A stretch of DNA of 64,000 nt, taken from assembly GCA_934233745.1 (NCBI GenBank), contig CAKQGN010000001.1:258621-322620 (forward strand), written 5' to 3'. Position numbers and translations under genes: made by a program. The notes below the pieces were generated by a model, which ran no database searches, was not told the origin of the DNA, and was given only the letters and a program-made list of their open reading frames with translations. Each line of letters starts with the position of its first letter. The first letter of the stretch is position 1. This DNA comes from an uncultured Clostridia bacterium. Its GTDB lineage: Bacteria > Bacillota > Clostridia > Christensenellales > CAG-917. Below, piece after piece: positions 1 to 64,000 of this stretch.

Positions 1-1117
1 AACTTATGCGATAGTGTTTGAAAACAACTGTGCGTATACCCCCGAATATGACAAAAACGGCGAAATCGTGGCAAGTGTTACCTACGACAATTTTGTGCGT
101 TTTTACGGCGACGTATACGGAAACAATCACATGCTTTCCGCAAAGAGAGGACAGGTCAAGGACTATCTTGTCGGCATACATTGGAGCAATGTCAAAATGT
201 CGAATCTGGTCATGAGAGTCAACGACATCGGCGACAATGCGGAAATCACCGATGCGGAAGACACTCAATCGTTTAAGGGAGACGTCGTTGACGTCGAATA
301 CGGACACGACAGACTAAAAGGTATACGCTTCGAATATTGCATATTCGAAAACTCGCGTCAAGGCGTAACCACGTATAACGCAGACATCGAATACGACGGT
401 TGCATTATGCGCAATATGATTCAATGCGCTATGTATATTCCGCAAAGGATTTATCAGGACGAATACGGATATCGTCCGTGGTACTCGCACGTGTCGCTCA
501 ACAACTTCATTTGTTCAAATACGCTCGGTACGCTCATGTCAATCACATATGAGGCATTCACTATGACAAACAGCACAACCGGCAGATTTGTTAAAAACGA
601 CCTCTCTGCAAACGAGGAATTCTTTATGGATACGTTCTATAAAGACGGCATAAACTGCGTTGTCACTCAAACGGGTTTTCTCGACGCATACAACTGGCAG
701 GACATCCGAAATGCAAAACTCATCGATTTGGGCGAGGATCAAAAAGCGTTCAACGATGTCATAGGGAAAATGCTCGGCAATTTGATTGAGGAAAACTCCA
801 CCTTTGCCAATTACAAATTTGCGGCAGCCGACGGCAAGACATACATGCATGTCGCATTCCTTGTCACGGGCATTTCATTCGGTGACGGCATCACCGATGC
901 GCCGACGTATCTCGAACTCGATATGGAAGACAAAAACTATCATTGCATAGACACGCACACGCTCAAAGAAGAGGGTGGCACAGTTGCGGCGACGGCGGCG
1001 AAATTCCTTAAAGGTATGTCCATAAAACTTTACGGTTACGACAATACGTCGCCAATCAATCCGAACACGCCTCCGTATCAGGTCAACAGCGCGTTGATTG
1101 CAAGGATTCACTCGTAA
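1..1117 (+). CDS. hypothetical protein, 5'-truncated by the window edge (possibly carbohydrate-active; function unknown)
   Basis: The frame is open from nt 2 with no stop before the GTG at 14. It ends at 1117 and is followed by a hairpin/T-run terminator. I can name no catalytic motif; neighbours are a GH16 enzyme and an esterase. Confidence 0.55.
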   Translation, partial: TYAIVFENNCAYTPEYDKNGEIVASVTYDNFVRFYGDVYGNNHMLSAKRGQVKDYLVGIHWSNVKMSNLVMRVNDIGDNAEITDAEDTQSFKGDVVDVEYGHDRLKGIRFEYCIFENSRQGVTTYNADIEYDGCIMRNMIQCAMYIPQRIYQDEYGYRPWYSHVSLNNFICSNTLGTLMSITYEAFTMTNSTTGRFVKNDLSANEEFFMDTFYKDGINCVVTQTGFLDAYNWQDIRNAKLIDLGEDQKAFNDVIGKMLGNLIEENSTFANYKFAAADGKTYMHVAFLVTGISFGDGITDAPTYLELDMEDKNYHCIDTHTLKEEGGTVAATAAKFLKGMSIKLYGYDNTSPINPNTPPYQVNSALIARIHS

Positions 1118-1148
1118 TCGAGAAAACTTATTCAAAAGAAACGAATAC

Positions 1149-1183
1149 AAAAAAGAATCTCGCAAATTTGCGAGATTTTTTTT
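1149..1183. terminator. bidirectional intrinsic terminator
   Basis: Stem ATCTCGCAAA/TTTGCGAGAT flanked by an A-run and a T-run, between convergent genes. Confidence 0.8.
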
Positions 1184-1235
1184 GTGTGAGCGTTATAGTT
1201 GTCCGATAGCGGTTTATTTTCGCTCAAACGGATGT

Positions 1236-2132
1236 TCAGAAAGGACGTTGTGTGTAGACTGCAACGTAGTCGACAAGGAAGTCGACGGGGAAAGTGCCTT
1301 CGGGGTTGTCGAATACGCTTTTGGCAAAAACAAAGTCGGGCTTTGCGGCATTTCCGTTTTTCCCGCCCACTTCGACCGAAAGGAACAAGTAGTCGTCCTG
1401 CACCGTGGAAATGAATCTTTTGTCGGTTAGTTCAACGACGAGTTGTCTGTCAAAGTAGAACCGATAGTATTGTTCCGTCCATTCCAACCCGAAAGTATGC
1501 CAACCGTTGTACAGGCGTATATCGGTGTTTTTGACGCGGCTTGAGTTGACGAACATCTCTTTTTTGTAATAGTTTTTGTCGTAATCGCCCACATGCACCG
1601 CACATTGATAGGTATCGATATCGGTGGGCATAATGTTTGTCATCCCGATTGGGTTAAAGTAGGGGGATTCCATGATGTCGATTTCCGCTCCGCAAATGCT
1701 TACGTCGTTTGTCGGACTGTCATTCATCATACCCTGTGGCATAAGCCAGAAAGCAGACCATATTCCGCTTGCCTTGGGAAGGTGACAGCGCGCTTCGTAA
1801 TAACCGAATTTTCTTTCGTATTTGTTCATTGTATCGATTGCGCCGCTGTAGAATTTTCCGTCTTTTTCAACCGTGCGCAACACAAGATAGCCGTTGTCGG
1901 TGAAGGCTTGTTCACTGTCCCAATATCCGCCTTTTCTCACTTCGTGATGAACATTCCATATGCTTGTGTCGAGTTCGCCGTCAAAATCGTCGAAAAACAC
2001 GCGATATTCGTCGCTGTCGCGGTCAATCGCTCTCAAAAGCGCAATATCCGCATCGCATGCAACGAAACATGCAAGACAAATAAAAAGCAAAAACAAAACG
2101 GCAATGTAAAACGCAAATCCTTTTTTGTTCAT
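1236..2132 (-). CDS. glycoside hydrolase family 16 (beta-glucanase/laminarinase-like) lipoprotein
   Basis: GH16 catalytic motif E-I-D-I-M-E (GAEIDIMESP). Lipoprotein-type signal peptide with the lipobox Cys in LACFVAC. GGAGG-like RBS before the ATG. Confidence 0.85.
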   Translation of the reverse strand: MNKKGFAFYIAVLFLLFICLACFVACDADIALLRAIDRDSDEYRVFFDDFDGELDTSIWNVHHEVRKGGYWDSEQAFTDNGYLVLRTVEKDGKFYSGAIDTMNKYERKFGYYEARCHLPKASGIWSAFWLMPQGMMNDSPTNDVSICGAEIDIMESPYFNPIGMTNIMPTDIDTYQCAVHVGDYDKNYYKKEMFVNSSRVKNTDIRLYNGWHTFGLEWTEQYYRFYFDRQLVVELTDKRFISTVQDDYLFLSVEVGGKNGNAAKPDFVFAKSVFDNPEGTFPVDFLVDYVAVYTQRPF

Positions 2133-2280
2133 ATTTTCCCTCCTCTTTTGTATGATACGCTTTTATCTTAAACAAGGTTTGTTGCAAAGTCAATGGCGAA
2201 AAGAGCGCAACAGATGAAACAAACTGACGTTTATGTTTGTTTAATCGAGTAATTTTGCAAAAATGTATCGTAAACAAAGC

Positions 2281-3183
2281 TCAGTTTTCGACAAAAATCA
2301 TTTTTGCAAAATCATAGAGTGCACTGCGCCACACCGATTGGTCGTGACCACCCGCATATTTTTTGCTCAAATGCGCTATATTGTTTTGAGTGAGTTTGCT
2401 GTCGATATGCGGATAGAACAGGCTTGTCGAGGTATCGAGATTGCCGATTGCAAGCATCACGACGTCGAAGATTTTGCCCTCTTCATATCGAAAATCAGGC
2501 ACGGTCGTGTCAAACGATACGGGTTTATCGCCGAATCCGGACGGAGAAAATGCCCCTACATAGTTGAAATAGTCCTGATATTTGAATGCGGTGAGCAAAG
2601 TTTCTCTTCCGCCCATCGAAAAGCCCGCGATAGCGGTGCCGGTTCTATCTGTGAGGGTGGAGTATTGCTCGTTGACGTAGGGCATAATCGAGGTGACTAT
2701 TTCGTCTGCGGTTTTGTCAAACATAGTGCAGTAGTCCTCGGAAAAAATGCTCGGCATCGCGTCGCTTGTGATATTGCTGTCCACGGATACGACAATCATA
2801 GCCGCTGCGTCACCCTCTATTTGCAGGTTTTGAAGCACGTATTTCGCATTGCACATCGTAAGCCAGCTTTTGTATGTGCAGGACATGCCGTGCAAAAGGT
2901 ACAATACGGGATACGCTTTTGTTTCGTCATAGTTTGCAGGCAGGGTAACGTACGCTTTTCGCTCGGTGTTCGTGATGCTTGAAAAATATGTTATTTCAAT
3001 GTCTTCGCCGTAGGCATAACCCTCTTTTTCTTCGTAAAAAAGCGGCTCTGACGGAGGTTCGGGTTCGGGTGTAGGTGTCGGATTAGGCGAAGTAGGTTTT
3101 TCGTTGCAGGCAAAAAGAATGCAACTTGCCGTGCAAATCGTTATGATAAGAATAATAAACCTAAAGATACTTTTTTTGTTCAT
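2281..3183 (-). CDS. secreted esterase (putative esterase / CE1-like alpha/beta hydrolase) lipoprotein
   Basis: Nucleophile elbow GFSMGG and the YLLHG motif. Signal peptide MNKKSIFRFIILIITICTASCILFAC plus a Pro/Thr linker. Start moved to the internal ATG at 3183; the longer ORF to 3306 lacks support. Confidence 0.75.
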   Translation of the reverse strand: MNKKSIFRFIILIITICTASCILFACNEKPTSPNPTPTPEPEPPSEPLFYEEKEGYAYGEDIEITYFSSITNTERKAYVTLPANYDETKAYPVLYLLHGMSCTYKSWLTMCNAKYVLQNLQIEGDAAAMIVVSVDSNITSDAMPSIFSEDYCTMFDKTADEIVTSIMPYVNEQYSTLTDRTGTAIAGFSMGGRETLLTAFKYQDYFNYVGAFSPSGFGDKPVSFDTTVPDFRYEEGKIFDVVMLAIGNLDTSTSLFYPHIDSKLTQNNIAHLSKKYAGGHDQSVWRSALYDFAKMIFVEN

Positions 3184-3381
3184 ATGCAATTTCAAACCGA
3201 TTTCCGCCTTCCTTTGCCTAAATGTAACACACATTGTTTGAGTTTGCAATACTTTACTCGGCAATCGCACATCATTAAAAACAATAAGTATGTTACAAAA
3301 AAACAAGAAACGTCGTGTCTGACGCTTCTTGTTTTGACAATTTGTGGTTTTTATGCAAAAATCGACAATCTAAACCGACAT

Positions 3382-4260
3382 TTATGAATTTTGTTTTTCG
3401 GCAAGCATACGGGAGAGAAACTCTTTTGTGCGTTCTTCCTTGGGGGCGGTGAAGATTTGATCCGGCGTTCCGCTTTCGACAATAACGCCTCCGTCCATAA
3501 ACACAACCTTGTTTGCGACGTCGCGCGCAAAAGTCATTTCATGCGTGACGACGATCATCGTAAGTCCTGCCTCTGCAAGATCTTTCATAACTTCGAGCAC
3601 TTCGCCCACCATTTCGGGATCGAGAGCGGAAGTCGGCTCGTCAAAGAGTATGACTTCGGGGGACATCGCAAGGGCGCGCGCTATAGCCACGCGTTGTTTT
3701 TGTCCGCCCGAGAGTTGACGCGGCTTTGCGTTGACGTATGCGTTCATGCCGACAAGTTCGAGGTATTTCATTGCAACCGCATTTGCCTCGTCCTTTTTCA
3801 TTTTCAACACTTTGCGAGGACCTATAGTGCAGTTTGCAAGCACGTTGAGATTGTTGAATAGGTTGAACGATTGAAAAACCATCGTCACTTTTTCGCGATA
3901 TTTTGCCGCGCTTTTCGTCTTGGTAACGTCTTCGCCGTGGAAAAAGATTTGCCCCGACGAAGGCGTTTCAAATAGATTGATGCAGCGAAGAAGGGTGGAT
4001 TTGCCGCTGCCGGACGAGCCTATGATACAGGTGACGTCTCCTTTTTCCACATCGAAGTCGATGTCTTTAAGCACTTCGTGATTGCCGAAAATCTTGCCCA
4101 GATGACGCACTTCTATTATAGATTCGCTTGCGCTTTCGTTTTGCGTGGTTTCGCTGCAAAGTGTCTGATTTTGAGTATCTGTTTGGGTGTTTTCCATATT
4201 CATTGCTTCGGTGTCGGCAATGTTTGTGCCTGTTTCGGCGGTTATGATTTTTTCGCTCAT
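3382..4260 (-). CDS. polar amino-acid ABC transporter ATP-binding protein with ~45-aa N-terminal extension
   Basis: Walker [10 protein letters not shown], signature LSGGQKQR, Walker [12 protein letters not shown]. Overlaps the permease stop (ATGA-type coupling). Confidence 0.9.
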
Positions 4261-5039
4261 TGTTCGTTTCCCCCCATTGCCTTGTTTTCGCGCGCCATGG
4301 ACTCTGCGTCCATATTTTGCGAACCCATAATTTGATAATCTTTTTTGCCGTCCATTTTCTTTTCGATGAGACGCAAAATTCGAGTTATAGTAAATGTAAG
4401 CACAAAGTAGATTGCCGCAATCACAAGATAGGTTTCAAATGTTTGATATGTGGAAAGCACAATGGATTTACCATAGAAGAACAGCTCTGTGAATCCGATG
4501 ACGTTTAGCACCGACGTATCCTTGATGTTGATGACAAATTCGTTTGCGACGCTGGGCATAATGTTGCGCAACGATTGTGGCAGAACGATGTTCCACATAG
4601 TTTGCGAGTGCGTCATACCGATTGCTTGCGCGCCCTCGAATTGACCTTTGTCGATTGAGATGATGCCGCCTCTGACGATTTCCGCCATATACGCGCCCGT
4701 GTTTATGGATACGATAATCAAACCTGCAAGCGTGACGTTCATCGTGCTGCCGTTGTTGATAAGCGCAAAGCCCCAGAAAATAACCATTGCCTGCACCATC
4801 ATAGGCGTGCCGCGGAATATCTCGATGTACGCCGACAAGATGAAGTCGCCGATTTTTTTGAGCGCCGCCAAAAACTTGTTTTTGGGAGTGTCGAGAGTGC
4901 GATACATACCTATCAAAACACCGATAAGCAAGCCGACTATCGTGCCGACGATTGCCACCAACATAGTGTATCCCACACCTTTGAGAATCCACTTGTAGTA
5001 GGTGGAAATTATATTACCGATTCTTTCAAAAAAGCTCAT
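4257..5039 (-). CDS. polar amino-acid ABC transporter permease (HisM/GlnP family)
   Basis: Multi-TM protein with the EAA-like loop ([26 protein letters not shown]) and the EIFRGTP motif typical of this family. Confidence 0.85.
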
Positions 5040-5051
5040 AGTTATCCTTTG

Positions 5052-5903
5052 TTAGTTGTTTTGCGTTGACCAAAGTTTTGCGTTTTCCATCATTTGTTCG
5101 CGTTCGGCTGTCGAAATTGAGGCAAGAGCCGCGTTGACAGCGTCTTTGTATTTGCTACCTTTTTTCATACCTATTGCGATTTGAGTGTCCTTGTCGCTTG
5201 CGGTAAATCCGGTTGAGTTGTTTTTGAGGGGAATGTAGACAAAATCGGGATTTGCAGCACAGTCGGCAATCGCACCCGGCTCTTCTGCAACGTATCCGTC
5301 AAGGTCTTTCGAGTTTTTGAGAGCATTGACCATAGCAGGGAAAGATTCCAACGGGGTTGCGCGCTTATAACCGATAGCGGTCGCTTGAGCCTCCAATGCT
5401 CTGTCATGGAAAGTTCCGTTTTGAGCCACTAGAGTTGCGCCTCTGAAGTCTGCAAGAGTGGTTGCGTGTGCATAGTTGCCCGACTTTTTCACGACAAGCA
5501 CAAGGTTGCTTTGATAGTATGCGTCCGAAAAGTCGATTGCCTTGAGTCTTTCTGCCGTGGGACTCATACCTGCAATGATAAAGTCAAGCGTGCCTGTTGT
5601 TACACCTGGCAGAAGCGCATCCCAATCAAGTTTTTTGATGACGAGTTTTTTGCCCATAGAATCGGCAATGCGTTGTGCGATTTGAATGTCATAGCCGTTG
5701 GCATAGCCCTCGGCGTTTGAAATCTTCACGGCATTGTTGGCATCTGTGGTTTGAGTGAAGTTGAAGGGAATGTAGCCACATTCTAGTCCGATGACAATCG
5801 AATCTGAGTCTTTTTGGTTGCATGCGGCAAAGGACAAAATTCCAAATGCCAAAACTGCAACGAGCAGTAGGGTTGCGAAAATGCTTGTGAGAGTCTTTTT
5901 CAT
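5052..5903 (-). CDS. amino-acid ABC transporter substrate-binding lipoprotein
   Basis: Start set at the ATG at 5903 (RBS AGGAGA). Lipobox in ILSFAACNQ. Family-3 SBP-like sequence (LDFIIAGMSPTAERL). First gene after the lysine riboswitch. Confidence 0.8.
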   Translation of the reverse strand: MKKTLTSIFATLLLVAVLAFGILSFAACNQKDSDSIVIGLECGYIPFNFTQTTDANNAVKISNAEGYANGYDIQIAQRIADSMGKKLVIKKLDWDALLPGVTTGTLDFIIAGMSPTAERLKAIDFSDAYYQSNLVLVVKKSGNYAHATTLADFRGATLVAQNGTFHDRALEAQATAIGYKRATPLESFPAMVNALKNSKDLDGYVAEEPGAIADCAANPDFVYIPLKNNSTGFTASDKDTQIAIGMKKGSKYKDAVNAALASISTAEREQMMENAKLWSTQNN

Positions 5904-5959
5904 AATTGTTTCTCCTGCGAAAAGTATTTTACAAATCGACGGTAGGCGACATCGAGGAT

Positions 5960-6172
5960 AAAAAAATCCGCAATGCCAACAACATTGCGGATATAAAATA
6001 TCGCTCAACGTTGATAGCGCTCCACCTTTAAGGTGACAGTACAACGCATATTCTGCGTTGTCCCAAGAAAGATCGTTTCAGACCAAACAAGTCTTTCTTT
6101 CGGCGGATTTTCCTTTGCCACCGCGACGAAGTCTGCGCCGTCGGCTTATCATAAAATCCGCACCTCTATCGA
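5960..6172 (-). promoter_or_regulatory. lysine riboswitch (L-box) with intrinsic terminator
   Basis: The minus strand reads GATAGAGGTGCGG...GCCGAAAG...TGGGAC...ACTGTCACCTTAAAGGTGGAGCGCTATC. P1 is GATAG/CTATC. The conserved L-box blocks AGAGGUGCG, GCCGAA, CUGUCA and GGAG(A/C)GCU are present. It is followed by the terminator ATCCGCAATG-N7-CATTGCGGAT plus T7 (5961-5992). Confidence 0.8.
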
Positions 6173-6401
6173 GATGATGTACAAAGTTTAGCACGCCGCT
6201 TGCTTAAAGTCCAGCGTTTATGACAAGTTTTTTTCACAAAAAAATATTCTTTTGTCGCTTGCTTTCATGTCGTCATTGCAAAAGTGCGACGACATTGCAT
6301 TGCGACTTGACAAGAAAAGTAACGAAACAAAAATCACAAAAACGCTTGTCTATGTCGCAAAAATGATGTAATATAAGTGAGCAAAACAAATTTAACCTCA
6401 T

Positions 6402-6477
<76 letters not shown>

Positions 6478-6479
6478 CC

Positions 6480-6511
6480 AAAATACCATACATTTTGTAT
6501 GGTATTTTTTT
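6480..6511 (+). terminator. intrinsic terminator after tRNA-Ala
   Basis: Stem ATACCATAC/GTATGGTAT followed by T7. Confidence 0.8.
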
Positions 6512-6558
6512 GTTTATTTTTTGTTTGTGTTTCATAGATATATGGCGATTTTTGGGCG

Positions 6559-6587
6559 TTGACTTTGTGTTTGGGGGAAAGTATAAT
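6559..6587 (+). promoter_or_regulatory. sigma-70-type promoter of the alkaline phosphatase gene
   Basis: TTGACT - 17 nt - TATAAT. Confidence 0.65.
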
Positions 6588-6609
6588 TTGGATATAAGGC
6601 GGTGAAGAT

Positions 6610-7761
6610 ATGAAAAAACATTTGTTGAAAATCGCAAGTTTGATATTTGTGCTGGCACTGGTGTTGGCAACGTTTGCGGCATGTTCGGCATCGGGCGGCG
6701 CAGGCGGCGTGGTGGACGCGCTCAACGTCGAGTGCAAAGAGGGTGCAAAGGTCAAGAACTTCATATACGTTATCGGTGACGGGATGGGGCTTGAACACAT
6801 TGCGGCAGGCGCGATGACAAGCGGCGAGGCTTGCACATTCGGGGACTGGAAGAGAGCGTCCGTCAACACGGATTCGCTCACGAGCATCAAGTTCAGAGCG
6901 ACGAAAACAACCGACTCTGCGGCGGCAGGCACTGCGCTTGCAACGGGAGTTCTGACCAAAAACGGGCGCATAGGCAAGGACAAGGACGGCAGGGATACCG
7001 TAACCATTCTTGACGTTGCCAAAAGCAAAGGCAAAGCCACGGGTATCGTGACGTCGGACAAATTGAGCGGAGCAACGCCTGCATCGTTCAGCGCGCACGC
7101 AATGAGCCGCAAGGACACCGACGATATCATTGCAAGCCAAATCAAGTCGGGCGTGGATTTGTTGTGCGGAGCGTCAAGCGACTCTTACGCAAAGAAACAG
7201 GGCAGTATCGAGCAAGAGGGATATGCGTTTTGCAGCGATTTTGGGAGCAGACAAGCCGTGCTTGACGCACAAAAGGCGTACTGTCTGTTCGATATGGGCG
7301 GCAACGGCGGCACGGTGTCTTTGAAAGACGCAAGCAAGTTTGCAATCGACTTTTTAGCAAAGGACGAGGACGGTTTTGTGCTGATGATCGAGCAGGCGCA
7401 CGTTGACAAATATTCGCACAAAAACGACTTCGGCAATATGGTCAAAGCAATGAAGGCACTCAACGATACCATTGCTATGATTCTTGATTGGATAGGGGAT
7501 AGAAACGACACCGCAATCATCGTCACCGCCGACCACGAAACGGGCGGATTGAGCGTGAGCAAGCAAAACAATCTTCCAAACAAGTACGACTCTGCAAGCG
7601 GCACGGTCTACTATGCGTGGGAAAAGAAATCGCACTCCGATTCGGACGTCGGAGCGTTCTTCTTCGGCATCGACTTCAAAGTGGCGGATTATTCCTATTT
7701 CAACTCGGAATTTTTGCTTAAAAACTGCGATATTCCCAAAATCATAAAAGCACATATTTAA
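6610..7761 (+). CDS. alkaline phosphatase family lipoprotein
   Basis: Motifs IGDGMG, TDSAAAGTA (active-site Ser) and TADHETGG. Lipobox LATFAACSA. Confidence 0.9.
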   Translation: MKKHLLKIASLIFVLALVLATFAACSASGGAGGVVDALNVECKEGAKVKNFIYVIGDGMGLEHIAAGAMTSGEACTFGDWKRASVNTDSLTSIKFRATKTTDSAAAGTALATGVLTKNGRIGKDKDGRDTVTILDVAKSKGKATGIVTSDKLSGATPASFSAHAMSRKDTDDIIASQIKSGVDLLCGASSDSYAKKQGSIEQEGYAFCSDFGSRQAVLDAQKAYCLFDMGGNGGTVSLKDASKFAIDFLAKDEDGFVLMIEQAHVDKYSHKNDFGNMVKAMKALNDTIAMILDWIGDRNDTAIIVTADHETGGLSVSKQNNLPNKYDSASGTVYYAWEKKSHSDSDVGAFFFGIDFKVADYSYFNSEFLLKNCDIPKIIKAHI

Positions 7762-7886
7762 GTTTAAAAAAAAGAGGAAAACGATAAAAACCGTATTTGA
7801 AAAGAAAAATCAAGACGTATGACAATCAAAAAGCGGCGGAAAATCCGTCGCTTTTTCGATTGCGTTTTAGGCTTTTGGCTCTTGAA

Positions 7887-9008
7887 TCAGAAAATCTTGA
7901 TTGCGCCTGTCGTGTTGAGGATAAGAAGCACAACGTATGTCACATAGCCTGCAAGCAACAGCACTCCTTGCCAACGTTTGAATTTGCCCATAACAAGAGG
8001 TGGAATGAGCGCAAATCCTGCCACGGCAAGGCAGAAGGGAAAATCGATTGTGAGCGATTGAGGGTCTACAGGCAGGGGATTGCCGGTTTTGCCCATTGTG
8101 ATGAATGTGCAAATTGGAAGAATCAAGGACAGGTCGATGATGTTTGCTCCGATGATATTGCCGACGGACAAGTCGGATTTCTTTTTTACAATGGCAGTGA
8201 TTGCGGTGACAAGTTCGGGCAAAGAAGTCCCGACCGCAAGTATAGTGACGCCGATTATGCCTTCGGGGACTTTGAGCGCACGGGCAAGCTCCGCACCGTT
8301 GTCGCACATAAGTTGCGCGCCGACAAAAATCGTTGCCGCACCGAGAACAAACAGAACAACGTTTTTTGCGATGTCCTTTTTCTCGATGACCATGCCCGTT
8401 TTTTTGAGGACTATTTTTTTGCTTTCCTGCTTTTGGAAGTATGAAAACAAAATACCCTCGCCCTTTGTTTTGTTTTCATCTATGCTTTCAAAGCCTTTGT
8501 CGTTGATTAGAGTTTGGGAATGTTTTTTTGCGCTTATGACGTTTTCGATAAGGAACAGCACAAACATTGCAAGTATGATGATTGCGTTCCACCAATTAAA
8601 TTCGCCGCGTGCGCTGAGTCCCCACAGAAGAGCGATTGTGCCAAGCAAAATCGCAACCTTAAAAACGTAGTCTTTGCGTTTGAAAGCAGGGGCGGTGAAC
8701 ACAAGCGAGATTGCCATGATAAGAGCAATATTGCAGTTGACCGAGCCGACTGCGTTGCCGATTGCCATAGACGCCTGACCTTGCGCCGCAGATATGCTCG
8801 AAACCAAAATTTCGGGTATCGTCGTTGCGACGCTGACGATTGTCGCGCCGATGATAAAAGTCGGGATGCCGGACACCTCGGCAATCCAACTTGCCGCGTC
8901 CACAAACCAATCCCCGCCTTTGACGACAAAGATGATGCCGAGCGCAAGCAGGATGATATATGCCGCCATGCCGTTGCCTTCCATCATGGATAGTGTTGAA
9001 ACAATCAT
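7887..9008 (-). CDS. calcium/sodium antiporter (CaCA / YrbG family)
   Basis: Two alpha-repeats (GATIVSVATTIPE...GNAVGS and GTSLPELVTAI...GNIIGANI); about 10 TM segments. Confidence 0.85.
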   Translation of the reverse strand: MIVSTLSMMEGNGMAAYIILLALGIIFVVKGGDWFVDAASWIAEVSGIPTFIIGATIVSVATTIPEILVSSISAAQGQASMAIGNAVGSVNCNIALIMAISLVFTAPAFKRKDYVFKVAILLGTIALLWGLSARGEFNWWNAIIILAMFVLFLIENVISAKKHSQTLINDKGFESIDENKTKGEGILFSYFQKQESKKIVLKKTGMVIEKKDIAKNVVLFVLGAATIFVGAQLMCDNGAELARALKVPEGIIGVTILAVGTSLPELVTAITAIVKKKSDLSVGNIIGANIIDLSLILPICTFITMGKTGNPLPVDPQSLTIDFPFCLAVAGFALIPPLVMGKFKRWQGVLLLAGYVTYVVLLILNTTGAIKIF

Positions 9009-9201
9009 AATTCCGCTCCCTTGCGCGTTTTACGCACCGCTATAAAGTAGCACTTTGCTCTCAAAAAGTCAAGAGCGACAATGCAATGCAACGAGCTTTT
9101 TTCCTCGTCAAAATAACTTTGGGTTTGTTATCTTGCAAAACACGATATGTGCCGACATTAAAACAGCCGCTCGGCGAGCGGCTGTTTTGGGTAAACTCAA
9201 A

Positions 9202-9870
9202 TTATTTGTTTTTTGTTTCGTCGAGAAGAGCGGTTGCCTTGTCAACTTGTTGTGCTTTGAGAAGGTCGCGGATTTCGCGGAGCAAATCGTCCGTCGTTTC
9301 GGGCTTGTTTTGAGCAGCTTTTGCCGCTTCTTCTTCCGCCGCTTTTGCGGCTTGCTCGTCACGAGCCGCTTTGATTGCTCTCAGTTCTTTCTTTGTCGCA
9401 AATCTGCCTTTGATTGTGGCTTTCTCTTCGGGTGTGAGCGATTCGAGGAATTTGGTGTCGCGTTTAAGTCCCGTAAATCCGCCGCGAACCATGTTTATGA
9501 GTTTGACCATTGCAAACAACACAAGCGCGGTGATAAGGAAGTTTATGATTGCCATTATAAACGCGCCCCAGTCGATGTACACGGACTTGGACATGTCCGT
9601 CACAAACGCGATGCCTTGTTTTGCGCATTCCGCTGCCGTAAGACCATCGGCATTTTTTGCAACGAGCATTGTGATAAGGCCTTGCAAATCACCCATCGGG
9701 ATTGCGTTGATGAGAGGCTTGAATATGCTGTTGACAAGAGCGGTTACGATTGCGGTGAATGCTGCACCTATAATCATACCAACTGCAAGATCGACAACGT
9801 TGCCTTTTGTTATGAACGCTTTGAATTCTTTGAGAAGCTTGAATTCGGGCTTCTTGAAATCTTTTTTCAT
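9202..9870 (-). CDS. mscL: large-conductance mechanosensitive channel MscL with a long charged C-terminal extension
   Basis: N-terminus KEFKAFITKGNVVDLAVGMIIGAAF is the MscL signature. Start set at the ATG at 9870. The protein is 222 aa because of a Lys/Ala/Glu-rich tail. Confidence 0.9.
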   Translation of the reverse strand: MKKDFKKPEFKLLKEFKAFITKGNVVDLAVGMIIGAAFTAIVTALVNSIFKPLINAIPMGDLQGLITMLVAKNADGLTAAECAKQGIAFVTDMSKSVYIDWGAFIMAIINFLITALVLFAMVKLINMVRGGFTGLKRDTKFLESLTPEEKATIKGRFATKKELRAIKAARDEQAAKAAEEEAAKAAQNKPETTDDLLREIRDLLKAQQVDKATALLDETKNK

Positions 9871-9996
9871 AAAAGTTATCTCTCCTATCGTTGATGCAAA
9901 AAACAATATAGTACTTTTGGTATTTTAAGTCAAGAAAATGACAAATTTGACGAGTTTTTTCCATGTTGACGAATTTTCCGATATTGTGCAAAACAA

Positions 9997-10025
9997 TTGA
10001 CTAAATCTCCGCCTAGGCATACAAT
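9997..10025 (+). promoter_or_regulatory. sigma-70-type promoter upstream of the TPP riboswitch
   Basis: TTGACT - 17 nt - TACAAT. Confidence 0.65.
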
Positions 10026-10029
10026 AGGT

Positions 10030-10169
10030 GTCGCTAGGGGTGCTGTAAAGCTGAGATGATACCCTCAAACTTGTGAGTTAATCCTCGCGTAAGGAAGCAA
10101 AAACAACGAAAGTTTCGATATTGCCTTTTCTTTTCAAGTTCTCCTAAGCACAGGTTAGGAGATTTTTTT
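10030..10169 (+). promoter_or_regulatory. TPP (THI-box) riboswitch with terminator / SD-sequestering hairpin
   Basis: Aptamer GCTAGGGGTGC...GCTGAGA...ACCC...ACTTGTGAGTTAATCCTCGCGTAAGGAAGC. The hairpin TCTCCTAA-N7-TTAGGAGA plus T7 ends 1 nt before the ATG and contains the AGGAGA SD. Confidence 0.85.
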
Positions 10170-11387
10170 ATGGACATCAAAACTCTTGCGGAAAAGTTGC
10201 AGTACGTTGCGCTTTATACGGCGATTGCAATTATTGCAAGCTGCATTGTGGTCGGTTTGCTCGTGTGGTTTTTCAAGCGTGAAAAATTCAACGATTTCAA
10301 AAAGTACGCAATCGGCATCGTCACGGGATTTGCCGCGACAATGCTTGTGGTATTCTCATACGTTATGTTCCAACGCAACATAAACAAAATGCAAGCGATG
10401 CTTTTCTATCCCATTCTTGCAATGCTCATCGTGGTGGTTGCAGGCGGCATAGCAGTGCTTATCAGCTCGCTTTTCAGCAATAAAGCCGCAAAAATCAGCT
10501 TGATAGTCACAGGCGTATTGTTGCTGGCAAGTTTTATCGCGTTCGTCGTCGTTGTGTGGAAATACTATAACGTCAATTATGACAAATTCAAAAAGATGTA
10601 TCCCGGTATGAGCCTAATCGGTATGGTTGTGTCGGCGGTCGTGATTTTGGCGGTGTTGATCGTTTTGTGGTTTGTAGGCGACAAACGCAAGTTGAACGAC
10701 ACTCGCTCGATTGTTTACGGCGCAGTTGCAATGGCTCTGGCGTTCGTGCTTTCGTATGCAAGACTTTTCAAGCTCCCCAACGGCGGTTCTATCACCTTTG
10801 CAAGCCTTTTGCCGCTTATGATTTACTGCTGTATGTTCGGCACGAGAAGAGGTCTTATCGTTTGCAGTCTTTACGGCGTGTTGCAAGCGCTTCAAGATCC
10901 TTACATCATTCACCCGATGCAATTTTTGCTCGACTATCCTCTCGCATTCGGACTTGTCGGCGTGAGCGGCATCTTTATGGAAAAGGGCGTATTCAAAGAG
11001 AAAAAAATCTTGGCATTCTTGCTCGGCGGCGTAGTTGCGGTGTTGCTCCGCTATATCTGCCACGTTTGTTCGGGTACGTTTGCATTTGCAGAATACACCG
11101 ATTTCAAAGCCGCGCTTGCATACAGCTTGGGCTACAATGCAACGTACGTATTTGCGGATATGGCAATATCCCTCGTTGCGGGCAGTTTCTTGTTTACGTC
11201 AAAGTCGTTCACGGCGGCTATGCAACAATCGAGTGACGGCAACAAACTCGCAGCGGCAACTCAAACCGCAGACGGCGCAACAGGTGTCGACAACGACGAG
11301 GAACTTGACGAGGTTGACAAGCAAATCATCGCAAATCAAGCAAAATCCGAAAATAAGGATAGCAACGACAACCAAGACAATCGATAA
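10170..11387 (+). CDS. thiT: thiamine transporter ThiT/YuaJ-family domain fused to an extra N-terminal multi-TM domain
   Basis: The C-terminal ~200 aa (SIVYGAVAMALAFVLSY...LPNGGSITFASLLPLMIY...HPMQFLLDYPLAFG) looks ThiT/YuaJ-like. The N-terminal ~170 aa carry about 5 additional TM helices, and there is an Asp/Asn-rich tail. Sits directly behind the TPP riboswitch. Confidence 0.75.
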   Translation: MDIKTLAEKLQYVALYTAIAIIASCIVVGLLVWFFKREKFNDFKKYAIGIVTGFAATMLVVFSYVMFQRNINKMQAMLFYPILAMLIVVVAGGIAVLISSLFSNKAAKISLIVTGVLLLASFIAFVVVVWKYYNVNYDKFKKMYPGMSLIGMVVSAVVILAVLIVLWFVGDKRKLNDTRSIVYGAVAMALAFVLSYARLFKLPNGGSITFASLLPLMIYCCMFGTRRGLIVCSLYGVLQALQDPYIIHPMQFLLDYPLAFGLVGVSGIFMEKGVFKEKKILAFLLGGVVAVLLRYICHVCSGTFAFAEYTDFKAALAYSLGYNATYVFADMAISLVAGSFLFTSKSFTAAMQQSSDGNKLAAATQTADGATGVDNDEELDEVDKQIIANQAKSENKDSNDNQDNR

Positions 11388-11496
11388 TTGCAATTTGCAA
11401 TCGGCAAGAAGGGGAGAGGCAAACCGCCCCTCCTTTTTCGTTTCAAATGGGCTTTGAGTTGTGACTTAGAAAATACCGCAGTTGCGGACACAATTC

Positions 11497-11523
11497 AAAA
11501 AGCACGGCATGCCGTGCTTTTTT
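11497..11523. terminator. bidirectional intrinsic terminator
   Basis: A-run, AGCACGGC/GCCGTGCT stem, T-run, between convergent thiT and the TPK gene. Confidence 0.8.
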
Positions 11524-11712
11524 GTTAGAAAGGTTTGAAAAACGATGATTTTGTGTTTTCGATAAATATACAAATCAAGGTTTTGTTTTATTGGGATTTT
11601 TTTGAAAAAACTCGCATTTTTCAAAAAAATTTTGAAGAATGCGAGCAACTTTTGTATGACCTTTGTCAAATATTTTGCGAAACGTGCAATTTTTTGCGAT
11701 TTTCGTATTGGT

Positions 11713-12315
11713 TCAGCGTTTTATATAGCGAAAAACGAAAACGCCGCCGCGCTTGACATCGATATGAATTTTGCCACCGAGGGACACATTGGACAATCCT
11801 CTCGAATCGCAGGATTTGAGCAGGAGTTCGTCAAGAGGGTATTCGAGATTTTGAGAGTCGCTCACAAGCGCACTTTCGCCGTAGGGGATAATGGATATAG
11901 TTTCGCCCTTTTGCGTGGCGAGGTCAAATTTGCCCTCGACATAGTGTATATCGAGTCCGTCCTCTTCCGCCTTTGCGTTCATACCGAGAGTTGCGGCAAG
12001 ACGCATAATGGACAGGTTGCAAAGCACGTGGTCCACTCGTCCTCCTGTTATGCCGTAAAACACGATTGAGTCCGCATGCAAAACCTCTTTTGCATAATAC
12101 ACGGCAAGTTCGCCGTCGCTTGCGTCCTTGTGCGGATTGTGTTCTACAAGGGGAATGTCCGAGCTATCGGGTTTTTCGAGGGAGTCGAAGTCGCCCAGAA
12201 TCACGTCGGGTTTGACGGGGCATACGTTGAAACCGCCGTCACAGCATACGACTTTGTCGCCTTTTATTTTGCGTTTTATTTCGTTTCCGCAGTTTAAGAT
12301 TATGGATACTTGCAT
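11713..12315 (-). CDS. thiN: thiamine pyrophosphokinase
   Basis: TPK motifs VCCDGG, ILGDFDS and GGRVDH; about 200 aa. Confidence 0.85.
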   Translation of the reverse strand: MQVSIILNCGNEIKRKIKGDKVVCCDGGFNVCPVKPDVILGDFDSLEKPDSSDIPLVEHNPHKDASDGELAVYYAKEVLHADSIVFYGITGGRVDHVLCNLSIMRLAATLGMNAKAEEDGLDIHYVEGKFDLATQKGETISIIPYGESALVSDSQNLEYPLDELLLKSCDSRGLSNVSLGGKIHIDVKRGGVFVFRYIKR

Positions 12316-12446
12316 AAATACAGTGTAGCACTCCTTTGCGAATTTTGCAATTTTTGATTTGTTATTTTTGCAAAGTGCTATTGATAAAATGAGTTTTATT
12401 GGTTATAATGTGCTTAATAAACCTTATTTTGTGCGGAGAGTGCAAT

Positions 12447-13373
12447 ATGAAAGAGTTTAAGCTCAAAAGTTTTGACAACACCGAGATATATTGTAGGCTT
12501 TGGGACGATGTGAAAGATCCCAAAGGCGTCATTCAACTTGTGCACGGCATGAGCGAGTATGCGGGTCGCTACGACGAGTTTGCACGCTATCTCAATTCAA
12601 GAGGTTACATAGTTTTCGGCGACGATCACCGCGCGCACGGTTTGACCGAAACCGATCAAAACCGCGGCAAACACCCCGGCAACATATTCAAAAAGACTTT
12701 GAACGACGAATTGTTTTTCCGTGAATGGCTAAAATCTCAATATGATTTGCCCGTGTTTCTTATGGGACACAGTTACGGCAGTTTTCTCTCGCAGGCTTTT
12801 GCGCAGGAGGGGACGGACGTCAAGGCGATTGCACTCATAGGTTCGGGACATATGCGCAACCTGTTCACTTTTGGCAAAATCGCGGTTGCGCCGATATTCC
12901 TTGTGGCAAGAAACTGGCGTCCTCGCATTGTCAATTGGGTGAGTGACAATTTTCAAAAATTCAAAGGCGACGAGGGAAAGCTCCAATGGGCAAACAGCGT
13001 CAGAGCAAGACGAGAGGATGTGCTTGCAGATCCGCTTGCGCATCAAAATATGTCCGTCGGTTTTGACTATTATATGATGAAAGAAACATCGAAACTGTAC
13101 ACCAAAAAAGCGCAGGCAAAGCTCAATCCTGCAACCGCAATCGGTATTTTTTCGGGCGATGCGGACTCTGTCGGACAAATGGGCAAGGGCGTCAAAAAAC
13201 TTGACAAAATGTATAGACAAAACGGAATCAACACCGAACTTCATCTCTATCCGGGCGCAAGACACGAAGTGTTTTACGATTGGTGCGGCGAGCAAATGCA
13301 AAAGGACGTTGCGGATTTCTTTGACAAGTTCATCATCTATGAGCAGACAAGCATAGACGATTTGTGCAAATAA
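12447..13373 (+). CDS. alpha/beta hydrolase (lysophospholipase / monoacylglycerol-lipase-like)
   Basis: HGMSEY...DHRAHG and the nucleophile elbow GHSYGS. Start set at the ATG at 12447 behind the GGAGAG RBS. Confidence 0.75.
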   Translation: MKEFKLKSFDNTEIYCRLWDDVKDPKGVIQLVHGMSEYAGRYDEFARYLNSRGYIVFGDDHRAHGLTETDQNRGKHPGNIFKKTLNDELFFREWLKSQYDLPVFLMGHSYGSFLSQAFAQEGTDVKAIALIGSGHMRNLFTFGKIAVAPIFLVARNWRPRIVNWVSDNFQKFKGDEGKLQWANSVRARREDVLADPLAHQNMSVGFDYYMMKETSKLYTKKAQAKLNPATAIGIFSGDADSVGQMGKGVKKLDKMYRQNGINTELHLYPGARHEVFYDWCGEQMQKDVADFFDKFIIYEQTSIDDLCK

Positions 13374-13419
13374 AAAACGAAAGTCCTTCTTGTTCGGAGG
13401 ACTTTTTTGAGGTGTGAAA

Positions 13420-14367
13420 ATGAATGTAACAATACCTTCCGGTTTTAAGATAGGACACTATGAGGACGAGTTTACGGGCGTAAGCGTAATCCTTGCCGAA
13501 AACGGAGCGGTCGGAGGCGTGGATTGCAGAGGAGGCGCACCCGGTACGAGAGAAACCGACCTTCTTCACAACGAAAAGATGATGCAAAAAGTCAATGCGG
13601 TCGTGCTGTCGGGCGGCTCGGCGTACGGGCTTGCCTCGACCGTCGGCGTTATGGAATATCTCAAACAAAATGGCAAGGGATTCAAGTCTATGGGCAAGAT
13701 CGTGCCTATTGTTTGCGGTGCGGTGCTTTATGATCTCAATCAAAAGGAATATCGCTATCCAACTGCGCAATACGGACTTAATGCGTGCAAAAACGCCTCA
13801 AAAACCCTCGATTTCGGCAATATCGGCGCAGGACGAGGCGCAACGGTAGGCAAGATCAGAGGCTTGAAAAACGCGTGCAAGAGCGGTATCGGCGCGGCAA
13901 CCGTGAAAGTTGCAGGCGTCACGGTTACGGCAGTCGTTGCTGTCAACGCTATGGGCGACGTCGTAGATGAAAACGGCAAAATCATTGCAGGAGCAAAGGG
14001 TAGAAAAGGCGAGTTTATCGACACTGAAAAGTGCCTTGCAAACGGTGAATTTGCCAAACTTTTGCTCGGAACAAACACCACAATCGGTTGCATAATCACC
14101 GATGCGAAACTCTCCAAAGTCGAGGCAAATTTGATTGCAAGCATATCCCACAACGGGCTTGCAAGGGCGATACGCCCCGTGCATACGATGTACGACGGCG
14201 ACACTATGTTCTGCCTTGCAAGCGGCAGACGCCCCGTTGTCAATCTTGCACCGGTGCAATCGGCAGCAGTCGAGGCAACTCGCCTTGCAATCGTCAATGC
14301 CGTGAGCAAAAGCGCACAATACGAGATTGTATTCGACCAGGACGAAGATTGCGATACGCAACAATAA
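13420..14367 (+). CDS. P1-family (S58 / DmpA-like) aminopeptidase
   Basis: GVSVIL...CRGGAPGTRETDLL and the TNTTIGCIITDAKL blocks typical of DmpA/P1 peptidases. The start could instead be the GTG at 13414. Confidence 0.75.
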   Translation: MNVTIPSGFKIGHYEDEFTGVSVILAENGAVGGVDCRGGAPGTRETDLLHNEKMMQKVNAVVLSGGSAYGLASTVGVMEYLKQNGKGFKSMGKIVPIVCGAVLYDLNQKEYRYPTAQYGLNACKNASKTLDFGNIGAGRGATVGKIRGLKNACKSGIGAATVKVAGVTVTAVVAVNAMGDVVDENGKIIAGAKGRKGEFIDTEKCLANGEFAKLLLGTNTTIGCIITDAKLSKVEANLIASISHNGLARAIRPVHTMYDGDTMFCLASGRRPVVNLAPVQSAAVEATRLAIVNAVSKSAQYEIVFDQDEDCDTQQ

Positions 14368-14393
14368 GCGAAACAACAAGGAAAATTGGTTTT

Positions 14394-15515
14394 ATGAACA
14401 TAAGCATAATGCTCAAACCTGCCTCGTCAAATTGCAATTTGCGATGCAAATATTGTTTTTACAATGACCTCTCAAGCCATAGAGAGATGCCTTCGCACGG
14501 CATGATGAGCGAGCAAACGTTGCGCGCAACGCTCAAAAAAGCCTTCGATTTTGCAGGACACGACAGGGTTATGCTCTCCTTTCAGGGCGGCGAGCCGCTG
14601 CTTGCCGGCAAGGAGTTTTTTTTGAAATTGCACGATATTATTCGTGAGTTGAACGTCAATCGCGCGCCCGTCAGCATAGGCGTGCAAACCAACGGAACGC
14701 TCATAGACGAGGAGTGGTGCAGGATATTCAAGCGCGGCGGCTACCTGGTCGGATTGAGCTTGGACGGTGACGAAACTGCCGATTCGCTCCGCATTGACGC
14801 AAACGGCAATCCCACGTTTTCACGCGCGCTCAACGGCGCAAAACTTATGCAAAAATACGGCGTGGATTTCAATATCCTCGTGGTGCTTACAAAGCAGGTG
14901 GCAAACCGCATCGAGCCGATTTATAGGTTTTTCAAAAAGCAGAATTTCAAGCATTTGCAGTTTATCCCCATGCTCAAACCATTGCGCGTGGACGAGAGCG
15001 GCAAGCCTATCTCAAAAACCACCTACAACGAGCCGTTTCCAAGTGAGGAGGAAAACTATTCCATGTCCGCTGAGGACTATTCCGAGTTTTTGCAAAAGTG
15101 CTTTGCGATGTACCTCAAAGACTGTATGGACGGCAAATACACCTCAATCCGCCAATTTGACAACTTCGTGCGTCTTGCTCGTTTCGAGTGCCCCGAACAG
15201 TGCGGAATGGAAGGGCATTGCTGTCACCAATTCGTCATCGAGGGGGACGGCGAGGTCTATCCGTGCGACTTCTATTGCCTCGATTGCTACGATATGGGCA
15301 ACATCAACGACACCGATTTCTTTGCGCTGTCAAAGCACCCCGTTGCCATCGAGTTTATCAAAGAAAGTATGATTGTGGAGGACAAATGCAAGGAGTGCAA
15401 TTTCTATCATATGTGCCGCAACGGCTGCAAGCGCGAGCGTATCGACCTCGACAAATGCGCCGCCTACAAAAAGTTTTTCGCCTACGCCTTGCCGCACTTG
15501 AAAAGAATCAGCTGA
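14394..15515 (+). CDS. anaerobic sulfatase-maturating-enzyme-like radical SAM / SPASM protein
   Basis: CNLRCKYCFY (CxxxCxxC), FQGGEPLLAG, QTNGTLIDEEW, and a C-terminal Cys-rich SPASM region (CCHQF...PCDFYC...CKECNFYHMCRNGC). Collinear, from my recollection, with Clostridium AnSME. Start set at the ATG at 14394; the upstream extension overlaps the peptidase gene. Confidence 0.85.
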   Translation: MNISIMLKPASSNCNLRCKYCFYNDLSSHREMPSHGMMSEQTLRATLKKAFDFAGHDRVMLSFQGGEPLLAGKEFFLKLHDIIRELNVNRAPVSIGVQTNGTLIDEEWCRIFKRGGYLVGLSLDGDETADSLRIDANGNPTFSRALNGAKLMQKYGVDFNILVVLTKQVANRIEPIYRFFKKQNFKHLQFIPMLKPLRVDESGKPISKTTYNEPFPSEEENYSMSAEDYSEFLQKCFAMYLKDCMDGKYTSIRQFDNFVRLARFECPEQCGMEGHCCHQFVIEGDGEVYPCDFYCLDCYDMGNINDTDFFALSKHPVAIEFIKESMIVEDKCKECNFYHMCRNGCKRERIDLDKCAAYKKFFAYALPHLKRIS

Positions 15516-15621
15516 AATTGCTTTGGTTTTTAGCGGCGTTTGCGCCTTATTGAATCTTTCAAACGTCATTGCGAGCGCAATGCTGCCGTGCAAATCTCAA
15601 CATAGCAACATTTTGGAATTG

Positions 15622-15664
15622 AAAAAAAAGAAACGACGGATTCAAAATCCGCCGCTTCTTTTTT
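15622..15664. terminator. bidirectional intrinsic terminator
   Basis: A-run, imperfect 12-bp hairpin (GAAACGACGGAT/ATCCGCCGCTTC), T-run, between the convergent rSAM gene and clpB. Confidence 0.7.
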
Positions 15665-15724
15665 ATAGGGAAAATTATGAGGGTTCAACGTTTGTTGCGT
15701 GCAGTATTTTTCGGGTGCAACCGA

Positions 15725-18313
15725 TTAGTGCTTTGAAGTGACAAGCATTTCGCCGTCTTTTGCGTCAACCACGATTGTGTCGCCTTCGTCCATATTGCCT
15801 TGAAGGATTGCGCGGGCAACTTTGGTTTCGACGTTGCTTTCGATATAACGCTTGAGCGGTCTTGCGCCGAACGTCACGTCATAGCCGCCGTCTACGATGA
15901 GGTCTTTTGCCGCCTGCGTAACTTCGAGTTTGAGGTTTTGCTTGTCGAGCCTCAATTCGAGCTTTTTGAGCATGATGTCGATAATCTTGTAGACGCTTTC
16001 TCTTGTGAGCGGCGTGAACAGCACGGTATCGTCAAGCCTGTTGAGGAACTCGGGGCGGAAGGTTTGTTTGAGCAACTTGTCTATTTGCGCTTTCGCATCG
16101 TCGGTGATGTTGCCGTTTTTGTCGATGTTGTCGAGGATTATGCCGCTGCCGAGGTTGGACGTCAAAATGATGATTGTGTTTTTGAAGTTGACCGTTCTGC
16201 CTTGGCTGTCGGTGATTCTTCCGTCATCGAGGACTTGGAGCAGGATATTGAACACGTCGGGGTGCGCCTTTTCGATTTCGTCAAAGAGGACGACGGAGTA
16301 GGGTTTTCTTCTCACAGCCTCGGTGAGTTGACCGCCTTCGTCATAGCCGACGTATCCCGGAGGTGCGCCGATAAGACGAGATACGCTGAATTTTTCCATA
16401 TACTCCGTCATATCGATACGAACAATATTGCGCTCGTCGTCAAAGAGGTAGGACGTAAGAGTCTTTGCAAGCTCGGTTTTACCGACGCCCGTAGGTCCGA
16501 GGAAGAGGAACGAGCCGATTGGTCTGTTCTCGTCCGAGATGCCTGCACGGGAGCGGAGAACCGCCTCGCTCACGGCGTCCACAGCCTCGTTTTGACCGAT
16601 AACCCTCTTGTGAAGCTCGTCGGAAAGGTGGAGCAGTTTCTCCTTTTCGCTCTCCATAAGTTTGGTTACGGGGATACCCGTCCATTTTGCCACGATTTTT
16701 GCGATTTCGTCCGCAGTCACTTCGTCCCGCAAGAGTGTAGAGCCTTTTGCGGATTTCTTTTCCACTTCTTCGAGCTTCTTGTTGAGCGCGGGCAGTTCGC
16801 CGTATTGAAGTTGAGCCGCTTTGCCGTAGTCGCTGTTGCGCTTTGCCTCCTCGATTTGAAGATTTATGCGGTCAATTTCGGCTTTTGTGTCCTGAACGCT
16901 GTTGATTTCCTTCTTCTCGTTTTCCCATTGCGCTTTCATTTCGTTGAATTTGTCGTGGAGTTCGGCAAGTTCTTTCTTGATGGATTCGCGGCGATCAACC
17001 GAGAGTTTGTCGGTTTCCTTTTCAAGAGCCATTTCCTCGATTTCGAGTTGCATAATCTTACGGCTGATGACGTCCATTTCGGTGGGCATACTGTCGATTT
17101 CGGTACGTATCATAGCGCACGCCTCGTCCACGAGGTCGATTGCCTTGTCGGGCAGGAATCTGTCGGTGATGTATCTGTCCGAGAGAGTCGCCGCCGCAAC
17201 GAGTGCCTGGTCGTGAATACGCACGCCGTGGAAGATCTCGTATCTTTCTTTCAAGCCACGCAAGATTGCGATTGTGTCCTCAACCGTAGGCTCGTTGACC
17301 ATGACGGGTTGAAAACGTCTTTCAAGAGCAGGATCTTTTTCGATATATTTGCGGTATTCGTCGAGGGTGGTTGCGCCGATGCAGTGCAACTCGCCTCTTG
17401 CAAGCATAGGCTTGAGCAGGTTGCCTGCGTCCATGCTGCCTTCGGTTTTGCCTGCGCCGACAATTGTGTGCAGCTCATCGATGAACAGAAGCATTCTGCC
17501 GTTTTGTTTCTTGATTTCGCCAAGAACGGCTTTGAGCCTTTCTTCAAATTCACCACGATATTTTGCGCCTGCGATGAGCGCGCCCATATCGAGTGCAAAG
17601 ATGTGTTTGTCTTTGAGTCCCTCAGGGACGTCGCCTCTGACGATACGTTGGGCAAGACCTTCTGCAATTGCCGTTTTGCCGACGCCCGCCTCACCGATAA
17701 GAACGGGGTTGTTTTTTGTCTTTCTTGACAAAATTCGAATGACGTTTCTTATCTCGTCGTCACGTCCGATGACGGGATCGAGCTGACCGCGAGCGGCTCT
17801 TTCAACCATATCGTGACCGTATTTGTTGAGTACGTCATATGTGTCTTCGGGGCTGTCGCTTGTCACTTTTGAGGTTTTAACCTGTGAAAGTGCGTCCATA
17901 AAACCCTTTTTGGTGAGTTTGCACTTTGCAAATACTGCTTTGAGGGCAGGAGTTGGGTTGTCGAGGATTGCCGCAAAAATATGTTCGACGCTCACAAAAT
18001 CGTCGCCCTGTTTCTTTGCGTCTTTTTCCGCTTGCGCAAGCATGAGGGAGCAGTCTTGCGACAAATATACCTCGCCTGCGCCGTTGCCCGTGACGGAGGG
18101 CATTTGAGAGAGAATTCTGTCGATTTCTCTCACCAGTTGCGGAGCGTCCGAGCCGCACTTTGTGACGAGTTTGGGGATAAGTCCTTCCTCGTCGCTCAGA
18201 AGCGCATAGGCAATATGCTCCTTGCAAAGTTGTTGATGATGTCTTTCAAGCGCAAGGTTTTGCGCCGCATTTATAGCGTCCAATGCTTTCTTTGTGAATT
18301 TGTTGGTGTCCAT
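15725..18313 (-). CDS. clpB: ATP-dependent chaperone ClpB
   Basis: N-domain, two AAA+ modules ([16 protein letters not shown]) and a long coiled-coil M-domain. Start placed at the second ATG (18313), 8 nt after AGGAGG. Confidence 0.95.
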
Positions 18314-18423
18314 AGTCATTTCCTCCTTTGGATTATATTCCGTATAGTGCCGACGTCAAACGCTTTTCTTTGCCGGCGCTCGCCCTTTTGCCTGCGACCT
18401 CTGGCAATCTTTTTATTTGACTG

Positions 18424-18450
18424 TTAGCACTCTTGTTCTTCGATTGCTAA
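18424..18450. promoter_or_regulatory. CIRCE element (HrcA operator)
   Basis: TTAGCACTC-N9-GATTGCTAA has one mismatch to the consensus TTAGCACTC-N9-GAGTGCTAA. It abuts a minus-strand promoter (TTGACA - 16 nt - TATAAT, 18450-18477) upstream of clpB. Confidence 0.8.
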
Positions 18451-18577
18451 TTATATCACTAAAATATGAGATGTCAATATATTTTGCACAGAAAATTTGA
18501 TTTTTTTTCAAATGCGGTATAAAAAAACAAACCGATTTTTCGGTTTGCTTCGACTATGTTTGCAAGTTGTCAAACGT

Positions 18578-19159
18578 TCACTTTTTGATAAAGCAACGCT
18601 CGGCAAGAGGGCAGGTTGCATAGGAGATAAACTCGTCATATGTATACTTGCCGGGGTTGTCCACGCACCAAAGCACGGTGTTTATCATGCCGCCCGCGAC
18701 AAACGTTGCAAGAATTTGAAGGGGCATTTTGATTTCATACGTGTCTTTATACTTTGAAAGTTGATACTTTATGGAATGTGCGATGGAATCCTGTATCGTG
18801 CTTATCACTTTTCCGTTGCGGTTCATGCGCAGAATATTTGCGATATGATTGTGCTTGTCAAAGAAAAAGTCGACTGCCATCACAATCATTGAATTGAGCG
18901 TTTCGGTGGGGGTGGTGAATTTTGTTTCCTTGGTGAATTTCTGATAAAGGTCGTCTTTAAGCTCTTCCAAAGCAAATGACAAAAGGTGGTATTTGTCTTC
19001 AAAATGCGCATAGAACGTGGCTCTGTTGACCATCGCTTTGTTGCAAAGGTCGATAACGCTGATTTTTTCGATGGATTCCTCCTCCATCATATCGAGCAGC
19101 GTGTTGCTCAATAGTTTTCTTGTGCGAACGATGCGCAAATCTTCTTTTTGTGCAGACAT
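18578..19159 (-). CDS. TetR/AcrR-family transcriptional regulator
   Basis: N-terminal HTH (ISVIDLCNKAMVNRATFYAHFEDKYHLL). Divergent from the ABC exporter pair. Confidence 0.85.
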   Translation of the reverse strand: MSAQKEDLRIVRTRKLLSNTLLDMMEEESIEKISVIDLCNKAMVNRATFYAHFEDKYHLLSFALEELKDDLYQKFTKETKFTTPTETLNSMIVMAVDFFFDKHNHIANILRMNRNGKVISTIQDSIAHSIKYQLSKYKDTYEIKMPLQILATFVAGGMINTVLWCVDNPGKYTYDEFISYATCPLAERCFIKK

Positions 19160-19272
19160 AATGTCCCCCAAACCGTATTGTTGTATAAATTATTGCACCA
19201 ATATGCCGTTTTTGTCAAGATAACTCCACAAATATTGACATATATAAACGCCGATTTTTTTACGTTTTCGAT

Positions 19273-19318
19273 GTGATTTGAAACCACGCACAATTGTGAT
19301 TTGAAACCAAGCACAATA
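19273..19318 (+). repeat. tandem 23-bp direct repeat in the TetR/ABC divergent region (candidate operator)
   Basis: GTGATTTGAAACCACGCACAATT followed by GTGATTTGAAACCAAGCACAATA, adjacent copies with 2 mismatches. Confidence 0.6.
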
Positions 19319-19367
19319 AGGAATTGTTAAAATATATTTAATATTTATAATTATTTTTAATAATCAA

Positions 19368-19425
19368 TTGACATTTTTTTTAATAAATTGTAAATAAAGT
19401 ATTGACTGCAACCGATTTGGCAGTC
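19368..19425 (+). promoter_or_regulatory. promoter of the ABC exporter operon plus inverted repeat at about +1
   Basis: TTGACA - 17 nt - TAAATA (19368-19396), then the inverted repeat GACTGC-N10-GCAGTC (19404-19425). Confidence 0.55.
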
Positions 19426-19486
19426 GATGAAACATTTGGCTTTTGCACAGTTTTTCATCGTCGCATCCTGCGACATTAAGGTGATT

Positions 19487-21340
19487 ATGGCAGACGAAAA
19501 AAGTAAAGCTCCGAGGGCAAAGAGCGGACTCAAAAAAATGGCGAGTTGCGTGGGACAGTACAAAGCTCCCGCGATTTTCACATCGGTTTTGGTTGCGCTC
19601 GAAGTATTGTTTGAAATTTTGATTCCTCTCATCATGGCGCAGATCGTAAACGTCGGCATGGCGGAAAACGCCACGTCTTTTACGTTTACTTTGCAATTGG
19701 GAAGCAAAGGCTTTGAACTTTTTACGATGACAAACCGCATTTGGTTTATCGTAACATGCGGCGCAATGATGGTCGGCATGGCTCTCATATCGCTGTTTTT
19801 CGGCACGATGTCGGGCAGACTTGCCGCTTACGCGTCCACGGGATTTGCAAAGAATCTGCGTCAAAAGATGTTCTACAAGATTGAGAATTTCTCCTTTGCA
19901 AACCTCGACAGATTCAACACCGCAAGCCTTGTGACAAGACTTACGACGGACGTCACAAACATGCAGATGGCGTTTCAAATCATCACTCGTATGCTTGTGC
20001 GCTCGCCCATAATGCTTGTGCTTGCCATGCTTATGTCCATATCGATAAGCCCCGATTTGTCCACGATTTTTGCCGTTGCGATACCCGTTATCGTGATAGG
20101 GCTTGTCATCGGCGTAAAGATTATCTTCCCCAGATTCGAGAAGATGCTCAGAAAGTATGACGATATGAACGAGTCCACTCAGGAAAACCTCATCGGTATC
20201 CGCGCGGTCAAGGCGTTTGTGAGAGAGGATAACGAAATCGACAAATTCAAAAAAGTGAGTTCCACCGTTCAGAAACTGCAGTTTTCGGCGGAAAAAATCA
20301 TTGTTATCGCATTTCCGTTTATGCAAATCGTGGTTTACGCGTGTATGATTTGCGTTGCGTGGTTCGGCGGCAACGATATAATAGTCGGCAAAATGCAACT
20401 CGGCGATTTCACGGCGTTTTTGAGCTACATAATGCAAATTCTCATGTCGCTTATCATGGTTGCAATGGGCTTTATGAACATCGTTATGTCCCGTGCCTCG
20501 CTCGATCGTATCGTTGAAATTCTGGACGAAAAAATCGACATCGAGGACGCACCCGACGCACAGGATATATGCGTCAAGGACGGGAGTATCGATTTTGACA
20601 ACGTAGATTTTTCATATTCTAAATCTCACGACGTTCTCAATCTGGAAAATATCGATTTGCACATTAAAAGCGGTGAAACAATAGGCATCATAGGCGGAAC
20701 CGGCTCGGCAAAATCCACTCTTGTGCAACTTATTCCCAGACTTTACGACGTGCTTGACGGCGAAGTCAAGGTCGGTGGCATAAACGTCAAAGACTACAAA
20801 CTCGAAATGCTCAGAGATTCCGTCGCAATGGTGCTTCAAAAGAACGTACTTTTCAGCGGAACTATAAAACAAAATCTCATGTGGGGCAACAAAAACGCCA
20901 CCGATGAGGAAATCGAACATGCGGCAAAAGCGGCGCAAGCACATGATTTCATTATGTCTTTCCCAAACGGATACCAAACCGAACTCGGACAGGGCGGCGT
21001 AAACGTATCGGGCGGTCAGAAACAACGCCTTTGCATAGCGCGCGCATTGCTTAAAAAGCCCAAAATCATGATTATGGACGATTCGACGTCGGCAGTCGAC
21101 ACTGCAACCGACGCCGCAATCAGAGCGGGACTCAAAAAAGAGTTTGGCGACACAACCGTGCTTATAATTGCTCAACGTATAGCATCGGTCGAGGACGCCG
21201 ATAGAATAATTGTCATGAACGACGGAAAAATCGACGCCGTAGGCACGCATGAGGAGTTGCTTGCCACAAACGAGATTTATCGGGACGTGTATAATTCTCA
21301 AAAGAAAGGAAGCGACGAGGAGGTGAGCGTCAATGCGTAA
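19487..21340 (+). CDS. ABC exporter permease/ATPase, subunit with degenerate catalytic site
   Basis: Six-TM domain plus NBD. Walker A GGTGSAKST, signature VSGGQKQR. Walker B reads IMIMDDSTSAVD, with Asp replacing the catalytic Glu. Confidence 0.9.
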   Translation: MADEKSKAPRAKSGLKKMASCVGQYKAPAIFTSVLVALEVLFEILIPLIMAQIVNVGMAENATSFTFTLQLGSKGFELFTMTNRIWFIVTCGAMMVGMALISLFFGTMSGRLAAYASTGFAKNLRQKMFYKIENFSFANLDRFNTASLVTRLTTDVTNMQMAFQIITRMLVRSPIMLVLAMLMSISISPDLSTIFAVAIPVIVIGLVIGVKIIFPRFEKMLRKYDDMNESTQENLIGIRAVKAFVREDNEIDKFKKVSSTVQKLQFSAEKIIVIAFPFMQIVVYACMICVAWFGGNDIIVGKMQLGDFTAFLSYIMQILMSLIMVAMGFMNIVMSRASLDRIVEILDEKIDIEDAPDAQDICVKDGSIDFDNVDFSYSKSHDVLNLENIDLHIKSGETIGIIGGTGSAKSTLVQLIPRLYDVLDGEVKVGGINVKDYKLEMLRDSVAMVLQKNVLFSGTIKQNLMWGNKNATDEEIEHAAKAAQAHDFIMSFPNGYQTELGQGGVNVSGGQKQRLCIARALLKKPKIMIMDDSTSAVDTATDAAIRAGLKKEFGDTTVLIIAQRIASVEDADRIIVMNDGKIDAVGTHEELLATNEIYRDVYNSQKKGSDEEVSVNA

Positions 21341-23297
21341 AAATACGAAAACCGCACAAGGCAAAAATCCTCAACAAAACAAGTTCAGAGCCAAAAACCC
21401 GATGCAAACCTTAAAGCGTATTCTCGGCTATTGGAAGCCGTTCAAATGTCAGCTTATCGGCGCGCTTTTTTGCATGATTGCAAACGTGCTTTGCAATATA
21501 GCGGGTACGTTCATGCTCGGTTCCGTTGTCGTAAACAACTATATTCTTCCGCTTGCGTACCAGCATGGCGTTTATGTTACGTCAAATGCCGACATAATCG
21601 CAAGGGCGGCGGAGGTTACAATCCAAAGTTTCGGCGGAATTATAGGCGTTATGGCAGCGATGTATGTCGTCGGCGCAGGTCTTCATTATCTTTACAACTA
21701 TATTCTCGTCAGAGTTACGACAAAAACTCTTCAAAACGTTCGTGACGAGATGTTTGAAAAGATGGAAAAACTGCCCATCAGATATTTCGATACTCATACG
21801 CACGGCGATATCATGAGCCTGTACACAAACGACACCGACACGCTGCGCGAATTGCTCTCAAACGGCATTCCCAACCTCATATCGAACTCGCTCACCGTTG
21901 TCGGTATGTTTGTTGCAATGATGCTGGTGTCACCGCTTTTGACGCTTTGTTCTGTCGTGATGCTTGTTATCATGCTCTTTATAATGAAGTTTATCGCAGG
22001 CAAGAGCGGAAAACATTTTGTCGGTCAACAACGCCAGACGGGCGCAATCAACGGCTTTATCGAAGAGCATATAGACGGTCTGAAAGTCGTCAAAGTGTTC
22101 TGTCATGAAGACGAAGAGAAAATCGACTTTGACAAATTCAACGAAGATTTGTTCCATCATTCCGACAAGGCGCACACTTACGCAAACGTCTTGTTCCCGA
22201 TAATGGGCAATCTGTCCTATGTGTCATACGCCGCAACGGCAATTGTGGGTACAATCATGGCAATCGGCGGATTCGGAGGAATGACTTGGGGCGGACTTGT
22301 ATCCTTCATGCAATTCTCACGTCAATTCAGCAATCCGCTCTCGCAAATCGCTCAACAAATGAACGGCGTTCTTATGGCACTTGCAGGCGCGGAGCGTATC
22401 TTTGAATTGATTGACCAACAACCCGAGCAGGACGAAGGCTATGTAACTCTTGTAAACGCAAAAGAGGACGAAGACGGCAACATCGTCGAAACCGATGAAT
22501 ACACCGGCGAGTGGGCGTGGAAGCATTTTCACAAAGCCGACGGCACGACAACGTACGTCAAGTGGAGAGGAGAGGTCGAATTCGAGGATGTATCTTTTGG
22601 GTACGTTCCCGAAAAAACCGTTCTCAAACACGTCACTATGGAAGCGTTGCCGGGACAAAAAATCGCTCTTGTCGGTTCGACGGGTGCGGGCAAAACGACT
22701 ATCACAAATCTTATCAACCGATTCTATGACATCAACGAGGGCAAGATAAGATACGACAACATCAATATAACAAAAATCAAAAAAGACGATTTGCGTCACT
22801 CTATGGCAATGGTTCTTCAAGATACGCACCTCTTCACGGGGACGGTCGCCGACAATATCCGTTTCGGAAAACTGGACGCCACCGACGAGGAAGTCAAAGC
22901 CGCGGCAAAACTCGCAAATGCGGATTACTTTATCCGCCACTTGCCGGAAGGGTATGACACCATGCTTACAGGCGACGGCGAAAACCTTTCGCAAGGTCAA
23001 CGTCAGCTTCTTGCAATCGCTCGCGCCGCAGTCGCAAATCCGCCCGTTCTCATTCTGGACGAAGCGACAAGTTCAATCGACACCCGCACAGAAAAACTTA
23101 TCGAGCAGGGAATGGACAAACTTATGCAAGGTCGCACCGTTTTTGTCATCGCGCACAGACTCTCCACCGTACGCAACTCCGACATGATTTGCGTTCTCGA
23201 ACATGGCGAGATTATCGAGCGCGGCAATCACGAGCAGTTGATTGCGCAGAGGGGGAGGTATTATCAGCTTTACACCGGCGCTTTCGAATTGGAATAA
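21333..23297 (+). CDS. ABC exporter permease/ATPase, subunit with canonical catalytic site
   Basis: Walker A GSTGAGKTT, Walker B LILDEATSSID (catalytic Glu present), non-canonical signature LSQGQRQ. Overlaps the upstream gene by 8 nt. Confidence 0.9.
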   Translation: MRKNTKTAQGKNPQQNKFRAKNPMQTLKRILGYWKPFKCQLIGALFCMIANVLCNIAGTFMLGSVVVNNYILPLAYQHGVYVTSNADIIARAAEVTIQSFGGIIGVMAAMYVVGAGLHYLYNYILVRVTTKTLQNVRDEMFEKMEKLPIRYFDTHTHGDIMSLYTNDTDTLRELLSNGIPNLISNSLTVVGMFVAMMLVSPLLTLCSVVMLVIMLFIMKFIAGKSGKHFVGQQRQTGAINGFIEEHIDGLKVVKVFCHEDEEKIDFDKFNEDLFHHSDKAHTYANVLFPIMGNLSYVSYAATAIVGTIMAIGGFGGMTWGGLVSFMQFSRQFSNPLSQIAQQMNGVLMALAGAERIFELIDQQPEQDEGYVTLVNAKEDEDGNIVETDEYTGEWAWKHFHKADGTTTYVKWRGEVEFEDVSFGYVPEKTVLKHVTMEALPGQKIALVGSTGAGKTTITNLINRFYDINEGKIRYDNINITKIKKDDLRHSMAMVLQDTHLFTGTVADNIRFGKLDATDEEVKAAAKLANADYFIRHLPEGYDTMLTGDGENLSQGQRQLLAIARAAVANPPVLILDEATSSIDTRTEKLIEQGMDKLMQGRTVFVIAHRLSTVRNSDMICVLEHGEIIERGNHEQLIAQRGRYYQLYTGAFELE

Positions 23298-23417
23298 ACG
23301 CACTATTGAGCGAATAACTGCGTCAACACCCTTTTGTTCACCCGTCACGTACACATCAGTACGTTAGGCGGGTTCGCAAAGGGGTGTTTCCTTGTTCTTC
23401 ATCTCAATAGCTCGTTT
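23296..23417 (+). repeat. structured stop-codon-proximal element, copy A
   Basis: Nested helices: AAACGCACTATTGAG/CTCAATAGCTCGTTT, AACACCCTTTTG/CAAAGGGGTGTT, ACCCG/CGGGT, ACGTAC/GTACGT. Starts inside the TAA of the ABC gene. Homologous to 29961-30086. Confidence 0.7.
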
Positions 23418-23698
23418 ATTTATAGTTAAAAAAGGGGCAAGTCCTTGTTTCTCATCTGTTTGCTTTCTGTTATTCCAACTCGAAAGTACGAGTAGCAAGG
23501 GTGTTTCCTTGTTCTTCATCTCAATATTACGTTTATTTACAGTTAAAAGAGGAACAAGCCCTTGTTTCTCATCTGTTTGCTTTTTGTTATTCCAACTCGA
23601 AAGTACGAGTAACAGGGGTGTTTCCTTGTTCTTCATCTCAATAGCGCGTTTATTTATAGTTAAAAGAGGAGCAAGCCCTTGTTTCTCATCTGTTTGCT
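23381..23698 (+). repeat. 117-bp tandem repeat, about 2.7 copies
   Basis: The marker TGTTTCC recurs at 23385, 23502 and 23619 (exact 117-nt period). Units are near-identical, and each contains a diverged half-repeat (GGGGTGTTTCCTTGTTCTTCATCT vs GGGGCAAGTCCTTGTTTCTCATCT). Confidence 0.9.
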
Positions 23699-23703
23699 AA
23701 AAG

Positions 23704-23734
23704 AAAAAATCCGACGCCGAAACGTCGGATTTTT
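23704..23734. terminator. bidirectional intrinsic terminator
   Basis: A-run, ATCCGACG/CGTCGGAT stem, T-run. Confidence 0.8.
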
Positions 23735-23761
23735 GGTGTATTTTTTGTTGTTTTCGATGAT

Positions 23762-24640
23762 TTAATCGATTGATTCGGTATCTTCGGCGATTTGTTCCGC
23801 TTCCTTTTCCGCCTCTTCAAGAGATTGTTCTTCATTCGCGTCATGCGCATCCGATTGCTCGATTTCGCCTGCGGAGTTTTCGTCGAGTTCGACATCCGAA
23901 CTTGCGATTTGTTCGAGATGCTCTTGCTCCTCTTTGAGTTTCGCTTTTTTCTTTTCGCGAACGACTTGAAGAATTGCAAATACTGCGCAAATCGCAATGC
24001 CCACAAACAAATATGCCGAGCCGACGAGCTTTGGCGACGCAAATCCCAAAATAAGCGAGAAGGCGACAATGATGGCAAGCGGGAATACGGCGAGCTTGAT
24101 GTTTTTGACGACGTATTTTCCGCCGAGCGAACCGAATAGCGCATACACGACGCAGGTGAACGCAGGCGTAATCCACGGAGTGTTTTTGATTGCCGTTTCA
24201 ACGTTGCTGACCGCAAGGATAAGCACAAACACCGCGATGATAACCGTTGTCACCAGAGTGCTAGTCGCAACCGAGAGGGTGGACACCACTTCGTTTTCTT
24301 CCGTGCCGAGTTTCGTGCCGCAAATCTCTTGCGCTTTGACGACGCAGGGGATTTTGAGGTTTGAAAGGTTGCCTGTGATAAAGGCAAGGTACGCACTGTT
24401 GATGCCCAGCATCGGGGAATAGATAATGGGTTCGAAAACTCCCGATAAGAAGTTGATAAGGAAGGGGACGATAACCGCAATCGTTCCCATAACGCTCATG
24501 TCGGGTTTGACATCGAAATACAGACATATCGTGGTCGGAACGGCGAAGAAAATCAACATCGCCAAAGCCATCCAAATTTTTCCGATAATGTGTGATTTGA
24601 GGTTGTAATCCATTGTGACTTTTACTTTTTCTTTTGCCAT
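23762..24640 (-). CDS. integral membrane protein of unknown function with acidic C-terminal tail
   Basis: AGGAGG RBS; about 7 predicted TM helices; a 60-aa Glu/Asp-rich tail; 12-nt gap to the upstream membrane-protein gene. Confidence 0.7.
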   Translation of the reverse strand: MAKEKVKVTMDYNLKSHIIGKIWMALAMLIFFAVPTTICLYFDVKPDMSVMGTIAVIVPFLINFLSGVFEPIIYSPMLGINSAYLAFITGNLSNLKIPCVVKAQEICGTKLGTEENEVVSTLSVATSTLVTTVIIAVFVLILAVSNVETAIKNTPWITPAFTCVVYALFGSLGGKYVVKNIKLAVFPLAIIVAFSLILGFASPKLVGSAYLFVGIAICAVFAILQVVREKKKAKLKEEQEHLEQIASSDVELDENSAGEIEQSDAHDANEEQSLEEAEKEAEQIAEDTESID

Positions 24641-24652
24641 AATCTAACCTCC

Positions 24653-25516
24653 TTACAGTATCATTGCAAAGGCGTTTCTTGCAGCCTCTGCGGCTTGTTC
24701 CGCTGCCGCCGACGAACTAGGCGAGAGTGCCCAACCGTATTTGTTTGCGCAGTAGCTTATCACGCCGACCACAAACATTGCTATGAGCATGGACACGGGC
24801 GTTGAGAAGCTGTCAAGCCATTTCCAGTTTGCTTTGTTTATAAGCACGTCGCACACGTACATGCAACCCATTGCGACAAGTACGGCGATGAAGTTGTAAT
24901 ATCCGTCAACAAACGCAACGTTGTGAGCAATCGTTTCGATGCTCATTGCGAGATAGCCTATAACCATGCCGATGAAGGACACTTGAAAAACGAGATCGCC
25001 TATATTGACGCCGCCTTTCTTTGCGCCGCCCGTTGTCTTTGCCATAAGTTTGCCGATTTTGGGCTGATATAAACGGTAGAAGAAAAGCACTTCGACGCCG
25101 CCCGAGCAGATTGCAATCGTCATAATCATAGCCATAGTGGCAAATTCCGTTGCCGCGTCAGGGGTAATACCTTTTTCCGCAAATCCAAAACCGACAGCGG
25201 TAGCCATTTGCGTTTCGTATTGAAGAGAACCTACGACGGACAGTCTGATTGCAGGGAACGCAACGCCCAAAGTCCCTACGAGCGTGACAACACCGAGTGC
25301 GATTCCAAGCCCGGGGAGTATGGAAAAGGTTGCGGAAGTCGTGATGACTTTTTTGATTTTCGAGGATTCGATGCCCAATTGCTTTGCGTGTTTGATTGCG
25401 GTAAGCATGTAGTACAGCGACAATGATATGACAAATGCAAGCACAATACCGTATAGCACATAAATAATTGGATGGCGCAAAGAAAACTCTTTTGACCAAG
25501 CCGCTGATAAAAGCAT
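24653..25516 (-). CDS. integral membrane protein of unknown function (probable partner of 23762-24640)
   Basis: ATG at 25516, 7 nt after AAGGAG; multi-TM; no motif I recognise. Confidence 0.7.
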   Translation of the reverse strand: MLLSAAWSKEFSLRHPIIYVLYGIVLAFVISLSLYYMLTAIKHAKQLGIESSKIKKVITTSATFSILPGLGIALGVVTLVGTLGVAFPAIRLSVVGSLQYETQMATAVGFGFAEKGITPDAATEFATMAMIMTIAICSGGVEVLFFYRLYQPKIGKLMAKTTGGAKKGGVNIGDLVFQVSFIGMVIGYLAMSIETIAHNVAFVDGYYNFIAVLVAMGCMYVCDVLINKANWKWLDSFSTPVSMLIAMFVVGVISYCANKYGWALSPSSSAAAEQAAEAARNAFAMIL

Positions 25517-25802
25517 AAGCAAACTCCTTTTAATGTTATTTTAATATTAGAAACAGTATAAACCACATAATCGCATTGCGCAATATTTTTTTTTGTTGCG
25601 CTGTCCATTTTCTCTTGCAACTGTTTTCGAATGGTGGTAAAATCAAATCAACATCTATGGAAGTAGTAGAAATTGCGCGTTAAGTGCCGTGCGAACGTGG
25701 GGTGTCGGCGGACGAAGAGCTTTGCTCGCGGTGCAATATTCACTCCGGACTTCACATATTACCGAAAGGTTTTTTTGCGAGTGCTTCCAAAGGAGGTGCT
25801 TT

Positions 25803-27125
25803 TTGTTTTATCAAGAGGCAATCGACTACATCAAAAACATCGAAAGGTCGGGATCGGATTACGGCATAGAGCGCATGCGCGAGCTTCTCGACCTTCTCGG
25901 CGCGCCCGACAGACATCTGAAATTCGTGCATATCGCAGGCACAAACGGCAAAGGCTCGGTCAGCGCATATCTCACGTCAATTCTCAAAGAGGCGGGCTAC
26001 AAGGTGGGGACATACAATTCGCCCTCGGTATTCTGCTACAACGAAAGATGGCTCATAAACGGACAACAGCTTTCGGACGACGACGTGGCAAAGTATCTTA
26101 CGGTCGTGAAGGAATGTATACAAAGCGAGCAAATCTTGCGACAAGCCTTCGATATAGGCGAGTTCAAGCCCACTGCATTCGAGCAAGAAACCGCCGTCGC
26201 CATGCTTGCTTTTTTCGACAAGGAATGCGACATATGCGTGCTTGAAACGGGACTCGGAGGAAGGTGGGACGCCACCAACGCCATTGACGACAAGGTGCTT
26301 TCAATCGTCACTCCCATAGGTCTTGACCATTGCGCTTTGCTCGGAAATACGCTCGGAGAAATCGCAAGCGAAAAGGCGGCGATAATAAAAGACGAAGTCG
26401 TCACTTGCAATCAGCCCCCCGAAGTTATGGAGCAACTAAGACGCCCCTTTTCGATTAAAGACGGCAAAAAAGAGTACCGCAAAGCAAACGTCGTTGTTTG
26501 CAAAGAACCGAAGTTTTTGAGAGGCAATCTAGACGGACAAGTCTTTTCCTACGACGGAAAGGAATATGAAATTTCCATGCTCGGCAAGCATCAACTTGTC
26601 AATGCGTCCATTGCGATTTGCGCTGTCGGGGAACTGAGAAAAAAGCACTTCTCAATAGACGACAACGCACTTGAAAAAGGGCTTAAAAACACGGTATGGA
26701 AAGCAAGGTTACAAGTCGTAAAAAACGCAAAAGAGGAGTTTAATATCACGATTCCGCAAGATAAAGTGCTTGTTTTTGACGGTTCGCACAATCCGCAAGG
26801 AGCAATGACTCTTGCAAACGCAATCAAAGAACTGTTTGAAAACAAACGCATACACCTTGTGCTGGGAATACTCAAAGATAAGGACGTACAAGGCATTTGC
26901 GACACGCTCGTGCCTCTTGCAAGCAAGGTCACCTGCATTACGCCGCCATCGCCAAGAGCCATGAAAAAAGAGGAGTTGCAAAAAATAGTCGCACCGCTTT
27001 GCCGTGGAGATTGCGATACCGACGACAGTATCAAAGACGCCGTGCAATCATCTCTTTTGGGAGATTGCGACGCAACAATACTTTGCGGCTCGCTTACCTT
27101 GTTTGCGGGCTTGAAAAACAACTGA
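25803..27125 (+). CDS. folC: bifunctional folylpolyglutamate synthase / dihydrofolate synthase
   Basis: P-loop HIAGTNGKGS and the Mur-ligase-family layout. TTG start at 25803, 6 nt after AGGAGG; no in-frame ATG nearby. Confidence 0.9.
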   Translation: MFYQEAIDYIKNIERSGSDYGIERMRELLDLLGAPDRHLKFVHIAGTNGKGSVSAYLTSILKEAGYKVGTYNSPSVFCYNERWLINGQQLSDDDVAKYLTVVKECIQSEQILRQAFDIGEFKPTAFEQETAVAMLAFFDKECDICVLETGLGGRWDATNAIDDKVLSIVTPIGLDHCALLGNTLGEIASEKAAIIKDEVVTCNQPPEVMEQLRRPFSIKDGKKEYRKANVVVCKEPKFLRGNLDGQVFSYDGKEYEISMLGKHQLVNASIAICAVGELRKKHFSIDDNALEKGLKNTVWKARLQVVKNAKEEFNITIPQDKVLVFDGSHNPQGAMTLANAIKELFENKRIHLVLGILKDKDVQGICDTLVPLASKVTCITPPSPRAMKKEELQKIVAPLCRGDCDTDDSIKDAVQSSLLGDCDATILCGSLTLFAGLKNN

Positions 27126-27134
27126 TATACAATT

Positions 27135-27695
27135 ATGAAAAACAATACAATCGACAAAGAAACAATCAAAAAAGCAGTCAACGACATCCTTGTTGCCATC
27201 GGCGAAGACCCGAATAGAGAAGGGCTTGTGCAAACCCCCGATAGAGTTGCGCGCATGTTCGAGGAATTGACGCAAGGCTATTTTGACGACGCAAAAGTGC
27301 ATCTTTCAAAGGTTTTTGCAGAGAGCGGAAGCGAAGTAGTCATCGAAAAAGACATAGAGTTTTCTTCAACGTGCGAGCATCATCTTATGCCGTTTTTCGG
27401 CAAGGTTCACATCGCATACGTTCCCGACGGAAAGGTTGTAGGGCTGTCGAAACTCGCAAGAGTCGTTGACGTTTATGCAAAACGTTTGCAACTTCAAGAA
27501 AGACTCAATTCGCAAATAGCTGATGCGATTTTTGAAGAGTTGGCTCCCAAAGGCGTAATTGTGGCAATAGAAGCGCACCATACGTGTATGAGCGCAAGAG
27601 GCGTCAAGAAAATCGGCGCAAAGACAGTCACGTTTGCCAAAAGGGGGGATGTCGACGAGCGTATCGAAAGATTGATTTTGGAGGGGCTGATATGA
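27135..27695 (+). CDS. folE: GTP cyclohydrolase I
   Basis: [18 protein letters not shown] and GLSKLARVV motifs. Confidence 0.95.
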
Positions 27696-28489
27696 GAAAA
27701 GAACGGAAATACGATTTCCGTGTCGGAGACAAGATTTTCCATTCGGGAACGCACATTATGGCAATCCTCAATGTCACTCCCGACAGCTTTTATGCAGGGA
27801 GTCGTCATGCGCACGATGCGGTCGAAACGGCAAAAAAGTTCTTGGAGCAGGGTGCCGAAATTATCGATATCGGAGGACAGTCCACGCGTCCCGGCGCACA
27901 AAGCGTAAGCGCGCTTGAAGAAATGTCGAGGGTTCTGCCTGCCGTGGAAAGTATAAAAAAAGCGTTTCCCGACGCGCTCGTGAGCGTAGATACGTTCTAT
28001 CCCGATGTGGCTCAGGCTGCAATCGATCTCGGTGCGGATATGATAAACGACGTGAGCTGCCTTGCCGACAAGAATCTTGCAAAAGTAGTCGCTCAAAACG
28101 ATGTCGCGATTTGCGTAATGCACGACAGACGCAAGTCAGGGATACCCGACTTGTTTTTCGACAAGGAAACGGGACTTATGAGGGCGGTGGATACGCTTCT
28201 TTCATCGGGACTTGACAAAAACAGAATACTGCTTGACGGTGGAATCGGTTTCAACAAATCCAACGACGAGGATTGGCAACTTCTCAACGATTACGACAAA
28301 CTTTTGGATATGTTTGAAGAGTATCCGTTTTTGCTGGGCACGTCAAGAAAGTCTATGTTCGGCGGCACTCCCGAAACGCGGCTTTCCGCCACGCTCGACT
28401 CGACGATGCTTGCCGTAAAGCAAGGCGTTTTGTTTGTAAGAGTCCATGACGTCAAAGAAAATCGAGCCGTGATAAACCTTGCAAAATAA
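27692..28489 (+). CDS. folP: dihydropteroate synthase
   Basis: [27 protein letters not shown] and GIGFNKS motifs. ATGA overlap with the folE stop. Confidence 0.9.
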
Positions 28490-28525
28490 CAACCTAAAAT
28501 ATAAAAAATCAAACCCGAATTGCAT

Positions 28526-29344
28526 ATGAACAAGATTATTCTAAAAGACTTTGAAGTAAAAGCATGCCACGGATGCAATCCCGAAGAAAAAACAAATCCG
28601 CAACGGTTTTTGTTTACGGCGGAAATTTTTTATGATTTTTCGCAAGCGGCAAAAAACGACGATTTGACAAAAACCATCAGTTATAGTGACGTAAAAAAGA
28701 CTTTAAGGTCGTTTTGTGAAAACAATTGTTTCAATTTGATTGAAACGCTTGCGACAAGGGCGGCGGAGGTATTGCTAAAAAAATACCCCGCAAAAAAAGT
28801 CGTTGTGCAAGTGAAAAAGCCGGATGCTCCCATGAGCGGTGTTTTTGATTATGTCGCTGTCGTAGCGGAAAAAGAGTGGCATGAGGTTTATCTTGCGCTC
28901 GGTTCAAATATGGGAGACAAAAACGCATATCTCGATTTTGCAATCGCAAGACTGAAAGAGGATGACAATATAAAAGACGTCAAAGAAAGTTTGCGCTATG
29001 CGACCGCTCCTTACGGAGGCGTTGCAACGGGCGAGTTTGTCAACAGCGCGGTGAAACTATCAACTCTTTATTCTCCCGAAGAATTGCTTGTTGCCGTATC
29101 GAAAATCGAAAAAGACGGTGAGCGCGTGCGCAATGAAAGATGGGGAAACAGAACGCTGGATATTGATATAGTGTTTTATGACGATTGCGTGATTTCCTCA
29201 AACGATTTGTGCGTGCCTCACATCGATATGCAAAATCGCGCTTTCGTGTTGGAACCTCTTTGCGAACTTAGTCCCAACAAGCTGCATCCTATATTAAAAA
29301 AGCGCGTCTGTGAATTGAAATCAAACCTTGACAATCGCCGATAG
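28526..29344 (+). CDS. folK: fused dihydroneopterin aldolase / 6-hydroxymethylpterin pyrophosphokinase
   Basis: N-terminal FolB-like half. The C-terminal half has HPPK motifs (LALGSNMGD, RWGNRTLDIDIV, LCVPHIDMQNRAFVLEPL). Confidence 0.85.
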   Translation: MNKIILKDFEVKACHGCNPEEKTNPQRFLFTAEIFYDFSQAAKNDDLTKTISYSDVKKTLRSFCENNCFNLIETLATRAAEVLLKKYPAKKVVVQVKKPDAPMSGVFDYVAVVAEKEWHEVYLALGSNMGDKNAYLDFAIARLKEDDNIKDVKESLRYATAPYGGVATGEFVNSAVKLSTLYSPEELLVAVSKIEKDGERVRNERWGNRTLDIDIVFYDDCVISSNDLCVPHIDMQNRAFVLEPLCELSPNKLHPILKKRVCELKSNLDNRR

Positions 29345-29466
29345 CTCGAAAAACGGCGTGTTTCATATTATTTTGCGTTGAGAAATTAAATCTTGCAAGT
29401 GTGCATATTGTATGATAAAATACATGCAACAAACAATTTGCGTATTTTTGCAAACAAGGAGGAAAT

Positions 29467-29961
29467 ATGAAAGTTGTCATAAAACAAAAGTATTTTACTG
29501 TCGGCGCAAAATTCGAAATCAAAACCACAGAGGGACAAACCGTGTTTTTTGCCGAAAGGCAGTGGGATAGGTTTATGGGGAACGTCGTGCTTTTTGACAA
29601 GGACGGCACACCCGTTGCACGCATGCAGTCAGAATTTAAGAAGGTGTTTACTTCCTGGTTTTCAATCTCGGATTCGCGCGGCAACGAGGTTTGTTGCATC
29701 AACGAAAAACTACCTTTTCTTTGTTTCCGTCGCGCCGAGTCCTCTCATGGCAATCTGAAAGTAAAAATCAAAGCCGGTCCCTTCCATATGAAGGCTTATT
29801 TGCTTAACGAGCAAGGCAAAACTCTTGCCGTCAAAGCTCGCAAAAAGATTCTTGCCATCCGTGACACCTACATCATCGATATCGATGAAAGCAAGATAAA
29901 CCCTGCCTACGGAGTGTTGGTGGGGGTGTGGTATGATTTGGTCTGTCACCCCTCGCATTAA
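29467..29961 (+). CDS. LURP-one-related / tubby C-terminal-like (DUF567-type) protein
   Basis: 164 aa; repeated beta-strand pattern with the internal hydrophobic segment typical of this family; AAGGAGG RBS. Confidence 0.55.
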   Translation: MKVVIKQKYFTVGAKFEIKTTEGQTVFFAERQWDRFMGNVVLFDKDGTPVARMQSEFKKVFTSWFSISDSRGNEVCCINEKLPFLCFRRAESSHGNLKVKIKAGPFHMKAYLLNEQGKTLAVKARKKILAIRDTYIIDIDESKINPAYGVLVGVWYDLVCHPSH

Positions 29962-30086
29962 AACCGCGCTATTGAGCGAATAACTGTGTCAACACCCCTT
30001 GTCCATCAACTCACGTACGTTTATGTACGTTAGGGTTGCTGTTCAAGGGGTGTTTCCTTGTTCTTCATCTCAATATCGCGGTTTTT
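29961..30086 (+). repeat. structured stop-codon-proximal element, copy B
   Basis: 15/16-bp outer stem (AAACCGCGCTATTGAG/CTCAATATCGCGGTTT), 11-bp AACACCCCTTG/CAAGGGGTGTT, CAAC/GTTG, ACGTAC/GTACGT, then T5. Begins at the last base of the TAA stop. Confidence 0.75.
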
Positions 30087-30651
30087 AACTTCCAAACAAT
30101 GCATAAACAGCGTGAACTCTAATTGCAATTTCCCCTTTCCTCACGTGTTTTCCCTATCACCGTTCCCCCTCTGCGTGCCTTGAGGGAACCCACGGTGACC
30201 GCGTAGCGGGGGACAACACTCAGCACTCGCATAGATTGCTATCGTTCTCTTTTTATGTCACTCGTTCGCGGACGAAAAGAATCCAAACTCGTCCGCTCAC
30301 TTGTACTATACGTCAAGCTCGGCGTTCGCTTCCTCGCCGCCGTTGCGGCTCGTGTTCCGTCTTTTAAGTTGCACATTCCGTGTATAAGTACGCCTTGAAA
30401 GAGTGTTCGTTTATCCGCTTGCGCCGAAGGCGCATCCACCAAGCAGACAATCTTGCGAAACTGCGGCAGGAGTTTTTGTCCCTGCTCGAACTGATAGCAA
30501 AGATTTTCTGCGCGGTAGAAATTGCGAAAACAAGCGAGGTCAGTGGCAACCGCCACTGTGTTTGCGTTTCTATTTAGGGGATTCCCACGTCGCTTTGCTC
30601 CTCTGAATGACAGTTGGGGCGGTTGTCATAACCTAGGCGCCGTTTGAGCAA

Positions 30652-30726
30652 ATATCACTTGCGCAAAGCGCAAATATCACTGTTGCCATAGGCAACAATA
30701 TCACGCACACTTTGTGTGCATATCAC
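30652..30726 (-). repeat. GTGATAT-hairpin array, locus 1 (4 heptamers, 3 hairpins)
   Basis: Minus strand: GTGATAT GCACACAAAGTGTGC GTGATAT TGTTGCCTATGGCAACA GTGATAT TTGCGCTTTGCGCAA GTGATAT. Confidence 0.85.
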
Positions 30727-30752
30727 TTACATTGTCGTATAGCCCATTAGCT

Positions 30753-30781
30753 AAAAAAGGACGCTGTATGCGTCCTTTTTT
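30753..30781. terminator. bidirectional intrinsic terminator
   Basis: A6, AAGGACGC/GCGTCCTT stem, T-run; downstream of the minus-strand small genes. Confidence 0.85.
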
Positions 30782-30808
30782 GGTGAAATCAAACTGTTCG
30801 TTAGTCAA

Positions 30809-30964
30809 TCAATGCGTCAAAATGTATTCTTCAAGTTGACTGAACCATACGAATGTCATCTCGTTTCCGTCGATTTTTACGGACAGAGGAAAGTGGCAAA
30901 AAGCAAACTCGTTGAGAGCTTGCTTTTTGTCTTGATAAATTTTGTTTTCAAATTCAATTATCAT
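30809..30964 (-). CDS. small hypothetical protein (51 aa)
   Basis: The ATG at 30964 lies 1 nt after the TGA of the upstream small membrane gene (TGATATG). No recognisable motif. Confidence 0.35.
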   Translation of the reverse strand: MIIEFENKIYQDKKQALNEFAFCHFPLSVKIDGNEMTFVWFSQLEEYILTH

Positions 30965-30965
30965 A

Positions 30966-31190
30966 TCAGCAGTTGAGAAGACGCCAAATCGATTTTTTGA
31001 CAATCATGAGTACGAGGTCAACAATCCACACGATGTTGAATCCGAAAATCAAACGGAGAAGTCCCGCAACGATTTTGCCTTCCTTAAATCTGGTGACTGC
31101 GCCGAGAATCCAGGAGGTGACGGGGATGATTGCAAGAATGAGACTCACGACATAGCCGAGTCCGAAATAATCGCCTTTACGTTTTGCCAT
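30966..31190 (-). CDS. small two-TM membrane protein (74 aa)
   Basis: Two clear hydrophobic helices separated by RFKEGK. No family assignment possible by eye. Confidence 0.55.
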   Translation of the reverse strand: MAKRKGDYFGLGYVVSLILAIIPVTSWILGAVTRFKEGKIVAGLLRLIFGFNIVWIVDLVLMIVKKSIWRLLNC

Positions 31191-31444
31191 AAAAAATCCT
31201 CACATTATTGTTTTTTAGGAGTTATCCTACGTTAAGTATATTAACACATCGATTCAAAAATGTAAATAACGAGTGAAAAAAACCGATTGAAATTCTATGA
31301 TTTACGGAATAAATATTTCCATGTGCAATGGTTGTTGAACGATTGTCGATTATTTGATATGCTATGCAGATTATTTTTTATTCGATATTGAATTTTACAT
31401 TGCGGTTTGCTATAATCTACGTATCAAGCATAAAGGGGAAAATT

Positions 31445-33151
31445 ATGCATAAAAATGACCTAAACGCAGTCGAAATCACTGATTCGGCAAAAGAGGACGG
31501 CAATCTTTTAAGCCAAGACAAACTGTCCAATCGAAACCTGTTTATGTACGCGTTCGGCACGCTGGGCAGAGATTTTTTGTACAATCTGTTCAACGGATAT
31601 CTCTTGTCGTTTTGCGTGTTTACGAAGAGCCTCAACACGGCGCAGTTTTCAGCAATCACAATCATCATCGTGCTTGCAAGAATCTTTGACGCGTTCAACG
31701 ACCCGATTATGGGAGGCATAGTCGAGAATACCCGCACAAAGTGGGGCAAGTACAAGCCGTGGCAGCTCATAGGATGTCTTACGACGGGCGTTGTTATACT
31801 CGTGCTGTTCAACGTACCTGCGCAAGGCTGGGCGTTTATAGGCTTGCTTGCCGCAATGTACTTCCTTTTCTCGATTACGTTCACCATGAACGACATATCC
31901 TATTGGGGCATGATGCCCACGCTCACGTCCAACGCGCATGACAGAGACAAACTCATGACCGTCACGCAAATCTCGGTGAGCATAGGCGGAGGACTTGCGG
32001 GACTCATCATTCCCACATTCGCAATGGGCGACAATCCGATAGGGGGCAGTTCGACGGCGGCTTTCGGGATAATGTCCGTTGTGGCGGTGGTGCTGATGTG
32101 CGGATTCCAACTTTTCACCATACTCGGCGTCAAAGAGAAGCCTCTTCCCAAAAACTTTCTCAAAACTCCGCCGATGAAACTCAAAGACATGTTCCGCGTG
32201 CTTTTCAAAAACGATCAGCTTATGTGGAGCGCGCTTGTAATGCTCCTGTTTAACATCGGCACAAACGTTGTCGGCGGCGGACTCGGCATGATGTATGTTT
32301 ACTTCGACAACGCCTACAACGGCACGCTATGGATGGTGTTCGGTTTGGGCTTTGCGGCGGTGTCGGTGATCTTTACGCTATTCTATCCTGCTCTTTCCAA
32401 AAAATACGGGCGCGACAAACTGCTGTATTCTTGCGGATTTGCCATCATAATCGGCTATGCTCTGATGATGATTCTGGGGCTTACGGTGCCCAAAATCGTA
32501 CTGTTTGAAGTGCTTGGCATGACGATAACTCTGCGCTTTTTGATGACGTTTTTCGCCTATACGATTGCAGGTTGGGGTAGCGGATTCTATATGATTATGG
32601 TTATCAACATGGCAAACACCGTCGAATACAACGAGTATAAGACGGGCAAGCGCGACGAGGGTTTGATTTTCGCACTTCGTCCGTTTACTGCAAAAATGGG
32701 CTCTGCGCTTATGCAAGGGTTGGTGTCGCTCGTCTACATCATAGCAGGCGTTCTCACTTACACCAACCGACTCACCGCAATAGACAGAAATCTCAGCACC
32801 GAAACGAGAGAGATGGTCATCGCCGACGTGCAGGCAAACGGGCAGAACAGCATAAAAATCCTGCTTGTATGCACGTGCATTATTCCTATCGTATTTATGA
32901 TTGCGGCAATGCTCATCTACAAGAAAAAATACTTCCTCAACGAGGAAAAAATGACTCGGATGCTTGCCGAAATCAACGCTCGTAAAGAAGAAGAAATCTC
33001 GGACGAAATCGCCGACGAGCAAGCGGAACTTGCCTTAGTCGAAGACGAAATCGCAGGCGGAAATCTTCAAGAGAGGGAAGAAGATGCGACAAACGACGAA
33101 ATCGATTGTGCGGATGACAATTCAGAGGAAATCGAGAAGGACATAGATTGA
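31445..33151 (+). CDS. glycoside-pentoside-hexuronide (GPH):cation symporter with acidic C-terminal tail
   Basis: GPH signature region ARIFDAFNDPIMGGIVENTRTKWGKYKPW; 12 TM; about 60-aa Glu/Asp-rich tail. Start at the ATG at 31445. Confidence 0.85.
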   Translation: MHKNDLNAVEITDSAKEDGNLLSQDKLSNRNLFMYAFGTLGRDFLYNLFNGYLLSFCVFTKSLNTAQFSAITIIIVLARIFDAFNDPIMGGIVENTRTKWGKYKPWQLIGCLTTGVVILVLFNVPAQGWAFIGLLAAMYFLFSITFTMNDISYWGMMPTLTSNAHDRDKLMTVTQISVSIGGGLAGLIIPTFAMGDNPIGGSSTAAFGIMSVVAVVLMCGFQLFTILGVKEKPLPKNFLKTPPMKLKDMFRVLFKNDQLMWSALVMLLFNIGTNVVGGGLGMMYVYFDNAYNGTLWMVFGLGFAAVSVIFTLFYPALSKKYGRDKLLYSCGFAIIIGYALMMILGLTVPKIVLFEVLGMTITLRFLMTFFAYTIAGWGSGFYMIMVINMANTVEYNEYKTGKRDEGLIFALRPFTAKMGSALMQGLVSLVYIIAGVLTYTNRLTAIDRNLSTETREMVIADVQANGQNSIKILLVCTCIIPIVFMIAAMLIYKKKYFLNEEKMTRMLAEINARKEEEISDEIADEQAELALVEDEIAGGNLQEREEDATNDEIDCADDNSEEIEKDID

Positions 33152-33356
33152 CAAAAACCCGAATATAAACGGCGGTTTGCAATGAAACGAATCAAAATTT
33201 TGACATTATTGTGCGAAATCTTGGTTTGCATCCAAGTTGCATGCCGTCGTTTTTTATAGAAAGTGCAAACGGAGCATACCCTTTCTTGTCTTTACAAAAT
33301 TCTGTTTCAATGATACAATTGTTTCAAATAAAATAAGAAACTATTATAGGATACAA

Positions 33357-34172
33357 ATGAGCAAAGCAAAACGAAAGTTGGGATTGGTTCTCGAAGGCGG
33401 CGGCGTGAAGGGCGCATATCAAATCGGCGCGCTTATGGCGATAAGGGAGCTGATGGTGGATTTCGACGGCGTTGCAGGCACGTCGATAGGCGCAATCAAC
33501 GGCGCAATTTATCTCGAGGGAGGGTATCCCAAACTTTTTGATGTCTGGAGCGAGATAACAACCAACACGGTTTTCGATTTGAGCGACGAGGAAATCGAAG
33601 AACTCAGCGGACTTGATTTGAAACCCGCCATTTTCAAAGTTGTGCTTGAAAAAAAGCTCAAAACTTTCAAAATGCTCGAAGTTTCGTATGAAAAGTCGCA
33701 AAAGTTTTTCGAAAATCTTGTCAACGAGGACGACATACGCGCGTCGGGAAAGGATTTCGGGCTTGTCACATTCAACATTTCGGACATGCAACCCGTTGAA
33801 AAGATGATGAGCCAAATCGATGAAGGAAAACTTGTGGATTATATCGTTGCGTCCGCAACTTTTCCGATTTTCCCGCCGAAAATCATCGATGACAAAAAGT
33901 ATATAGACGGCGGAGTTTACGACAACATGCCGATAAACCTGCTTGTCGCCCACGGTTACGACAAAATGCTTGTCATCCGCACCAACGTCGAAAGCAAGCA
34001 ACCCAAACGCAAAGTCAAAGGGAATCCGGATTTGTTTTTCATCGCTCCCAAAGAGGATTTGGGGCCTGCAATGGCTTTTTCGAGAACTCGCATACATGCG
34101 TTTATGCAAATGGGCTATGACGATGCAAAAGAGCTTATGGAAAACGGACTAAAAGAGTTTTTGATAGGCTGA
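33357..34172 (+). CDS. patatin-like phospholipase
   Basis: Oxyanion GGGVKG, nucleophile GTSIGA, and the catalytic Asp in DGG (IDGGVYDN). Confidence 0.85.
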   Translation: MSKAKRKLGLVLEGGGVKGAYQIGALMAIRELMVDFDGVAGTSIGAINGAIYLEGGYPKLFDVWSEITTNTVFDLSDEEIEELSGLDLKPAIFKVVLEKKLKTFKMLEVSYEKSQKFFENLVNEDDIRASGKDFGLVTFNISDMQPVEKMMSQIDEGKLVDYIVASATFPIFPPKIIDDKKYIDGGVYDNMPINLLVAHGYDKMLVIRTNVESKQPKRKVKGNPDLFFIAPKEDLGPAMAFSRTRIHAFMQMGYDDAKELMENGLKEFLIG

Positions 34173-34213
34173 ATCGGGCAAATATAATTACGACATAGAT
34201 TTTCAGGTGAAAT

Positions 34214-36730
34214 ATGGCACAAAACAAAATATTGCTTTTGGACTCAAACTCTCTTATGCACCGCGCATACCATGCGTTGCCCAACCTTAAATCCTCAAAA
34301 GGACTTTATACCGGAGCGATATACGGTTTTTTGAGCATACTTTTGAAAATAATCAAAGAACAGAATCCCACTCATATAGCGGCGGCATTCGACCTTCACG
34401 GGCCGACATTCCGTCACGAGATGTACAAAGACTACAAGGCGACGAGAAAGCCTATGGACGAGGAACTTCGACAACAAGTCGAACCGCTCAAAGAACTCAT
34501 AACCGCAATGGGCATAAAAATCGTCAGTATGCAAGGCTATGAAGGCGACGATATCCTCGGCACGTTATCAAAGCGTTTTGACGACGATTGCATCATCGTA
34601 ACGGGGGATAGGGACAGCTTTCAGCTCGTAAGCCCGACGACAAAAGTTTTCTGGACAAAAAAGGGCGTGAGCGACATAGAAGTTTACGACGTGCAACGTT
34701 TGCTGCAGGACGGTTTTACCGTGGAACAGTTTATCGATTATAAGGCGCTAAGAGGAGATACTTCGGACAATGTTCCCGGAATTCCCGGCGTCGGAGAAAA
34801 GACCGCAAAGCAACTTCTTGACAAGTATGGCTCGCTTGAAAACATTTTGCAGAACGCACACGAAATTCCCGGCAAACTCGGACAGAATATTCAAAGCAAC
34901 AAGGAACTTGCGCTGTTGAGCAAAGAACTTGTGACCATCAACTGCAACGTTCCTGTCGAGTGTGAACTTGACGAGATTGCTTTCACGCCCGTGTATTCGC
35001 AGGATGTCAAGGCAAAGCTCGGTGAACTCGAAATAACATCGCTTGCAAACAGAATGACTTTCGACGGTGCGCAAGAGTCGACCGAGCCTGCGAAAAAAAT
35101 TGAAAAAACTATCGTAAAACTTACTTCCGCAAGCGAAATCGAAAATGCGGCACAGGGTGAGAAAATAGCAATCCTCATAGGGCAAGACGTGTCGTTTGCG
35201 GTGGATGAAAAGACGGAATACACCATAAGTTGCGTTGAAGATTTGTTCAGTGAAGGCATAGGTTTCGATGAGGCTGTCGAGGCTTTGAAAAAGGCGGCAA
35301 AGGGCAGAGAACTCGTGTGCTATGACTATAAGCATATGAGCAAAACTTACGGTTTCGAACAAGACAGATTTTTTGATGTGATGATTGCCGCGCACCTTGC
35401 AAGAGGCAGTGCGCCGATAAAAAATATCGAGCAGGTTTTGGGAGCGGACGGCTATGAAACGGGAGCCGTCGAGTTGTTTGCCGAAAGCGAGAATTTGCGC
35501 ACTCAACTTGCACAACAATCACTTTACGACCTCTTTTTGAGAGTTGAACAGCCGCTTTGCGTTGTTTTGCGCAATATGGAAGAAAGGGGCGTCAGAGTGT
35601 CGGTCGATGTTTTGAAAGCCCTTGAAAAGAAGTACGGCGAGATTATCGAAAACCTCACGAAAGAGATATATGCGCTTGCGGGCGAAACATTCAATATTGC
35701 CTCGCCAAAGCAACTCGGCGATATACTTTTCGACAAACTCGCTCTGCCACACGGCAAGAAAACAAAGACGGGTTATTCGGTGAGCGAGGACGTTTTGTCA
35801 AACCTTGCCTTGCAACATCCCATTGTAAACAAAGTGCTTGAATATCGTCATTATGCCAAGCTGCAATCCACATATGTCGTGGGGCTTCAACCTCTTGTAA
35901 ACAGGGGGAGGATTCATACCGAGTTCAATCAGTGCATTACCCAGACGGGCAGATTGAGTTCTACAAATCCGAATCTTCAAAACATTCCTGCAAGGAGCGA
36001 CGAGGCAAAGGATATCAAGAGTGCGTTTATTCCGAGCGAGGGGTGCGTGCTTGTGAGCGCGGACTATTCGCAAATAGAGTTGCGTTTGCTTGCGCATATG
36101 AGCGGTGACGAACAACTCATCGAGGCGTTCAACCATGACGACGACATCCACGCCATTACTGCGTCGCAGATTTTGGGCATTCCCGTAAGCGAGGTTACGC
36201 CGCAACAAAGACGTGACGCAAAGGCGGTCAATTTCGGCATCATATACGGCATAAGCGGATTCGGGCTTGCCGAAAACCTGTCCATTCCGCAGTACAAGGC
36301 AAAAGAGTTTATTGCCAACTATTTCATCAATCACTCCAAAGTGCGCGAGTTTATGGACAAGAACGTGCAAGACGCAAGAGAAAGGGGATATTCACTCACG
36401 ATGCTCGGCAGACGGCGCAATCTTTCCGACCTCAAAGCGTCAAATTATATGGTGCGTTCGGCGGCAGAGCGTATGGCGATGAATACGCCATTGCAAGGCT
36501 CGGCGGCAGACATCATCAAACTTGCCATGATAAGCGTCGAAAAACGCCTCGCGGGGATGAAATCCAAAATGATTTTGCAAATCCACGACGAACTTATCAT
36601 TGATGCGGCAAATGACGAAGAGGAAGAAGTCAAAAAGATTCTTTCCTATGAAATGGAACACGCAGTCAAACTGTCGGTGCCTCTCGTTGCGGACGCGGCG
36701 AGTGCGGACAACTGGGGAGAACTCAAATGA
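34214..36730 (+). CDS. polA: DNA polymerase I
   Basis: 5' nuclease domain (LLDSNSLMHRAYHA, GDRDSFQL). Pol motifs A (SADYSQIELR), B (RRDAKAVNFGIIYG) and C (QIHDEL). Confidence 0.95.
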   Translation: MAQNKILLLDSNSLMHRAYHALPNLKSSKGLYTGAIYGFLSILLKIIKEQNPTHIAAAFDLHGPTFRHEMYKDYKATRKPMDEELRQQVEPLKELITAMGIKIVSMQGYEGDDILGTLSKRFDDDCIIVTGDRDSFQLVSPTTKVFWTKKGVSDIEVYDVQRLLQDGFTVEQFIDYKALRGDTSDNVPGIPGVGEKTAKQLLDKYGSLENILQNAHEIPGKLGQNIQSNKELALLSKELVTINCNVPVECELDEIAFTPVYSQDVKAKLGELEITSLANRMTFDGAQESTEPAKKIEKTIVKLTSASEIENAAQGEKIAILIGQDVSFAVDEKTEYTISCVEDLFSEGIGFDEAVEALKKAAKGRELVCYDYKHMSKTYGFEQDRFFDVMIAAHLARGSAPIKNIEQVLGADGYETGAVELFAESENLRTQLAQQSLYDLFLRVEQPLCVVLRNMEERGVRVSVDVLKALEKKYGEIIENLTKEIYALAGETFNIASPKQLGDILFDKLALPHGKKTKTGYSVSEDVLSNLALQHPIVNKVLEYRHYAKLQSTYVVGLQPLVNRGRIHTEFNQCITQTGRLSSTNPNLQNIPARSDEAKDIKSAFIPSEGCVLVSADYSQIELRLLAHMSGDEQLIEAFNHDDDIHAITASQILGIPVSEVTPQQRRDAKAVNFGIIYGISGFGLAENLSIPQYKAKEFIANYFINHSKVREFMDKNVQDARERGYSLTMLGRRRNLSDLKASNYMVRSAAERMAMNTPLQGSAADIIKLAMISVEKRLAGMKSKMILQIHDELIIDAANDEEEEVKKILSYEMEHAVKLSVPLVADAASADNWGELK

Positions 36731-37299
36731 GAATCGCAATCATAGGCGGTATAGGTTCTGGCAAAAGCGAGGTTTTGAAAATCGCAAAAGAGCGGGGATT
36801 TTTCTGTCTGAGCGCAGACGAAATCAATGCCGAACTGCTCAAAACGCCGTCATATATTCAAAAAATCGCAACCGCTTTTCCATCGGCGGTCAGGGACGGC
36901 GTAGTGGACAAAAAAACGCTTGCAAGCATTGTGTTTTCCGATGAGAGAGGGCGCAAAAAGCTCAATTCGATAGCTCATCCCGAAATTATGAGAGCGATTG
37001 CCGAACATACCGAAAACCCGCTTGCAATCGAACTTCCGCTGTTTATAGAGGGCGGCGACGAGGCTTTCGATGAAATCGTGTATGTCAGAACTCCGCTTTT
37101 GACAAGAATCGCACGTCTTAAAAAGGACAGAGGGATGAACGTGGCGCAGGCTATCAAGCGTATACGCTCGCAAGTGCCGTCGTCGGTTTTGATGGCGAAA
37201 AGCACGCAAATAATCGACAATAAAGGCTCGCTTGACAAGCTCAAAAAGAGGGCGACTGTCTTGTTTGACAAGATTTTGGAAAAGCATAAAGAAATATAA
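36727..37299 (+). CDS. coaE: dephospho-CoA kinase
   Basis: P-loop GGIGSGKS; 190 aa; ATGA overlap with polA, the usual polA-coaE arrangement. Confidence 0.85.
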   Translation: MRIAIIGGIGSGKSEVLKIAKERGFFCLSADEINAELLKTPSYIQKIATAFPSAVRDGVVDKKTLASIVFSDERGRKKLNSIAHPEIMRAIAEHTENPLAIELPLFIEGGDEAFDEIVYVRTPLLTRIARLKKDRGMNVAQAIKRIRSQVPSSVLMAKSTQIIDNKGSLDKLKKRATVLFDKILEKHKEI

Positions 37300-37321
37300 T
37301 TTTCACATAAAGGAGAAAACT

Positions 37322-38116
37322 ATGATAAAAGGCAAAAATATCGTCATAACCGGCGCAAACAGCGGTATCGGTCTTGAAACTCTCAAATTGCTCGCAAACG
37401 GCGACAACACGATTTTGGCAGTCGACCTGCGTACGGACAGAATCGAGGCTCTCAACAAAAAAAACATTTTCACGATGGTGTGCGACGTGTCCACAAAAGA
37501 GAATGTGGATTTGATTTTCAAAACCGCTGACGAAAAACTCGGCTCAATCGATATATTCTTTGCAAACGCGGGCTTCCCGTATTATGAAACAATGGACTAT
37601 GTCAACTGGGAGCGCATAGAGGACATCTTCAAAGTCAACGTGTTTTCGTCCATTTATACATATCAAAAATACGTCGAATATCTCGGCGGCAAGCAAGGTC
37701 AGATGGCAATCACGGTGTCGGCAATCGGCAAGCTCGCAATGCCCGGCTACACACTGTACAGCGCAAGCAAGTTTGCAATGCAAGGCTTCCAACAAGGTTT
37801 GCGCTACGAGCTTCCCAAAAACGTTGCCCTCACTTGCCTCTATCCGATAGCCACCGACACGGGCTTCTTCAAAAAAGCGGTCGAAGGGCAGGATGGCAAA
37901 GTCATTCGCGAGCGACCGTTCCCCGTGCAAAAACCTCAACACGTTGCCAAATGCATGGTGAGAGGCTTGGAACATAAACGCAAATTTGTCAACCCGTCCA
38001 AACTCTTCACGTTTGCGCAATTCCTCTTTGCAATCTGTCCGCCGATAAAATGGGTGTATCTTAAACTGGAAAAAAACAAGTTGGACAGGTTCGAGGCACA
38101 AAAGGCAAGCAAATAA
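37322..38116 (+). CDS. SDR-family oxidoreductase
   Basis: TGANSGIG cofactor motif and the YSASK catalytic motif. Start at the ATG at 37322. Confidence 0.85.
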   Translation: MIKGKNIVITGANSGIGLETLKLLANGDNTILAVDLRTDRIEALNKKNIFTMVCDVSTKENVDLIFKTADEKLGSIDIFFANAGFPYYETMDYVNWERIEDIFKVNVFSSIYTYQKYVEYLGGKQGQMAITVSAIGKLAMPGYTLYSASKFAMQGFQQGLRYELPKNVALTCLYPIATDTGFFKKAVEGQDGKVIRERPFPVQKPQHVAKCMVRGLEHKRKFVNPSKLFTFAQFLFAICPPIKWVYLKLEKNKLDRFEAQKASK

Positions 38117-38134
38117 ATATACGATGCGCAGCGA

Positions 38135-38225
38135 GTGATATTGTTGCCACGCAACAGTGATATTTTCGGATAGAACCAAAAGTGATATTGCGACTTTGTC
38201 GCAGTGATATTCGCACTTTGTGCGA
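38135..38225 (+). repeat. GTGATAT-hairpin array, locus 2 (4 heptamers, 4 hairpins)
   Basis: GTGATAT TGTTGCCACGCAACA GTGATAT TTTCGGATAGAACCAAAA GTGATAT TGCGACTTTGTCGCA GTGATAT TCGCACTTTGTGCGA. Lies between the SDR stop (38116) and the terminator (38245-38281). Confidence 0.85.
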
Positions 38226-38244
38226 GTTGTGGAATATTTCAAAT

Positions 38245-38281
38245 AAAAGTCCCGACTTTTTACGAGGTCGGGATTTTTTTA
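38245..38281 (+). terminator. intrinsic terminator
   Basis: TCCCGAC-N10-GTCGGGA followed by T7. Confidence 0.85.
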
Positions 38282-38318
38282 TATTTATACATTTTATATG
38301 ATAAAAATAGCGCGCGGA

Positions 38319-38347
38319 TTGACAAATTTTTCCATTGAGTGTATTAT
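38319..38347 (+). promoter_or_regulatory. sigma-70-type promoter of the lipoprotein gene
   Basis: TTGACA - 17 nt - TATTAT. Confidence 0.7.
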
Positions 38348-38352
38348 AAAAA

Positions 38353-38480
38353 TGCGACAAATCTGAATATTTTGGTGTGAGAGACCTATTACCTCGGTAA
38401 CAGGTGCATTTTCGCATTACATAGCTCTTACACCGTATATAGCATGTGGATTTGTCGCAGAATCAGCGAGATGCACTTGT
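38353..38480 (+). ncRNA. structured 5' leader (candidate cis-regulatory RNA, class unknown)
   Basis: Nested helices: TGCGACAAATC/GATTTGTCGCA (38353-63 / 38449-59), GGTGTGAGAG/CTCTTACACC, CCTATTACC/GGTAACAGG. Alternative pairing GTGCATTTTCGC (38404-15) with GCGAGATGCAC (38467-77), followed by a U-rich tract. Confidence 0.45.
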
Positions 38481-38536
38481 TATATTTTTATATTTTTTTA
38501 TAGTATTAGTGCCTCTCGATATAGCGGAGGAGAACA

Positions 38537-40783
38537 ATGAAAAGATTTTGTAGAGCAACTATTTTAGTGGTTTTGGTGCTTGTTTTATCGCTTTTGGTTG
38601 TTGTTGCTTGCGACGATAAAAATAATAATAACAGAAATGAAAATAATAACCAAACCGCTCATACGCATACATTTTCGAGTGATTGGCAATCTGACGCAAC
38701 ATATCATTGGCACAACGCAACGTGTGAACATATCAATGAAAAGAGCCAAATGGAAGTTCATCGATTTACAGACGATACTTGTGATGTCTGTCATTATAAA
38801 AGAATTATCGACACAACTGAAATAAGCGTTGATTTTTACGTTGATGGTGTTTTATATTTTTCAAATGATACGATAAATAACGCTGTTGTTTTTCCAAATG
38901 ATCCACAAAAATCAGGTTTTACTTTTGATGGATGGTATTTAGATAACAATATCTGGAAAAACAAAGTTATGAATGGAACACAGTTTGATAGTGATAGTTC
39001 TGTCATCTTATATGCGCATTTCAAAGAGAATATTTACAAAAAGTTTTATAGCGAAAATGATTTTTCGTCTGTCGAACTTGAATTAATATTAGATGAAGGG
39101 TGGTGTGTTTATACGACTTCCACGTCAAAGTCCAGCCAAAACATTGACGTAAACAGCGACGTGGGATACATAGAGAGTATCAACGGATTTGTGGCGGAAA
39201 AGGACGGCTCGCTTTCTATCGTGCTTTGTGACGACCAAAACGTCTATTTCGAAGGCGGTATGAAGGGGCAAATTTTCCCCGATTGGATTAACGTGAGTGC
39301 ACTTAGAGTTAAGGACAATCTCATTGCATGTAAGTTTGCAAACGGCGAGGCAGGCGTTTTTGATAAGAGCGGCAATACTGTGTTGTCGCGCTCTACCGTA
39401 AGCGGCGCGTCCGAGGCAAACATTGACGACGTCATCAAGATTTTGGACGGAAGTATGATTGCCGTGTCCGAAAAATACGACACAAAACCGGCAAAAGGCT
39501 TTACTTCCGTTTATCGTCCTACAACGAGCGGCGACGTGTACAATAGAGGTCAACTCGTGTGCAGAGTGCAAAACGATGACGCAAAACTCTCTTATATGAG
39601 AGGTTTTGACGGCAAATACGTGAGCGTTGTGGGCAACTCCGAAGGCGATTATATCTTTGCGATTCCACAAAGCGCAAGTAGTGATATAAACATCATTGCT
39701 ACGACAAACGGTACTGTCGAGAACAACGGCAATGACGATTATTACAGCGAAATCACATATATGGGAAATGGTAAGTTTTTTATTCACGAGGACTGGACTG
39801 TCTCATCGACGGACAATTACGCCTACTATGACGGATTCGGTTATTACTGCTTTAAGCGCAGAATTTATACACCCGATAACGATGTTACGAGTGAATATAC
39901 ACAAAATGCAGACAAGGTGTTTCTCTATCTCGAAAACGCGTACTACGGTGGCGATAAGGGCGGTGTTGATTGTACTCAATACATCAATAATGAGTTTACA
40001 TATGCGTGCTATGGATTGTCGATAATAGATAAGGTTGGCGTTTATGATCAATTCATTTTAGATGAAAATTTTAATATTGTAATGTCGCTAAAATCTTACT
40101 ATAAAACAAATACTAATAGTGTCGGTCGTACTGATAAGCATTATGATTTACTGTTGCATTGCGTAGATGGTTACTATTATTGCCCGTTTAGTACGAACGA
40201 AATTATTATTTGGGATGAAAATTGCAATATTGTCGGGAATAATAGCATTTCAATTGTAGAGGCACAATTGTCAAATGGAATAATAATAGCAAAGATTATT
40301 AACCCTGATGATGAGAATAGTTATCTCTATGGCGCAATGGATGTTAAAGGTAAGGTAATTATTCCGTTTGAATATTCTTCTCTTTCCGCATTTAGAGATT
40401 CTTATACCATAGGCATGAAGTACGATAGTGATGCAAAGAGAACGCTTCCGTATATTATCGGTAGCGACGGCAAGGTCGTCACCGAGATGAGCGACGGTAC
40501 AACACCACTCGGTGGTATTGCTCTAACGTCCTCTGCCCAACTTATCTACAAAAATGGTTGCTATATGTATCGTATCCATACGACGGATGAGAATGGAAAA
40601 GATGTCAGTCTTTTCGGTATCAAGAACTTCAACCCGAATGTCAATGAAAACGTGGTTATGCCTGCTACTATGGAATCGGGGAGTGCGCTTTACGCATCGT
40701 CCAAATGCCCGAATAGGGTGTTTGCGTTTGCAAAAAATACAAATGGCACTAGTGCAACTTATAAAATTTATAGGTTGATTTAA
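38537..40783 (+). CDS. large surface lipoprotein with His/Cys-rich module, Flg_new/InlB-B-type repeat and WG-type repeats
   Basis: Lipobox LLVVVACDD and an Asn-rich linker. HTHTF...HWHNATCEH...CDVCHY module, GFTFDGWY repeat, and late motifs resembling WG repeats (GAMDVKGKVIIPFEYSSLSAF). Confidence 0.7.
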   Translation: MKRFCRATILVVLVLVLSLLVVVACDDKNNNNRNENNNQTAHTHTFSSDWQSDATYHWHNATCEHINEKSQMEVHRFTDDTCDVCHYKRIIDTTEISVDFYVDGVLYFSNDTINNAVVFPNDPQKSGFTFDGWYLDNNIWKNKVMNGTQFDSDSSVILYAHFKENIYKKFYSENDFSSVELELILDEGWCVYTTSTSKSSQNIDVNSDVGYIESINGFVAEKDGSLSIVLCDDQNVYFEGGMKGQIFPDWINVSALRVKDNLIACKFANGEAGVFDKSGNTVLSRSTVSGASEANIDDVIKILDGSMIAVSEKYDTKPAKGFTSVYRPTTSGDVYNRGQLVCRVQNDDAKLSYMRGFDGKYVSVVGNSEGDYIFAIPQSASSDINIIATTNGTVENNGNDDYYSEITYMGNGKFFIHEDWTVSSTDNYAYYDGFGYYCFKRRIYTPDNDVTSEYTQNADKVFLYLENAYYGGDKGGVDCTQYINNEFTYACYGLSIIDKVGVYDQFILDENFNIVMSLKSYYKTNTNSVGRTDKHYDLLLHCVDGYYYCPFSTNEIIIWDENCNIVGNNSISIVEAQLSNGIIIAKIINPDDENSYLYGAMDVKGKVIIPFEYSSLSAFRDSYTIGMKYDSDAKRTLPYIIGSDGKVVTEMSDGTTPLGGIALTSSAQLIYKNGCYMYRIHTTDENGKDVSLFGIKNFNPNVNENVVMPATMESGSALYASSKCPNRVFAFAKNTNGTSATYKIYRLI

Positions 40784-40844
40784 TTGCGATATTTGGATTG
40801 CGCGATATTCAAATTTTAGACTAAATATTATGTAGGTAACAATT

Positions 40845-41204
40845 ATGGATTTTATGAATGAACTTGAAAATTTTAAGAAAAAGTTTAATAAGGAAATACA
40901 AACAACTCTTGACCAAAAAGGTGCAAGATTTATACTGCTAAAGAGTCCTTTAATACAAACCGAATTATCTAATTTAAGACAAAATGATTGTGAACTATAT
41001 TTATGGATAGAAAATGATGGAGAATGTAGCATAACAGTAAATGATGATATATGTACACATATACTCCTAGGAGATAGAAAAATAGTATCCAATAAAAAAG
41101 TATATAACAATGATGATTTATCTAAATATAAAGGTGCGGTTATTGCTTGTTGCGTATATCTCGATAGTATAGATGCTAACAACATAAATACGTTTTTGGC
41201 TTAA
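40845..41204 (+). CDS. hypothetical cytoplasmic protein (119 aa), AT-rich
   Basis: ORF with no signal peptide or known motif; followed by a terminator-like hairpin at about 41208-41236. Confidence 0.5.
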   Translation: MDFMNELENFKKKFNKEIQTTLDQKGARFILLKSPLIQTELSNLRQNDCELYLWIENDGECSITVNDDICTHILLGDRKIVSNKKVYNNDDLSKYKGAVIACCVYLDSIDANNINTFLA

Positions 41205-41362
41205 TAAATTAAAAGGCAGTCGAAAGATTGCTTTTTCCATAATTTTTAATTATGGATATGGGGCGGTTTCGGTTGACTTTGGCGGCGGAAGTGATAAAAT
41301 AGTCTTTCCATACGGATAGAGGGAATCTGACGAGAAATATTTTCAAACGATACGGATAGGGT

Positions 41363-42928
41363 ATGAAGCCAATTCATTTGCATCATCATCACGGTGCTTC
41401 CGCACTCAAAGACATGGATATGACCAACGGACCGCTGCTCAAAAAGCTCATTGCGGTGTCGTTGCCTCTTGCTTTTTCGGGCATATTGCAGTTGCTGTTC
41501 AATGCGGCGGATTTGATTGTCATAGGACAGTTTTCCGAGACGAGTACGCAATCGCTTGCGGCGGTTTCCTCAAACGTTGCGCTGATAAATCTTGTTATCA
41601 ACGTTGTCATCGGATTGTCGATAGGCACAAACGTCGTTATGAGCCAAGCCATAGGTTCTCGCGACGAAAAACGCGCGCAAAACACCGTGCATACGTCCGT
41701 GCTTCTTTCGCTCATCGGCGGAACTGCGGTGGGGCTTGTGGGTGTGTTTTGCGCAAGGTATTTCCTTGTGTGGATGAAGACGGATCCCGAAATTCTCGAC
41801 AAAGCCACCGATTATTTGTTTATTTATTTCATCGGAACGCCGGCAGCGGTGCTGTACAACTTCGGCGCGTCCATATTGCGAGCAAAAGGCGACACGAAAC
41901 GTCCGCTCGTTTATCTGACGATTGCCGGCGTAATCAACGTTGCGCTCAATCTCATTTTCGTCATTGTCGCAAAACTCGACGTCGAGGGCGTTGCGATTGC
42001 CACCATAGTGAGCCAATATATATCCTGCATACTGCTTGTCATCACGTTGCTTAAAGAAGAGGGATATTGCAAACTCGTTCTCAAAAAACTCCGTTTTCAC
42101 AAGAGCGAGTTGTTGCAAATACTCAAAGTCGGATTGCCGAGCGGAATTCTCAATTCGTTTTTCTCGATTGCAAACGTGCTTATACAGACCAATCTCAACG
42201 TATTCGGATATTCGCTTGTTGCAGGCAGTTCGACGGGCAGCAATCTGGAAGGCTTCGTATATACGTCCATGAATGCCGTTTCAAACGCAACCGTCACTTT
42301 TGCAGGACAGAATTACGGCGCGAAAAAGCCCGAGCGTATCAAAAAAACCGCCATCGAAGCCTCGATTATGATAATCGTAATCAGCTTGATCTGGACGTTG
42401 ATTTTGCTCACGGCAGGGCAGTATATCGCAAAACTTTACACGCCCGATCCCGTTGTCATTCAATATGCTTGCGAAAGGATGAAAATCATTTTGCCCATTT
42501 ATTTTGTGTGCGGAATCGTGGAAGTTTTGGTGGGATGTATGCGCGGTATGGGTTATTCGTTTACGCCGATGATTGCCAATTTCTTCTGCATATGCGTTTT
42601 CCGTATCGTGTGGATTTACACCGCTTGCAAGGCGGTAAATACGCCGCAAATGCTGTATTTGAGTTGGCCGATAAGCTGGATTCTGAACATCGTTGTGGAC
42701 GGAATTATTATGGCGATTATCTATAAGCGCGAAAAACCAAAACTTATGGCGGCAAGAAATGAGCAATCCTCATCTCAAACCGATAAGAGCGAAATTTCGC
42801 CCGAGATTCAGGCACAGGACGCGGAAGAATACAGAAGAGAGGCGATATTCGAAGAAGAATGTGCGTGTTCAAAAGACGGGCTTCAAAACGACGATACATG
42901 CCGGGAAAACAACGAAAAGGAACAATAA
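41363..42928 (+). CDS. MATE-family efflux transporter with about 60-aa hydrophilic C-terminal tail
   Basis: The N-terminal DMTNGPLLKKLIAVSLPLAFSGILQ signature and 12 TM are typical of MATE. Promoter TTGACT - 16 nt - TAAAAT at 41273-41300. Confidence 0.85.
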   Translation: MKPIHLHHHHGASALKDMDMTNGPLLKKLIAVSLPLAFSGILQLLFNAADLIVIGQFSETSTQSLAAVSSNVALINLVINVVIGLSIGTNVVMSQAIGSRDEKRAQNTVHTSVLLSLIGGTAVGLVGVFCARYFLVWMKTDPEILDKATDYLFIYFIGTPAAVLYNFGASILRAKGDTKRPLVYLTIAGVINVALNLIFVIVAKLDVEGVAIATIVSQYISCILLVITLLKEEGYCKLVLKKLRFHKSELLQILKVGLPSGILNSFFSIANVLIQTNLNVFGYSLVAGSSTGSNLEGFVYTSMNAVSNATVTFAGQNYGAKKPERIKKTAIEASIMIIVISLIWTLILLTAGQYIAKLYTPDPVVIQYACERMKIILPIYFVCGIVEVLVGCMRGMGYSFTPMIANFFCICVFRIVWIYTACKAVNTPQMLYLSWPISWILNIVVDGIIMAIIYKREKPKLMAARNEQSSSQTDKSEISPEIQAQDAEEYRREAIFEEECACSKDGLQNDDTCRENNEKEQ

Positions 42929-43014
42929 AGTTTGTTGCCGTGAAAAAATCCTTCCGAAAGCGGAAGGATTTTTTTGATAATACGATTTTTATTGCTTGCC
43001 GACGTGCTTTTTGA

Positions 43015-44283
43015 TTATTTTGCGATATCGCGGTCAAAGTTTTCAAGGCACTTGACGGAGATAGCATAGCAGTCTGCAAGACACTCGGGGTTGAGATTGT
43101 CGGCAGTGTCGCGCATTGTGTGATAGTAGTCTTGAAGGTTGTGGTCGAGAGCGGTTATTCCGGTTGAGCGGAAGCCCGCTTTGTTGAACGCCGCATTGTC
43201 TGTCGCGCCGCCAAAGGGAGGAACCCATGTCTTTGTGCATTTGATGCCGAGTTCGTTTGCCGCCGATATGAACGAATCGCTGACTTCTTTGTCTGATTTT
43301 ACAGTGCCGTTGAGGTCGCGATAGTTGACGCCGAGAAAACGGCTTTCGTGAATTGTGTCGTATGAGTATATCCAAGTAGGCACATCGTCGAATTCGCCTT
43401 TGTGCGCTTCACACCATGCCATTGCGCCCCTGAGTCCCGCTTCTTCGCTGCCCGAAATGATGACGCCGACCTCGGTGTGTTCGAGCTCTATGCCTTGTTC
43501 TTTCATCGCTTTCAGGATTGCGATGCCCATATAGCAACCGGTGAGATTGTCGTTTGCGCCGTCGGTGATAGTGTTCTCGTCCCACATGAAGTACATGCCG
43601 ACAAGGCAGGGAACCATCGCCAAAATCGCGATACCCATCCAAAACAGCACTGCTCCGTACAGCGAGATATAGCCTGCAACTGTGTAGTCGACAACGGGTT
43701 GGCATTTTGTCGCGACCGCAGCCGCAATGTTCAATCCCAACACCACAAGACCGCTCACAACGCTCGTCACAAGGTGCGCAACGTGTGCGGTGCCTCCGAA
43801 TCTGTTGTTTACGGGCCAGTTCCAAACCGCATCGGGATGTCCGTTGAAAAAAACTCTGCCTTTGACTTCGCCTGTGCATTTTTTGATTGCGGTGACGCTG
43901 TGTCCGGTCTTTTTGGGGAAGAATTTGTCAACGAGTTTTTTGTAAAGTCCGAATTGAACGAACAAAATCACAAAACCGATTGCCGTCAGAATTGCGCCGA
44001 GTATCGGCAAAAAGAAGAACAGAACCATGCCTGCAAGCACAAGCGTGATCGTGAAATAAATCCAACCGAAAAACGCATTCGGGTGTTCGGTGAATGTTTC
44101 TATGTCCGATCTCTCGCATCCGCAGTCGTTTTTCAGGTAATCTGCCATATACTCGCATGCCATTTTTTCGCCCTCCGATCCCGGATCGCGTTTTGGCATA
44201 TTGTTGCAGATATGAGCAATTTCGTCGCACATGAAAGTTGCGCTTTGCGCTTTGTTGTCGATAAGTTTTTGAAGTTTTCCCAT
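43015..44283 (-). CDS. M28-family metallopeptidase with membrane-spanning insertions
   Basis: M28 blocks (DPGSEGEKMACEY, GHPDAV, GANDNLTG, SGSEEAGLRG, YHTMRDT) are interrupted by about 5-6 hydrophobic helices. Confidence 0.7.
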   Translation of the reverse strand: MGKLQKLIDNKAQSATFMCDEIAHICNNMPKRDPGSEGEKMACEYMADYLKNDCGCERSDIETFTEHPNAFFGWIYFTITLVLAGMVLFFFLPILGAILTAIGFVILFVQFGLYKKLVDKFFPKKTGHSVTAIKKCTGEVKGRVFFNGHPDAVWNWPVNNRFGGTAHVAHLVTSVVSGLVVLGLNIAAAVATKCQPVVDYTVAGYISLYGAVLFWMGIAILAMVPCLVGMYFMWDENTITDGANDNLTGCYMGIAILKAMKEQGIELEHTEVGVIISGSEEAGLRGAMAWCEAHKGEFDDVPTWIYSYDTIHESRFLGVNYRDLNGTVKSDKEVSDSFISAANELGIKCTKTWVPPFGGATDNAAFNKAGFRSTGITALDHNLQDYYHTMRDTADNLNPECLADCYAISVKCLENFDRDIAK

Positions 44284-44502
44284 AAACCTCTCCCATATAT
44301 TTGTATAAATTTATTATACAATACAAACGTTTGACGTTTCAATATGCGCTTTTGTCAAAATCTGCCCGAATAATCGACAAAAATTCAAATTTGTATTGTT
44401 ATTGTCGGGCTTTTTTTAACAGAAAATAAAATCTTCCATAATGAGCGGCGATGTGATATACTTATCAAAAGAAAATCTGCAATGAGTAAAAGAGGAGAAA
44501 GT

Positions 44503-45297
44503 ATGCAAGAAAAGTGTAGTTGCTCAAAAGAGCCGAGCGGAACGATTCCTATCATGAGAATCATCGAAAAAATCGACGACATGTTTGAAAAAGACGATTT
44601 GCAAGGCGCAAAGCGTGTGCTTGAATACTGGGAAAAAGAGGCGAAAGCACTCAACGACGCAAAAGGTTTGCTCGAAGTGTTGAGCGAGCAAATAGGACTT
44701 TATCGCAAGCTCGGCGAAAAAGACAAAGGGCTTGCCGCCGTCGGCGAGGCTCTCGCGCTTTTACAGTGCAGCGGCACTTGTTCGAGCGTGGGCGACGCCA
44801 CAATCTATCTCAACTGCGCCACCACAATGAAAGCGTTTGGCAAAGCGGATGAGGCTATGCAATACTATGAAATTGCAAAAGAGCAGTATGAAAAGTCGTT
44901 GCCAAAGGACGACTACCGTCTTGCAGGACTTTACAACAACTATGCAACGGCTCTTTGCGATTTACATAGATTTGAAGATGGCAGAGAGCTGTACGACAAG
45001 GCAATAGATTTGCTTAGAAACAAGGGCGGTTTTTGCGAGCTTGCAGTGTCGTATGTCAACCTTGCGCACCTTGTATACGACGAGGCGCAGGTTACGGGAA
45101 AAGAGAGTGACGACGAGATTGACAAATTGCTTGAAAAAGCGTATGAGTGCTTGAACGACGAGTCGTTCGAGCATGACGGAAACTATGCGTTCGTATGCTC
45201 CAAGTGCGCTCCGGCATTTGGATTTTTCGGCTTTTTCAATGAGAAGGCGGAGCTTGAAAAGCGTGCAAAAGAAATTTACGAAAACAACAGAAAATGA
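44503..45297 (+). CDS. TPR-repeat protein
   Basis: Repeated A/L/Y-rich 34-aa helical pairs (ATIYLNCATTMKAFGKADEAMQYYE, AGLYNNYATALCDLHRFEDGRELYD). ATG at 44503 after AGGAGA. Confidence 0.7.
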   Translation: MQEKCSCSKEPSGTIPIMRIIEKIDDMFEKDDLQGAKRVLEYWEKEAKALNDAKGLLEVLSEQIGLYRKLGEKDKGLAAVGEALALLQCSGTCSSVGDATIYLNCATTMKAFGKADEAMQYYEIAKEQYEKSLPKDDYRLAGLYNNYATALCDLHRFEDGRELYDKAIDLLRNKGGFCELAVSYVNLAHLVYDEAQVTGKESDDEIDKLLEKAYECLNDESFEHDGNYAFVCSKCAPAFGFFGFFNEKAELEKRAKEIYENNRK

Positions 45298-45342
45298 GTT
45301 TTATATCGCTATAATGCGACTATAAAACGGCGATTGTGTCAT

Positions 45343-46284
45343 ATGAAAGGAATTGAACAAGCAAGAAAGTTTTATACTGAAGTCGGCAAAAAGATGATTG
45401 CGGACGAGTTTAAAGATTATCAAAACCGCATAGCAGTCGGACTTGCAGGACACGGCTCGGAGTGCTTCGGATTTGACGATGAAGTGTCGTGCGATCACGA
45501 TTTCGAGGTGGGGTTTTGTATGTGGCTGACAAGGGAAGACGAGGAGAAAATCGGCTTCAGACTGTTGCGTGCCTACGACAAATTGAAAGAGGAATACGCC
45601 CTGCAAAACGGTTTGAAAAACTCACGTCAAAGCACGGCGGGAGCGAGCGCGCAAGGAGTGTATACGATTGATGATTTTTATCGTCGTTACACGGGGTGTG
45701 ACGGTGCGCCGAGGACATGGCAGGATTGGCTCTACACAGATTCGCTTTTCTTTGCAGAGGCGACCAACGGAGAGGTTTTTCGTGACGACTTGGGAGAGTT
45801 TTCAAACATTCGCAACAAAATCTTGCAAGGTATGCCCGAGGACGTTCGCGCCAAAAAGATAGGCTCGCTTGCAGTAAATATGGCGCAAACGGGACAGTAT
45901 AATTATGACCGCTGCCTCAAACACGGCGAGGACGGAGCGGCTATGCTTGCGCTTTGCGAGTTTGTCAAGGGGGCGTGTGCTATGGCATTCTTGCTTGAAA
46001 AAAAGCATATGCCGTACTACAAGTGGGCGTTTAAGGCGATGCGTACTCTGAATAAATTTGGCGAACTTGCCTCTCCGCTTGAATTTTTGCTCACCGCCGA
46101 CAACGATGAAAACGGCAAGAAAGTCAAGCGCGAAATTGTCGAGGACGTGTGCGGCGCGTTTTCAAAAGAGATAAACGAACAATTCGATTTGGGCGTTGAG
46201 GGACGATATTTGGAACCGTTCGGATATGCCATACAAAAGCGCATAAAGAACGCAGAAATCCGCAATTTGCATGTGATTTTGTGA
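45343..46284 (+). CDS. DUF4037-like (nucleotidyltransferase-fold) protein
   Basis: N-terminal GLAGHGSECFGFDDEVSCDHD block, which I recall as characteristic of DUF4037. Assignment from memory only. Confidence 0.5.
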   Translation: MKGIEQARKFYTEVGKKMIADEFKDYQNRIAVGLAGHGSECFGFDDEVSCDHDFEVGFCMWLTREDEEKIGFRLLRAYDKLKEEYALQNGLKNSRQSTAGASAQGVYTIDDFYRRYTGCDGAPRTWQDWLYTDSLFFAEATNGEVFRDDLGEFSNIRNKILQGMPEDVRAKKIGSLAVNMAQTGQYNYDRCLKHGEDGAAMLALCEFVKGACAMAFLLEKKHMPYYKWAFKAMRTLNKFGELASPLEFLLTADNDENGKKVKREIVEDVCGAFSKEINEQFDLGVEGRYLEPFGYAIQKRIKNAEIRNLHVIL

Positions 46285-46291
46285 GGTAAAT

Positions 46292-46615
46292 ATGATAAGC
46301 GTAAATATTTATTACAAAGGTACGAACGGAAAAGCGAAAAAGTTTGTCGAAGAGATGATAAAAAGCGGCGTCGTCGACGAAATCCGCGCCGAAAAAGGCA
46401 ATCTCGGCTACGAGTATTTTCTTTCTGCGGACAAGCCTGACGTCGTACTGCTGGTTGACAAATGGGAAAATCAAGATGCGATAAACGCGCATCATTCTTC
46501 GCCGATGATGGCTAAGATAATCGCTTTGCGCGACAAATACGATTTGCAAATGAAAGTGGAGCGTTTCGTGTCCGACGACGTGCCGAGCGGCGACGAAAAA
46601 TATATCCGCAAATAA
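46292..46615 (+). CDS. antibiotic-biosynthesis-monooxygenase (ABM) domain protein
   Basis: 107 aa; the LLVDKWENQDAINAHHSSP motif is typical of ABM / quinol monooxygenase-like proteins. Confidence 0.65.
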   Translation: MISVNIYYKGTNGKAKKFVEEMIKSGVVDEIRAEKGNLGYEYFLSADKPDVVLLVDKWENQDAINAHHSSPMMAKIIALRDKYDLQMKVERFVSDDVPSGDEKYIRK

Positions 46616-46631
46616 AAAATTACGGTGAGCT

Positions 46632-47054
46632 ATGAGAGAAAAATCTTGCGGAACAGTGACTTTTACAAGAGTTGACGGACAAATAAAATACTTGCTCACA
46701 AAAACCGAGTACGGCGTGTACGGCTTTGCAAAAGGACATGTCGAGCTGGGAGAGAGCGAAAGACAAACCGCAGTGCGGGAAACGTGGGAAGAAACGTCCG
46801 TAAAGCCCAAAATAGTCAACGGATTCAGAAAAACAATCCAATACAAACTCAAAAACGGCAACGACAAAACGGTGGTGTTCTTTTTGGGATACTTTGAAAA
46901 TCAGACGCCGTGCCACAATGAAGGTTTTGAAGATATGTCGTATGAGTTGGTTTCTTATGACGAGGCTATGAAACTGCTTACTTTTGACAATACAAAGCGT
47001 ATTCTCAAAAGAGCAAACGATTTTTTGACGAAACAGAAGGAGAAAAAATCATGA
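46632..47054 (+). CDS. NUDIX hydrolase
   Basis: Nudix box GHVELGESERQTAVRETWEETSV. Confidence 0.85.
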   Translation: MREKSCGTVTFTRVDGQIKYLLTKTEYGVYGFAKGHVELGESERQTAVRETWEETSVKPKIVNGFRKTIQYKLKNGNDKTVVFFLGYFENQTPCHNEGFEDMSYELVSYDEAMKLLTFDNTKRILKRANDFLTKQKEKKS

Positions 47055-47794
47055 TACTTTGCTTTTCGGGAACGGGCAACAGCAAATATATCGCAAAGAA
47101 AATACAATCCGCGCTCGGCGACGAAATAGTGGACTTAAACGCAAAGATAAAAAGCGATGACCATTCGCAAATCGAAGTGAAGGACAGACTTGTTTTCGTC
47201 ACGCCGACTTACGGTTGGCGTATGCCGAGAATCGTAAGCGATTTTGTGAAAAATACGCCGTTTTCGGGAGAAAAAAGAGCGTGGTTTGTGTTGGATTGCG
47301 GAGGAGAAATCGGCAATGCGCAAAAATACATCGTCAAACTTTGCGAGGATAAAGGGTTTGAATACATGGGTGTGAAAGGTATCCTCATGCCCGAAAACTA
47401 TATTGCTTTGTTTAACGCACCCGACGAGGAGCATGCCAAACAAATTATAAAAAAAGCAGAGCTTCCCATCAAAGAAGCCATCGAAACAATCGATAAAGGC
47501 GAGTGCTTTGCAAAGCCGAGATGCAATTTGTATGACAGAATCATGTCGTCGCTTGTCAACGATTTGTTTTTCAAGCACATCGTCAAGGCGGACAAATTTA
47601 CCGTGTCGGACAAGTGCATAGGTTGCGGAAAGTGCGCAAAACTTTGTCCGCTCAACAATATCGTTTTGGACAACAACAAACCGGTGTGGGGCAAAAACTG
47701 CACTCATTGCATGGCATGTATCTGCCATTGTCCGACCGAAGCTATCGAATACGGCAAAAAGAGCGTCGGTAAGCCCAGATACCATATCGATTGA
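47051..47794 (+). CDS. flavodoxin-like / 2x[4Fe-4S] ferredoxin fusion (EFR1-type)
   Basis: N-terminal MILCFSGTGNSKYIA flavodoxin-like loop. Two clusters, CIGCGKCAKLCP and CTHCMACICHCP. Confidence 0.75.
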   Translation: MILCFSGTGNSKYIAKKIQSALGDEIVDLNAKIKSDDHSQIEVKDRLVFVTPTYGWRMPRIVSDFVKNTPFSGEKRAWFVLDCGGEIGNAQKYIVKLCEDKGFEYMGVKGILMPENYIALFNAPDEEHAKQIIKKAELPIKEAIETIDKGECFAKPRCNLYDRIMSSLVNDLFFKHIVKADKFTVSDKCIGCGKCAKLCPLNNIVLDNNKPVWGKNCTHCMACICHCPTEAIEYGKKSVGKPRYHID

Positions 47795-47805
47795 CAGGTG
47801 ACCGT

Positions 47806-48114
47806 ATGGCTTCCGACAGGGAATATCTGAATTTTATCCTCGAACAGACGGCAAAACTGAATTTGACTCATCGCGCCATGATGAGCGAGTTTTTGCTATA
47901 CAAAGACGGCGTGTATTTCGGCGGAATTTTTGATGACAGATTGCTTGTCAAAATGACGAAAAGCGTTGAAAAATACGCAATGAGCGAGCAACTTCCGTAT
48001 GAGGGCGCAACGCCGATGTATCTTGTCGATTGCGTGGACGACGCGGAAATTCTATGCGAAATCGTCTGCGATGTGGTGAGGGATTTGAAAAAAAACTTAA
48101 AGCAAAGAAAGTAG
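47806..48114 (+). CDS. TfoX N-terminal-domain-like protein
   Basis: About 100 aa with the pattern RAMMSEFLLYKDGVYFGGIFDDRLLVK, reminiscent of TfoX_N. Assignment from memory. Confidence 0.5.
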   Translation: MASDREYLNFILEQTAKLNLTHRAMMSEFLLYKDGVYFGGIFDDRLLVKMTKSVEKYAMSEQLPYEGATPMYLVDCVDDAEILCEIVCDVVRDLKKNLKQRK

Positions 48115-48207
48115 TTTTGTGCTTTGTTGTTTGCGACAAAAAAAATACAAAACGCATGTTTAACGTGCGTTTTTGTTTTTTTAACGTCTTGTTTTGTTCT
48201 ATTGCGG

Positions 48208-48885
48208 TTATCTTTCCGCCAACGATTCCGCCTTCATCATCAGGTCGTAAAGCGGCTTTATCATCTCAAATTGTTCGCACAATACGTTTGCCAGATTGCA
48301 AGAGAAAAGAAGGTCGATGTCCGTCGAGTCGGCGATGAAGCAAATGTCTTTTTTTTCAAGCCATCTGCTCAAATCTTCGGGATAGTCCGCATAGCGCGGC
48401 TTTTTGAAAGTTTCGCCCACCATCTTGAATGCGGATTGCTTGTCAAAGCACTCTTTCGCTTTTTGAAAAGCGGGGGAATTCGACAAAACCAAGTTGCGCA
48501 GGCTTGCCATGCTTTTTGCGTCCGCCATATAGTATCCGCAACCATAGCTGAATTTGTAAGGGGACAACTCGAAAAAGAATCCCGGCAGACCGCACCCAGC
48601 GTTTGTTCCCCTCATAAAAGTGAGCCACATATGATCGCGGTAAAGACTTGTTTTGTCCTTCGCAAAGCGCAAATCCTTATATAGTCGCGACACGATGCTT
48701 TTGGGTTCGGTTATCATTTTATCGTCGATTTCGAGCATGCGAGGGGACATTGCGGTTACAAGATCGCGAAAGGGCACTGCGAGGTACTGTTTGAAGTCCT
48801 CTTTATGTTCTGCGTACCAGAGTTTTGAGTTGTATTTGTTGTTGAAATACAAAAAGTCAAGCGACCTTTGCGTGAATGTCGTCAT
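48208..48885 (-). CDS. DUF2461 (TIGR02453)-like protein
   Basis: 225 aa; N-terminal FLYFNNKYNSKLWYAEHKEDF and GCGYYMAD blocks as I remember for DUF2461. Translationally coupled to the upstream TetR gene. Confidence 0.55.
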   Translation of the reverse strand: MTTFTQRSLDFLYFNNKYNSKLWYAEHKEDFKQYLAVPFRDLVTAMSPRMLEIDDKMITEPKSIVSRLYKDLRFAKDKTSLYRDHMWLTFMRGTNAGCGLPGFFFELSPYKFSYGCGYYMADAKSMASLRNLVLSNSPAFQKAKECFDKQSAFKMVGETFKKPRYADYPEDLSRWLEKKDICFIADSTDIDLLFSCNLANVLCEQFEMIKPLYDLMMKAESLAER

Positions 48886-49481
48886 TTATTTTCAAAAAGT
48901 GCAACCAGCGTGTCTTTGACGATGTTGCGCATAGCGTCGTAGTCGATGTAGGTGTGGTGATCGTACACGTACTCGTGCGAGAAAGATTGCACGATATCCA
49001 TAGCAAAGTGTATACGCTCGTTGAGATTGTCTTTTTTGACGCCGAGATCGGCAAACTTTTGCGCAATTGAGAGGGTGATTTCGTCTTCGAGTTCGATAAA
49101 CTTGTTGTTGACCGCCTCGTCGCTGTGAGAGAGCGAATGAAGTGCCTCGTGAATATTTGCGTATTGTTTGTGCGTGTCGATTGCGCCGTCCAAAACATGA
49201 GTTATTGTTTCGTCGAAATTTACGGGAGCGGTGAGATTTTGAATCATATTAAGCACCGGTGCAAAAGCGGTGTTGACATAAATCTCCAAAACATCGAGAA
49301 GAATATCTCTTTTGTCCTTGAAATATCCGTAAACGATACCCGTTGACACACCCGCGAGTTTTGCGATCTCGGCAGTGTTGGTATTGTAATATCCGACTTT
49401 TGAAAAAAGTTCAAAACCGGCGCGGACTATGCGATTCTTTTTTTCTATCGATCTTTCTTGTTTCGGCTCTCTGATGTCCAT
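48882..49481 (-). CDS. TetR/AcrR-family transcriptional regulator
   Basis: HTH region NTAEIAKLAGVSTGIVYGYFKDKRDIL. The start could be 49517 or 49481. Confidence 0.8.
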   Translation of the reverse strand: MDIREPKQERSIEKKNRIVRAGFELFSKVGYYNTNTAEIAKLAGVSTGIVYGYFKDKRDILLDVLEIYVNTAFAPVLNMIQNLTAPVNFDETITHVLDGAIDTHKQYANIHEALHSLSHSDEAVNNKFIELEDEITLSIAQKFADLGVKKDNLNERIHFAMDIVQSFSHEYVYDHHTYIDYDAMRNIVKDTLVALFENK

Positions 49482-49600
49482 TTTGCAAAAATCCTTTGAG
49501 TTTTTGTGCGTATTCACACGTTTTTGTCGCTTTTTCAGGCGACTCTATATTGATTATTTATATTATATAACTTGTTCAAAAATAAATCAACAAGAAAAAC

Positions 49601-49616
49601 ATGAAAAATTTTTCAT
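49601..49616. promoter_or_regulatory. perfect 16-bp palindrome ATGAAAAATTTTTCAT (candidate operator)
   Basis: ATGAA-N6-TTCAT, upstream of the feo promoter. Confidence 0.5.
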
Positions 49617-49634
49617 ATTTCTTTTTCAAAACTG

Positions 49635-49663
49635 TTGACATCCGTTTTTTTTAGATGTAATAT
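49635..49663 (+). promoter_or_regulatory. sigma-70-type promoter of the feo operon
   Basis: TTGACA - 17 nt - TAATAT. Confidence 0.65.
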
Positions 49664-49673
49664 TCTAACGTAA

Positions 49674-49693
49674 ATATGAATAAAAGTTCATAT
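49674..49693. promoter_or_regulatory. palindrome ATATGAA-N6-TTCATAT (candidate operator at the feo transcription start)
   Basis: Same ATGAA-N6-TTCAT core as 49601-49616; begins 10 nt after the -10 box. Confidence 0.5.
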
Positions 49694-49738
49694 TCACATT
49701 ACCGAATGAATAAAATCGGCTTAAAGGAGAGAGAGATT

Positions 49739-49951
49739 ATGCCGCTTGTATTTGCACCGATCGGAAAAGATTTGAGAATCGTCAAGATTTTGACTGACGA
49801 CAAGACAAAAAAACATCTTGAAAGTTTGGGTATTACCATCGATTCTACAATCAGCATCATATCCCAAAGCGGGGGAAGCGTCATCTGCCTTATCAAAGAC
49901 GGGCGTCTTGCTTTGGACAAAGAAATGGCAACAAAAATATTGGTAGCATAA
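49739..49951 (+). CDS. feoA: FeoA-family protein
   Basis: 70-aa SH3-like FeoA pattern (LRIVKI...LESLGI...GGSVICLIKDGRLALDKEMA). RBS AAAGGAGAG. Confidence 0.8.
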   Translation: MPLVFAPIGKDLRIVKILTDDKTKKHLESLGITIDSTISIISQSGGSVICLIKDGRLALDKEMATKILVA

Positions 49952-49966
49952 AAATAGGAGGACACA

Positions 49967-50200
49967 ATGGAAAAGCTACTCAGTGATTTCGTTATAGGTG
50001 AACAGGGCGTCATCAAATCCGTTGCAGGAGACGGAAGAATCAGACGTCGTTTGTTCGACATGGGCGTGACACCCGGCGCTGAAGTTTATCTCAGAAAGAA
50101 AGCACCGCTTGGCGACCCTATCGAAGTGACAATCAGAGGTTATGAATTGACGCTTCGCAAAACCGAGGCATCTGCCGTTACAATGGAGGTTAATGACTGA
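49967..50200 (+). CDS. feoA: FeoA-family protein (second copy)
   Basis: GEQGVIKSV...RRRLFDMGVTPGAEV...GDPIEVTIRGYELTLRKTEA. Confidence 0.85.
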   Translation: MEKLLSDFVIGEQGVIKSVAGDGRIRRRLFDMGVTPGAEVYLRKKAPLGDPIEVTIRGYELTLRKTEASAVTMEVND

Positions 50201-52815
50201 TGAAAAGATTTGCTCTTGCAGGCAACCCCAACTGCGGTAAAACAACTTTGTTTAACTCGTTGACGGGTTCCACGGCACACGTAGGCAACTGGCCTGGCGT
50301 CACGGTCGATAAAAAAGAGGGTACATACAAAAAATGCGCAGAACCCATTTCGATTGTTGACCTTCCCGGCATTTATTCACTCTCTCCGTATACACCCGAA
50401 GAAGTGATTTCGAGAAATTACATCCTTGAAGAAAAACCCGATTGCGTCATCAATATCGTGGACGCAACAAACCTCGAACGCAACCTTTATCTTACGACTC
50501 AGATCATGGAAATCGACGTTCCTATGATTATCGCGCTCAACATGATGGACACCGTTGAAAAGAACGGTGACAAGATTGACGCAAAGAGTCTTGAAGAAAA
50601 AATCGGTCTTCCCGTTGTCGAGATTTCCGCTTTGCGCGAAAAAGGCCTTGACGAACTCATGCAGAGAGCGTACGAAGTTTGCGGGCAACCGAGAAAGGGC
50701 AGAACCGTACTCGAAGGCACTCAACTTACGCACCTCATCAACGATTGCAGAATAGCACTCGAAGGCAGCGGAGTCGAGAATTCTCTTTTCCATGCGGTGA
50801 AACTTGTCGAACTCGATGAAATCGAAGTCGGTCAACATCCGCAGGCGGCTCAAATGGTCGAGGAGTTCAAAAAGACCTTCAAAGACGACGTTTTCGGAAC
50901 GGATTTCGAAGCAATCGTCGCAGACGCTCGCTATAAGTACATTTCAAAGAACTATTCTTCTGTGGTAACAAAGAAAGAAAAAACCGAAAAAGAAAAGCTC
51001 AGCGCATCCGACAAAGCGGATAAGGTGCTTACGCACAAGGTTTGGGGTATTCCTATCTTCCTTGTGATTTTGTTTTTGGTGTTCCACCTCACGTTTGCAG
51101 AGGACTTCTTGTTCCTCGGTGCAGGCGGTGTGTTCGACAAAGAAGCGGTAGCATATCTCGACGCGCAGGCAACTCAGGTTGCGGACTTTGCTCAAAACCC
51201 GTATGACGAAGGGACAACCTATTATACCGAAGACGGATTCAAAGCGGAACTCACGTTTGCGGAGGACGGTAAACTCGAATCCGTCGAACCAAAAGCGCAT
51301 GTTTACACCGCGGATCACGAATTGAAATACGTTGACGAACTTGATGAAAGTCAACTGAATCAAAAATTCTATGCCGACGAAAAAGGCAAATGGGAAGTTA
51401 CCGTTGCGGCAAACGATGACGGCGAACTCGAATCGTCTTTCGTAAGCAGTATAGACGAATGGTGTTCGGGAATCAGTGCGGCAACCTTCTTCGGATATGA
51501 AGAAAGCGTTTACGGCCCGGGAGTCATTCTTGCAAACATCCTCAACACGTTTACCGAGTTCCTTAGCGTTTGCGTAAACGAAGGTCTTACGCTTGCAGGT
51601 GCGCCGGAATGGTGTACGGGACTCATCGTTGACGGCGTTCTCGGCGGCTTGTTCGCGGTGCTAGGTTTCTTGCCGCAAATCCTCTTGCTGTTCTTGTTCT
51701 TCTCGATTTTGGAAGACAGTGGCTATATGGCGCGTGTGGCGTTCATTCTCGACAGAATTTTCAGAAGATTCGGCTTGTCGGGCAGGGCGTTCATGCCGAT
51801 GATTATGGGCTTCGGTTGCTCCGTTCCCGCATTCATCAACACACGTACTCTTGCCGACGAAAACGAGAGAATCGCAACGATCAGAGTCATTCCGTTCTTC
51901 AGCTGCGGCGCAAAACTCCCGATTCTTACGGCTATCGCGGGCGGTATCGCAACACAGTTCGGATTCTCGCACCCCGACGTCATCACCTATATGATGTATG
52001 TGCTGGGCGTGGCAGTTGCAATCTGCGCAGTCATCCTGATGCGCGCAACGACAATGAAGGGCGAAGTTCCCCCGTTTATTATGGAACTGCCCGCATATCA
52101 CATGCCTCAACCCAAAAACCTGGCTCTCCACCTTTGGGACAAGACGAAGCACTTTGTGAAAAAAGCATTTACAATCATCCTTGCGTCGACAATCCTCATT
52201 TGGTTCATCAGCCATTTCAGCTGGACATGGCAATTCCTTGCGGACGAACAAATGGATAAATCGATTCTTGCAGGTATCGGCGGACTCATTCAACCTCTGT
52301 TTACACCGCTCGGATTCGGTTCGCAACTTAAAGCATTCGGTTGGGTGTTCGCAGTTGCGGCAATCACAGGTCTTATCGCCAAAGAGAACGTTATCGCAAC
52401 GTTCGGCACATTGGCGGCATGTATCGTCGGCGGTATGATTGACGTCGAAGCAGACGGCGGTATCGCCGCGGCAGGCACAATGATCGCCGCAACAGGCATC
52501 GACGTGCCGGGCTTGATTGCATTCATCGCATTCAACATGCTCACGATTCCGTGCTTTGCAGCCGTTGCAACCGCAAAGGCAGAACTCCCGACAAAGAAGT
52601 CATACAGAATGACATTGCTCTTCTGGGTAGGCACAAGCTATATCGTGTCCATGATGATCTACCTCATCGGCGCATGGTGGTGGACAGTGTTCATCTTCGC
52701 AGCGATTTGGGCGGCGATCATCACGCTGATCGTGCTAGACAATAAGGGTAAGATCAACGTCAAGAAGTTCTTTGACGACCTCGGCGCAAAACTCAAAATA
52801 AAAAAGAACGCGTAA
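50200..52815 (+). CDS. feoB: ferrous iron transporter FeoB with an enlarged first extracytoplasmic loop
   Basis: G-domain GNPNCGKTTLFN, DLPG, NMMD. Membrane-domain motifs LEDSGYMARVAF and GFGCSVPA. 871 aa. Confidence 0.95.
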   Translation: MKRFALAGNPNCGKTTLFNSLTGSTAHVGNWPGVTVDKKEGTYKKCAEPISIVDLPGIYSLSPYTPEEVISRNYILEEKPDCVINIVDATNLERNLYLTTQIMEIDVPMIIALNMMDTVEKNGDKIDAKSLEEKIGLPVVEISALREKGLDELMQRAYEVCGQPRKGRTVLEGTQLTHLINDCRIALEGSGVENSLFHAVKLVELDEIEVGQHPQAAQMVEEFKKTFKDDVFGTDFEAIVADARYKYISKNYSSVVTKKEKTEKEKLSASDKADKVLTHKVWGIPIFLVILFLVFHLTFAEDFLFLGAGGVFDKEAVAYLDAQATQVADFAQNPYDEGTTYYTEDGFKAELTFAEDGKLESVEPKAHVYTADHELKYVDELDESQLNQKFYADEKGKWEVTVAANDDGELESSFVSSIDEWCSGISAATFFGYEESVYGPGVILANILNTFTEFLSVCVNEGLTLAGAPEWCTGLIVDGVLGGLFAVLGFLPQILLLFLFFSILEDSGYMARVAFILDRIFRRFGLSGRAFMPMIMGFGCSVPAFINTRTLADENERIATIRVIPFFSCGAKLPILTAIAGGIATQFGFSHPDVITYMMYVLGVAVAICAVILMRATTMKGEVPPFIMELPAYHMPQPKNLALHLWDKTKHFVKKAFTIILASTILIWFISHFSWTWQFLADEQMDKSILAGIGGLIQPLFTPLGFGSQLKAFGWVFAVAAITGLIAKENVIATFGTLAACIVGGMIDVEADGGIAAAGTMIAATGIDVPGLIAFIAFNMLTIPCFAAVATAKAELPTKKSYRMTLLFWVGTSYIVSMMIYLIGAWWWTVFIFAAIWAAIITLIVLDNKGKINVKKFFDDLGAKLKIKKNA

Positions 52816-52861
52816 GTCGCGCAAAATGCGCAATACAGACTTTGCGTGAAAAGAGCGAAAT

Positions 52862-53185
52862 ATGACAAACTTAGTTTTTGAATCTGTTTTGTCGGCAATG
52901 CACCCGATCGGAATCGTGACGATAGTCGTTGCGGTTGCGATTGTGGCAGGCGTCATCATCGCGTCAATCGTAAGAAAAGCGAAAGGCAAGCCTTCGCTCG
53001 GAAGCGATTGCGCAGGATGCTCGCACGCAGGGAAGTGCAACGGACATTGCAACTTGCAAGACAAAGATGTCGATTGGACGGAACTTGTCAAGCAACGCAA
53101 AGCCGAACTCGAAGCTCAACGCTTAAAAAGCGAGAAAGAATCTCAACAATCGCAGGATTCGGAGCATGCCGACAGCAATAATTAG
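52862..53185 (+). CDS. FeoB-associated Cys-rich membrane protein with extended charged tail
   Basis: One TM helix, then KAKGKPSLGSDCAGCSHAGKCNGHC. Position immediately after feoB. The start may be the internal ATG at 52898. Confidence 0.7.
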   Translation: MTNLVFESVLSAMHPIGIVTIVVAVAIVAGVIIASIVRKAKGKPSLGSDCAGCSHAGKCNGHCNLQDKDVDWTELVKQRKAELEAQRLKSEKESQQSQDSEHADSNN

Positions 53186-53558
53186 TTCAACTTCGCATTG
53201 AATAATGATAACCTCAATGCACAAAACAACAGATAGTTGTAGCAATACGACAATCTATATTCTCTCTCAAAAGCAGGGGAAGCGCAAATTGCGCTTCCCC
53301 TGCTTTACATAAATTTCAAATCGCTTGCTTGCAATACTATTGCGAGTGCGCCGATACAATCAATATATTTCGGGAATTTCTATATCTCATGCCAAGAGTG
53401 ATAGAATTGTTTGACATTGTTTTGTCAATACGCTAAAATAGCAGAGTAGTGCAAAGGCGATACGGCATATGCATTCAAATCATTCGAGCATTATTGCGTA
53501 CGTTTGATTTTACGCCCGCCCTCGGAGAGCTGCTCCGTGTAAAAATCAACAGCAACCT

Positions 53559-53645
53559 GCGGACATGGCGGAATTGGCAGACGCGTTAGATTCAGGTTCT
53601 AATTTTCGAAAGGAAGTGGAGGTTCAAGTCCTCTTGCCCGCACCA
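53559..53645 (+). tRNA. tRNA-Leu (anticodon CAG)
   Basis: 87-nt class-II tRNA folded by hand. D-arm TGGCGGAATTGGCAGACGCG, anticodon loop TT-CAG-GT, long variable arm, T-loop TTCAAGT, encoded CCA. One A:C mismatch in the acceptor stem (5:68). Confidence 0.85.
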
Positions 53646-53652
53646 AACAAGA

Positions 53653-53696
53653 ATAAAACGAACCTTGATGAAAAGTCAAAGTTCGTTTTATTTTTT
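53653..53696 (+). terminator. intrinsic terminator after tRNA-Leu
   Basis: ATAAAACGAAC-N17-GTTCGTTTTAT followed by T6. Confidence 0.75.
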
Positions 53697-53859
53697 ACAA
53701 GAGATTATTTCGGACTAAAAATCAAACTATAAAAACATTACATCTTTTAACCGAGTGGTTTATCGATAGTGTTTTTGCAAAAAATCAAAAATCACTATCA
53801 GTAACTTAGTTTTTTTGAAACTGACACCACATAAAATCAAAAAAATCGCTGAACAATTA

Positions 53860-53888
53860 TTGACAAATAAGGTATAAAACTGTATAAT
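53860..53888 (+). promoter_or_regulatory. sigma-70-type promoter of the abiE pair
   Basis: TTGACA - 17 nt - TATAAT. Confidence 0.7.
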
Positions 53889-53923
53889 CTAAGAGCAAAT
53901 GGAATATAATATAGCGAGGAAAT

Positions 53924-54547
53924 ATGGAACTTGTTAGATGCTTAAAAAATCAATATGGAGAAAACACGCCTATCTTTTTTGAAGATATTGCCAATGTTTG
54001 TTCCGGATATACAAGAGGACGTGTATATCAACTTATTGATGCCGCTATGAATAGCGGCCTTTTGGCTAAGGCGGGATATGATTGCTACTATATTCCTACA
54101 ATAACTCCGTTTGGCAAGTCCTTGCTTAATCCCCGAAAGGTGATTGAGAAAAAATATATATCGAACAAGGGTGAAGTGTATGGCTTTTATACGGGGTTGG
54201 CATTGCTTAATAGTTTTGGCATAACGACTCAAATGCCGAACGTCATAGAAGTTTTCACAAACAATGAAGCCACAAAATCAAGACATGTGACAATAAACAA
54301 TCAGACGATTATAGTCAAAAGGGCGCGTACTACAATAAATAACTCGAACTACAAAGAGATGATGCTTTTGGAATTGTTCAACCTTGCGGATATTCGTTCT
54401 ATTGACGCACGGGCGACACAAAAAATCGTTGATTATATGAAACAGAACAATATATCCATTCAAGGTATTATGAAATACGCCAAGTTCGTTCCTGCGAGAG
54501 CTATAAAGAATTTTATGAGTAGCGAGGTGCAAAATGTTTTTGCATAA
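53924..54547 (+). CDS. abiEi: AbiEi-family antitoxin / transcriptional regulator (type IV TA)
   Basis: 207 aa; N-terminal wHTH-like segment (GRVYQLIDAAMNSGLLAKAG). Paired with, and overlapping by 14 nt, an AbiEii gene. Confidence 0.7.
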   Translation: MELVRCLKNQYGENTPIFFEDIANVCSGYTRGRVYQLIDAAMNSGLLAKAGYDCYYIPTITPFGKSLLNPRKVIEKKYISNKGEVYGFYTGLALLNSFGITTQMPNVIEVFTNNEATKSRHVTINNQTIIVKRARTTINNSNYKEMMLLELFNLADIRSIDARATQKIVDYMKQNNISIQGIMKYAKFVPARAIKNFMSSEVQNVFA

Positions 54548-55436
54548 AGATAAAAATCTATTTGAACAAACGATATTTCAAGTTGCTCAAAGAAGTGGAA
54601 TTGAGTCCGGAATTATAGAAAAGGATTATTATGTTTCCTTATTGCTCAAAGAATTGAGTCAAACGCTTCCGTCTATGATATTCAAAGGCGGAACGTCTTT
54701 GTCTAAATGCCATAAAGTAATAAAAAGATTTTCTGAAGACATCGATATTACGTTGGATGAAAATCATTTGTCGCAAGGCAATCGCAAGAGCGTAAAAACG
54801 GCGATTGTAAACGCATGCGAAAAGCTGGGATTCTCTATATCGAATCTCGATGACATAAAAAGCAGAAAGGATTTCAACCATTACAAGATAGAGTATGCCG
54901 GCTTGTTTATGATTGACGGGCTAAAGCCTGATATAGAAATAGACACGATTTTTTCAATTCGTTCTTTTCCGTATGAGCAAAAATTGGCTACGAGTATAAT
55001 TTATGATTATCTTCATGAAATGGGACTAGATGAGTTTATCGACACATATGAACTCTTGCCGTATCCTGTAAACACACAATCTATCGATAGAACTTTCATT
55101 GATAAGGTTTTTGCATTGTGTGATTACTATTTGGAAGGTGAAACAAAAGAGAGGTCACGGCATCTTTACGATATTTATAAACTGTATCCGCTTTTATCTG
55201 ATGACAATGTGATAAGAGTGCTTGCAAAAGAAACACGAGATACAAGGGCAAATAGTCCGTTTTGTGAATCGGCAAAATCTACAAAAGGCATAAACGTACT
55301 TCTTCAAGAAATAATCGATAAAGAGTATTATAGGATTGATTACAAGGAAAACACATCAATCTTATTATATGACGATATATCATATGAAGAAGCGATAACT
55401 GTTCTTGCGAAAATAATTAGCAAAAAACTGTTTTGA
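54534..55436 (+). CDS. abiEii: AbiEii/AbiGii-family nucleotidyltransferase toxin
   Basis: Motifs IIEKDYYVS, FKGGTSLSK and RFSEDIDIT (the NTase GS...DxD pattern of DUF1814/AbiEii). Confidence 0.8.
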   Translation: MFLHKDKNLFEQTIFQVAQRSGIESGIIEKDYYVSLLLKELSQTLPSMIFKGGTSLSKCHKVIKRFSEDIDITLDENHLSQGNRKSVKTAIVNACEKLGFSISNLDDIKSRKDFNHYKIEYAGLFMIDGLKPDIEIDTIFSIRSFPYEQKLATSIIYDYLHEMGLDEFIDTYELLPYPVNTQSIDRTFIDKVFALCDYYLEGETKERSRHLYDIYKLYPLLSDDNVIRVLAKETRDTRANSPFCESAKSTKGINVLLQEIIDKEYYRIDYKENTSILLYDDISYEEAITVLAKIISKKLF

Positions 55437-55443
55437 TTGATGT

Positions 55444-55472
55444 GTTCAACTGCGGTTGCTTTCTGCGCACCA
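55444..55472 (+). repeat. degenerate copy of the tRNA-Leu 3' end (possible attR remnant)
   Basis: GTTCAACTGCGGTTGCTTTCTGCGCACCA compared with the tRNA 3' end GTTCAAGTCCTCTTGCCCGCACCA. They share GTTCAA, TTGC and CGCACCA. It sits directly after the AbiEii stop. Confidence 0.4.
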
Positions 55473-55626
55473 GGATGAACCCGGTTGAACCAGAAAGGTT
55501 TGACCGGGTTTTTCTTTTTCTAATATTTATAATATTAGGCATACATTTCAAACCTAGCATACATTTCAAATCTAATGGTTTTCTTTTTATATTCATTATT
55601 AAACGATGTTTTGGAGTGAGAAAACG

Positions 55627-55655
55627 TTGACCGATGACGAATATTGTGGTAAAAT
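55627..55655 (+). promoter_or_regulatory. sigma-70-type promoter upstream of the dlt-like cluster
   Basis: TTGACC - 17 nt - TAAAAT, preceded by TGG (extended -10-like). About 245 nt upstream of the first start codon. Confidence 0.65.
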
Positions 55656-55903
55656 GTAAAAAATGTATGTTAAAATCAAGAGGTTGTATGGTTTTTCGGT
55701 TTTCAATCCATACATGTGCACGAGTGGCTTTGTGCAGAGATTTTGACAGCATTGTTTGTGGTATTGACCGAACTTTGGCGGCATGACGTCGCAAGGGCGG
55801 TGTTGTTCTTATGCCGAGAAGGATTGCAACGAAAGGTAGGATTCCTTTTGGCGGTTTTTGGGGTTGATATGCAATCGGCGTTAGATTGAAATCGGAGATA
55901 TCA

Positions 55904-56875
55904 TTGGAAAAATTGATTAAAAGCAAAAAAGAAAAGGCTTTTTCGTTGATAGGATTTATCCTATTGTTTATCCTTTTGACTTTATTGTTGTCGGCGGCGG
56001 TCAAACCCGACTCACCTATGGACTGCACGGATAAGCGCAAGTTTGAAGCTCTGAGGGTGTTTGACGAGCCTAACAATACTTTGGACGCACTGTTTTTTGG
56101 GCACAGCGGCGTGTTTTGCGGCATAAATCCTATGGAAATGTATGCAAAGTACGGCTTTACGTCGTACGATTGCTCGTTTGCATCGCAAATGCCGTGGGAA
56201 ACCACCGAATTTTTGAGAGAAACCCTGAAAAGACAAAAACCGAAAGTCGTCGTTGTGGACGTTGACCAGCTCCTGTTTAAAAACATCAATCACAGGGCGG
56301 ATTACGTGTGGTCGCAAATTAGGCGCGCCGCACCCATAATCGACAACCATACGGCGTGGAAAAAGTTTTTGCCCGGGGGCGAGCAGCGAGAGCGAAACTT
56401 CAACAAAGGGTATAGGCGTTCAAGGCGCGTTTCGCCATACGACAGCGACGGCAGTGTCGGCGGAAAAAACAAGAATAACGGCGACAAACAATATAAAATC
56501 GCCGCAATGAGCCTCAAGTGCTTTGACGAGATCGTCGAGCTTTGCAAAGAGCATGGCGTGGAGCTTGTCTTTGTGGAATTGCCATCCAAAAAAAGGTGGA
56601 ATAACTCAACCTACAATGCCGTCAAAAAGTACGCAGACAAGAAAGGCGTGCGCTTTATCGACGCAAACCAAAGAGAAAAAGAGTTCGGCTTCAATTGGAA
56701 AAAAGATACTTCGGACGGCGGCGAACACCTCAACGAAAGCGGCGCGCTCAAAACGTCGCTGTGGCTTGGCAAAATTCTTCAAGAGGACTACAAACTCCCC
56801 GACAGGAGAGAGGACAAAGCCTATGAGTTTTGGAAAGAGGACTACGCAAAGTATTTGGTCTCGCAAAAACAATAA
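55904..56875 (+). CDS. membrane-anchored SGNH/GDSL-like (DltD/AlgX-type) acyl-transfer protein, paralog 1
   Basis: TTG start 5 nt after GGAGA. N-terminal TM anchor. Putative Ser block LFFGHSGV and the Asp/His block DGGEHLN. About 40% identical by eye to 58883-59842. Confidence 0.65.
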   Translation: MEKLIKSKKEKAFSLIGFILLFILLTLLLSAAVKPDSPMDCTDKRKFEALRVFDEPNNTLDALFFGHSGVFCGINPMEMYAKYGFTSYDCSFASQMPWETTEFLRETLKRQKPKVVVVDVDQLLFKNINHRADYVWSQIRRAAPIIDNHTAWKKFLPGGEQRERNFNKGYRRSRRVSPYDSDGSVGGKNKNNGDKQYKIAAMSLKCFDEIVELCKEHGVELVFVELPSKKRWNNSTYNAVKKYADKKGVRFIDANQREKEFGFNWKKDTSDGGEHLNESGALKTSLWLGKILQEDYKLPDRREDKAYEFWKEDYAKYLVSQKQ

Positions 56876-57075
56876 TCGTACATTAATCTCAAGGATGTTC
56901 GGCATTTTATAAAATTGCCCGACAAATGATTGACAATATGAGCGAAAAATCGTACGCTGTCTCAAAAAGATACATTGTTTAAGTTAAATATATTTATATA
57001 TTTAGCATAAATTGCACCATAACGAGAATACGCAACATTATGTAATCATTGTCGGGAGATATACTGAGGATAATC

Positions 57076-58866
57076 ATGAACAAGGTAACTTTAATATTTT
57101 TAGCATTTTTGGCAGGCGCAGCCGTCTTGTACTACGTCGTGCCGAAAAAAATACGCTGGGTTGTCTTGCTGATTGCAAGCATAGGCTTTTACGCTGTGAC
57201 GGACAAGTACCTCATTGCGTTTGTTTGCCTTACGACAATCAGCGTGTATTTTGGCGCGCGCGGTATTCAGAAAAACAACGATAGGCTCAAAAAGCCTGCG
57301 CCGCTCAAAGAGGCGCAACCCACTGTCGCAATGTCTGAAAAGCAGGACGCGCAAGCAAATGTCGAAACTGTGGAATCCGCAAACGTAATATCTTGTGAGG
57401 TTGCTGCCGATTGTGACAACGCTGTCGTTGACGGCGCGGCGGAAATGCCTAGCGCAGCGCAAGAAACGGGGCAAACCCTTGCCGATTCGGATTCAAACAA
57501 CTCGGATAAAAAACGCAAGAAAAAAGTCAAACAACCCCTTGAAGGCAAAGCACTCAAAGAACACATAAAAAAGCAAAACAAGGCTTTAATCGCGTCGATT
57601 ATTATACTTAATCTTGCGATTATAGGATTTTTGAAGTATTTCAACTTCTTTGGCAGCACGGTCAACTCACTCCTTGAACTGTGCGGTGCAAAGGGCAGAA
57701 TCCCTGCGCTCAAACTGTTTTTGCCTTTGGGCATTTCATTCTATACTTTGCAAGCGATAGGCTATCTTATCGACGTGTATAGAAAAAAGTATGCGGCGGA
57801 AAGGAATTTTGCAAAAGTTGCGTTGTTCCTCTTGTTTTTCCCTCAAATTCTCGAAGGGCCTATCGGCAGATTCGACAAGCTCGCCGACCAACTTTACGAG
57901 GGGCGTTCGGCAAACTATGAAAACATTATTTTCGGGCTTGAGCGTATCGCTTGGGGCTTGTTCAAAAAAATGGTGGTTGCCGACAGGCTGTATATGCTCG
58001 TCTACAAGATTTCCGAGTCACCGAGCGAATATTCGGGCGTTGCCAGCTTGATGTTTATCGTGTGTTATACGTTGCAGCTTTACGCCGATTTTTCGGGATT
58101 TATCGACATCGCAATCGGCGGCGGACAACTGTTTGGAATCAAAATGGACGAAAACTTCCGCCAGCCGTTCTTTGCAAAGAGCGCGCAAGAGTTTTGGCAA
58201 AGGTGGCATATCACCCTCGGCTCTTGGCTCAAAGACTACGTTTTCTATTCGGTTGCGCTCTCGCCAAGGCTCAACAAGGGGTGCAGTAAACTCAAAAAGA
58301 AACACAAAAATCATTTCACCAAAATGCTACCGACGGCGGTTGCGCTGCTTGCGGTGTGGATTTGCAACGGCTTGTGGCACGGCCCTGAATGGAAGTATAT
58401 CGTTTTTGGATTGTACTATTTTGTGATTATCGTGTCGGGTATGATGCTCGAACCGCTATTCAAAAAAATCGCCGAAAAAATCAAGCTCAACCTCGACGGC
58501 AAGGGGTGGGGAGTCGTAAGACATTTGAGAACGCTGTTGATTATCTTTGTCGGCGAAACCATTTTCGGCGCAAAAACCCTCAAAGACGCCGTTCATATTC
58601 TCGGCTCAGTGTTTGTGCCCTATCGCGGCAACTTCTTCTCGCTCGGTCTTGACTACAAGGAATTTATCATTGCCGTGCTTGGCGTAATAACCATTTTCAT
58701 CGTCGGCATTGTCAAGGAAAGGGGCGTGGATATAAGGCAGAATTTGTACGAAAAGGCAGTCCCCGTTCGCTGGGTGACGTTTTTGGCTCTCACGTTTTCG
58801 ATAATGGTGTTCGGCGCATACGGCGGAATGTATTCGGTTGCACCGTTCATATACGGCAATTTCTGA
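57076..58866 (+). CDS. MBOAT-family O-acyltransferase (DltB/AlgI-like) with a low-complexity loop insertion
   Basis: MBOAT core FWQRWHITLGSWLKDYVFY with the conserved His, plus NGLWHG. Multi-TM. An extra hydrophilic segment of about 110 aa (about 57262-57589). Confidence 0.85.
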   Translation: MNKVTLIFLAFLAGAAVLYYVVPKKIRWVVLLIASIGFYAVTDKYLIAFVCLTTISVYFGARGIQKNNDRLKKPAPLKEAQPTVAMSEKQDAQANVETVESANVISCEVAADCDNAVVDGAAEMPSAAQETGQTLADSDSNNSDKKRKKKVKQPLEGKALKEHIKKQNKALIASIIILNLAIIGFLKYFNFFGSTVNSLLELCGAKGRIPALKLFLPLGISFYTLQAIGYLIDVYRKKYAAERNFAKVALFLLFFPQILEGPIGRFDKLADQLYEGRSANYENIIFGLERIAWGLFKKMVVADRLYMLVYKISESPSEYSGVASLMFIVCYTLQLYADFSGFIDIAIGGGQLFGIKMDENFRQPFFAKSAQEFWQRWHITLGSWLKDYVFYSVALSPRLNKGCSKLKKKHKNHFTKMLPTAVALLAVWICNGLWHGPEWKYIVFGLYYFVIIVSGMMLEPLFKKIAEKIKLNLDGKGWGVVRHLRTLLIIFVGETIFGAKTLKDAVHILGSVFVPYRGNFFSLGLDYKEFIIAVLGVITIFIVGIVKERGVDIRQNLYEKAVPVRWVTFLALTFSIMVFGAYGGMYSVAPFIYGNF

Positions 58867-58882
58867 TATAAGAGAGGATAGA

Positions 58883-59842
58883 ATGGAAAAAGTAAAAAGT
58901 AAAAAAGAAAAAATCATTTCAATTATAGGCTTTATCATTTTGCTTGCGGTTCTCACGGTTATGCTCTCGCTGTTTTTTAAACCTAATAATCCAATGGATT
59001 ATGCAGATAAACGCACTGCAAAAGGATATCGAGTCTATGATGAGCCTAATAACACTCTCGATGTATTATTTTTTGGTCATAGCGCCGTGTATTCTGCCGT
59101 ATCACCTATGGAAATATACAATAACTATGGGTTTACGTCATTTGCTTGTTCTTATCCACTACAAATGCCATGGGAAACCGCAGACTTTTTAAAAGATGTT
59201 TTAAGGAAACAGTCTCCAAAAGTTGTTGTGATGGATATAGATAGCCTGTGTTATGACATAAAGAGGACTAATATTAAGAAAATCTATGATGACGCGGTAC
59301 GCAAGAAAAAGTATCCTCTTTTGCAAAACCATATAGCGTGGAAAGATTGGCTCCCAAATGTGGAGATCAGAGAGCGAGATGTTAACAAAGGGTATATTAT
59401 CCATAAAAAAAAGAAGCCGTATAAAGGCAATCGTGCGTTTAAAGAAACAGATAAAAGGTTTGCTACAACTCAAGAGTTTATTAAAGGTCTTGATGATGTG
59501 GTAAAAATTTGCAGAGAAAAAGGCATTGAACTATTTTTAATGGAATTGCCAAACAAGACTAGATGGTCTTATGAGAAGTTTAATACCGCTTCTGATTATG
59601 TGAATGAACGTGGACTGCATTTTGTTGATTTTACACAATATGAAAAGCAAATGGGATTCGATTGGGTAAATGATACTATGGACGAAGGGGATCATCTTAA
59701 CTATTACGGAGCAGTAAAACTAAGTGCACATCTTGGCAAAATCCTTGCAGAAAAGTATGATTTGCCGGATAGAAGAAATGACGAAACATATGCGTTTTGG
59801 AAAGAAGATTTTGAACAATATAAAAAACGCTGTGGAAAGTGA
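58883..59842 (+). CDS. membrane-anchored SGNH/GDSL-like acyl-transfer protein, paralog 2 (AT-rich)
   Basis: Same architecture as paralog 1 (LFFGHSAV, DEGDHLN). RBS AGAGAGGA. Confidence 0.65.
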   Translation: MEKVKSKKEKIISIIGFIILLAVLTVMLSLFFKPNNPMDYADKRTAKGYRVYDEPNNTLDVLFFGHSAVYSAVSPMEIYNNYGFTSFACSYPLQMPWETADFLKDVLRKQSPKVVVMDIDSLCYDIKRTNIKKIYDDAVRKKKYPLLQNHIAWKDWLPNVEIRERDVNKGYIIHKKKKPYKGNRAFKETDKRFATTQEFIKGLDDVVKICREKGIELFLMELPNKTRWSYEKFNTASDYVNERGLHFVDFTQYEKQMGFDWVNDTMDEGDHLNYYGAVKLSAHLGKILAEKYDLPDRRNDETYAFWKEDFEQYKKRCGK

Positions 59843-59849
59843 GGAACAT

Positions 59850-61352
59850 ATGGAAAAAAGAATAAACAACGTGTTGGAGTTCTTGTGCGAAAGCGCAAAA
59901 AAGTATCCCGACAAAGTGGCGTTTGCGGACGAAACGGAATCGATAACCTACAAGCAACTCGTTTTCGAGGCGAGAAAAATCGCAAGCGGAATTGCAAAAA
60001 AAGTTGCTCCGCGCACACCCGTTGCCGTGCTTGGCGAAAAGAGCGTGCGTGTGGTCAAAATGTTTTTTGCGTGCGTATTTGCAGGCTGTTTCTATGTGCC
60101 GCTCAATCCCTTGCATCCCGAGGAGCGCAGAAAGAGAATCCTCGACACTTTGAAAAATCCGCTCGTCCTTGTCAACGAGGACTCGATAGGACTTTTGCCC
60201 GAGGGCGTAAACGAGGAGTCGGTGGTGCTGTTCAAGGATATAGAGGGAAGCGAGGTTGACGAGTTGCTGTTGCAGGATATTGCAAAAGGTCACGTTGACA
60301 TCGACCCGCTCTACGTTATGTTTACGTCGGGTTCGACAGGCACACCGAAGGGTATCGCCGTGTCCCACCGCTCGGTCATCGATTTTATCGACGAATTTAC
60401 CGATGTTTTCGGCATAAGCGATTGCGATGTCATCGGCAACCAAGCTCCGTTCGATTTCGATGTGTCGGTGAAGGACGTATATTCGACGATTAAGTGCGGC
60501 GCAACAATGCAGATTATTCCCAAAAAGAAGTTCTCATTTCCTACGTTACTCATCGACTATCTCATCGAACGCAAGGTTACGACTCTCGTTTGGGCGGTGT
60601 CCGCGCTGTGCATTTTGTCAACATTCCGCGCATTTCAGTACAAAATCCCCCCAACCATAAACAAGATTTTGTTCAGCGGCGAGGTTATGCCCATAAAGCA
60701 CCTCAATGTGTGGCGACAAGCGTTTCCAAACGCAACGTTCGTCAATCTCTACGGTCCGACCGAAATCACCTGCAACTGCACTTATTTTGTGTTGCCCAAG
60801 GATTTTGCCCAAGACAGTTTGCCAATAGGCAAGGCGTTCAAAAACGAAAAAGTGTTCCTTTTGGACGAGAACGACAGGCTTGTCACAGCCGTGGGCGAGG
60901 CAGGCGAAGTGTGCGTGTCGGGCACCTGTTTGTCGCTCGGATATTACAACAACAAGAGCGAAACCGCAAAGGCGTTTGTGCAAAATCCGCTCAATGACGC
61001 ATACCTCGAAACTATATACAGAACGGGCGACTTGGCGCACTATGAGGCGGACGGAAACTTGTATTTCAACGGCAGAAGGGACTTTCAAATCAAGCATATG
61101 GGGCATCGTATCGAGCTTAGCGAAATCGAAAACGTGATGATGTCTAACGAGAATATAAACCGCGCGGTTTGCATTTTCGACAGCGAAAAGGACAAAATCA
61201 ACGCGTTTTACGTCGGCAGTATCGAGCCTACGGACGTAATCGTGTTTTTGAGAGATAAGTTGCCTGCGTTTATGATTCCGCACAAATGCGTCAAAAAGGA
61301 CGTGTTCGAGCTGAACGAAAACGGCAAAATCGACAGAAAAAAACTTGTATAG
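59850..61352 (+). CDS. DltA-like amino-acid--carrier-protein ligase (adenylation enzyme)
   Basis: Adenylation core motifs YVMFTSGSTGTPKG, YGPTE, YRTGD, GRRDFQIKHMGHRIEL and NGKIDRKKL. 500 aa, stand-alone. Confidence 0.85.
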   Translation: MEKRINNVLEFLCESAKKYPDKVAFADETESITYKQLVFEARKIASGIAKKVAPRTPVAVLGEKSVRVVKMFFACVFAGCFYVPLNPLHPEERRKRILDTLKNPLVLVNEDSIGLLPEGVNEESVVLFKDIEGSEVDELLLQDIAKGHVDIDPLYVMFTSGSTGTPKGIAVSHRSVIDFIDEFTDVFGISDCDVIGNQAPFDFDVSVKDVYSTIKCGATMQIIPKKKFSFPTLLIDYLIERKVTTLVWAVSALCILSTFRAFQYKIPPTINKILFSGEVMPIKHLNVWRQAFPNATFVNLYGPTEITCNCTYFVLPKDFAQDSLPIGKAFKNEKVFLLDENDRLVTAVGEAGEVCVSGTCLSLGYYNNKSETAKAFVQNPLNDAYLETIYRTGDLAHYEADGNLYFNGRRDFQIKHMGHRIELSEIENVMMSNENINRAVCIFDSEKDKINAFYVGSIEPTDVIVFLRDKLPAFMIPHKCVKKDVFELNENGKIDRKKLV

Positions 61353-61364
61353 GCGGATAGAACA

Positions 61365-62531
61365 ATGAGCAAAACCTCAATGAATTTGATAAAAACGCCC
61401 TCGTTCGTGTTCGATATAGACGCGCTAATCGATAGGGTGAACGGCATCAAAAGCCTGCTTGCGCACGGCGAAAAATTGTGCTATGCCATAAAGGCAAATC
61501 CGTTTCTTGTCAACGACCTCAAAGACGTTGTGGATTGCTTTGAGATTTGCTCCACGGGCGAGTTTCGCATTGCAATGCGCGCAGGTGTACCGCCCGAAAA
61601 AGTGGTGCTGTCCGGCGTCTACAAGGAGGAGGGCGATATAAGGGAAATCGTGGGCATTTGCAAGGATAAAGCGACCTATACGGTGGAATCGCCTTCGCAG
61701 TTTCACCTGCTTGAAAAAGTCGCAAACGAGTATGGCTTGACGCTCGACGTCATCTTGCGTCTGTCAAGCGGCAACCAGTTCGGAATGGACGAAAATACTA
61801 TTTTAGGCTTATTTTCCACCGAACAGAATACGCTCAAAATCAAGGGTATTCAGTACTACTCGGGGACGCAGAAAAAACGCGAGAAAATTTTGAAAGAGAT
61901 TGAAAGCGTTGTTGATTTTGCAAATAGGTTGGAGGCAAGCGGCAACACAATCGAAAGGATAGAATACGGTCCGGGGCTTAGGGTTGCCTATTTCGAGGGC
62001 GACGAGGAAGTTGACGAAAAAGCGGCTGTCGAGGAAGTGTCAAACGCCTTTGCAAAAAGCGACAACAAGCGCGAAATCGTCTATGAAGCAGGCAGGTTTA
62101 TCGCGGCATATTGCGGCAAGTATTACACCTCGATCGTGGATATAAAAAACACGAACGGAACGCAGTTTTGCATAGTTGACGGCGGCATAAACCACCTCAA
62201 TTACTATGGGCAAACGATGGCAATGAAAAAGCCGCATATAAGACAGTTTTCAAGCGATTTTGCCGAGAAAAAAGATGGCGAAAAACAGATTTGCACCATA
62301 TGCGGCTCGCTTTGCACCGTCAGCGACGTGCTTGTCAAATCCTTGCCGCTTGAAGATGTGAAAAGCGGAGATATACTTGAATTTGCAAGGACGGGCGCGT
62401 ACACCGTGAGCGAGGGAATCTACCTCTTTTTATCGCGCGATATGCCCCGAATCTACAAGAAAAAAGAGGGCAAAATCACGCTCGTTAGGGACGTTTTTTG
62501 TACTGATACACTCAATTTTGAAACAAAATAA
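61365..62531 (+). CDS. type-III-fold PLP-dependent enzyme (Orn/DAP/Arg decarboxylase family)
   Basis: PLP-lysine motif CYAIKANPF, then GGINH, CGSLCTVSD and RTGAYT blocks, collinear with diaminopimelate decarboxylase-type enzymes. Confidence 0.75.
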   Translation: MSKTSMNLIKTPSFVFDIDALIDRVNGIKSLLAHGEKLCYAIKANPFLVNDLKDVVDCFEICSTGEFRIAMRAGVPPEKVVLSGVYKEEGDIREIVGICKDKATYTVESPSQFHLLEKVANEYGLTLDVILRLSSGNQFGMDENTILGLFSTEQNTLKIKGIQYYSGTQKKREKILKEIESVVDFANRLEASGNTIERIEYGPGLRVAYFEGDEEVDEKAAVEEVSNAFAKSDNKREIVYEAGRFIAAYCGKYYTSIVDIKNTNGTQFCIVDGGINHLNYYGQTMAMKKPHIRQFSSDFAEKKDGEKQICTICGSLCTVSDVLVKSLPLEDVKSGDILEFARTGAYTVSEGIYLFLSRDMPRIYKKKEGKITLVRDVFCTDTLNFETK

Positions 62532-62554
62532 AACATAAATAAGGAGAATAAAAA

Positions 62555-62776
62555 ATGGACAAACTACTTGAAATACTCAGCGAAGTCAGACCCGACGTTG
62601 ACTTCAAAAACGAAACGAAACTCATCGACAACGGCATTCTCGACTCCCTCAACATAATGGAAATCATCGCTGAAATCAGCGACGAATTCGACATCGAACT
62701 TTCCCCTGCGGACATCGTTCCTGCAAACTTCAACTCTGCCGCGTCCTTGTGGGCAATGATTGAAAGATTGCAATAA
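62555..62776 (+). CDS. acyl/aminoacyl carrier protein (DltC-like)
   Basis: 73 aa; phosphopantetheine attachment motif GILDSLNIMEII. Confidence 0.8.
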   Translation: MDKLLEILSEVRPDVDFKNETKLIDNGILDSLNIMEIIAEISDEFDIELSPADIVPANFNSAASLWAMIERLQ

Positions 62777-62813
62777 ACTTCAATACGGGTTCACGCAAAG
62801 ATTCACAAACTGC

Positions 62814-62848
62814 AAAATATTGCCGTGGGGTGCTGCGGCAATATTTTT
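62814..62848 (+). terminator. intrinsic terminator ending the dlt-like cluster
   Basis: AAATATTGCCG-N10-CGGCAATATTT followed by a T-run. Confidence 0.8.
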
Positions 62849-63080
62849 GTTGCGTGGAAATTTTTGAAAAAAGCCTTGCGGAAAAGAGATATAATACTTT
62901 GTAGGATTCGCAATAACTATTACTTATTATTACTTATTATCAATTTGTAAAAAACATTTAGCATTTTAGACAAGAACGTTTGAGTTCGGTCAATCTTTTT
63001 CGCATGCGAATGAAAAATTTTCCTCAAAAGTACTTGACGTACATATGTCCATAATAGAAAACACCTTTAATCTTAAGAAG

Positions 63081-63854
63081 TTAGTTGTCATCTTCCAAAA
63101 TAATACAATTGATTTTTTTGCTTAATGCTGTGCAAGCATCAATGGCAATTATGCCGTCGCCATAGAAGGGCGAGTGGTCTGCATCTTCGCCGTATTGACT
63201 GCCTTTATGTTCAATGACGGAATGCCCGTAGGAGCAATTCCAGTGTCCGCAGACAATGGTTTTGCCTGTCTCTCGCACACCGCTTTTCCATGCCGCCATA
63301 CCGTTTGTCCATCTTGCGAAATACCAGTCTTCAGGCTCTGCGGTGCGCCAGTTGTCTATGACTTCGAATCGTTCAACTCCGTTTTCTAAGAATCGATAGC
63401 ATGGTATCCAGCCGTGGACAAAGATATAGTGCTTTGTCTCATAATATTTGATCATTGATGGAATTATCTTTTTTATAAACGGAGTGTTGAGCAATTGTTC
63501 CTTCACATGGTCACAATTGTCGGGGAGGATGGCTGTTGCATTCGTTAATTGAAGGATGGTGTCGGTGGTTTTGTTGGATCTGTGATGAGCAAACATATAG
63601 GACTTATTCTCCCAATTATAGATAATGTCCATCATCAGATCTTCATGGTTGCCGCGGATTAAAATGACCTGGTTTTTGTCCATAAGATCAAGAATGAACT
63701 GTTGGACTTCTATTGCCTCGCCGCCGCGATCCATAATATCGCCACAGATTATAAGCTTGTGCGGAAGGGTATCAGAAAAGAACCCTTTTTCGGTAAGAGC
63801 TTGTTTTAACTCGGTGTAAAACCCATGTATGTCTGCAACAACGTAATATTTCAT
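63081..63854 (-). CDS. calcineurin-like metallophosphoesterase
   Basis: Motifs ADIHG, CGDIMDRG, RGNHE and GHW. Start at the ATG at 63854. Confidence 0.85.
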   Translation of the reverse strand: MKYYVVADIHGFYTELKQALTEKGFFSDTLPHKLIICGDIMDRGGEAIEVQQFILDLMDKNQVILIRGNHEDLMMDIIYNWENKSYMFAHHRSNKTTDTILQLTNATAILPDNCDHVKEQLLNTPFIKKIIPSMIKYYETKHYIFVHGWIPCYRFLENGVERFEVIDNWRTAEPEDWYFARWTNGMAAWKSGVRETGKTIVCGHWNCSYGHSVIEHKGSQYGEDADHSPFYGDGIIAIDACTALSKKINCIILEDDN

Positions 63855-64000
63855 TCGGCACCCACTTTTGTCGGGAAACGGATAGCTTGTTGTGGCTACC
63901 CGTTTGTCCAACATGCACTCATGTCTACGAATGCAAAACTTATAGTAAATATTGCTTTTTGTTTGATGCTAAGATTAGAAATCGAACGAGTCGAAAGCCG

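Follow-up and report, generated by a model that had tools for sequence, protein, structure and literature searches.

An Operon of Gut Clostridia That Joins Dlt-Like Export Proteins to an Adenylation Enzyme, a BtrK-Like PLP Decarboxylase, and a Carrier Protein

Organization of the Operon

The window, a 64,000-nucleotide stretch of the genome of an uncultured Clostridia bacterium, contains six co-directional genes on the plus strand, and an ORF check found all of them at the coordinates given in a first-pass annotation. Gene boundaries were refined from public gene calls, positions of ribosome-binding sites, and alignments of homologs (table 1). From the MBOAT gene through the carrier protein gene, intergenic gaps are 7–23 nt, and SGNH1 is separated from the MBOAT gene by 200 nt. 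The terminator of an upstream AbiEii gene (55477–55511) precedes the promoter-like site. Ribosome-binding sites, tight spacing, the promoter-like site, and a terminator constitute the operon signals in the window, and synteny with two related loci (L001 and L083) stops ∼115–120 nt past the stop codon of the carrier protein gene. The 5′ leader has no match in Rfam, its conservation relative to L001 is not above that of coding DNA, and no leader resembling it was found in other loci.

Table 1. Features of the operon and its flanks (coordinates are positions in the window)
Feature	Coordinates	Strand	Basis or remark
Promoter-like site (TTGACC, 17-nt spacer, extended −10 TG-n-TAAAAT)	55627..55655	+	Consensus match only, 10/12 positions
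5′ leader, ∼248 nt, 3′ end is GGAG ribosome-binding site	55656..55903	+	Folds with z = −2.8
SGNH1, 323 aa, membrane-anchored SGNH-fold acyl transferase paralog, TTG start, GGAG ribosome-binding site	55904..56875	+	Predicted
MBOAT, 596 aa, DltB-like core	57076..58866	+	Pfam/NCBIfam matches
MBOAT hydrophilic loop, 106 aa	57262..57582	+	Lineage-specific
FIYGNF at MBOAT C-terminus, matches FxYxxF "acyl shuttle" motif	58846..58863	+	Tyr593 codon 58852–58854
SGNH2, 319 aa, ancestral position after MBOAT	58883..59842	+	SGNH fold, AlphaFold/Foldseek
Stand-alone amino-acid adenylation enzyme, 500 aa	59850..61352	+	AMP-binding, TIGR01733
Fold-type-III PLP decarboxylase, BtrK-like, 388 aa	61365..62531	+	Pfam, NCBIfam, motifs
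Small DltC-like carrier protein, 73 aa	62555..62776	+	PP-binding
Terminator-like hairpin then U-run, operon 3′ end	about 62812..62852	+	−21.4 kcal/mol, z = −3.1

Conservation of the Operon in Clostridia

The operon is real and widely conserved in gut Clostridia. The PLP enzyme is encoded in no fewer than 581 species genomes, nearly all of them from Clostridia, and synteny of the five-family core holds in almost all of the 80 related loci that were fetched. Genes for the adenylation enzyme, PLP enzyme, and carrier protein (hereafter the trio) are contiguous in essentially all 80, with the PLP gene between the other two in ∼77, including in genera whose proteins are only 43–57% identical. The MBOAT gene adjoins the trio in 66 of 80 loci and a gene for an SGNH partner in 59. 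No further neighbor recurs in more than ten of the 80 loci and no gene for synthesis of an acceptor is conserved beside the cluster; an LtaS-like gene adjoins it in only four. The trio can also stand without an MBOAT gene, as in three loci, implying the product is not tied to the MBOAT export route. In one (L062), the trio sits within a polysaccharide locus and in the other two (L057 and L060), additional adenylation enzymes accompany it, along with a radical SAM enzyme. Neither a publication nor a curated family describing the operon was found, and no characterized pathway matches the cluster.

Export Proteins

Profile searches of Pfam and NCBIfam, and a structure comparison for SGNH2, bore out the families originally assigned to the six genes and, with them, the proposed union of Dlt-like MBOAT/SGNH export with an adenylation enzyme, a PLP decarboxylase, and a carrier. 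The MBOAT matches its Pfam family (68.7 bits) and the NCBIfam DltB model (163.5 bits, under the cutoff of 375). The DltB model stops at residue 507 of the 605-residue ORF and the ∼98 residues beyond it form a C-terminal extension with two transmembrane segments. The core of the protein is DltB-like, but its C-terminal FIYGNF fits the fused FxYxxF tyrosine shuttle of MBOATs of the PatA/AlgI type. The FxYxxF "acyl shuttle" motif was defined, an acyl-Tyr shuttle mechanism was established for DltX and PatA, and all characterized bacterial MBOAT/SGNH pairs with the motif acylate an extracytoplasmic polymer (PMC12148441). The motif is present at the C-termini of 67 of 70 MBOATs, and its Tyr and the predicted catalytic His (His378 in RWHITL) are invariant in all 64 that were aligned. 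No DltX-like ORF is in the operon. The first-pass annotation had mentioned neither the fused motif nor the lack of DltX. It had singled out a hydrophilic loop in the MBOAT, which is indeed unusual in length (106 aa versus a family median of ∼20 aa) and rich in K, A, E, Q, N, and D, but is confined to the lineage of the window and L001; that of L054 is 78 aa.

Neither SGNH1 nor SGNH2 has a passing match in Pfam or NCBIfam. In Foldseek, the AlphaFold model of SGNH2 (pLDDT of 88.6) is paired at a probability of 1.0 with SGNH hydrolases, TesA, DltD, and PatB among them. SGNH2 has an N-terminal transmembrane helix and Ser67, His271, and Asp267; the corresponding residues of SGNH1, to which it is 48% identical, are Ser68 in GHS and His275 and Asp271 in D-G-G-E-H. 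Across 61 sequences of the partner, Ser and His are invariant and Asp is located four residues before the His in 60, whereas the acid residue is three before it in the canonical DxxH. The two SGNH proteins had been proposed to serve one or two acceptors, and the survey disfavors dedication to two. Among the 59 loci with a partner, only L010, besides the window, has a second copy. Moreover, close relatives differ in their copies: L001 has only SGNH1, L084 has only SGNH2, and SGNH1 of L083 is frameshifted. The paralogs therefore look redundant, and the duplication is lineage-specific rather than a feature of the design.

Adenylation Enzyme, PLP Enzyme, and Carrier Protein

The carrier protein matches PP-binding (33.6 bits, Pfam) and its phosphopantetheine site is Ser31 in an LDSL motif. 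The adenylation enzyme matches AMP-binding (213 bits, Pfam) and passes the adenylation domain model TIGR01733 (328.5 bits), but is below the DltA equivalog cutoff (305.8 vs. 559.85 bits). Some annotators label its homologs NRPS-like, for example, as "Tyrocidine synthase 3". The suggested resemblance of the trio to an exosortase-A-associated cassette (TIGR03098/TIGR03099) fits the PLP enzyme, for which TIGR03099 is the best NCBIfam match (180.5 bits, cutoff of 478), but not the adenylation enzyme, which is of the NRPS/DltA type and scores lower to TIGR03098 (205 bits) than to TIGR01733.

Among solved structures, DltA has the substrate-binding core closest to that of the adenylation enzyme, yet the pocket differs from that of DltA at five positions: M239K, C301S, T322L, V330C, and A331N. 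The C301S change replaces the Cys that confers enantioselectivity in DltA. The specificity code in the window is DVK(V)LSLCNK, with Asp204, Lys208, and Lys493 at positions 235, 239, and 517, respectively; position 278 depends on the alignment, being V with LgrA and T with DltA. The code of the family, DVK[IVT][LIM]S[LIV]CNK, hardly varies among 78 loci, in which Lys239, Ser301, Cys330, and Asn331 are fixed, and it has no acidic residue suited to holding a second amino group. In NRPS codes, a basic residue at position 239 goes with acidic or iso-linked substrates. Lys239, together with chemical logic, thus suggests an acidic substrate, probably Asp activated via its side-chain carboxyl as the likeliest candidate, Glu as the second, and diaminopimelate (DAP) as a distant third. 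These differences from DltA also favor a product other than D-Ala, as had been proposed, as the likeliest outcome.

The PLP enzyme matches Orn_Arg_deC_N (69.7 bits) and Orn_DAP_Arg_deC (48.3 bits) in Pfam, and also exceeds the cutoff of Ala_racemase_N (31.7 vs. 24.1 bits). Homologs are named "alanine racemase" in public records (NCBI). Key residues are Lys43, Tyr165 (YSGTQ), and Cys317 (LCT), and the catalytic Lys, along with the motifs ExGR, DGG, Cys, and GAY, does not vary among 81 sequences. With a family profile, the best solved relative is BtrK, an L-glutamyl-[BtrI ACP] decarboxylase (E = 4e-49 vs. 3e-42 for DAP decarboxylases), whereas with a single sequence the two are almost equal (90.6 vs. 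88.7 bits). The model of the enzyme has a decarboxylase fold (TM of 0.84–0.87); the fold comparison does not separate BtrK from DAP decarboxylase as the nearest relative and the top 50 matches include no racemase. The enzyme shares Y-x-G-T-Q and L-C-T with BtrK, while DAP decarboxylase has H-I-G-S-Q and C-E-S, and R-P of the latter is replaced by Y-Y. By these sequence features, the PLP enzyme is not LysA, in agreement with the original call: the score to the LysA model TIGR01048 (163.8 bits) is under the cutoff of 297.9 and the enzyme lacks the Arg and Glu with which LysA binds DAP.

Proposed Pathway and Alternatives

We propose, with a probability of roughly 60%, that the operon encodes a Dlt-like system for envelope acylation, in which two known modules are coupled, one that forms a carrier-tethered, decarboxylated aminoacyl group and an MBOAT/SGNH exporter. 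A phosphopantetheinyl transferase encoded elsewhere in the genome would prime Ser31 of the carrier. The adenylation enzyme, assigned by homology to its class, would activate one conserved amino acid, predicted from the pocket to be acidic, and thioesterify the carrier. By analogy to BtrK and VinO, the PLP enzyme would strip the free alpha-carboxylate from the tethered residue, yielding beta-alanyl-S-carrier, or 4-aminobutyryl-S-carrier (a GABA thioester) if the residue is Glu. The loaded carrier would dock at the cytoplasmic face of the MBOAT, and His378 would catalyze acyl transfer to Tyr593 of the fused FIYGNF shuttle at the outer face; these residues are present in the protein, and the chemistry is modeled on DltB/DltX and PatA. 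The invariant Ser of the membrane-anchored SGNH-fold partner, a role in which SGNH1 and SGNH2 are apparently interchangeable, would accept the acyl group and pass it to a hydroxyl of an envelope polymer or glycolipid, leaving a cationic ester other than D-alanine on the cell surface.

The likely order is loading, on-carrier decarboxylation, and then export. The invariance of Lys239 implies that the extra carboxylate is still on the substrate at activation and hence that loading precedes decarboxylation. Of the original proposal, carrier-tethered decarboxylation is retained, and decarboxylation ahead of activation is disfavored. There is precedent: VinN charges the stand-alone ACP VinL with 3-methylaspartate but does not accept the acid once it is decarboxylated, VinO, a PLP enzyme, acts on the residue only after the thioester has formed, and FlvN does likewise with Asp (PMC11284099).

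Most characterized enzymes of the fold of the PLP enzyme use free substrates, and the same end product would result if the enzyme acted first on a free dicarboxylic acid (Asp to beta-Ala, Glu to GABA, or DAP to Lys), followed by loading and export. We consider this order unlikely. It makes the invariant Lys239 hard to explain, and the loss of the DAP-binding residues, the carrier-tethered substrates of BtrK, VinO, and FlvN, the selectivity of VinN, and the contiguity of the trio also argue against it. A little less likely is that the proposed order holds but with meso- or LL-DAP tethered by one carboxyl, leading to lysyl-S-carrier and a surface lysyl ester. The PLP enzyme is about as close to DAP decarboxylases, a thioester at the distal carboxylate would lead one to expect loss of the Arg that binds it, and Lys239 could hold the free distal carboxylate during adenylation. 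However, the pocket resembles the shallow one of DltA and offers no acidic residue for the second amino group, and free lysine would presumably be available for direct loading.

The product could instead be a small molecule or a modified lipid, with the MBOAT and SGNH proteins acylating a lipid or glycolipid. The NRPS-like labels, the gene content of L057 and L060, and the missing acceptor-synthesis neighbor are consistent with this possibility, but it is improbable given that the cluster proteins have no condensation, thioesterase, or reductase domains (Pfam/NCBIfam), the targets of characterized FxYxxF pairs are polymers, and the trio of L062 is in a polysaccharide locus. Slightly more doubtful still is ordinary D-alanylation, in which the PLP enzyme is a dedicated racemase for alanine or another amino acid that supplies the D-amino acid. 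The passing Ala_racemase_N match, the names of homologs, and the DltA-like core would fit, but decarboxylase models score far higher, the decarboxylase C-terminal sheet domain and the invariant Cys of LCT are present, and top matches in sequence and fold are all decarboxylases, while the adenylation enzyme fails the DltA cutoff and differs in its pocket. An ordinary lysA gene adjacent by chance, to which the TIGR01048 match might point, is effectively refuted by the sub-cutoff score, the replaced DAP-binding residues, and the placement of the gene across divergent genera.

The reading we favor is thus envelope acylation with a residue decarboxylated on its carrier: the operon looks like D-alanylation (Dlt) machinery rebuilt for an acidic amino acid.

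Operon Organization and Genomic Context

Six co-directional genes occupy positions 55904–62776 on the plus strand, as the first-pass annotation had proposed, and all six are present: two encode SGNH-like proteins (SGNH1 and SGNH2) and the others an MBOAT, an adenylation enzyme, a PLP enzyme, and a carrier protein. Gene boundaries were refined with the aid of gene calls in public records of identical contigs, the positions of ribosome-binding sites (RBS), and the onset of homolog alignment. Each gene is preceded by a GGAG/GAGG-type RBS, and the intergenic gaps from the MBOAT gene to the carrier gene are 7–23 nt in length.

Genes and predicted signals of the operon (window positions)
Feature	Position	Strand	Description
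Promoter-like site	55627-55655	+	TTGACC, 17 nt, TG-n-TAAAAT; just 3' of the upstream AbiEii terminator
5' leader	55656-55903	+	~248 nt; terminator-like hairpin at 55830-55850
SGNH1	55904-56875	+	TTG start, 323 aa
MBOAT	57076-58866	+	596 aa
SGNH2	58883-59842	+	319 aa
Adenylation enzyme	59850-61352	+	500 aa
PLP enzyme	61365-62531	+	388 aa
Carrier protein	62555-62776	+	73 aa
Strong hairpin with U-run, end of operon	~62812-62852	+	

The predicted fold of the 5' leader is somewhat more stable than those of shuffled sequences (z = -2.8). A search of Rfam with the 248-nt leader and the gap between SGNH1 and MBOAT matched no family. We considered and dropped a riboswitch in the leader, as conservation is no better than that of coding DNA and the leader is absent from loci beyond the closest relative.

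Relative to locus L001, whose proteins are 86–97% identical to those of the window, nucleotide identity is uneven along the operon. The MBOAT, adenylation, and carrier genes are 93–95% identical, whereas the PLP gene that they flank (61365–62531; L001 4765–5931) is only 84.6% identical. The operon may be a mosaic that formed through recombination.

A tRNA-Leu(CAG) gene (53559–53645) followed by an AbiEi-like/AbiEii toxin–antitoxin pair (53924–55436) is directly upstream of the operon. AbiEii has a Pfam match of 101 bits, and a strong promoter-like site (53860–53888) and a terminator (55477–55511) are located on either side of the pair. The stretch at 50200–53185 encodes an unusually long FeoB of 871 aa, with an apparent hydrophilic and acidic insertion after its first membrane segment, followed by a small FeoB-associated Cys-rich membrane protein (52862–53185). 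On the other side of the operon, synteny with L001 and L083, another related locus, ends ∼115–120 nt past the stop codon of the carrier protein gene. After ∼62890, the window has a minus-strand metallophosphoesterase gene (63081–63914), and beyond the window, in locus L081 (11717–21167), are genes for a TraG/VirD4-type T4SS coupling protein, HTH and VWA proteins, a Ser/Thr kinase, and TerD. This downstream flank (about 62890–64000 and L081) looks like a mobile element.

Conservation and Distribution

When one genome was scanned for each species, at least 581 genomes were found to encode a relative of the PLP enzyme. The best 80 of these at least 581 are all from Bacillota, mostly Clostridia, and their hosts include Christensenellales-like MAGs, Blautia, Dorea, Enterocloster, Faecalicatena, Anaerocolumna, and Lacrimispora. 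Across the 80 loci, the adenylation, PLP, and carrier genes (hereafter, the trio) are contiguous almost everywhere, and the MBOAT gene is adjacent in 66. Genes are arranged in one of two orders, MBOAT–SGNH–adenylation–PLP–carrier or adenylation–PLP–carrier–MBOAT–SGNH. Clustering of all neighboring ORFs recovered the adenylation enzyme in 78 loci, the PLP enzyme in 77, the MBOAT in 66, and an SGNH partner in 59; no further family was found in more than 10 of the 80. Single proteins of the operon can be found on as many as 1000 or more contigs in public records, and homologs have generic names such as "MBOAT family O-acyltransferase", "hypothetical protein", and "amino acid adenylation domain-containing protein". 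Literature searches on the themes of BtrK and MBOAT, dlt-like and PLP, and beta-alanine and teichoic acid did not find the system described. The operon is real, conserved, and uncharacterized.

The genes that accompany the cluster vary. An OmpR-type response-regulator gene adjoins it in 8 of 80 loci (e.g., L074, 6410–7123, and L020), a hint that envelope stress may be handled through a two-component system, as known for dlt. Genes for LtaS-like sulfatases adjoin the cluster in only 4 of 80 loci. In a few Lachnospiraceae, at L023 and L025 (∼14000–16860), a nucleotidyl-transferase gene comes after the cluster, and next is one for a membrane protein that combines an LtaS-like sulfatase domain with a GBS Bsp-like repeat. 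This protein possibly links the cluster to an acceptor of the lipoteichoic-acid type.

The trio is also found in loci that lack an MBOAT. In L062 (5103–16111), it is in a polysaccharide locus with genes for a UDP-sugar dehydrogenase, hexapeptide acyltransferase, DegT aminotransferase, UDP-GlcNAc 2-epimerase, and EpsG polymerase, which suggests that the donor module can also serve in cytoplasmic sugar decoration. In L057 (8063–18049) and L060 (8366–17386), the order is carrier–adenylation–PLP. After the trio come several genes whose ∼300-aa products match nothing in Pfam, together with genes for a further adenylation enzyme, an SDR-like protein, and a radical SAM protein. These three loci, and the parallel to a cassette associated with exosortase in Proteobacteria, suggest that the trio is a portable module for supplying a decarboxylated aminoacyl donor.

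Predicted Substrate and Its Decarboxylation

The adenylation enzyme passes the cutoff for amino-acid adenylation domains (TIGR01733, 328.5 bits) and scores below those for DltA (TIGR01734, 305.8 bits; cutoff of 559.85) and TIGR03098 (205.5 bits; cutoff of 592.35). Overall, it is about equally similar to NRPS A domains and DltA, and among solved structures its substrate-binding core is nearest to that of DltA. The ten specificity positions, placed by motif anchors and alignments to LgrA and DltA, read DVK(V)LSLCNK in the window and DVK[IVT][LIM]S[LIV]CNK across 78 loci. Lys239, Ser301, Cys330, and Asn331 are fixed in all 78, in proteins that are only 46–64% identical. Relative to DltA of B. subtilis and B. 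cereus, the pocket differs at positions 236, 239, 301, 322, 330, and 331. Among the changes are M239K, T322L, V330C, A331N, and C301S, the last at the Cys that selects D-Ala. Because the code is fixed and unlike that of DltA, one substrate other than D-alanine is predicted to be kept family-wide. The pocket also suggests that the substrate still bears an extra carboxylate when bound; here we assume, by the logic of NRPS codes, that a fixed Lys239 at the floor of the pocket indicates an acidic substrate. The carrier protein passes the PP-binding model (33.6 bits) and has a conserved Ser31 in a DSL motif. Its best NCBIfam match is DltC, with scores below the cutoffs (36.8 vs. 68 bits and 25.3 vs. 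52.35 bits).

Pfam and NCBIfam identify the PLP enzyme as a two-domain decarboxylase of the Orn/DAP/Arg type. In public records, its homologs are called "alanine racemase" in some cases and "diaminopimelate decarboxylase family protein" in others, and we weighed both identities. The structure model of the enzyme (pLDDT of 87.5) superposes on decarboxylases with TM scores of 0.84–0.87, and no racemase is among the top 50 matches. An ordinary LysA that merely adjoins the cluster would be in keeping with this fold and with LysA being one of the two top NCBIfam matches (TIGR01048, 163.8 bits; the other is TIGR03099, 180.5 bits, with a cutoff of 478.45). But the first-pass annotation, which set the enzyme apart from LysA, is supported by a score well short of the LysA cutoff (297.9), by a conserved neighborhood, and by replacement of the residues that bind DAP. 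The PLP-stacking His of DAP decarboxylases (HIGSQ) is a Tyr (YSGTQ; YTGTQ in BtrK), the R-P of the substrate-binding loop (RPxxY) is Y-Y, and C-E-S is C-T-V (L-C-T in BtrK). Across 81 sequences of the PLP family, these replacements are kept, and the catalytic Lys43 and the ExGR, DGG, Cys317, and GAY motifs are invariant. Judged by its sequence and modeled fold, the enzyme is neither a LysA nor a racemase.

The closest solved relative of a 15-member family profile is BtrK (E = 4e-49), ahead of DAP decarboxylases (3e-42). BtrK is the L-glutamyl-[BtrI acyl-carrier-protein] decarboxylase. Comparison of folds failed to discriminate between BtrK and DAP decarboxylases, as TM scores are 0.84–0.87 for both. 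Other non-LysA relatives in the match list are SbnH and N-citrylornithine decarboxylase, and their substrates are likewise amino acids tethered by the side chain. Given BtrK as the best solved relative, the motifs shared with it, and Lys239 in the adenylation pocket, the PLP enzyme is predicted to act on a carrier-tethered rather than a free amino acid.

An MBOAT with Its Own Shuttle Motif

The only NCBIfam match of the MBOAT is DltB, at 163.5 bits and well below the cutoff of 375. The DltB model ends at residue 507 of the 605-residue ORF, leaving a tail of ∼98 residues with two hydrophobic, putatively transmembrane segments (528–546 and 561–585) and a terminal FIYGNF that fits the C-terminal FxYxxF "acyl shuttle" motif. 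This motif is at the C-terminus of 67 of 70 MBOATs in the loci studied, and both the catalytic His378 and Tyr593 of FxYxxF are invariant in 64 of 64 related MBOATs. No DltX-like microprotein was found among ORFs of at least 20 aa around the cluster. The protein is thus best described, from these features, as a hybrid of a DltB-like core and a fused shuttle.

In Dlt, the invariant Tyr of FxYxxF is on the separate microprotein DltX, whereas in PatA and other MBOATs that use acetyl-CoA, the motif is fused at the C-terminus on two additional helices; systems of MBOAT and SGNH proteins with a fused motif are said to use acyl-CoA, without a carrier protein (PMC12148441). The invariant His and fused Tyr, with no DltX-like ORF, point to an MBOAT that is fed by a carrier protein and has its own shuttle, a predicted combination that is outside the published classification.

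The first-pass annotation also drew attention to an unusual hydrophilic loop of ∼110 aa in the MBOAT. The loop is present (106 aa) and is common to the window and L001 only, relative to a family median of ∼20 aa. It is lineage-specific, and we rejected it as a functional hallmark.

SGNH Partners

Neither SGNH-like protein has a passing Pfam or NCBIfam match, and a profile of the SGNH family found nothing significant by sequence in the PDB. In the AlphaFold model of SGNH2 (pLDDT of 88.6), the N-terminus is a transmembrane helix and the fold is that of SGNH hydrolases; Foldseek matches the model to TesA, DltD, and PatB with a probability of 1.0. Matches to DltD structures (6pfx and 6o93) have a probability of 1.0 with low TM scores (0.34–0.41), and TesA and PatB match equally well. 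Family identity is therefore based on the modeled fold. Among SGNH partners of related loci, all 61 have the Ser of block I and the His of block V, and 60 of 61 have an Asp four residues before the His.

SGNH1 and SGNH2 are 48% identical, and the presence of two was initially taken to mean delivery to one or two acceptors. The distribution of the copies does not favor this. Of the 59 loci with an SGNH partner, only L010 has a second copy besides the window, and close relatives lack or lost one: L001 has only SGNH1, L084 has only SGNH2, and in L083 the SGNH1 ortholog (426–1396), probably a pseudogene, is broken into two reading frames, while SGNH2 is intact. We therefore rejected separate acceptors for the two paralogs, which look redundant.

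Comparison with Known Systems

The operon is a variant of the MBOAT/SGNH theme of envelope acylation rather than a separate category, and we infer all of its chemistry. Dlt, which D-alanylates teichoic acids in Bacillota, likewise combines an adenylation enzyme and a small carrier with an MBOAT and an SGNH-fold transferase anchored in the membrane. The predicted route is also alike, with an acyl group passing from a cytoplasmic thioester donor to acyl-Tyr, acyl-Ser, and an ester on a polymer. Unlike Dlt, the operon has a PLP decarboxylase gene between those of the ligase and the carrier, misses all Dlt equivalog cutoffs, lacks DltX and instead has FxYxxF fused to the MBOAT on two extra transmembrane segments, and has an SGNH partner with no sequence-level match to DltD.

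In PatA/PatB, and by extension in O-acetyltransferases of the AlgI/AlgJ/AlgX type, the MBOAT has a catalytic His, extra transmembrane helices bear FxYxxF at its C-terminus, and its partner is a separate extracytoplasmic SGNH-fold protein with catalytic Ser and His. The operon agrees with this in His378 and Tyr593 of its MBOAT and in SGNH proteins with invariant Ser and His and, in the SGNH2 model, an N-terminal transmembrane helix; PatB is among the fold matches of SGNH2. However, PatA/PatB use acetyl-CoA and are stated to have no carrier protein (PMC12148441), whereas in 66 of 80 loci the MBOAT gene is accompanied by those for an adenylation enzyme and a carrier. From this linkage, a protein-bound thioester of the aminoacyl type is presumed to be the donor.

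The trio resembles modules of antibiotic biosynthesis. On the way to vicenistatin, 3-methylaspartate is attached by VinN to the stand-alone ACP VinL, and the PLP enzyme VinO decarboxylates only the thioester-bound form; FlvN of fluvirucin biosynthesis follows the same scheme with aspartate. Both modules give a beta-aminoacyl thioester, which is a starter unit for a macrolactam polyketide (PMC11284099). Set beside these published descriptions, the operon likewise has a contiguous stand-alone adenylating enzyme, stand-alone carrier, and fold-type-III PLP decarboxylase. The Vin and Flv systems differ in belonging to actinomycete secondary metabolism and feeding a PKS via the protecting and transfer enzymes VinM and VinK; the operon has no PKS, and its product would go to the MBOAT. 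In butirosin biosynthesis (BtrI/BtrJ/BtrK), BtrK decarboxylates gamma-L-glutamyl-S-ACP and has YxGTQ and LCT motifs in common with the PLP enzyme. Yet the two are only ∼23–24% identical, loading is by the ATP-grasp ligase BtrJ rather than an adenylation domain, and the operon encodes no gamma-glutamyl protecting enzyme.

The trio had also been likened to the exosortase-A-associated cassette of Proteobacteria, which ties a ligase, PLP decarboxylase, and carrier to surface-polysaccharide biology. This holds in part: the best match of the PLP enzyme is TIGR03099, but scores are far below the TIGR03098 and TIGR03099 cutoffs and the ligase is of the NRPS/DltA type. No exosortase gene was seen among neighbors of the operon, whose hosts are Clostridia, and a literature search found no paper on the cassette.

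Proposed Pathway

We propose that an acidic amino acid is joined to the carrier via its side-chain carboxyl and loses its alpha-carboxylate while on the carrier. The resulting omega-aminoacyl group would be transferred to Tyr593 of the MBOAT, then to the Ser of the SGNH partner, and finally to a hydroxyl of an envelope polymer. We assign this pathway a probability of about 0.6.

Which amino acid enters the pathway is a finer question. Conversion of Asp to a beta-alanyl group is favored by a pocket like the shallow pocket of DltA. It is also favored over conversion of Glu to GABA, as a 4-aminobutyryl thioester or aryl ester would tend to cyclize and no protecting step is encoded; in butirosin biosynthesis, gamma-glutamyl protection of the GABA amine is reportedly needed. 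Glu to GABA and DAP to Lys are possible alternative pairs of substrate and product, and beta-alanine specifically is a tentative choice, which we would expect to fail somewhat more often than hold. Taken more broadly, hundreds of species of gut Clostridia, among them Blautia, Dorea, Enterocloster, and Christensenellales, may decorate an envelope polymer with an undescribed omega-aminoacyl ester, beta-alanyl or, with Glu as substrate, gamma-aminobutyryl, that is derived from on-carrier decarboxylation of Asp or Glu and exported by the first known carrier-fed MBOAT with its own Tyr shuttle; we put this forward at a little short of even odds.

Implications for Envelope Biology

D-alanylation of teichoic acids by Dlt tunes the surface charge, resistance to cationic peptides, and host recognition of Gram-positive bacteria, and Dlt is a drug target. 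The operon suggests that many human-gut Clostridia use a chemically different surface modification, made via a self-contained route. It would run counter to the generalization that MBOAT/SGNH systems with a fused shuttle use acyl-CoA and function without a carrier protein (PMC12148441). On-carrier decarboxylation, as by VinO and BtrK, is known only from antibiotic biosynthesis and would here be tied to the biology of the cell envelope. The operon also offers a handle on the equally uncharacterized ligase/decarboxylase cassette associated with exosortase.
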